Assembly (NCBI GenBank): GCA_002269645.1
Contig: NIVC01004987.1
Coordinates: 1-29,436 of the forward strand
DNA: 29,436 bases
Reading direction: 5' to 3'
Source: Macrostomum lignano
Taxonomy: Eukaryota
Shown: positions 1-29,436 of the stretch, piece by piece
Layout of the letters: each line of letters begins with the position of its first letter
Numbering within the stretch: the stretch's first letter is position 1
Position numbers and translations under genes: made by a program
The notes under the pieces: generated by a model
The model's database searches: none
Seen by the model: the letters and a program-made list of their open reading frames with translations, nothing else
Told to the model about the DNA's origin: nothing

Positions 1-9
1 CTAAACTGT

Positions 10-772
10 TATAGCTAAATGTAGCCTCTCCACTTTTGGGGTGCAGAGAAGGCTATAAACAAAGCTATTCCAAAACACTGTACATTGCCATATACATTCC
101 GCCCTATCGCCTGACCCTTGGTCTGGCTCTGGGGGAATGAGTAAGTGAGTGGCACAAACAACAGAAAAAGCAGACAAACTTTACATGCTAACAGTTTCTT
201 TTTCAATTGAGTTACAGAGTTGAAACTTTACATTTAGACAGAGAATGAGTCAATGAAGAATTGTGTCAAGTTTGAAATCAATCGCTTCACGTGGAGCAAA
301 CTTATGGCAGCCAAAATATAGTCGATTTTTGAACCCATTTTCCACATCTCGCAAGATAAGGGAAAGAGAGGCAGGCCGACGGAGGTTGGGGTGGCTGTCT
401 TGCTGAAAAAACAGCCTAATTTTAAAAGTGCACAGTGCCGTTCAGGATCAACTTTGAGACTCGAAATTTTACACAATTGTGTCAAAATAGTTTAAGATTG
501 TCTGTGTCAAATTAGAAGAGAATTGGTAGAAGTAGAGTGGCGCTATGGAGGATTTAGTGAAAAAATCGTGCATTTTGAGCAGTTTTTTGCACTTTTAGGT
601 AGAAAGACTCAAATTTAGGAAATTTAAATGTAGCCTAAGACATTCTCCATAGTGAGTTTACGGTGGGTGTAAAATTTGGTGTCATTTGGTTGAGCAGTTT
701 GGAAGTCCATAGCGAACAAAATTGTCTACAAACATACAGACATACAGAGTTTTGATTTTTATATGTAGAGAT
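10..772 (+). mobile_element. Non-autonomous Helitron-like (Lep1/DINE/HINE-type) repeat, 3' part
   Basis: The tail has the layout I recall for Lep1/DINE-type elements: AAATGTAGCCTAAGACATTCTCC ... GTAAAATTTGG ... TGGTTGAGCAGTTTGG ... GCGAACAAA ... ACAAACATACAGACATACAG ... TTTTTATATGTAGAGAT. TAAATGTAGCCT occurs twice (~17 and ~625). No Rep/helicase is present. Family and 5' end are uncertain. Confidence 0.5.
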
Positions 773-1601
773 CATAAAAACCATAAAACTCATAAGATGA
801 AAGTTCATAACTATTTGTGATTTATAAAATTTTCAAATTCCATGGAAACTAATCATGTAATTTTCTATAAAAAAACTTGAACAAAAAATGATGTTAACTA
901 GTGCATTGTATTTGGTGAGTGAAGCGAGTAAAGTAGAGATGTTTATAAAGTAGACAAAAATGTGTAACACACAAAAAAGGTCATTTATTGTCGCAAAGCC
1001 TAGAAAACCTAGCATAAGTTCCTAGGACCTTGGCGTACATTTTAGTATGAAGTGGCATAGATTTTTTAGGGGACTTTTTCCTCGGCATATATTATAACAT
1101 GATCCTGACTATGGTTAGAATAGTATATAATATATTATTTACAAGATGTAGACTGCCATGTAGGCAATTAAAACATTAGGTAGATGGCTACTATATATAT
1201 AAACACAAATCATGTTTTGGCAAGGTTTTTGGTAAATTTTAGCAAAAATGTTTTTTTAACAAATCATTTCATATTGACTTTCTTTAAATGCATCATGGGC
1301 GATTTTCCTCTTTCGTTCGTTAAATTATTTTTTCGATTTGAATCGGTGCGTAGAGGCGAAAAAGTGACGTGGCAGCATTTGAAATTGTGCCTATTGAAAA
1401 AATGATGTGGCAGTAGTGGAAAGGACATGGGGTTGCTGCTGACACATGTCTATGGCACTACTCACCTACTCGGTTCGTGGCGGAGTATAGGCAGCAGCTT
1501 GCACTCGCTCCTTGCTCCCCTTCCCACTCTCGCATGAGCTTTGACTTATCGCATTGAGTCTTCACTTGTTAAATTTTATTAAATTTTACTCAAACTGCAA
1601 C

Positions 1602-1898
1602 ATGGCTGGGCGCCCAGCGGCACCTACATTCATCGTCCCTCCTGGACAACTGCGTCCCTCGCTGGAGCTGTGCGACATAAACTTTACGATGCGCGAGCTG
1701 GCCAACATCACCCAGACGCCTAGAGACTGCATCAACTGGATGGCAACCTTCCATCTTCTGGCCAACCAACAGACATGCTCAACATGCCCCGGAGCCCCGG
1801 CGATGCGTCTGCAGCAGCGCACGGGTGATCGCTTTGTGGACAGGCTTGCTTGGGCATGTACCGGCTGCCATGGCCAGGTCTCCATAAGAAAGGGCTCT
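1602..1898 (+). pseudogene. N-terminal Zn-ribbon fragment of a Merlin (IS1595/ISXO2-like) transposase, no DDE domain
   Basis: ATG at 1602. The peptide LLANQQTCSTCPGAPAMRL...DRLAWACTGCHGQVSIRKGS matches the LL-x-CxxC-M-L...D...W-CxxC...SIRKGS pattern of eukaryotic IS1595-like transposases. Similarity stops after SIRKGS. No TIR pair found. Confidence 0.65.
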
Positions 1899-4782
1899 TT
1901 GCTGGGGCTCCAGTTGAACCATATTGGACTTTGTGAGACTCTCTGTATGCCAGAGCAAGCTACGGGACGCAGTGCCCTATTGTTGTCGTTTACTGTCGTT
2001 ACATGTCGTTTACCATTACCGTTTGTCTTTAGTTAAACAACTCCATCCAACTTTCCGAGAAAAATTTAAGTCCCAGCATCCCATTACTGTCGTTTTCTGA
2101 CATTACTCAGTAGTCACAACTTGTTTCTGTCGAAAAAATAATTTAACGAATGAAAGAGGAAAATCGCCGCATCATGCATTAAACTTTACTAAATATAAAA
2201 TTTTCTTTACCTTTGCCTAAAATATTTATAAAATATAACTTAATATTTAGATAATTTAGGACATATTATTACTCTTATTAATTTTAGCAGAACTTACCTG
2301 AGTAATTTCAGAAATTGACTGCTTTAAAGTCTTTTTGTTAAGGGAACCAACCAAATTTTCTATTTGGTTTAATGCAAATTGCAGAGAGTCTAGCATTGTT
2401 GATAGTAAATGCTTTGTAGGGCTAAACAGTAATAGTTTGATGCTAGTAACATGTCAAATGACAATTTTGACAATCAAAGCACAATTTAATGTTTTAAGTA
2501 AGAATTGTCAGACTACTAGGCTAGTATAGTGTAGGACTTGCTACACCTCTAACTTTATTCAAGTTCAACTTGACAGCAAAAAAAGGGGGCTAATGTTTCT
2601 CAAAGAATGCAGAAAGTAAAGGGTATTTTTATTAGTATTCAGTCTGTATCTCTTGCTATTTTAAAAATTATATTAGTAACTAGGGCTAAGCCTATTTTCG
2701 AGTACTAGTCTACTGTATTTAGGCCTATATAAATATATTGTGATTAAAAAATTAAGACATCTTAAATATCACCTAATGAGTACTCAGAAAAAAAGATTTA
2801 TTCATTGTTCACCATTCAGGTAATCATGTCAATCATTATTCTGTTATTCTGTTATTTACTGTCAATATTGACTGGCTTTAGAAGCTTGAAAACTGTAGAT
2901 ATTAATAAATAAATATTTATAACATATTTTTTGTCTTATAAGAAATTGTGTTTTTTACTTTAAATTAAAACCGACACCAAAAACAATAAAAAACTTTGAT
3001 ATAATGCGACAATTTGAGTCACGCTTTTTTTAAATAATCGTGCTTGTCGATGACTAATGTAAAAACTATGTTACAAATATAAATATTTATCACGATTGTC
3101 TCTATAACCAAATTCTTCGAGTATGAAGTCGGCCCACACCCCAGAGTGGCTAAAACGAAATCAAAGACGAAAAATATCAACAAGATGGGCCCACTCAGTG
3201 GGCCCGGCCATAAAGTCTTGATCCAATAGAACTACGCATTTTGCTGAAAATGATTAAATGCAACGATTTTTTATGCATGCAGAATCACTGCAGATTTTTC
3301 ATGGAAGTAACAATGCAAAGCAGTGAAGCATGCAGCTATGACTGAGAGGGTCATGGTTACCATTACCGCCCTGATGTCCCTGCAGTTGTTAAGTTCCATG
3401 CAATCAGCCGCGGTGGGCGGGGGAGTGACAGCTGGAACAGCAGCTCAGGAGGTGGGCCGTTAGCCCATACACCTTTCCCTATGCTTAGATGTAACCCACT
3501 GCAGTTAATCCAAGTGCAGGGTGACAACGGCGGTATGGGTGGGAGCAGGGAGCCATGAGGATCCCGATCACTGGTCGAGCAATCTCGGCCAGGCCATTGG
3601 CCAGCTCGTGGCCTCGGAATGGCCCGACTTCCCCTGGGAGCCACCTTAAAGACACCCTGTTGGGGGCGCCCTAAGCGGTTAGCAGGCACCATGGCACACT
3701 TGCTTTTTTCTTTTACATGGATACATGTATTTTCTTACCCTCTCCAATTAACATTTCGCTAGGTGAGCCGTTTTGCTGGTTGTCCATGTCCCATCCAGGT
3801 CATGCAATCTCACCCACACTTGTTCCGTTACATATTGTCGACGTCAACCCAAGCGCGTCACGATTAGTTTAGATGAAGATGATCTGTCCATCTGAATGTA
3901 AACTACATGTACATGTAGTTCATGTGGTTCATATTATACATACTGTATATACCGTATGTTTCATAGACAAATGAAATAGAAATAGAAATAACCAAGACGT
4001 TAATTGCCATTGCAGCAAAGCGAGTACTATATGTACATATAGTCAATAGTGTGTTGTTTAAATTTCTGACAGAATAGATTTCGCTAACCTCCCATTATTA
4101 TTTGCAAAAAATACAGACAGTAAAAATAAATTACGAGTAATATCCGTACGTAAAGCTTTACCAGTTTTTTAAGTAACTCCGCGTAATTTACCGATCTTTC
4201 TTACAAATTACTCGTACATACGATCCTACATGGTAGATAAGAAACGCATAATTTTTGGCATATTGGAAATTTAAAAGTTAAATTACTAAACTCTCGATCA
4301 TTAGCTCCAATGAGTTCCGTATCATTTTGAGTTGCCGGGGTGAATGGGGATGTCATCTTAAGCGCCGGCATAATGCTTTCATCCGGCCCTTAGAAGGGCA
4401 GAAAGAGTCAAAAGCAATTCAACTGAATAGTTGAATCTATTCACAGTTTCGTGTAGCGCGCTGTAGTATCTATTTTCTACCTAAGTACACTCGTATATAA
4501 AGTCTTTCTATCTTACACGCTGGAAAGTGAAAGTACTTCTACAAACATACGTGTAAACTTATTGAAATCATAGAAAGAACTGGAGATAGTGGCCAACTAT
4601 TTAATACTCGTACATGTAGGCGTTCATTGAAATCGTATCTTGGGATCATTACTTGTTTTGTCCTTTATACATTTCTGTACATAAGGAAGAGAAATACAAG
4701 AAATGTCCGTGGCGATTTGACCGTTGTGCAGCTCAAAGTGAAAAACTGACCACCGCAAGTTTTACTCATACTCTCCGCGACG

Positions 4783-6113
4783 CTACTCCTCATCATCTCC
4801 TCCTCCAGTTTCTTCGATCATCGGCTCAGGTTCGTCACGGTCCGACTCCGCTCCGACTGATGCTTCATCAGCCGGCTCGTCGGCGTCCACTTCTTCTTCG
4901 AAGTCATCGTCATCGGGCTCATCGCTTGCAAAATCGTCATCGGCTGTATCGTCGTCGTCGGAAACCGCTAAGCTACTTTGACGAGAGGAGACTGGGGAAC
5001 GCTCATCCTGCAGTGGCTCGTCTGGTTGGTTGGTTGGTTGGTTGGTTGGTTGGTTGGTTGGTTGGTTGGTTGGTTGGTTGGTTGGTTGGTTGGTTGGTTG
5101 GTTGGTTTGTTTGTTGGTTGGTTGTTTGGTTGGTTGGTTGGTTGGTTGGTTGGTTGGTTGGTTGGTTGGTTGGTTGGTTGGTTGGTTGGTTGGTTGGTTG
5201 GTTGGTTGGTTTGTTTGTTGGTTGGTTATTTGGTTGGTTGGTTGGTTGGTTGGTTGGTTGGTTGGTTGGTTATTTGGTTGGTTGGTTGGTTGGTTGGTTG
5301 GTTGGTTGGTTGGTTGGTTGGTTGGTTGTTGGTTGGTTGGTTGGTTGGTTGGTTGGTTGGTTGGTTGGTTGGTTGGTTGGTTGGTTGGTTGGTTGGTTGG
5401 TTGGTTGGTTGGTTGGTTGTTGGTTGGTTATTTGGTTGGTTGATCCAAAAAATCAAATCAAATCTCGATAGCTAACCTCGGTTGGCATTGGCATCATCGT
5501 GGTCCGGATCGCCCATCCCATCCACACCCATGTTCTCCAGCTCCTCGCGTCGTTCTTCGCGTCTCTCTCGCTCTCGCCGACGCTCCTCCTGCAACTCCAT
5601 ATTGTCGTTCATGACTTCCAGCGCTTCGTTTTCCATTCGGTAGAGCCAAGCTTCGCGCTCACGGTCAGTCAGCCGGTGATCATCGTCCCCGTCCAGAACC
5701 TGCGCAGCTAGCTGGCCTCGAGCGAAGGCCGCTTGTCTGAAAGAAATTTGAATTTGAGTACGAGCGTATCACCTAATGCAATTATTATCAATAGTTGACC
5801 AGCGCACTATAAAAAATTGACAAGGAGGGATGTTTGCGGCATCTGCAACGCTTCCAAACCTATAACAATTTACATGAACAGAAACATACTTTTGAAACCA
5901 ACATTGACTTCATATGAGTCACTGAAAGAGGATAGGCTACCTGTCACCGTCTGCAAAGTAAGCTTGCTGAGCCTCATCAGCACCAAGCTGTCCGTTAACC
6001 TCCAGTAGGCTGTGCCGTCGCTTGCTGCTCTCCAGAAATGCCACCAACTCTTCGCGTTTCGACTCGCGTTTAGCCAATTCTCGCTGACGCATTTTGTCCA
6101 CAGTATTTCCCAT
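4783..6113 (-). CDS. Spliced gene for a 223-aa highly acidic, Asp/Glu/Arg-rich protein of unknown family (coding exons 6113-5941, 5736-5477, 5021-4783)
   Basis: Both introns are GT-AG (TTTCAG/GTAGCC; TTTCAG/GTTAGC; CCAG) and phases match (2 then 1). 173+260+239=672 nt gives 223 aa plus TAG. Start context is ACAAATGG. An acceptor at 6122 implies a 5' UTR exon (candidate GTAAGG donor at 6352). ATTAAA lies at 4605-4600. Protein: [23 protein letters not shown]...[13 protein letters not shown]...[18 protein letters not shown]...[13 protein letters not shown]...GGGDDEE. Confidence 0.8.
5024..5442. repeat. (GGTT)n/(CCAA)n microsatellite, about 105 units with TTT, TAT and TGT interruptions, filling an intron
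   Basis: Seen directly. It lies between the donor at 5476 and the acceptor at 5023-5022. Confidence 0.98.
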
Positions 6114-6879
6114 TTGTGCGGCTGAAACTTGAAGCAGTACTAACTGGGCAACAGACAGCAATTGTGAGGAAAGACCGAGGACTCCAGAAATTGCGTATCG
6201 TTTTAGCTATTTGAAAGCACCCTGACAAAGTTGAATTTTTGTTTATGTTTAATACGCAGCAGAATCGGTTGGTGGCGTGGTGTCGGTCAAGTCAGGCTTT
6301 GGTATAGCTGGATAGTTGCAATTAAACAAACTTAACAACCCCCACCCCTTACTTGCAAGCGCGTTGTCCAGGGTTCAACAGCCAACCTTGCAACACTTGG
6401 TGGTGACGAAAAATGCGAGCAAACTTTCAGCTAGTTTGAATAAATCACTGAAACTTGCATTTAGGTTAGATCTTGGGGCTTAATTCCTGTTTAAGGTAGT
6501 CCTGGTAGCTCTCTGTAGCAGCACAGCAGAAAAAGGTAAAGCAGTTTCGTTGGGATGAAAGAAAATTACTTAAACTCTTCTTGATGAAAGAGTTAAGCGG
6601 GGTGCAACTATATTTTGATAATAGCCATCTAAGATTAACCTAACTGGGGCCTACGACAATTTACGAGTACCATCAATAATTTGATTGTCATCAATTGACT
6701 GCTGAACCTACTAGCCCTATCCTATATTTGTTCTAAACCCTAACCTAAATTCTCGGCAAGTTAATTTATGCATGGCAGTCATGCAATTGTCGCGCTCCCC
6801 CATTACTATGCGGTAGGTCTGATCGATTGACTAGTGAAAGTAGCATTTAGGGCATTTCATATACATTGTTTTATTACTT

Positions 6880-6940
6880 TACCAATCGAAATGCTGATTT
6901 GTTACGTAGTTAACCAACACGGAAGTGCTGGTCACGTACT
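6880..6940. promoter_or_regulatory. Candidate bidirectional promoter core between the two divergent acidic genes (copy at ~16138-16198)
   Basis: CCAAT (6882-6886), Ets-type CGGAAGTG (6920-6927) and GTCACGTA (6931-6938) cluster within 60 nt between oppositely oriented genes. These short motifs can occur by chance. Confidence 0.3.
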
Positions 6941-7628
6941 TTCCATTTCCCGTCATTGATATCAACCCCTAACCGGAGACAATACATTGCATTGATTAAT
7001 GATCAATCATCAAACTCTTGTTTGCAGGGTGTTCGCTCACAACACATTTTTCTGCTGAAACTTCGGGTTCTTTCTGCGATGAAAGGAATTAAACAAGCGT
7101 AGTTCTCACGGTTCCATACAATTTTTTATCCTGCGACACCCGTCTGTAGAGCATTCGCCAAACAGCATATTGTCTGCCGCTTGGTCTTGTCAAATTATAT
7201 TATATTAAATAATATTAAAGCTCTCGCTGGGCAATGCAGACTCTGACCCTACAGTTTGGCATTGTGGCATTTCGCTTGGACGAAAGATACTGTAATTTGA
7301 GACAGACTGGAAATGGGCAAGGCAGATCAGAGTCTACCCCACTGCGATAAACTGGTTAATTGAAGCATCTCCCTGCCAGCTGCGCGCGTTTTTTCTTCAT
7401 CGTTTAAAACCCTTGCCTAGGTGCGCAAGGTGAATTGAAGTAAAGACCACCCCCAGAACGCCTTGCCCCGAGCCTTAGCAACCTGAGCCACCTGCGCGGG
7501 CTCTTTTTTGAAGTAATTTATGCAGAAAAGAAGAGCTAAAAAAGCAAATCAACATTTCCACTGAAAAAAAGCAGAGAGATTAACAGACCAGCAACCAGAG
7601 CGTAGAAAATCAAGATCGAAACGGCAAG

Positions 7629-8492
7629 ATGACGAGTCAAGAAGCTGAGAATCAGAATCGTGAAGACGAAGAAGCGAAAGCGATGCATCGAGAAGAAGAA
7701 AAAGCAGAGCATCAGGGAGACGAGGACGTGGAGCACCAAGGAGACGAGGATGCAGAGCATCAGGGAGACGAGGACGTGGAGCACCAAGGAGACGAGGATG
7801 CAGAGCATCAGGGAGACGAGGATGCAGAGCATCAGGGAGACGAGGATGCAGAGCATCAGGGAGACGAGGATGCAGAGCATCAGGGAGACGAGGATGCAGA
7901 GCACCAGGGAGACGAGGATGCAGAGCGCCAGGGAGACGAGGATGCACAGCACCAAGGAGACGAGGATGCAGAGCGCCAAGGAGACGAGGATGCAGAGCAT
8001 CTGGAAAAAGAGGCTTCAAAGCACCATAAAGAAGAGAATGCGGAGCGCAAGGAAGAAGACGATATGAAGCACCGGGAAGCGGAGTTTGTGAAACGCCACG
8101 AAGACAGTGATAACAGAAAGCAGCTAGAGCACAAAAAGGAGCAAGACATAAAGCTACCAACAATGAAAGTAGAGGTCCGAGAAGCTTTTCAGGATGATGA
8201 CAACTCGGAAGAGAAGAAGTGCAATGAATTTCAACAATCGGATTCAACTCCAACGTGGCAACAATCTAAGCAACTGCCTCCTTTGCGCAGCTACGTGTTG
8301 TCGAAACGAAGTGGCAAGACTGGTCGGCAAGATCAGCAGAAGCTGGCACCAAATCGGGTGATGATGGAGGCAGCTCAGCTGCTGCCAAAACTTCGACATT
8401 CTCGTCCCGGCATCGGATATTACGGACGGGTGCGCGGGCAAGCCGCGAACAGGTCTGTTGACCTGCGGTCGAGTCACGAACCGGCAGGTCAG
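7629..8492 (+). CDS. Large exon of an acidic His/Asp/Glu repeat protein (12x HQGDEDAE); this copy lacks its putative last exon
   Basis: Open frame from ATG 7629 with an in-frame 24-bp repeat. A perfect CAG|GTAAGT donor lies at 8492/8493 (phase 0). Unspliced, the frame ends at 8615 (328 aa). The true start is uncertain: acceptors at 7525 and 7586, in-frame TAA at 7581. Confidence 0.55.
7710..7997 (+). repeat. 24-bp coding minisatellite, 12 copies (second array 16967-17254)
   Basis: Units of CATCAGGGAGACGAGGATGCAGAG; 288/24=12. Confidence 0.97.
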
Positions 8493-8685
8493 GTAAGTGG
8501 CGGATGGCTTTGTGGCGATTACACATGCTCTGAAATCAGAGTAAAATTGGTAATTCAATCTAATCCTACTGCCCACAAAAGTAGCACACTATCACATCAT
8601 AGAAATCGACAATGACACTATGCAGTACACATTGTCACGTAAAAGTACGGAGTGACTCATTCCAACTATTCATATGAGCGTAGAC

Positions 8686-10115
8686 CACAGCAATCGGAGT
8701 GACACTCTCCAAAATTAACCACACTCACAACACAGCAATCGGAGTGACACTCTCCAAATGCACCACACTCGCGACACAGCAATCGGAGTGAACACTCTCC
8801 AAATGCACCACACTCACAACACAGCAATCGGAGTGAACACTCTCCAAATGCACCACACTCGCGACACAGCAATCGGAGTGACACTCTCCAAATACACCAC
8901 ACTCACGACACAGCAATGGGAGTGACACTCTCCAAATGCACCACACTCGCGACACAGCAATCGGAGTGAACACTCTCCAAATGCACCACACTCACGACAC
9001 AGCAATCGGAGTGAACACTCTCCAAATTCACCACACTCGCGACACAGCAATCGGAGTGACACTCTCCAAATACACCACACTCACGACACAGCAATCGGAG
9101 TGACACTCTCCAAATACACCACACTCACAACACAGCAATGGGAGTGACACTCTCCAAATGCACCACACTCGCGACACAGCAATCGGAGTGAACACTCTCC
9201 AAATGCACCACACTCACGACACAGCAATCGGAGTGAACACTCTCCAAATTCACCACACTCGCGACACAGCAATCGGAGTGACACTCTCCAAATACACCAC
9301 ACTCACGACACAGCAATCGGAGTGACACTCTCCAAATACACCACACTCACGACACAGCAATCGGAGTGAACACTCTCCAAATGCACCACACTCGCGACAC
9401 AGCAATCGGAGTGACACTCTCCAAATACACCACACTCACGACACAGCAATCGGAGTGACACTCTCCAAATGCACCACACTCGCGACACAGCAATCGGAGT
9501 GAACACTCTCCAAATGCACCACACTCACAACACAGCAATCGGAGTGAACACTCTCCAAATGCACCACACTCGCGACACAGCAATCGGAGTGACACTCTCC
9601 AAATACACCACACTCACAACACAGCAATGGGAGTGACACTCTCCAAATGCACCACACTCGCGACACAGCAATCGGAGTGAACACTCTCCAAATGCACCAC
9701 ACTCACGACACAGCAATCGGAGTGAACACTCTCCAAATTCACCACACTCGCGACACAGCAATCGGAGTGACACTCTCCAAATTCACCACACTCGCGACAC
9801 AGCAATCGGAGTGACACTCTCCAAATACACCACACTCACGACACAGCAATCGGAGTGACACTCTCCAAATACACCACACTCACAACACAGCAATGGGAGT
9901 GACACTCTCCAAATGCACCACACTCGCGACACAGCAATCGGAGTGAACACTCTCCAAATGCACCACACTCACGACACAGCAATCGGAGTGAACACTCTCC
10001 AAATTCACCACACTCGCGACACAGCAATCGGAGTGACACTCTCCAAATACACCACACTCACGACACAGCAATCGGAGTGACACTCTCCAAATACACCACA
10101 CTCACGACACAGCAA
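8686..10115. repeat. 44/45-bp satellite, about 32 monomers with higher-order structure
   Basis: Unit CACAGCAATCGGAGTGA(A)CACTCTCCAAAT[G/A/T]CACCACACTC[G/A]C[G/A]A. Confidence 0.97.
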
Positions 10116-10825
10116 TTGTATATAGTGCATTGTATTTGGTGAGTGAAGCGAGTAAAGTAGAGATGTTTATAAAGTAGACAAAAATGTGTAACACACAAAA
10201 AAGGTCATTTATTGTCGCAAAGCCTAGAAAACCTAGCATAAGTTCCTAGGACCTTGGCGTACATTTTAGTATGAAGTGGCATAGATTTTTTAGGGGACTT
10301 TTTCCTCGGCATATATTATAACATGATCCTGACTATGGTTAGAATAGTATATAATATATTATTTACAAGATGTAGACTGCCATGTAGGCAATTAAAACAT
10401 TAGGTAGATGGCTACTATATATATAAACACAAATCATGTTTTGGCAAGGTTTTTGGTAAATTTTAGCAAAAATGTTTTTTTAACAAATCATTTCATATTG
10501 ACTTTCTTTAAATGCATCATGGGCGATTTTCCTCTTTCGTTCGTTAAATTATTTTTTCGATTTGAATCGGTGCGTAGAGGCGAAAAAGTGACGTGGCAGC
10601 ATTTGAAATTGTGCCTATTGAAAAAATGATGTGGCAGTAGTGGAAAGGACATGGGGTTGCTGCTGACACATGTCTATGGCACTACTCACCTACTCGGTTC
10701 GTGGCGGAGTATAGGCAGCAGCTTGCACTCGCTCCTTGCTCCCCTTCCCACTCTCGCATGAGCTTTGACTTATCGCATTGAGTCTTCACTTGTTAAATTT
10801 TATTAAATTTTACTCAAACTGCAAC

Positions 10826-11122
10826 ATGGCTGGGCGCCCAGCGGCACCTACATTCATCGTCCCTCCTGGACAACTGCGTCCCTCGCTGGAGCTGTGCGAC
10901 ATAAACTTTACGATGCGCGAGCTGGCCAACATCACCCAGATGCCTAGAGACTGCATCAACTGGATGGCAACCTTCCATCTTCTGGCCAACCAACAGACAT
11001 GCTCAACATGCCCCGGAGCCCCGGCGATGCGTCTGCAGCAGCGCACGGGTGATCGCTTTGTGGACAGGCTTGCTTGGGCATGTACCGGCTGCCATGGCCA
11101 GGTCTCCATAAGAAAGGGCTCT
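10826..11122 (+). pseudogene. Second copy of the Merlin-like Zn-ribbon fragment
   Basis: Same as 1602-1898 except ACG>ATG (T>M) at 10941. Confidence 0.65.
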
Positions 11123-14005
11123 TTGCTGGGGCTCCAGTTGAACCATATTGGACTTTGTGAGACTCTCTGTATGCCAGAGCAAGCTACGGGACGCAGTGCC
11201 CTATTGTTGTCGTTTACTGTCGTTACATGTCGTTTACCATTACCGTTTGTCTTTAGTTAAACAACTCCATCCAACTTTCCGAGAAAAATTTAAGTCCCAG
11301 CATCCCATTACTGTCGTTTTCTGACATTACTCAGTAGTCACAACTTGTTTCTGTCGAAAAAATAATTTAACGAATGAAAGAGGAAAATCGCCGCATCATG
11401 CATTAAACTTTACTAAATATAAAATTTTCTTTACCTTTGCCTAAAATATTTATAAAATATAACTTAATATTTAGATAATTTAGGACATATTATTACTCTT
11501 ATTAATTTTAGCAGAACTTACCTGAGTAATTTCAGAAATTGACTGCTTTAAAGTCTTTTTGTTAAGGGAACCAACCAAATTTTCTATTTGGTTTAATGCA
11601 AATTGCAGAGAGTCTAGCATTGTTGATAGTAAATGCTTTGTAGGGCTAAACAGTAATAGTTTGATGCTAGTAACATGTCAAATGACAATTTTGACAATCA
11701 AAGCACAATTTAATGTTTTAAGTAAGAATTGTCAGACTACTAGGCTAGTATAGTGTAGGACTTGCTACACCTCTAACTTTATTCAAGTTCAACTTGACAG
11801 CAAAAAAAAGGGGGGCTAATGTTTCTCAAAGAATGCAGAAAGTAAAGGGTATTTTTATTAGTATTCAGTCTGTATCTCTTGCTATTTTAAAAATTATATT
11901 AGTAACTAGGGCTAAGCCTATTTTCGAGTACTAGTCTACTGTATTTAGGCCTATATAAATATATTGTGATTAAAAAATTAAGACATCTTAAATATCACCT
12001 AATGAGTACTCAGAAAAAAAGATTTATTCATTGTTCACCATTCAGGTAATCATGTCAATCATTATTCTGTTATTCTGTTATTTACTGTCAATATTGACTG
12101 GCTTTAGAAGCTTGAAAACTGTAGATATTAATAAATAAATATTTATAACATATTTTTTGTCTTATAAGAAATTGTGTTTTTACTTTAAATTAAAACCGAC
12201 ACCAAAAACAATAAAAAACTTTGATATAATGCGACAATTTGAGTCACGCTTTTTTTAAATAATCGTGCTTGTCGATGACTAATGTAAAAACTATGTTACA
12301 AATATAAATATTTATCACGATTGTCTCTATAACCAAATTCTTCGAGTATGAAGTCGGCCCACACCCCAGAGTGGCTAAAACGAAATCAAAGACGAAAAAT
12401 ATCAACAAGATGGGCCCACTCAGTGGGCCCGGCCATAAAGTCTTGATCCAATAGAACTACGCATTTTGCTGAAAATGATTAAATGCAACGATTTTTTATG
12501 CATGCAGAATCACTGCAGATTTTTCATGGAAGTAACAATGCAAAGCAGTGAAGCATGCAGCTATGACTGAGAGGGTCATGGTTACCATTACCGCCCTGAT
12601 GTCCCTGCAGTTGTTAAGTTCCATGCAATCAGCCGCGGTGGGGGGGAGTGACAGCTGGAACAGCAGCTCAGGAGGTGGGCCGTTAGCCCATACACCTTTC
12701 CCTATGCTTAGATGTAACCCACTGCAGTTAATCCAAGTGCAGGGTGACAACGGCGGTATGGGTGGGAGCAGGGAGCCATGAGGATCCCGATCACTGGTCG
12801 AGCAATCTCGGCCAGGCCATTGGCCAGCTCGTGGCCTCGGAATGGCCCGACTTCCCCTGGGAGCCACCTTAAAGACACCCTGTTGGGGGCGCCCTAAGCG
12901 GTTAGCAGGCACCATGGCACACTTGCTTTTTTCTTTTACATGGATACATGTATTTTCTTACCCTCTCCAATTAACATTTCGCTAGGTGAGCCGTTTTGCT
13001 GGTTGTCCATGTCCCATCCAGGTCATGCAATCTCACCCACACTTGTTCCGTTACATATTGTCGACGTCAACCCAAGCGCGTCACGATTAGTTTAGATGAA
13101 GATGATCTGTCCATCTGAATGTAAACTACATGTACATGTAGTTCATGTGGTTCATATTATACATACTGTATATACCGTATGTTTCATAGACAAATGAAAT
13201 AGAAATAGAAATAACCAAGACGTTAATTGCCATTGCAGCAAAGCGAGTACTATATGTACATATAGTCAATAGTGTGTTGTTTAAATTTCTGACAGAATAG
13301 ATTTCGCTAACCTCCCATTATTATTTGCAAAAAATACAGACAGTAAAAATAAATTACGAGTAATATCCGTACGTAAAGCTTTACCAGTTTTTTAAGTAAC
13401 TCCGCGTAATTTACCGATCTTTCTTACAAATTACTCGTACATACGATCCTACATGGTAGATAAGAAACGCATAATTTTTGGCATATTGGAAATTTAAAAG
13501 TTAAATTACTAAACTCTCGATCATTAGCTCCAATGAGTTCCGTATCATTTTGAGTTGCCGGGGTGAATGGGGATGTCATCTTAAGCGCCGGCATAATGCT
13601 TTCATCCGGCCCTTAGAAGGGCAGAAAGAGTCAAAAGCAATTCAACTGAATAGTTGAATCTATTCACAGTTTCGTGTAGCGCGCTGTAGTATCTATTTTC
13701 TACCTAAGTACACTCGTATATAAAGTCTTTCTATCTTACACGCTGGAAAGTGAAAGTACTTCTACAAACATACGTGTAAACTTATTGAAATCATAGAAAG
13801 AACTGGAGATAGTGGCCAACTATTTAATACTCGTACATGTAGGCGTTCATTGAAATCGTATCTTGGGATCATTACTTGTTTTGTCCTTTATACATTTCTG
13901 TACATAAGGAAGAGAAATACAAGAAATGTCCGTGGCGATTTGACCGTTGTGCAGCTCAAAGTGAAAAACTGACCACCGCAAGTTTTACTCATACTCTCCG
14001 CGACG

Positions 14006-15370
14006 CTACTCCTCATCATCTCCTCCTCCAGTTTCTTCGATCATCGGCTCAGGTTCGTCACGGTCCGACTCCGCTCCGACTGATGCTTCATCAGCCGGCT
14101 CGTCGGCGTCCACTTCTTCTTCGAAGTCATCGTCATCGGGCTCATCGCTTGCAAAATCGTCATCGGCTGTATCGTCGTCGTCGGAAACCGCTAAGCTACT
14201 TTGACGAGAGGAGACTGGGGAACGCTCATCCTGCAGTGGCTCGTCTGGTTGGTTGGTTGGTTGGTTGGTTGGTTGGTTGGTTGGTTGGTTGGTTGGTTGG
14301 TTGGTTGGTTGGTTGGTTGGTTGGTTGGTTGGTTGGTTGGTTGGTTGGTTTGTTTGTTGGTTGGTTGTTTGGTTGGTTGGTTGGTTGGTTGGTTGGTTGG
14401 TTGGTTGGTTGGTTGGTTGGTTGGTTGGTTGGTTGGTTGGTTGGTTGGTTGGTTTGTTTGTTGGTTGGTTATTTGGTTGGTTGGTTGGTTGGTTGGTTGG
14501 TTGGTTGGTTGGTTATTTGGTTGGTTGGTTGGTTGGTTGGTTGGTTGGTTGGTTGGTTGGTTGGTTGGTTGTTTGGTTGGTTGGTTGGTTGGTTGGTTGG
14601 TTGGTTGGTTGGTTGGTTGGTTGGTTGGTTGGTTGGTTGGTTGGTTGGTTGGTTGGTTGGTTGGTTGGTTGGTTTGTTGGTTGGTTATTTGGTTGGTTGA
14701 TCCAAAAAATCAAATCAAATCTCGATAGCTAACCTCGGTTGGCATTGGCATCATCGTGGTCCGGATCGCCCATCCCATCCACACCCATGTTCTCCAGCTC
14801 CTCGCGTCGTTCTTCGCGTCTCTCTCGCTCTCGCCGACGCTCCTCCTGCAACTCCATATTGTCGTTCATGACTTCCAGCGCTTCGTTTTCCATTCGGTAG
14901 AGCCAAGCTTCGCGCTCACGGTCAGTCAGCCGGTGATCATCGTCCCCGTCCAGAACCTGCGCAGCTAGCTGGCCTCGAGCGAAGGCCGCTTGTCTGAAAG
15001 AAATTTGAATTTGAGTACGAGCGTATCACCTAATGCAATTATTATCAATAGTTGACCAGCGCACTATAAAAAATTGACAAGGAGGGATGTTTGCGGCATC
15101 TGCAACGCTTCCAAACCTATAACAATTTACATGAACAGAAACATACTTTTGAAACCAACATTGACTTCATATGAGTCACTGAAAGAGGATAGGCTACCTG
15201 TCACCGTCTGCAAAGTAAGCTTGCTGAGCCTCATCAGCACCAAGCTGTCCGTTAACCTCCAGTAGGCTGTGCCGTCGCTTGCTGCTCTCCAGAAATGCCA
15301 CCAACTCTTCGCGTTTCGACTCGCGTTTAGCCAATTCTCGCTGACGCATTTTGTCCACAGTATTTCCCAT
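14006..15370 (-). CDS. Second intact copy of the 223-aa acidic gene (exons 15370-15198, 14993-14734, 14244-14006)
   Basis: Exons appear identical to copy 1. The microsatellite intron is 34 nt longer. Confidence 0.8.
14247..14699. repeat. (GGTT)n microsatellite, copy 2 (about 113 units)
   Basis: Seen directly. Longer than copy 1, with shifted interruptions. Confidence 0.98.
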
Positions 15371-16885
15371 TTGTGCGGCTGAAACTTGAAGCAGTACTAA
15401 CTGGGCAACAGACAGCAATTGTGAGGAAAGACCCGAGGACTCCAGAAATTGCGTATCGTTTTAGCTATTTGAAAGCACCCTGACAAAGTTGAATTTTTGT
15501 TTATGTTTAATACGCAGCAGAATCGGTTGGTGGCGTGGTGTCGGTCAAGTCAGGCTTTGGTATAGCTGGATAGTTGCAATTAAACAAACTTAACAACCCC
15601 CACCCCTTACTTGCAAGCGCGTTGTCCAGGGTTCAACAGCCAACCTTGCAACACTTGGTGGTGACGAAAAATGCGAGCAAACTTTCAGCTAGTTTGAATA
15701 AATCACTGAAACTTGCATTTAGGTTAGATCTTGGGGCTTAATTCCTGTTTAAGGTAGTCCTGGTAGCTCTCTGTAGCAGCACAGCAGAAAAAGGTAAAGC
15801 AGTTTCGTTGGGATGAAAGAAAATTACTTAAACTCTTCTTGATGAAAGAGTTAAGCGGGGTGCAACTATATTTTGATAATAGCCATCTAAGATTAACCTA
15901 ACTGGGGCCTACGACAATTTACGAGTACCATCAATAATTTGATTGTCATCAATTGACTGCTGAACCTACTAGCCCTATCCTATATTTGTTCTAAACCCTA
16001 ACCTAAATTCTCGGCAAGTTAATTTATGCATGGCAGTCATGCAATTGTCGCGCTCCCCCATTACTATGCGGTAGGTCTGATCGATTGACTAGTGAAAGTA
16101 GCATTTAGGGCATTTCATATACATTGTTTTATTACTTTACCAATCGAAATGCTGATTTGTTACGTAGTTAACCAACACGGAAGTGCTGGTCACGTACTTT
16201 CCATTTCCCGTCATTGATATCAACCCCTAACCGGAGACAATACATTGCATTGATTAATGATCAATCATCAAACTCTTGTTTGCAGGGTGTTCGCTCACAA
16301 CACATTTTTCTGCTGAAACTTCGGGTTCTTTCTGCGATGAAAGGAATTAAACAAGCGTAGTTCTCACGGTTCCATACAATTTTTTATCCTGCGACACCCG
16401 TCTGTAGAGCATTCGCCAAACAGCATATTGTCTGCCGCTTGGTCTTGTCAAATTATATTATATTAAATAATATTAAAGCTCTCGCTGGGCAATGCAGACT
16501 CTGACCCTACAGTTTGGCATTGTGGCATTTCGCTTGGACGAAAGATACTGTAATTTGAGACAGACTGGAAATGGGCAAGGCAGATCAGAGTCTACCCCAC
16601 TGCGATAAACTGGTTAATTGAAGCATCTCCCTGCCAGCTGCGCGCGTTTTTTCTTCATCGTTTAAAACCCTTGCCTAGGTGCGCAAGGTGAATTGAAGTA
16701 AAGACCACCCCCAGAACGCCTTGCCCGAGCCTTAGCAACCTGAGCCACCTGCGCGGGCTCTTTTTTGAAGTAATTTATGCAGAAAAGAAGAGCTAAAAAA
16801 GCAAATCAACATTTCCACTGAAAAAAAGCAGAGAGATTAACAGACCAGCAACCAGAGCGTAGAAAATCAAGATCGAAACGGCAAG

Positions 16886-19544
16886 ATGACGAGTCAAGAA
16901 GCTGAGAATCAGAATCGTGAAGACGAAGAAGCGAAAGCGATGCATCGAGAAGAAGAAAAAGCAGAGCATCAGGGAGACGAGGACGTGGAGCACCAAGGAG
17001 ACGAGGATGCAGAGCATCAGGGAGACGAGGACGTGGAGCACCAAGGAGACGAGGATGCAGAGCATCAGGGAGACGAGGATGCAGAGCATCAGGGAGACGA
17101 GGATGCAGAGCATCAGGGAGACGAGGATGCAGAGCATCAGGGAGACGAGGATGCAGAGCACCAGGGAGACGAGGATGCAGAGCGCCAGGGAGACGAGGAT
17201 GCACAGCACCAAGGAGACGAGGATGCAGAGCGCCAAGGAGACGAGGATGCAGAGCATCTGGAAAAAGAGGCTTCAAAGCACCATAAAGAAGAGAATGCGG
17301 AGCGCAAGGAAGAAGACGATATGAAGCACCGGGAAGCGGAGTTTGTGAAACGCCACGAAGACAGTGATAACAGAAAGCAGCTAGAGCACAAAAAGGAGCA
17401 AGACATAAAGCTACCAACAATGAAAGTAGAGGTCCGAGAAGCTTTTCAGGATGATGACAACTCGGAAGAGAAGAAGTGCAATGAATTTCAACAATCGGAT
17501 TCAACTCCAACGTGGCAACAATCTAAGCAACTGCCTCCTTTGCGCAGCTACGTGTTGTCGAAACGAAGTGGCAAGACTGGTCGGCAAGATCAGCAGAAGC
17601 TGGCACCAAATCGGGTGATGATGGAGGCAGCTCAGCTGCTGCCAAAACTTCGACATTCTCGTCCCGGCATCGGATATTACGGACGGGTGCGCGGGCAAGC
17701 CGCGAACAGGTCTGTTGACCTGCGGTCGAGTCACGAACCGGCAGGTCAGGTAAGTGGCGGATGGCTTTGTGGCGATTACACATGCTCTGAAATCAGAGTA
17801 AAATTGGTAATTCAATCTAATCCTACTGCCCACAAAAGTAGCACACTATCACATCATAGAAATCGACAATGACACTATGCAGTACACATTGTCACGTAAA
17901 AGTACGGAGTGACTCATTCCAACTATTCATATGAGCGTAGACCACAGCAATCGGAGTGACACTCTCCAAAATTAACCACACTCACAACACAGCAATCGGA
18001 GTGACACTCTCCAAATGCACCACACTCGCGACACAGCAATCGGAGTGAACACTCTCCAAATGCACCACACTCACAACACAGCAATCGGAGTGAACACTCT
18101 CCAAATGCACCACACTCGCGACACAGCAATCGGAGTGACACTCTCCAAATACACCACACTCACAACACAGCAATGGGAGTGACACTCTCCAAATGCACCA
18201 CACTCGCGACACAGCAATCGGAGTGAACACTCTCCAAATGCACCACACTCACGACACAGCAATCGGAGTGAACACTCTCCAAATTCACCACACTCGCGAC
18301 ACAGCAATCGGAGTGACACTCTCCAAATACACCACACTCACGACACAGCAATCGGAGTGACACTCTCCAAATACACCACACTCACAACACAGCAATGGGA
18401 GTGACACTCTCCAAATGCACCACACTCGCGACACAGCAATCGGAGTGAACACTCTCCAAATGCACCACACTCACGACACAGCAATCGGAGTGAACACTCT
18501 CCAAATTCACCACACTCGCGACACAGCAATCGGAGTGACACTCTCCAAATACACCACACTCACGACACAGCAATCGGAGTGACACTCTCCAAATACACCA
18601 CACTCACGACACAGCAATCGGAGTGAACACTCTCCAAATGCACCACACTCGCGACACAGCAATCGGAGTGACACTCTCCAAATACACCACACTCACGACA
18701 CAGCAATCGGAGTGACACTCTCCAAATGCACCACACTCGCGACACAGCAATCGGAGTGAACACTCTCCAAATGCACCACACTCACAACACAGCAATCGGA
18801 GTGAACACTCTCCAAATGCACCACACTCGCGACACAGCAATCGGAGTGACACTCTCCAAATACACCACACTCACAACACAGCAATGGGAGTGACACTCTC
18901 CAAATGCACCACACTCGCGACACAGCAATCGGAGTGAACACTCTCCAAATGCACCACACTCACGACACAGCAATCGGAGTGAACACTCTCCAAATTCACC
19001 ACACTCGCGACACAGCAATCGGAGTGACACTCTCCAAATTCACCACACTCGCGACACAGCAATCGGAGTGACACTCTCCAAATACACCACACTCACGACA
19101 CAGCAATCGGAGTGACACTCTCCAAATACACCACACTCACAACACAGCAATGGGAGTGACACTCTCCAAATGCACCACACTCGCGACACAGCAATCGGAG
19201 TGAACACTCTCCAAATGCACCACACTCACGACACAGCAATCGGAGTGAACACTCTCCAAATTCACCACACTCGCGACACAGCAATCGGAGTGACACTCTC
19301 CAAATACACCACACTCACGACACAGCAATCGGAGTGACACTCTCCAAATACACCACACTCACGACACAGCAATCGGAGTGAACACTCTCCAAATGCACCA
19401 CACTCGCGACACAGCAATCGGAGTGACACTCTCCAAATACACCACACTCACGACACAGCAATCGGAGTGACACTCAAAATTCAGACCAAAAACTATCATC
19501 AAGAATCGCAGTTTAGTTCTCAAAGGTCAAAATGTTCTGAATGA
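16886..19544 (+). CDS. Putative complete copy of the HQGDEDAE-repeat gene: exon 16886-17749 plus terminal exon 19485-19544 (~307 aa), with the satellite as intron
   Basis: CAG|GTAAGT donor at 17749. The first acceptor after the satellite is AAATTCAG|ACC (19484), giving TKNYHQESQFSSQRSKCSE* in phase 0. AATAAA lies at 19963. The terminal exon is inferred. Confidence 0.4.
17943..19475. repeat. 44/45-bp satellite, copy 2 (about 34-35 monomers, includes the natural right end)
   Basis: Same order of monomer variants as copy 1. Ends ...GGAGTGACACTC|AAAATTCAG. Confidence 0.97.
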
Positions 19545-20153
19545 AGTTCCGAGCGTCCCACTGACGCACCACCACCCCTCCCCTGAACCAGACGGCTCCC
19601 CTCGTCCTCGGTCCAAGTCAGGAGCTGACCAGCCAATTCTACAGCAGCAACAATAAGGTCGGTCAGCAAGTTGGAGTTAAGCGGGTAACTACAGCGGCTT
19701 CAGTGAACGGTCGCTACCCATTCAGCCGGATTATCTACCCTAATCTGATTGGCCAGAGCGTCGGACAGCCAATCAGGATGGCGCAGCGGCAGCAGCGAAG
19801 CCTCACAATGCACAGCAGCGAGGGGACATTCGTTCTGAGGCACAAGCTGCGCCAGAGCGCTGGCTGCCTAGCGCGAATCATGGACAGCTCAAGCACTGGA
19901 GAGGCGGCCGTGAGACGGGCGATCTCGCGAGCAAGTAAATACTAACCTCAGACGGTTAACGCAATAAACAGTCGTGTTGATATTGTCACATCGATATACC
20001 TCTATTGATATTAAATTATATAACCATTTTTGCGGATAAAGTCTTGCAACGCATTTTTATTTAAAACAACCTCAAATAGCAGCCAAATATGCAACTCAGA
20101 GTTTTCAGGACGCGATTTCACAACCAAAACTATCAAAAAAGCAGTACAAGAAT

Positions 20154-20345
20154 GGGAGCCGTAGCCCAGTGGTCCAGCGCGGCGCTCTGATGTGCCAGCG
20201 GCCCAGGCTCGATTCCAAGTGCAGTCACATTAATTTGGGGCTAAATTGAATCTTAGCTTGGCTCTGCTCGTGCAATTAACGCCCTTGAGGACCAACCCGC
20301 CAGGCATAGTGAAGTGTACATGCCTAGCGATAAATAAAGTTGGGA
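20154..20345 (+). mobile_element. Degenerate tRNA-derived SINE, family A
   Basis: GGGAGCCGTAGCCCAGTGG (A box) and GGCTCGATTCC (degenerate B box), then an unrelated body and an A-rich TAAATAAA. The 3' end is approximate. Confidence 0.55.
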
Positions 20346-20558
20346 CTCGTATTGGGCCTTCCAGTATCCAGTAGAAGAGAGGTCTCTAAGCTGCTGTTGA
20401 AACTACAATTCCAGCATTGAGTTGCGATCGAGGGGTGGCGGGAAAATTCTCACAAATCTGCAGTATTGCGATGGTTTTTTCAAGCATTACCTTTGAATGG
20501 CATGACCAAAACATGCTAGATTTAATTTGTTAAAAAGAAGAAGGGTTGTAGCCAAGTT

Positions 20559-20764
20559 GGGTGTTGTAGCCTGGTGGTTAGAGCCTCGGACTCACGACTT
20601 GAAGGTCTGGGGTTCGATTCATCCCACTGCAACAATTTAAGTCCTTGAGCAGGACACTTAACTCTGCATTGCTTCAGTTCACCCAGCTGTAAAATAGGTT
20701 CCAGCATTAGCTGGGGTAATTAAGGCTGTGTGACGACCCCCCAGTCCTTGGACTGAACAGCCGT
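20559..20764 (+). mobile_element. tRNA-derived SINE, family B, with a V/Meta/Deu-type core
   Basis: A box TAGCCTGGTGG, B box GGTTCGATTC, and core GTCCTTGAGCAGGACACTTAACTC...CAGTTCACCCAGCTGTAAAATAGGT. A second copy in the window confirms it is interspersed. Confidence 0.85.
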
Positions 20765-21010
20765 ACGCAGCCTTCAGATGCGCCGCGCAATAAAAAGCTG
20801 CGACTGAGCTGTCGGTTGCACATCTGGCCATTGGGGCAGGTGTAATCAATTCAATTCTGGTGTGTCAGAGCTTTCCGGACACCCCTCGTAAAAGAAGAGT
20901 GAAACACTCGCCACTGGTCGCGTCACAAAACTCTATAAGACACTTTGAAAATTCAGTTACTGCAACATTGCAAAATGCACACCAGCTCGCATTACTTCGA
21001 TAAAACTTAG

Positions 21011-24000
21011 TCACTTAACAACGCCGTACATGACCCAGTAAACTACATTGAATATTATAAAACTGAGTGGAAAAAGTCTGCGCGAAATTTTATCAATCTT
21101 TCGAGCCGTATTGTTGATCTGCTGCGATGGGAACAGCTCGTTGCCAGGCGACAAACAGACTGACGGCTAAAAAACGGAGCGTTAATACGTTTGATTCGAT
21201 TTGCATTGTATATTTTAAAGTGCATCCTACAAAGCTCTATTCGAACTCACGCTGCCTTCTTGGTCAGTCGGTCCACCAGACTCAATCAGCGTTGCCGATG
21301 TGGAAGTGAAGGAACGCCGCGGCACCGAGCCACTGCGCGTTCGAGTAGACGCCTTCTTTGGCCCGATGTCTCGCCGACTGTAAACATTGACCACGGCGAA
21401 TTCCAGCAGCGATGCGAACACAAACACCAGACAGACACTCATCCAGACGTCAATAGCTTTGATGTAGGACACCCGGGGCAGCGACTGCCCGGCTCCGGAG
21501 GATTGCGTTGTCATGGTGAGCACTTCGGTTTGAATCGGTTTCATGTGGGTGTTTAATTGATTTTTTTATAAATATATACTCAATAATACTGTTTAAAAAA
21601 AATCACTATAATTTTGTCCCTGACGTGTAGAATGAGCTTCAAATCATACACAGGTTCGGAGTGAGGTGGGTGCGGAGTGAGGTGGGTGCAGAGTGGGGTG
21701 AGTGCAGAGTGAGGTGGGTGCGGAGTGAGGTGGGTGCAGAGAGAGGTGGGTGCGGGGTTAAGTGACTGCGGCGTGGAGGTGGATGCGGAGTGAAGTGGGT
21801 GCGCGTGAAGTGGGTGCGGGGGAAGTGGGTGCAGAGAGAGATGGGTGCGGGGTTAAGTGACTGCGGCGTGGAGGTGGATGCGGAGTGAAGTGGGTGCGGG
21901 TGAAGTGGGTGCGGAGTTAAGTAGGCAGTGAGTTTGGTGGTAATTGAGGTGCTTCTAATTGCGAGTAGCTGTAGAGAATGATTAAGTATTACTGAGCCAC
22001 TAGCAATGTAACCAGACCATACCTGTCAGAAGACCCAAACTGACTCTTGCCGGAATGGCTTCTGTGTTAATCCAGAAAGCCACCCAGCTGAGAATGACGA
22101 TCAGAACCGTGGGAATGTACACCTGGCGGCAAGAGACGGTGACTCATTATTATTGAACGCATTATTACTAGAGCGCTATGTAAAATTTTTTACCTGAATG
22201 ATAAAGTATCCAATATCTCTCTGCAGAATGAAATCCACCTGCAGACAGGGATAACTTCCCGTAGTATAGTTCTTTGAGCATTCTTTAGTCGGATAGCCTT
22301 TCAGAATAAACTGGGGCATGCTCAGATCATCAGTGGCCTCGACCGATTTGTTTGGCAGCCACTTGAATACCACTGTGTGCATTGTGTGGCCGACTGGAGG
22401 ATAAATATTGAAAGGTGACAGCGCGTTAGAAAGCCTTATGCAATAAAAAATGCAACTATACATGCAGTTCAGTGAATATCAGCTCACAACTCTCCAGCAT
22501 CATTGGACATATTTGAGTGTCCAGCGGGTATTTCTGTAGCTGCATCATGCAGGATAGAGTAGCGGAGATCCTGTCCGGTGGAGGTTAGGAGAGAGTGAAA
22601 ATTTAATTGAATTTGAATGCTAATTTGGACCGGCAGTTTATAAATTGGAGTCATTTATTCACTAGATAATTTAGCCATAAATAGAGGCCGACTAGGATAC
22701 GCGGAAGTGAGGAGGGGGATCCGGAGTGAGGTGGGTGTGAGTGAAGTACATGTAGGTGTGGATGGGGTGGGTGTGAGTGAAATAGGTGCGGAATGAGGTG
22801 GGTGAGAGTGAGGTGGGTAAGAGTGAGGTGGGTGTAAGTGAGGTGGTTGAGAGTGAGTTGGGTGAGAGTGAGGTGGGTGTGAGTGAGGTGGGTGTGAGTG
22901 AGGTGGGTGTGAGTGAGGTGGGTGTGAGTGAGGTGGGTGTGGGTGAGGTGGGTGTGAGTGAGGTGGGTGTGAGTGAGGTGGGTGTGAGTGAGGTGGGTGT
23001 GAGTGAGGTGGGTGTGAGTGAGGTGGGTGTGAGTGAGGTGGGTGTGAGTGAGGTGGGTGTGAGTGAGGTGGGTGTGAGTGAGGTGGGTGTGAGTGAGGTG
23101 GGTGTGAGTGAGGTGGGTGTGAGTGAGGTGGGTGTGAGTGAGGTGGGTGTGAGTGAGGTGGGTGTGAGTGAGGTGGGTGTGAGTGAGGTGGGTGTGAGTG
23201 AGGTGGGTGTGAGTGAGGTGGGTGTGAGTGAGGTGGGTGTGAGTGAGGTGGGTGTGAGTGAGGTGGGTGTGAGTGAGGTGGGTTGGAGTGATTTTCACTA
23301 TCTGGTGATTGGATGAGGTCATTAGCACTTGGATGAGTACAAACAGCTCCGATAGTGTACAATGGTGGACACCACATTGCTCAGTCGCCAACTTACTTCA
23401 TGACGTACCACAGCTTCCCATCGGGATAAAGGTTGATGAAGCGATTCGGGATGGTGACGTGGTGAAAGTCAGCCTTTTTCTCGTTTCTGTAAATAAGTGT
23501 GCAAAAGCGCCTTCAACTTCAACTCAGTTTGGATTTCGGGGAAACTCAGAAGTTTCTAGAATACCGAAAGAAGACATCCGGGACCCATAGTTTCTCCCAG
23601 ATCTTGTCCTCCAGTTTGACGCAGTCCTTGGTGTCCAGACCTTCGCTTCTATTGAACCTGAGTCTCGGATCGTACCACTGCTGTCTGAGGTAGATGTTCA
23701 CGGAGTAGTCCTGAAAGATTTTGTTCAGCAAGATGAGGTAGCGTTTTTGGAGCTGGTTAGTTTAATATAGCAAGACAACAAGTACATTACCATGGTTTGT
23801 TCGCTTATTGAATAAAAGCTGTTGATGTAAATCCCCAAGTGTACTGTTGTTGGCTTGTCTGCAGAGTGAATACAGAATGTCCAGTGTTTGCGTGGGCAAT
23901 CATTTATGCGTTTTCATATTCAAAGATGGTTATTTTACCCACCTCCGTGAGGACTGTTTTGCCTTGTGTAATTTATTAGCAAACGATCGATGATGTTCTT

Positions 24001-27000
24001 CCTGAAATCAGGAGATTAACACGTGGAGTCACGATACTTCTGCAAGTTTGATGGCAAAATTATTTTCCCACTAGTAGGATGTGAGGCTTAGCTCTATTCG
24101 TGCTTCTCTTCCCCTCCGACATCTGACAGCGAGTGACCAATGCCGCTCAGCCTTATCTCCACCCTTGCTTCTCTCCCCCCCCCCGATATCTGACTGCGAG
24201 TGACCAATGCCGCTCAGCCTTATCTCCACCCTTGCTTCTCTCCCCCCCCCCGATATCTGACTGCGAGTGACCAATGCCGCTCAGCCTTATATCCACCCTC
24301 GCTTCTCCCCCCCCCGATATCTGACTGCGAGTGACCAATACCGCTCAGCCTTATATCCACCCTTGCTTCTTCCACCCCCCCCCCGATATCTGACTGCGAG
24401 TGATCAATGCCGCTCAGCCTTATCTCCCTTCTCTCCCCCCCCCGATATCTGACTGCGAGTGACCAATGCCGCTCAGCCTTATCTCCCTTCTCTCCCCCCC
24501 CCCGATATCTGACTGCGAGTGACCAATGCCGCTCAGCCTTATCTCCACCCTTGCTTCTTCCCCTCCCCCGATATCTGACTGCGAGTGACCAATGCCGCTC
24601 AGCCTTATCTCCACCCTTGCTTCTTCCCCTCCCCCCGATATCTGACTGCGAGTGATCAATGCCGCTCAGCCTTATATCCACCCTTGCTTCTCTCCCCCCC
24701 CCCGATATCTGACTGCGAGTGACCAATGCCGCTCAGCCTTATCTCCACCCTTGCTTCTTCCACCCCCCCCCGATATCTGACTGCGAGTGACCAATGCCGC
24801 TCAGCCTTATCTCCACCCTTGCTTCTCTCCCCCCCCCGATATCTGACTGCGAGTGATCAATGCCGCTCAGCCTTATCTCCACCCTTGCTTCTTCCCCTCC
24901 CCCCGATATCTGACTGCGAGTGACCAATGCCGCTCAGCCTTATCTCCACCCTTGCTTCTCTCCCCCCCCCCGATATCTGACTGCGAGTGACCAATGCCGC
25001 TCAGCCTTATCTCCACCCTTGCTTCTTCCCCCCCCCCGATATCTGACTGCGAGTGACCAATGCCGCTCAGCCTTATCTCCACCCTTGCTTCTTCCCCTCC
25101 CCCCGATATCTGACTGCGAGTGATCAATGCCGCTCAGCCTTATATCCACCCTTGCTTCTCTCCCCCCCCCGATATCTGACTGCGAGTGACCAATGCCGCT
25201 CAGCCTTATCTCCACCCTTGCTTCTTCCACCCCCCCCCGATATCTGACTGCGAGTGACCAATGCCGCTCAGCCTTATCTCCACCCTTGCTTCTCTCCCCC
25301 CCCCCGATATCTGACTGCGAGTGATCAATGCCGCTCAGCCTTATCTCCACCCTTGCTTCTTCCCCTCCCCCCCGATATCTGACTGCGAGTGACCAATGCC
25401 GCTCAGCCTTATCTCCACCCTTGCTTCTCTCCCCCCCCCCGATATCTGACTGCGAGTGACCAATGCCGCTCAGCCTTATCTCCACCCTTGCTTCTTCCAC
25501 CCCCCCCGATATCTGACTGCGAGTGACCAATGCCGCTCAGCCTTATCTCCACCCTTGCTTCTTCCCCTCCCCCCCGATATCTGACTGCGAGTGACCAATG
25601 CCGCTCAGCCTTATCTCCACCCTTGCTTCTCTCCCCCCCCCGATATCTGACTGCGAGTGACCAATGCCGCTCAGCCTTATCTCCACCCTTGCTTCTTCCA
25701 CCCCCCCCCCGATATCTGACTGCGAGTGACCAATGCCGCTCAGCCTTATATCCACCCTTGCTTCTCTCCCCCCCCCCGATATCTGACTGCGAGTGACCAA
25801 TGCCGCTCAGCCTTATCTCCGCTCTTGCTTCTCATATCTGACTGCGAGTGACCAATGCCGCTCAGCCTTATCTCCCTTCTCTCCCCCCCCCGATATCTGA
25901 CTGCGAGTGACCAATGCCGCTCAGCCTTATCTCCCTTCTCTCCCCCCCCCGATATCTGACTGCGAGTGACCAATGCCGCTCAGCCTTATCTCCCTTCTCT
26001 CCCCCCCCCGATATCTGACTGCGAGTGACCAATGCCGCTCAGCCTTATCTCCACCCTTGCTTCTTCCCCCCCCCCGATATCTGACTGCGAGTGACCAATG
26101 CCACTCAGCCTTAGCGCTACTCCGCAGATTAAAAATAAACATATGATACAAAGCATTCTCAAATCGAGCTGTTACTAAGCCAAGCAACAAAAATAACAGC
26201 TACTTTCATGCTTTATGCTACATATATCGTAAGCAGATGCGCTTTGCTACCACTTCTTATTCTAGCTACTAATGGCAGGCTATTAGCAAGAGAATAAAGT
26301 ACTGACGTCAGTAATGTATTAGTCAAAACAAAAAATGGTTCGTTTTGTACGACTTTTATAAATCAAAACAATCTACTGATATTATGGTTCGAACAATAAG
26401 CTTTCTTTGGTTCTAGTCATCTATCGATGACCACATCGCCTACTTGCAGTAGTTAGTAGCGAGTTAAAAACGAGTTCGTAAAATCATGGATCCTCATTAG
26501 AAATTACCGTTGTATGAGAACAGGATTTAAATATTCGCGCTCTTGCAGAATGTATGTCATCAAATAGGGTTTTACCATAGAAGTTTTTGACACTGGAAAA
26601 TCAACTTCTAAGCGAAAATCTGGCCTTTCAAATGATTTGTCCATAATGTAGAGCGCCAGTATTGCATCCTGATACAACCGTAACTCTAACAAATCAATGA
26701 AACGCTAAACAATCGCGCCGATCATCTTGACGAACTTACATTCTCAGCGACTGCTTCCGAGCAGCAGCCAAATGGTCGGTGTGGTTGTGCTCAAGAAATG
26801 GCAGACTGCGAATATTGTTTCCAGTGAGAAATAAATGAAAAATAGAGAAGCGTCAATGCATTTTGCTTATTCTGAAAGCGTTAAAAATTCCAATTTTTTT
26901 CGTTTGCATGATATCCGTTGTCTTTTATAAATTATCTTATACATTTTCGACTAGATGGATTATGCCTTGTGGAACTGTTGGTGGAATAAACATCGGAATA

Positions 27001-27854
27001 GAAGGGGTCGGGACCATAGACAAAGCTCCTTTGTGGAACTGTTGGGTGGAATAAACATCGGAATAGAAGGGGTCAGGACCATAGACAAAGCTGTTTTGTG
27101 GAACTGTTGGGTGGAATAAACATCGGAATAGAAGGGGTCAGGACCATAGACAAAGCTGTTTTGTGGAGCTGTTGGGTGGAATAAACATCGGAATAGAAGG
27201 GTCAGGACCATAGGCAAAGCTCCTTTGTGGAACTGTTGGGTGGAATAAACATCGGAATAGAAGGGGTCAGGACCATAGACAAAGCTCCTTTGTGGAACTG
27301 TTGGGTGGAATAAACATCGGAATAGAAGGGGTCAGGACCATAGACAAAGCTGTTTTGTGGAACTGTTGGGTGGAATAAACATCGGAATAGAAGGGGTCAG
27401 GACCATAGACAAAGCTCCTTTGTGGAACTGTTGGGTGGAATAAACATCGGAATAGAAGGGGTCAGGACCATAGACAAAGCTCCTTTGTGGAACTGTTGGG
27501 TGGAATCAGGTGGCAGTGGCTTCATAGTCAACTTGACGGACAAAAGCAATGAACCCTGCCTGATGGCCGCTGTACACCCTGAGTGAGCGTGTGCCTCCAT
27601 ACCCATCTGTGTACGTGCTCTGGGGCCAGCGGAATGGGTTCGACTGCTTGCTTCCTCGACTGCCGCCATGGTAAACATTACAGCACAAGCTTCATCCAGT
27701 TAAGAGCGAGTTCAATAGAACAAAAAAGCAATCACTGAATGAAGCCAGTCTCAAATACACTGGGAGCTACTCACACTCTATCGCCAGAGCCCTTGCCGCA
27801 GTACAGGCAGCCGATGATGAATCCAACAGAGATGAAGGACTTCGCCAGCTTCAT
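21011..27854 (-). CDS. Cys-loop (pentameric) ligand-gated chloride channel subunit, GlyR/GluCl class, 439 aa, 11 coding exons
   Basis: Exons 27854-27775, 26805-26740, 24001-23943, 23858-23791, 23710-23565, 23486-23397, 22570-22488, 22393-22194, 22122-22023, 21522-21251, 21166-21011. All GT-AG and phase-compatible; 1320 nt total. Motifs: signal peptide [20 protein letters not shown]; YLRQQW; [11 protein letters not shown]; Cys-loop [15 protein letters not shown]; second disulfide [12 protein letters not shown]; anion-filter PAR; M3 SYIKAIDVW; M4 [10 protein letters not shown]...FNVVYW. The 68-nt and 83-nt exons match GlyR/GABA-A gene architecture. The first two exons are less certain than the rest. 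Confidence 0.95.
21657..21922. repeat. Degenerate 15-bp minisatellite (GGAGTGAGGTGGGTGC-like) with a secondary ~80-bp internal duplication, intronic
   Basis: Seen directly in intron 21523-22022. Confidence 0.9.
22724..23283. repeat. 15-bp minisatellite (GAGTGAGGTGGGTGT)n, about 37 units, intronic
   Basis: Nearly perfect from ~22870 to 23283 and degenerate at the left end. Lies in intron 22571-23396. Confidence 0.98.
24085..26112. repeat. ~57-68-bp satellite with a variable poly-C tract, about 31 units, intronic
   Basis: Unit GATATCTGACTGCGAGTGACCAATGCCGCTCAGCCTTATCTCCACCCTTGCTTCTCT(C)n. A shorter variant lacks CCACCCTTG. Confidence 0.97.
26497..26689. mobile_element. Candidate MITE with ~20-bp imperfect terminal inverted repeats
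   Basis: Left end TTAGAAATTACCGTTGTATGA (26497-26517); right end TGATACAACCGTAACTCTAA (26670-26689). A third TIR-like copy, AGTTACCGTTGTATCA, lies at 28595-28610. No clear TSD. Confidence 0.4.
26967..27505. repeat. 65-bp minisatellite, about 8.3 units, intronic
   Basis: Unit TTGTGGAACTGTTGGGTGGAATAAACATCGGAATAGAAGGGGTCAGGACCATAGACAAAGCT(CCT/GTT); period 65 measured at 27031, 27096 and 27161. Confidence 0.97.
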
Positions 27855-28684
27855 CGCTACTCAATCAAGAGTCTAAAATAAATTTTAGAAGTAAGAAATT
27901 TCTTGGTTTGCAATGTTTCAGCTGAGAATCTGGGGAATTCTGCTAGATTCTAATTCATTAATTGATTAGTAGAGCAATTCACAATAGTGAGCAGCCTGAT
28001 TAGCTTGTCTGAGCACGATCGCCTTAGTAACTAGACCATCTGTTCCCCTACATCAGGGCTTAGTGAGGCTGCAGTTCTCTCTAGAACCCCCCCCCCAATG
28101 TAGCAGTCTCAGCGTCTGAATAATACGAGGCTAATGAATACGAGTCCGATTGAAGAGCCCACCAGGCCATCTGGCCTGTCAATCAAGGATCCCAACCATT
28201 GCTTTATTAATTGTAATTATACTTTAGTAGTAAACACTGTGCACTTGTGCTTAGTGAAATTCTCGACCCAGAACTACCAGCGTCTGTCTCTGTCTGTCTC
28301 TCTCTCTCATGTCACCGACGGTTGAGAGCGTCGGGCGGTTGGCTTAATTAAATTGCAACATTTTTTCTGGATGACATTAGCAATGCGACTCTTCGTGAGC
28401 GCTTTTTGCTTTTAACAAAGCAGCACTGCTTTTTCTGTTGCGGCAGGGCTCACCAATATTGAGTAGCTTATTGTGGGCAAAGCAATGGGAAATCGTAAGA
28501 CGGGATGTCCTACCCTTGTGTAAGTTTTTTCACGTCTTTTTTTATCCCAAAATCTGTCTCACTCTCTCTTATATCCCCAAGGACCACTACTAAAAGTTAC
28601 CGTTGTATCAAAACTTAGCTCTTACGACAATCACATGAAGCTGGGATGGATGGCTTCATCGTTTATTGGCTTAAATGCAACCCA

Positions 28685-28892
28685 ACGGCTGTTCAGTCCA
28701 AGGACTGGGGGGTCGCCACACACAGCCTCAATTACCCCAGCTAATGCTGGCACCCATTTTACAGCTGGGTGAACTGAAGCATTGCAGAGTTGAGTGTCTT
28801 GCTCAAGGACTTAAATTGTTCCGAGTTGGTCGAGAATCGAACCCCCGACCATCAAGTCGTGAGTCCGACGCTCTGACCACTAGGCTACAACC
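28685..28892 (-). mobile_element. tRNA-derived SINE, family B, second copy
   Basis: The reverse complement aligns end to end with 20559-20764, with scattered substitutions. Confidence 0.85.
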
Positions 28893-29436
28893 TCTACTAA
28901 GATATTATATATATAGTATGCATATATGTACTGTAGGCTGTCAAACGTGCTGTTACGTGCCGATACAACTATAAATTCTAGTGGTCCCTGATCTGATCTC
29001 TCCCATTTTCTCTCGAGTGAAAAAGAGATTGACTCGGCAAAGTGCTCAGTCGAAGGAGTACGAGAACAGCCGGTGGTTGACTCTTTCATATGTGCACCGA
29101 ATATGGGCAGTTAATTTCTGCTAGAAAAATCCTAGGGCAGCAAAGGAGGAAATGGCGATGGGGTGGGAGTGGGGAATTGGAATAGATGTGTGAATATATG
29201 CATGATCCAATGCCACTACTAAAATTCTGAAATGATATTATAGCAGCATAATTATTTTCTGTCTGTCCAAAAAGAATTGTTGTTTTGCGTGTGCGACTGC
29301 GCTCTCAGTTATTGTGTACTGAAGTGCAGTTTCTGCAATTGATGGAAGCTGTGCGCTCCTAAGATGGATGGATAGATGGCGACAGAGGGCAGGAGTAGCC
29401 GAGCTGGGTGTGAAAGAATGAAGTAGAGGAGTCGGA

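What the first reader, a model, noticed from the sequence alone, without database searches (positions are those of the whole stretch)
899..19475. Very recent 9.2-kb tandem duplication of a head-to-head pair of unassigned acidic-protein genes
Seen: two copies are nearly identical, including the order of satellite monomers. Each carries the whole 223-aa minus-strand gene, the shared upstream region and the main exon of the HQGDEDAE gene. Only copy 2 has that gene's putative last exon. Inference: the event doubles one gene and truncates its partner. Two divergent, disordered acidic proteins under one promoter could be a co-regulated module (mineral or metal binding, or chaperone-like). An amplifying cassette cannot be excluded. 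So few substitutions over 9 kb argue against two ordinary haplotypes placed in tandem, but not against a read or assembly artefact.
Basis: partly seen in the sequence, partly recalled or inferred. Interest (0 to 1): 0.7.

Follow-up and report, generated by a model that had tools for sequence, protein, structure and literature searches.

The report
Young 9.2-kb tandem duplication, flatworm genome
This is a genuine, very recent 9.2-kb head-to-tail duplication in the flatworm Macrostomum lignano; it doubles one small lineage-specific gene and adds a spare first exon to each of its two neighbours, one of them CNOT1, which makes it a clean but ordinary structural variant.

Summary
The window is the whole contig NIVC01004987.1 of the Macrostomum lignano Mlig_3_7 assembly. 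Copy 1 is 899-10116, a 6-nt filler (TGTATA) follows, and copy 2 is 10123-19373. The copies share the same 32-monomer order of the 44-bp satellite.

The same duplication, with the identical junction, is in a second contig (NIVC01001632.1). Four copy-specific differences recur there, so it is not an assembler artefact. Most other differences are private to one contig and look like PacBio consensus noise.

A homeologous locus (NIVC01003535.1, about 2.8% mismatch) is single-copy and has only 2.5 satellite monomers. It shows the state before duplication. The event is roughly 250 times younger than the subgenome split.

The unit therefore holds:
- CNOT1 coding exon 1 and the sequence upstream of it;
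- the whole 223-aa gene (Mlig029469);
- the divergent intergenic region;
- exon 1 and most of the intron of Mlig000178.

Only the 223-aa gene is fully doubled. Both flanking genes stay intact and each gains a redundant distal first exon. The breakpoints share no homology, which points to end-joining or a replicative template switch, not unequal crossing-over. I found no evidence for a mineral-binding, chaperone or amplifying-cassette role.

The parts
899..10116 (.). Copy 1 of the duplicated unit (9,218 nt)
   Evidence: Self-BLAST and alignment. The left edge is exact: the bases before 899 (GTTAAC) differ from those before 10123 (TGTATA).
10117..10122 (.). 6-nt junction filler TGTATA that matches neither flank. 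ATTGTAT, which spans its first 5 nt, recurs 12 nt downstream.
   Evidence: The identical junction string CAGCAAT-TGTATA-TAGTGCATTG is in contig NIVC01001632.1.
10123..19373 (.). Copy 2 of the duplicated unit (9,251 nt)
19374..19475 (.). Last 102 nt of the original 44-bp satellite array, beyond the right breakpoint and not duplicated
2298..2396 (-). CNOT1 coding exon 1, proximal copy: ATG at 2396, 33 codons, donor CAG|GTAAGT
   Evidence: Sequence. Joined to exon 2 from the near-identical scaffold, it aligns with human CNOT1 residues 3-167 at E 3.6e-44, collinear across the exon junction.
11522..11620 (-). CNOT1 coding exon 1, distal duplicated copy
   Evidence: ORF 11480-11620. The 2,582-aa GenBank model in contig NIVC01001632.1 starts exactly at this ATG (L003 13992).
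1298..2168 (.). 871-bp DNA-transposon insertion in CNOT1 intron 1, with 39-bp terminal inverted repeats and an 8-bp target-site duplication GCATCATG at 1290-1297 and 2169-2176. It holds the Cys-rich ORF 1554-2036. The second copy is at about 10522-11392. The one reproducible substitution between the two unit copies (1717C/10941T) lies inside it.
   Evidence: the empty site is in homeolog L005 at about 3893-3900. for the substitution.
4783..6113 (-). 223-aa gene Mlig029469, copy 1. Exons 6113-5941, 5736-5478 and 5022-4783.
14006..15370 (-). 223-aa gene Mlig029469, copy 2, with an identical protein
5023..5442 (.). (TGGT)n, read as (CAAC)n on the gene strand, microsatellite that fills intron 2 of the 223-aa gene. 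Copy 2 is at 14246-14699 and is about 8 units longer.
   Evidence: A 20-nt length difference between the copies recurs in both contigs.
6114..7628 (.). 1.5-kb divergent intergenic region between the two head-to-head start codons. Copy 2 is at 15371-16885. It is a presumed shared promoter region.
   Evidence: Coordinates. Promoter function is inferred, not tested.
7629..8492 (+). Exon 1 of Mlig000178 (the HQGDEDAE-repeat gene), distal orphan copy, with donor CAG|GTAAGT
16886..17749 (+). Exon 1 of Mlig000178, proximal copy, contiguous with the last exon. Its DNA is identical to 7629-8492.
8686..10116 (.). 44-bp satellite in the Mlig000178 intron, copy 1 (32.2 monomers), cut by the right breakpoint
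17943..19475 (.). 44-bp satellite in the Mlig000178 intron, copy 2 (34.5 monomers, the full original array)
   Evidence: The homeolog has only 2.5 monomers.
19592..19945 (+). Single last exon of Mlig000178 (117 codons plus stop), outside the duplication

Best explanation
This is a genuine, germline-fixed, non-homologous tandem segmental duplication of 9.2 kb on one subgenome of Macrostomum lignano (line DV1).

The original locus read, on the + strand:
- the CNOT1 body, to the left of the window, on the minus strand;
- CNOT1 intron 1, carrying an 871-bp DNA-transposon insertion;
- CNOT1 exon 1;
- the 223-aa gene Mlig029469, on the minus strand;
- a 1.5-kb divergent intergenic region;
- Mlig000178 exon 1, on the plus strand;
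- an intron in which a 44-bp repeat had grown from about 2.5 to about 34.5 monomers;
- the last exon of Mlig000178.

A break or stalled fork inside the satellite, 102 nt from its distal end, was joined to a point in CNOT1 intron 1 (window 899). The two points share no homology, and 6 nt of filler were added. This is the signature of end-joining (classical or polymerase-theta type) or of a replicative template switch. It is not the signature of unequal crossing-over.

Consequences:
- The internal gene Mlig029469, with its upstream region, is present twice with identical coding sequence.
- CNOT1 and Mlig000178 each keep one intact copy.
- Each of those two genes also gains a second, distal, sequence-identical first exon with its upstream sequence. 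That exon can still splice to the unique downstream exons across the extra 9.2 kb.
- If the distal promoters fire, they drive convergent transcription across the duplicated segment.

Shown here: the structure, the junction, the pre-duplication state, the gene content and the young age. Inferred: the repair pathway, use of the distal promoters and any dosage effect.
For: 1. Structure and junction.
2. Independent reproduction: contig NIVC01001632.1 matches window 1-23291 at 99.76% and has the same CAGCAAT-TGTATA-TAGTGCATTG junction. It is a different molecule or haplotype, because its 65-bp satellite is over 3.2 kb long against 0.54 kb in the window.
3. Copy-specific variants recur in both contigs: 1717C/10941T, the A-run at 2577, the C-run at 7466, and a 20-nt microsatellite length difference. 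So the two copies are distinct genomic sequences.
4. Other differences are singletons in four-way and three-way alignments. This fits a Canu PacBio-CLR assembly polished with Pilon (PMC5730564).
5. Pre-duplication state: homeolog NIVC01003535.1 is collinear and single-copy. Its HQGDEDAE gene spans only 1,901 bp and its intron holds 2.5 satellite monomers. Mismatches are 96/3372, 83/3103, 30/1094 and 81/2573, about 2.8%, close to the published subgenome SNP divergence of 1.4-2.4% (PMC10733133).
6. Age: one reproducible substitution in about 8.8 kb of non-microsatellite sequence, against 2.8%.
7. CNOT1 exon 1 lies in the unit. A CNOT1 model with Pfam CNOT1 domains lies to the left in the near-identical scaffold.
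8. There is no homology between the breakpoints, and no terminal repeats or target-site duplication.
Against: No raw reads or depth could be examined. The exact copy number (2 rather than 3 or more) rests on the assembler, and both supporting contigs come from the same PacBio data set and the same Canu run.

A third near-identical representation, scaffold NIVC01000852.1, has a 3,044-N gap exactly over the duplicated region. That gap estimate fits neither one copy (8.3 kb) nor two copies (17.6 kb), so the assembly graph was unresolved here. That haplotype could differ in copy number.

The repair pathway is inferred from a single junction. The partial match of the filler to nearby sequence (7 nt) could be chance.
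Confidence: 0.87

Rival explanations
1. Assembly artefact: a single-copy locus, or two haplotypes or homeologs, was wrongly laid out in tandem by Canu.
For: Mlig_3_7 is highly redundant, with many collapsed or expanded paralogs. The locus is represented three times at about 99.6-99.8% identity, and one representation has a scaffold gap over the region. Most copy-to-copy differences are consensus noise.
Against: An overlap assembler cannot invent a junction between two non-homologous points with a 6-nt filler; reads must contain it. The same junction and four copy-specific variants recur in a second contig with a different satellite array length. True homeologs differ by about 2.8% here, not 0.01%.
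Confidence: 0.07
2. Unequal crossing-over (non-allelic homologous recombination) between repeats flanking the unit.
For: The right breakpoint lies in a 1.5-kb tandem array, a classic substrate for unequal exchange.
Against: The left breakpoint (899) lies in unique AT-rich sequence with no 44-bp monomer nearby. There is no shared sequence at the two breakpoints, and there is a 6-nt insertion. Recombination between homologous repeats leaves a seamless hybrid repeat, not a filler.
Confidence: 0.02
3. Mobile or amplifying cassette: the 9.2-kb unit is a transposable or rolling-circle element that copies itself.
For: The unit contains an internal 871-bp DNA transposon with terminal inverted repeats. 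The genome is rich in transposable elements.
Against: The unit ends have no terminal inverted or direct repeats and no target-site duplication. Copy 2 runs seamlessly into the rest of the satellite and the last exon, as expected for a tandem duplication. Lookups of the two proteins find them at this locus (two near-identical contigs), with the HQGDEDAE protein cluster also in the gapped scaffold and the homeolog. The homeolog has one copy in the same gene order. The unit is made of host gene parts, including CNOT1 exon 1.
Confidence: 0.02

Closest known systems
Non-recurrent tandem duplications formed by end-joining or replicative template switching (classical or polymerase-theta end-joining; FoSTeS/MMBIR), as described for copy-number variants in human, Drosophila and plants (my own knowledge; general background papers listed)
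   Same: Head-to-tail copies of kilobase scale, breakpoints without homology, a few inserted bases at the junction, and one breakpoint in a replication-difficult tandem array.
   Different: Here it appears fixed on at least two near-identical chromosome copies of an inbred neopolyploid flatworm. The pathway is inferred from one junction only.
Partial gene duplications with intronic breakpoints that create extra first exons or alternative promoters, or chimeric genes, as catalogued for young duplicates in Drosophila (my own knowledge)
   Same: Both breakpoints are intronic. The flanking genes are only partly duplicated and the internal gene is wholly duplicated.
   Different: The flanking genes point outward (divergent). 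No new chimeric coding sequence can form, only redundant distal first exons. One flanking gene is the conserved CCR4-NOT scaffold CNOT1.
Paralogous blocks of Mlig_3_7 derived from whole-genome duplication or aneuploidy (PMC5730564, PMC10733133)
   Same: Near-identical sequence appears more than once in the assembly. The three near-identical contigs and the 2.8%-diverged homeolog belong to this phenomenon.
   Different: Those blocks lie on separate contigs and typically differ by about 2%. The feature here is an intra-contig tandem repeat with about 0.01% divergence and a defined junction.

Membership tests
Tandem segmental duplication (non-homologous type) | Two adjacent direct copies, head to tail, on one molecule | tested here: met
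Tandem segmental duplication (non-homologous type) | A novel junction joins the unit's right end to its left end, and the distal copy continues uninterrupted into the original flank | tested here: met
   satellite | TGTATA | 899-equivalent. The array then continues 102 nt and runs into the last exon.
Tandem segmental duplication (non-homologous type) | No extended homology between the two breakpoints | tested here: met
Tandem segmental duplication (non-homologous type) | An unduplicated (ancestral) arrangement exists at an orthologous or homeologous locus | tested here: met
   L005, NIVC01003535.1: single copy and collinear
Tandem segmental duplication (non-homologous type) | Read-level support: junction-spanning reads and doubled depth relative to a single-copy reference | not testable with these tools
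   No reads were available. The nearest substitute is the second contig with the same junction and the same copy-specific variants.
Unequal crossing-over / non-allelic homologous recombination duplication | Homologous repeats at both breakpoints and a seamless hybrid junction | tested here: not met
   the left breakpoint is unique sequence and there is a 6-nt filler.
Transposable or rolling-circle cassette | Terminal repeats, a target-site duplication, and copies at unlinked sites | tested here: not met
CNOT1 (CCR4-NOT complex subunit 1), for the exon at 2298-2396 and 11522-11620 | N-terminal sequence collinear with CNOT1 from residue about 3 onward, and the rest of the gene carrying CNOT1 domains | tested here: met
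   Exon 1 joined to exon 2 matches human CNOT1 residues 3-167 at E 3.6e-44. The neighbouring model in the near-identical scaffold has Pfam CNOT1_HEAT, TTP_bind, CAF1_bind and Not1. The 2,582-aa model starts at the copy-2 ATG.
   No Pfam family. No relative outside M. lignano in 5.8 billion and 1.84 billion protein sets. Only the composition (D+E 33% and 22%, His 5%) fits, and that is not diagnostic. Signal peptides were not tested.

The most novel reading that the evidence does not exclude
The duplication may be a still-segregating copy-number variant among the near-identical chromosome copies of line DV1; the gapped third scaffold could hide a different copy number. It may also already have functional effects. 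It would double the dose of a Macrostomum-restricted gene under purifying selection. It would give the essential deadenylase scaffold CNOT1 a second promoter and first exon 9.2 kb upstream. It would set up convergent, potentially double-stranded-RNA-forming transcription across the segment. That would make it a very early snapshot of how partial duplications rewire promoters in a neopolyploid.
Probability: 0.12. Interest if true: 0.4.

Novelty: new member of a known kind. Interest (0 to 1): 0.2.

Why it matters
It matters mainly in practical terms.

- **Annotation.** The GenBank models for CNOT1 (in contig NIVC01001632.1) and Mlig000178 (in both contigs) are drawn from the distal first exons across the whole second copy. 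One copy of the 223-aa gene is swallowed by the CNOT1 model in NIVC01001632.1. Anyone designing RNAi, in-situ probes, CRISPR guides or promoter constructs for these genes needs the true structure.
- **Assembly.** The 29-kb contig is the piece that bridges a 3,044-N gap in scaffold NIVC01000852.1.
- **Biology.** This is a well-resolved case of a post-polyploidy tandem duplication. It has an exact junction, an ancestral state preserved in the homeolog, and a clear order of events: transposon insertion, then satellite expansion, then duplication. It is an ordinary kind of event and gives no evidence of a new system.

Tried and rejected
- **Rfam and tRNA scans of the window:** nothing found.
- **Pfam on both acidic proteins, the paralog and small ORFs:** no family. 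The only signal was a sub-threshold zinc-finger hit on the transposon ORF.
- **My own spliced 373-aa model:** wrong splice sites. The true model, P0002, came from the homolog search.
- **Third homolog search, using the 46-aa CNOT1 exon-1 ORF:** no candidates (after the too-short query). This was a wasted search. The point was settled instead from coordinates and a PDB sequence search of the joined exons.
- **Literature and supplement searches for Mlig000178, Mlig029469 and Mlig027284:** no hits, so no expression data were found.
- **Search for a longer template for the filler:** none of 8 nt or more nearby.
- **N-myristoylation of the MGNTVDK N-terminus:** considered, but position 6 is Asp rather than the usual Ser/Thr (my own knowledge of the motif), so I do not claim it.
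- a failed anchor produced useless output. It was redone correctly.
- **Structure prediction:** not run. Both proteins are largely low-complexity with almost no alignment depth, so a model would not be informative.
Full report
**Identity of the window.** A search with the spliced minus-strand protein returned one protein at 100% identity, the hypothetical protein BOX15_Mlig029469g1 of Macrostomum lignano (223 aa). Locating that protein showed that the window is the whole 29,436-bp contig NIVC01004987.1 of assembly GCA_002269645.1, known as Mlig_3_7. That assembly was made with Canu 1.4 from PacBio CLR reads of the inbred DV1 line. It was polished with Pilon and scaffolded with SSPACE, and it is known to be highly redundant (PMC5730564). 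DV1 carries three paralogous subgenomes that differ by about 1.4-2.4% in SNPs (PMC10733133).

**The observation.**
- Self-BLAST aligns 899-10116 with 10123-19373 at 99.535% over 9,255 columns, with 2 mismatches and 41 gap columns.
- The base-by-base list has two substitutions outside the microsatellite (1717C/10941T and 8907G/18164A). It also has five 1-2 nt run-length indels and length differences in a (TGGT)n microsatellite.
- The 44-bp satellite at the right end of each copy is identical in monomer order.
- A 6-nt filler, TGTATA (10117-10122), separates the copies.
- Copy 2's satellite runs 102 nt further to 19475. This is the part of the original array distal to the breakpoint.

**Artefact or real?** Four representations of the locus exist in the assembly.
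1. The window.
2. Contig NIVC01001632.1 (256,663 bp). Locus L003 matches window 1-23291 at 99.76%, with 9 mismatches. It contains both copies and exactly the same junction string. Its 65-bp satellite is over 3.2 kb long, against 0.54 kb in the window, so it is a different molecule or haplotype.
3. Scaffold NIVC01000852.1 (locus L006). Its left part ends at window position about 121. A run of 3,044 N follows, and its right part equals window 17708-29436 at 99.6%. The window contig is in effect the piece that bridges that gap.
4. Contig NIVC01003535.1 (locus L005), a homeolog with about 2.8% mismatches.

A four-way alignment of the two copies from each of the two complete contigs shows copy-specific states that recur in both contigs:
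- 1717C/10941T;
- one extra A in the run at 2577;
- C4 against C3 at 7466;
- a 20-nt microsatellite length difference.

All other differences, including 8907/18164, are private to one sequence. The same holds in a three-way alignment over 17708-22700, and it fits residual CLR consensus error.

An overlap assembler cannot create a junction between two non-homologous points with a filler unless reads contain it. That junction and those variants are reproduced in a second contig. I therefore regard the duplication as real (about 0.85-0.9). I could not inspect reads, so the exact copy number and the state of the gapped scaffold remain unverified.

**Ancestral state and timing.**
- The homeolog L005 is collinear and single-copy. 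Its HQGDEDAE gene spans 1,901 bp instead of 12.3 kb, and a 230-aa partner gene lies head-to-head with it.
- Its intron holds only 2.5 monomers (110 bp) of the 44-bp repeat.
- It lacks window 1-1110 and 1298-2168.
- The second missing segment is an 871-bp DNA transposon with 39-bp terminal inverted repeats and an 8-bp target-site duplication, GCATCATG. The homeolog shows the empty site.
- The order of events on this subgenome was therefore: insertions into CNOT1 intron 1 and growth of the satellite from about 2.5 to about 34.5 monomers (these two in unknown order), then the tandem duplication, then one substitution plus slippage changes.
- One reproducible substitution in about 8.8 kb, against about 2.8% between homeologs, puts the duplication at roughly 1/250 of the subgenome divergence time. 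The Poisson error on a single event is wide.

**Gene content.**
- *Mlig029469 (223 aa), minus strand.* Its three exons are 6113-5941, 5736-5478 and 5022-4783 in copy 1, with the copy-2 gene at 14006-15370. Both copies encode identical proteins.
  - Intron 2 is almost entirely the (CAAC)n microsatellite, whose end supplies the acceptor AG.
  - Against the homeolog, the coding sequence differs at 8 of 672 nt. Six changes are synonymous, one is non-synonymous, and one turns the stop TAG into CAG, giving 230 aa. This is a real gene under purifying selection.
  - Its only detectable relative among 1.84 billion representative proteins is an M. lignano paralog, Mlig027284 (210 aa, E 1.5e-11). The two share the MGN...RELAKR N-terminus and an RLTDR.REA.LY.MEN motif.
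- *Mlig000178, plus strand.* Exon 1 is 7629-8492, and 16886-17749 in copy 2, with identical DNA. The donor is CAG|GTAAGT. The single last exon is 19592-19945.
  - The genome encodes 405 aa. The annotated 373-aa product lacks four of the 8-residue repeats.
  - The homeolog encodes 493 aa because its 24-bp coding repeat has 23-25 units rather than 15.
- *Composition.* Mlig029469 has D+E 32.7% and pI 4.1. The 405-aa Mlig000178 product has D+E 22.5%, His 5.2% and pI 5.0. Neither protein has a Pfam family.

The ORF at 11480-11620 (minus strand), with its twin whose ATG is at 2396, begins MLDSLQFALNQIENLVGSLNKKTLKQSISEITQ and ends at a CAG|GTAAGT donor.
- The 2,582-aa GenBank model in contig NIVC01001632.1 starts exactly at the copy-2 ATG (L003 13992).
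- In the near-identical scaffold, a 2,379-aa model with Pfam CNOT1_HEAT, TTP_bind, CAF1_bind and Not1 domains lies to the left.
- An open frame there, preceded by the acceptor ttcctag|, continues LVNQHGFEAERHLYRCLF....
- Exon 1 joined to that frame aligns with human CNOT1 residues 3-167 at E 3.6e-44, without a gap at the exon junction.

So the left breakpoint (899) lies in CNOT1 intron 1, 1.4 kb from the donor. Exon 2 lies about 5.6 kb to the left of the window. Intron 1 is about 7.9 kb from the proximal exon 1 and about 17.2 kb from the distal one.

**Mechanism and consequences.** The two breakpoints share no sequence. The left one lies in unique AT-rich DNA and the right one inside a satellite monomer. 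Six nucleotides are inserted. ATTGTAT, which covers five of the six, recurs 12 nt downstream, but no longer template exists.
- This excludes unequal crossing-over. It fits end-joining with a small, possibly templated, insertion, or a replicative template switch, plausibly started by a break or stalled fork in the tandem array. This is an inference from established knowledge of such junctions.
- The unit has no terminal repeats or target-site duplication. It occurs only here and is single-copy in the homeolog, so it is not a mobile or amplifying cassette.
- Both breakpoints are intronic and the flanking genes point outward. Each flanking gene therefore keeps an intact copy and gains an identical distal first exon with its upstream sequence. 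No chimeric coding sequence can arise.
- Only Mlig029469 is completely doubled.
- The GenBank models use the distal exons: Mlig000178 as 7629-19945, and CNOT1 from the copy-2 exon. This probably reflects how identical, multi-mapping exons were resolved. It is not evidence that the distal promoters are preferred.
- If they are used, transcription from them converges across the 9.2-kb segment.

**Verdict.** The unit also includes the 5' end of CNOT1, and the functional speculations have no support. The feature is an ordinary kind of event, a young non-homologous tandem duplication. It is unusually well resolved and is useful chiefly for correcting the annotation and the scaffold gap. Interest 0.2.

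Noticed in passing
window 1298-2168 (second copy about 10522-11392); empty site at L005 about 3893-3900: An 871-bp non-autonomous DNA transposon with 39-bp terminal inverted repeats (GGCGATTTTCC...) and an 8-bp target-site duplication GCATCATG. It carries a Cys-rich ORF (1554-2036) and was inserted in CNOT1 intron 1 on this subgenome only. The superfamily was not determined; an 8-bp duplication fits hAT or Merlin.
   Followed up: partly
window 5023-5477 and 14246-14734; L005 6771-7800: Intron 2 of the 223-aa gene is almost entirely a (CAAC)n microsatellite, whose last repeat leads into the acceptor AG. Its length is about 105, 113 and 257 units in copy 1, copy 2 and the homeolog.
   Followed up: partly
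window 7704-8063 and 16961-17320; L005 10077-10699: The 24-bp coding minisatellite (HQGDEDAE) varies between 15 and about 24 units, giving 405 aa against 493 aa. The GenBank 373-aa product is four repeats shorter than the genome encodes, probably from collapse of the repeat in the transcript assembly.
   Followed up: partly
L006 (NIVC01000852.1) 6929-9972: A 3,044-N scaffold gap sits exactly where the duplicated region belongs, and the window contig overlaps both gap edges (window 1-121 and 17708-29436). The gap size fits neither one copy (8.3 kb) nor two copies (17.6 kb). The CNOT1 and Mlig000178 models there are truncated by the gap.
   Followed up: partly
window 26967-27506; L003 about 29050 to beyond 32290; L005 18522-21401: The 65-bp satellite has 8.3 copies in the window and scaffold 852, more than 50 in contig 1632 and 44 in the homeolog. 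This is either a real large length polymorphism between near-identical chromosome copies or a collapsed array.
   Followed up: no
window about 20000-23800, minus strand: A Cys-loop ligand-gated ion-channel gene (Pfam Neur_chan_LBD and Neur_chan_memb) lies tail-to-tail with Mlig000178. Its introns hold a 16-bp satellite (21653-21917) and a 15-bp satellite (22724-23291), and a 67-bp array lies at 24111-26113. An older ML2-based model (UniRef A0A1I8HVW9, 748 aa) wrongly fuses this receptor, antisense Mlig000178 sequence and the 223-aa gene.
   Followed up: partly
L003 13992 down to 1 (contig NIVC01001632.1): The 2,582-aa CNOT1 model starts at the distal (copy 2) exon 1 and spans all of copy 1. 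As a result, copy 1's 223-aa gene is not annotated separately in that contig. The protein index did not retrieve this model from its own first 33 residues.
   Followed up: partly
window 4783-4785; L005 about 6531: The stop codon TAG of the 223-aa gene is CAG in the homeolog, which extends that product to 230 aa.
   Followed up: yes
window 20631-20732 and 28719-28820: A 102-nt inverted repeat pair (94% complementary) lies 8 kb apart in the right flank. A similar piece also occurs inverted in L005 and L006. It is probably a pair of copies of a short dispersed element.
   Followed up: no
window contig, contig 1632 and scaffold 852: Three near-identical (over 99.6%) representations plus one homeolog at 2.8% do not match the expected pattern of three subgenomes each about 2% apart. 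They may be over-split redundant contigs from extra copies of the large chromosome, or recent homogenisation between two subgenomes. The third diverged homeolog was not found.
   Followed up: no

What the first reader, a model, noticed from the sequence alone, without database searches (positions are those of the whole stretch)
4783..6121. Hidden three-exon gene for an acidic protein with an MG N-terminus, missed by the ORF track
Seen: phase-compatible splicing gives 223 aa. It has a charged helical N-half, a conserved-looking core ([24 protein letters not shown]), an E/R-rich single-alpha-helix-like stretch ([18 protein letters not shown]) and a ~80-aa Asp/Glu tail. The start is MGNTVD, so Gly2 myristoylation is possible, although residue 6 is not the preferred Ser/Thr. 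I do not recognise the family. Inference: a lineage-restricted, possibly membrane-anchored polyanion (Ca2+ or histone binding).
Basis: partly seen in the sequence, partly recalled or inferred. Interest (0 to 1): 0.7.

Follow-up and report, generated by a model that had tools for sequence, protein, structure and literature searches.

The report
Annotated flatworm orphan gene, acidic protein
The three-exon gene is real, but GenBank already lists it as a hypothetical protein of the flatworm Macrostomum lignano; it belongs to a small family seen only in this species, encodes a helical protein with a very acidic tail, and probably lacks the proposed lipid anchor.

Summary
On the minus strand, exons 6113-5941, 5736-5477 and 5021-4783 are joined by GT-AG introns in phases 2 and 1 and give the quoted 223-aa protein.

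The window is the whole M. lignano contig NIVC01004987.1. The same coding sequence is already in GenBank as hypothetical protein BOX15_Mlig029469 (PAA46218, PAA46219, PAA65634). That annotation was built from RNA-seq transcripts. A nucleotide-identical second copy lies at 15370-14006, inside a 9.2-kb tandem duplication.

Pfam, PDB sequence and Foldseek searches found no family. Three searches of 5.8 billion protein clusters and one search of 1.84 billion representatives found a single relative. It is the M. lignano paralogue Mlig027284 (210 aa, starts MGNC, no acidic tail), which has the same three-exon layout and intron phases.

In the two conserved helical blocks, synonymous sites are saturated (pS 0.79) while pN is 0.26. 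The frame is therefore coding and constrained.

Myristoylation is doubtful. Residue 6 is Asp here and Gln in the paralogue, outside the [ACGST] set the transferase needs.

The tail (residues 129-223, net charge -37) is specific to this paralogue. Its binding role is inferred, not tested.

Verdict: an ordinary, already annotated orphan gene of unknown function, of low interest.

The parts
5941..6113 (-). Exon 1 (coding part): ATG at 6113 in the context CACAAATGG, codons 1-57 plus 2 nt. Encodes MGN and conserved helix A.
5737..5940 (-). Intron 1, 204 nt, GT..AG, phase 2.
5477..5736 (-). Exon 2: variable linker, conserved core helix B ([16 protein letters not shown]...) and the Glu/Arg-rich run.
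5022..5476 (-). Intron 2, 455 nt, GT..AG, phase 1. Almost entirely a (CCAA)n microsatellite at 5023-5442. It is 489 nt in the second copy.
4783..5021 (-). Exon 3 (coding part, TAG at 4785-4783): the conserved SRxxS[L/F]AV motif (aa 157-164), then the acidic extension (aa 165-223) that only this paralogue has, with DDDF and DDDDF.
6122..6127 (-). TTTCAG 3' splice acceptor 8 nt upstream of the ATG. It fits the M. lignano spliced-leader acceptor motif [T/C]TNCAG. It is a candidate trans-splice site or 5'UTR intron acceptor and has not been verified.
   Evidence: PMC8629364
4600..4605 (-). ATTAAA, a candidate poly(A) signal 178 nt after the stop codon. Other candidates are AGTAAA at 4766 and TATAAA at 4669. 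None is verified.
14006..15370 (-). Second copy of the gene: exons 15370-15198, 14993-14734 and 14244-14006. The coding sequence is 100% identical at the nucleotide level.
899..19373 (.). Two units of a 9.2-kb tandem duplication (899-10116 and 10123-19373, 99.5% identical). Each unit carries one copy of the gene.

Best explanation
This is gene Mlig029469 of the flatworm Macrostomum lignano. It is a genuine spliced protein-coding gene, already annotated, and present as two identical tandem copies in the window.

It encodes a 25-kDa protein with pI about 4.1 and no signal peptide or membrane span. Together with one paralogue, Mlig027284, it forms a family seen only in this species.

Shown here:
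- The exon structure.
- The identity to the deposited coding sequence.
- Two conserved helices (about residues 3-39 and 79-126) and a conserved SRxxS[L/F]AV motif, all shared with the paralogue.
- Purifying selection on the conserved helical blocks.

Inferred:
- The conserved helices form an amphipathic protein-protein interaction module, either a helical hairpin or a short coiled coil. The hydrophobic positions L89, M92, A96, V99 and L106 follow a 3-4 spacing.
- The R-x-x-S-hydrophobic motif is a site for a basophilic kinase.
- The Asp/Glu tail, which only this paralogue has, is a disordered polyanionic arm. It carries CK2-type sites and two acid-flanked Phe residues 10 apart. It would bind basic partners or cations, in the way the acidic tails of histone chaperones do.
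- The protein is more likely soluble than myristoyl-anchored, because residue 6 violates the transferase motif.
For: Gene structure:
- The splice model and its translation were verified.
- The product is 100% identical at 100% coverage to hypothetical protein BOX15_Mlig029469g1/g2.
- The deposited gene range equals 6113..4783, and the second copy is 15370..14006.
- The Mlig_3_7 gene models were built from RNA-seq transcript assemblies plus TransDecoder (PMC5730564). The junctions therefore have transcript support.

Paralogue:
- The only relative in the exhaustive search has E 3.3e-05. It is 43% identical in the full alignment.
- It has three exons with the same intron phases, 2 and 1.
- In the conserved blocks, 47 of 75 codons encode the same residue, and 29 of those 47 use a different codon. 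pS is 0.79 and pN is 0.26.

Structure and composition:
- AlphaFold2 gives confident helices exactly over the conserved blocks and a disordered tail.
- Charge profile, CK2-type sites, and DDDF/DDDDF with F175 and F185.
- No hydrophobic segment; the highest Kyte-Doolittle 19-residue average is -0.05.

Literature:
- The transferase motif and the residue-6 mutagenesis are in PMC9018777.
- Two aromatic anchors 9-14 residues apart within acidic tracts bind H2A-H2B in APLF and YL1 (PMC6101569).
Against: - No functional or expression data were found for this gene. Supplements of five M. lignano papers do not list it.
- The helical packing is not predicted with confidence (pTM 0.26-0.29).
- The acid-flanked Phe pattern carries little information and is expected in many acidic tracts.
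- MGN and Lys7 are conserved between paralogues that are otherwise only 43% identical, and the paralogue has Cys4. This looks like an acylation signal and argues for some N-terminal lipid modification despite residue 6.
- RNA-seq reads were not examined directly.
Confidence: 0.55

Rival explanations
1. Gly2 is N-myristoylated, and in the paralogue Cys4 is also palmitoylated. The protein is then a membrane-tethered polyanion that concentrates calcium or basic proteins at a membrane, in the manner of BASP1 or MARCKS-type lipidated acidic disordered proteins.
For: - M1-G2-N3 and K7 are invariant between the two paralogues, and Asn3 is kept through a synonymous change, AAT versus AAC.
- Residues 3, 5 and 7 fit the transferase motif.
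- The paralogue starts MGNC. An MGNC heptapeptide that kept the rest of the G-alpha-o N-terminal sequence went to the plasma membrane (PMC9018777).
- The region just after the N-terminus is basic (residues 1-39, net +3, pI 10), as in myristoyl-electrostatic switches.
Against: - Residue 6 is Asp (Gln in the paralogue), outside [ACGST].
- Changing Ser6 of G-alpha-o to Arg, Asn, Phe or Val gave cytosolic, nuclear protein.
- An acidic residue next to the lipid and a net charge of -45 would repel acidic membranes.
- If the mRNAs are trans-spliced at the acceptors found, the spliced leader's own AUG precedes the gene's AUG. It is in frame (MMGNC) in the paralogue.
Confidence: 0.25
2. The 223-aa product is only the C-terminal part of a larger protein that begins in the upstream Cys-loop ion-channel gene, as in the older UniProt model A0A1I8HVW9 (748 aa).
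For: - That model sits in the same 90%-identity cluster and ends with the complete 223-aa sequence.
- Its channel exons map to window 23793-21014 on the same strand.
- The frame stays open for 16 codons upstream of the ATG.
Against: - The fusion has to read the 24-nt tandem repeat at 7704-8063 as LCILVSL repeats. That reading is antisense to the annotated plus-strand ORF.
- The transcript-based Mlig_3_7 annotation calls the 223-aa gene on its own, three times.
- The ATG has A at -3 and G at +4, with a splice acceptor 8 nt upstream.
- The paralogue is a stand-alone protein with the same MGN start and a different neighbour.
Confidence: 0.03
3. It is a spurious ORF on a non-coding or repeat-derived transcript, kept open by a GA-rich composition.
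For: Exon 3 is low-complexity (GAC/GAT/GAA/GAG). The three genomic copies are too alike to show any constraint.
Against: - The paralogue comparison shows strong protein-level conservation with saturated synonymous sites.
- The exon number and intron phases are shared.
- The other two frames of exon 3 are closed.
Confidence: 0.02

Closest known systems
Macrostomum lignano hypothetical protein BOX15_Mlig027284 (PAA56595, PAA72198; UniProt A0A267E4U9), 210 aa
   Same: It is the only detectable homologue. It shares the MGN start and Lys7, helix A (RELAKR...R-ELV-F), core helix B (RLTDR-REA-LY-MEN...RRER-RREER), the SRxxS[L/F]AV motif, and three exons with intron phases 2 and 1.
   Different: It has no acidic tail and ends 8 residues after the SRxxS motif. 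It has a longer Gly/Ala/Ser-rich linker and Cys at position 4. It sits at a different locus, next to an amino-acid permease gene.
Acidic histone-binding tails with aromatic anchors (APLF acidic domain, YL1, Spt16, NAP1 C-terminal acidic domain)
   Same: A disordered Asp/Glu tract carries two aromatic residues flanked by acidic residues. F175 and F185 are 10 apart, compared with 9 in APLF and 14 in YL1 (PMC6101569).
   Different: There is no sequence or fold homology to any of them. The anchors here are Phe only. Nuclear localisation and binding are untested. The resemblance is a low-information pattern.
Lipidated acidic disordered proteins such as BASP1/NAP-22 and MARCKS (named from general knowledge, not tested here)
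   Same: An MG start, a basic N-terminal stretch, then an acidic, largely unfolded protein with pI near 4.
   Different: Those proteins have a canonical small residue at position 6. This protein has Asp6 and fails the motif. It also has two conserved helices that those proteins lack. No homology was found.
Glu/Arg/Lys-rich single alpha-helices (ER/K motifs)
   Same: Residues 108-125 ([18 protein letters not shown]) are predicted helical with the highest confidence in the model.
   Different: The run is only about 18 residues, continues an amphipathic helix and is partly conserved as RRER-RREER in the paralogue. It is too short to call a stand-alone single alpha-helix domain.

Membership tests
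N-myristoyltransferase substrates | Gly at position 2 after the initiator Met | tested here: met
   MGNTVDK. The paralogue is MGNCIQK.
N-myristoyltransferase substrates | Residue 3 not D/E/F/R/W/Y, residue 5 not D/E/K/R, residue 7 K/R (motif of Castrec et al. as quoted in PMC9018777) | tested here: met
   N3, V5 and K7 here; N3, I5 and K7 in the paralogue.
N-myristoyltransferase substrates | Residue 6 is one of A/C/G/S/T | tested here: not met
   Asp6 here and Gln6 in the paralogue. Ser6 to Arg, Asn, Phe or Val abolished membrane binding of the G-alpha-o heptapeptide.
N-myristoyltransferase substrates | Myristate demonstrably attached to Gly2 | not testable with these tools
   This needs metabolic labelling or an in vitro transferase assay.
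Mlig029469/Mlig027284 family (unnamed, M. lignano only) | Significant sequence similarity over helix A, helix B and the SRxxS motif | tested here: met
   E 3.3e-05 in a library of 1.84 billion proteins; alignment.
Mlig029469/Mlig027284 family (unnamed, M. lignano only) | Shared gene structure | tested here: met
   Three exons with intron phases 2 and 1 in both genes. The intron positions lie within a few codons of each other in poorly aligned linkers.
Histone H2A-H2B chaperone acidic domains (cap-anchor / double-anchor type) | Acidic disordered tract with two acid-flanked aromatic anchors about 9-14 residues apart | tested here: met
   DDDF(175) and DDDDF(185). This is a pattern only; the spacing is compared with PMC6101569.
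Histone H2A-H2B chaperone acidic domains (cap-anchor / double-anchor type) | Homology to a known chaperone domain | tested here: not met
   No Pfam hit, no PDB sequence hit and no Foldseek hit.
Histone H2A-H2B chaperone acidic domains (cap-anchor / double-anchor type) | Binds histones and prevents non-specific histone-DNA aggregates; nuclear localisation | not testable with these tools
   This needs binding and localisation experiments.
Pfam FAM27 (PF15832) | Score above the gathering threshold of 30.8 bits | tested here: not met
   10.8 bits, E 0.7.
Cys-loop ligand-gated ion channel (as the C-terminal part of UniProt A0A1I8HVW9) | Neur_chan_LBD or Neur_chan_memb domain within the product | tested here: not met
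   The domains lie in residues 20-297 of the fused model, encoded at 23793-21014. The 223-aa product has none.
ER/K single alpha-helix | Long (30 residues or more) uninterrupted Glu/Arg/Lys helix without a hydrophobic seam | tested here: inconclusive
   Only about 18 residues (108-125), predicted helical.

The most novel reading that the evidence does not exclude
The two paralogues may be the founding members of a Macrostomum-specific family of N-terminally acylated helical adaptors. These would be modified despite a non-canonical residue 6 (Asp or Gln). One member would have gained a polyanionic tail with a histone-chaperone-like double aromatic anchor, tethering basic proteins or calcium at a membrane.
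Probability: 0.1. Interest if true: 0.4.

Novelty: already known. Interest (0 to 1): 0.15.

Why it matters
It matters little beyond the organism.

For people who work on M. lignano, it is one more taxonomically restricted gene without a function. Three details may be useful:
- It is a two-member family with clearly constrained helices.
- It has an N-terminus that looks like an acylation signal but breaks the rule at residue 6.
- Its acidic tail was gained by only one paralogue.

M. lignano can be made transgenic, so localisation and G2A tests are feasible.

Tried and rejected
Family and fold searches that found nothing:
- Pfam scans of the protein, the paralogue and the neighbouring ORFs gave no significant hit. 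The FAM27 hit at E 0.7 was rejected.
- The PDB sequence search found nothing with the protein or with the profile. The only hit, methylmalonate-semialdehyde dehydrogenase at E 0.4, is chance.
- Foldseek of the AlphaFold2 model against the PDB had a best E of 4.8, which is meaningless.

Homologue searches:
- Three word-seeded searches (full protein, two-sequence profile, trimmed profile without low-complexity parts) found only the protein itself and the paralogue.
- The exhaustive phmmer search with residues 1-109 gave one further hit, P0003 (E 5.5e-09). It is a 587-aa repeat protein that matches only a 29-residue stretch nine times, and was rejected as a repeat artefact.

Other checks:
- A second AlphaFold2 run using the paralogue alignment did not improve the packing.
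- Exon versus intron divergence among the three genomic copies cannot be judged. All differences lie in the microsatellite intron or the flanks, and the copies are about 99.9% identical elsewhere.
- The sequence after the paralogue's stop codon shows no remnant of an acidic tail in any frame.
- A full-text search for the gene identifier gave 0 papers.
- The supplements of PMC5816591, PMC7336406, PMC12896417, PMC5946080 and PMC10468722 contain neither gene identifier. PMC8629364 has no supplements held.
- The bacterial, archaeal, viral and metagenome collections were not scanned, because they cannot hold flatworm orthologues.

Full report
**What is there**

Read on the minus strand, the region holds an ATG at 6113 in the context CACAAATGG. 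Three coding segments follow, joined by canonical GT-AG introns:
- Exon 1, 6113-5941 (173 nt), with donor CAG|GTAGCC.
- Exon 2, 5736-5477 (260 nt), with acceptor TTTCAG|AC and donor GAG|GTTAGC.
- Exon 3, 5021-4783 (239 nt including TAG), with acceptor ACCAG|AC.

The intron phases are 2 and 1.

Intron 2 is almost wholly a (CCAA)n microsatellite at 5023-5442. A bacterial-style ORF list shows only 74-aa and 54-aa pieces of the gene. That is why an ORF track 'missed' it.

**Where it comes from and whether it is known**

The spliced protein is 100% identical over 100% of its length to 'hypothetical protein BOX15_Mlig029469g1/g2 [Macrostomum lignano]' (PAA46218.1, PAA46219.1, PAA65634.1).

The window is the whole 29,436-nt contig NIVC01004987.1 of assembly GCA_002269645.1.

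The Mlig_3_7 gene set was made from RNA-seq-guided transcript assemblies. These were cut at experimentally mapped trans-splice and poly(A) sites, and ORFs were called by TransDecoder (PMC5730564). The existence of this model therefore implies transcript support for both junctions. I could not look at the reads myself.

**Copies**

The window contains a 9.2-kb tandem duplication, 899-10116 versus 10123-19373, at 99.5% identity. The second unit carries a second copy of the gene with exons 15370-15198, 14993-14734 and 14244-14006. Its coding sequence is identical at the nucleotide level, and only the microsatellite intron differs in length, 489 versus 455 nt.

The same two-copy arrangement is present on the 256-kb contig NIVC01001632.1. 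That contig is collinear with the window at 99.7% identity, which is higher than the cross-copy identity (99.39-99.43%). The duplication therefore appears to predate the split between the two contigs and is unlikely to be an artefact confined to one of them.

The three genomic copies differ only in the microsatellite and the flanks. They say nothing about selection.

**Relatives**

No known family matched:
- Pfam gave nothing significant; the best hit was FAM27 at 10.8 bits against a cut-off of 30.8.
- PDB sequences gave nothing.
- Foldseek of the model gave nothing better than E 4.8.

Three searches of the 5.8-billion-cluster collection found only the protein itself and one paralogue. An exhaustive phmmer search of 1.84 billion representatives with residues 1-109 found the same paralogue, Mlig027284 of M. 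lignano (210 aa, E 3.3e-05). It also gave a repeat-protein artefact (P0003), which I rejected.

The alignment shows three conserved blocks:
- M1-G2-N3, K7 and helix A (R-RELAKR...R-ELV-F).
- Core helix B (RLTDR-REA-LY-MEN...E-Q-E-RRER-RREER-LE-GV-G).
- A short motif, S-P-x-x-S-R-x-x-S-[L/F]-A-V.

The paralogue ends 8 residues after that motif. The 59-residue acidic extension at residues 165-223 is therefore specific to the gene in the window. No remnant of it lies after the paralogue's stop codon.

The paralogue gene also has three exons with intron phases 2 and 1.

**Is it really coding?**

In the two helical blocks (75 aligned codons), 47 codons encode the same residue, and 29 of those 47 use a different codon. 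The proportion of synonymous differences is 0.79, which is saturated. The proportion of non-synonymous differences is 0.26.

That is a clear sign of long-term purifying selection on this reading frame. It rules out a chance ORF. The other two frames of exon 3 are closed.

**Protein anatomy**

AlphaFold2, run with and without the paralogue, gives confident helices at about residues 3-39 and 82-126. These are exactly the conserved blocks. The 40-78 linker has low confidence and the region from 129 onwards is disordered. The pTM of 0.26-0.29 means no reliable tertiary packing.

| Feature | Value |
|---|---|
| Whole protein | net charge -45, pI 4.1, 25.4 kDa |
| Residues 1-39 | net +3 |
| Tail 129-223 | net -37 |
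| Highest 19-residue Kyte-Doolittle average | -0.05 (no hydrophobic segment) |

With no hydrophobic segment there is no signal peptide and no membrane span. The tail has CK2-type sites (S165, T170, S204). Its only two aromatic residues, F175 and F185, each follow three or four Asp residues and lie 10 apart.

**The lipid-anchor idea**

The published recognition motif of N-myristoyltransferases is M-G-[^DEFRWY]-X-[^DEKR]-[ACGST]-[KR]. [quoted passage not shown] Replacing it by Arg, Asn, Phe or Val gave cytosolic and nuclear protein (PMC9018777).

MGNTVDK and the paralogue's MGNCIQK meet the motif at positions 2, 3, 5 and 7 but fail at position 6 (Asp and Gln). The defining feature was tested and not met, so I do not file the protein as a myristoylated protein.

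Against dismissing the idea outright, MGN and K7 are conserved between proteins that are otherwise 43% identical. The paralogue's Cys4 also looks like a second acylation site. I give membrane anchoring about 0.25.

**Transcript 5' end**

A TTTCAG acceptor ends 8 nt before the ATG, at 6122. The paralogue has TTGCAG directly before its ATG. Both fit the spliced-leader acceptor motif [T/C]TNCAG reported for M. lignano, whose leader ends in ...TTGCATG (PMC8629364).

If the mRNAs are trans-spliced there, the leader's AUG would open a 70-codon out-of-frame ORF on this gene. On the paralogue it would give an in-frame Met-Met start. This is unverified, but it bears on whether Gly is really residue 2.

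**Most likely mechanism**

The following is inference. The function shared by the family must lie in the two helices and the R-x-x-S-hydrophobic motif, because the paralogue has no acidic tail.

Helix B has hydrophobic residues in a 3-4 rhythm (L89, M92, A96, V99, L106), followed by a Glu/Arg run. Helix A has one hydrophobic patch (LVAFL). This suits a helical hairpin or a short coiled coil used for protein-protein contacts, possibly switched by phosphorylation of the conserved serine.

The tail added in this paralogue would act as a flexible polyanionic arm. Two acid-flanked aromatic residues 9-14 apart are how APLF and YL1 clamp H2A-H2B (PMC6101569). F175 and F185 fit that spacing. The pattern carries little information, and nothing here tests binding or nuclear localisation.

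My confidence that the gene is real and already annotated is about 0.95. My confidence in the soluble polyanionic-adaptor mechanism is about 0.25-0.3.

**Rivals**

- (b) The 748-aa UniProt model A0A1I8HVW9, which fuses the upstream Cys-loop channel to this protein. The channel exons map to 23793-21014 and carry the Neur_chan_LBD and Neur_chan_memb domains. The fusion has to translate a 24-nt tandem repeat antisense to another annotated gene. The transcript-based annotation and the stand-alone paralogue both contradict it. I rate it 0.03.
- (c) A spurious ORF. The selection test rejects this.

**Novelty and interest**

The gene model has been public since 2017 as a hypothetical protein, so the 'hidden gene' is already known. 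The protein has no characterised relatives. It is one of many taxonomically restricted M. lignano genes.

I found no expression or phenotype data. Nothing about it would surprise a specialist, and the interest is low.

No step had to be referred.

Noticed in passing
window 899-10116 and 10123-19373: A 9.2-kb tandem duplication at 99.5% identity. Each unit ends in a 44-nt satellite (8686-10116 and 17943-19475). The same structure occurs on contig NIVC01001632.1 (L002), collinear at 99.7%.
   Followed up: partly
window 7629-8615 (+), second copy 16886-17872 (+): A 328-aa ORF for another very acidic protein with about 15 AEHQGDED repeats (24-nt tandem repeat at 7704-8063). It lies head-to-head with the finding, 1.5 kb away. 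It is annotated as the start of a 373-aa gene spanning 7629-19945, so its intron would cross the whole second duplication unit. No Pfam match.
   Followed up: partly
window 21014-23793 (-): Exons of a Cys-loop ligand-gated ion-channel gene (Neur_chan_LBD and Neur_chan_memb). It is not in the Mlig_3_7 gene list for this stretch. In the older UniProt entry A0A1I8HVW9 it is fused to the finding's protein, which is probably a chimeric model. A 15-nt repeat array (22724-23291) sits in one of its introns.
   Followed up: partly
window 6122-6127 (-); L003 just upstream of 6001: Spliced-leader-type acceptors lie right before the start codons of both paralogues (TTTCAG 8 nt upstream here; TTGCAG adjacent in the paralogue). 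The M. lignano leader ends in ATG. That would give a 70-codon out-of-frame upstream ORF here and an in-frame Met-Met start in the paralogue.
   Followed up: partly
window 1554-2036 (+) and 10778-11260 (+): A 160-aa ORF with CxxC...CxxC zinc-ribbon-like spacing and a sub-threshold DnaJ_CXXCXGXG hit (E 3e-4). It may be a remnant of a transposase-type zinc finger.
   Followed up: no
L002 13742-21355 (corresponds to window about 11650 downwards, minus strand): On the 256-kb contig a gene model for a 2582-aa product starts between the two copies of the finding and runs over the downstream copy, which is not called separately there. In the part of the window retrieved (4006-25370), no such gene is called. 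This is probably an effect of mapping transcripts to near-identical duplicates.
   Followed up: no
window 24111-26113 and 26967-27506: Two further satellite arrays: a 67-nt unit in about 31 copies (C-rich on the plus strand) and a 65-nt unit in about 8 copies.
   Followed up: no
window 6177 (copy 1) versus copy 2 and L002: A single-base G deletion in the 5' flank of copy 1 relative to the other two copies. It may be a homopolymer error of the long-read assembly.
   Followed up: no
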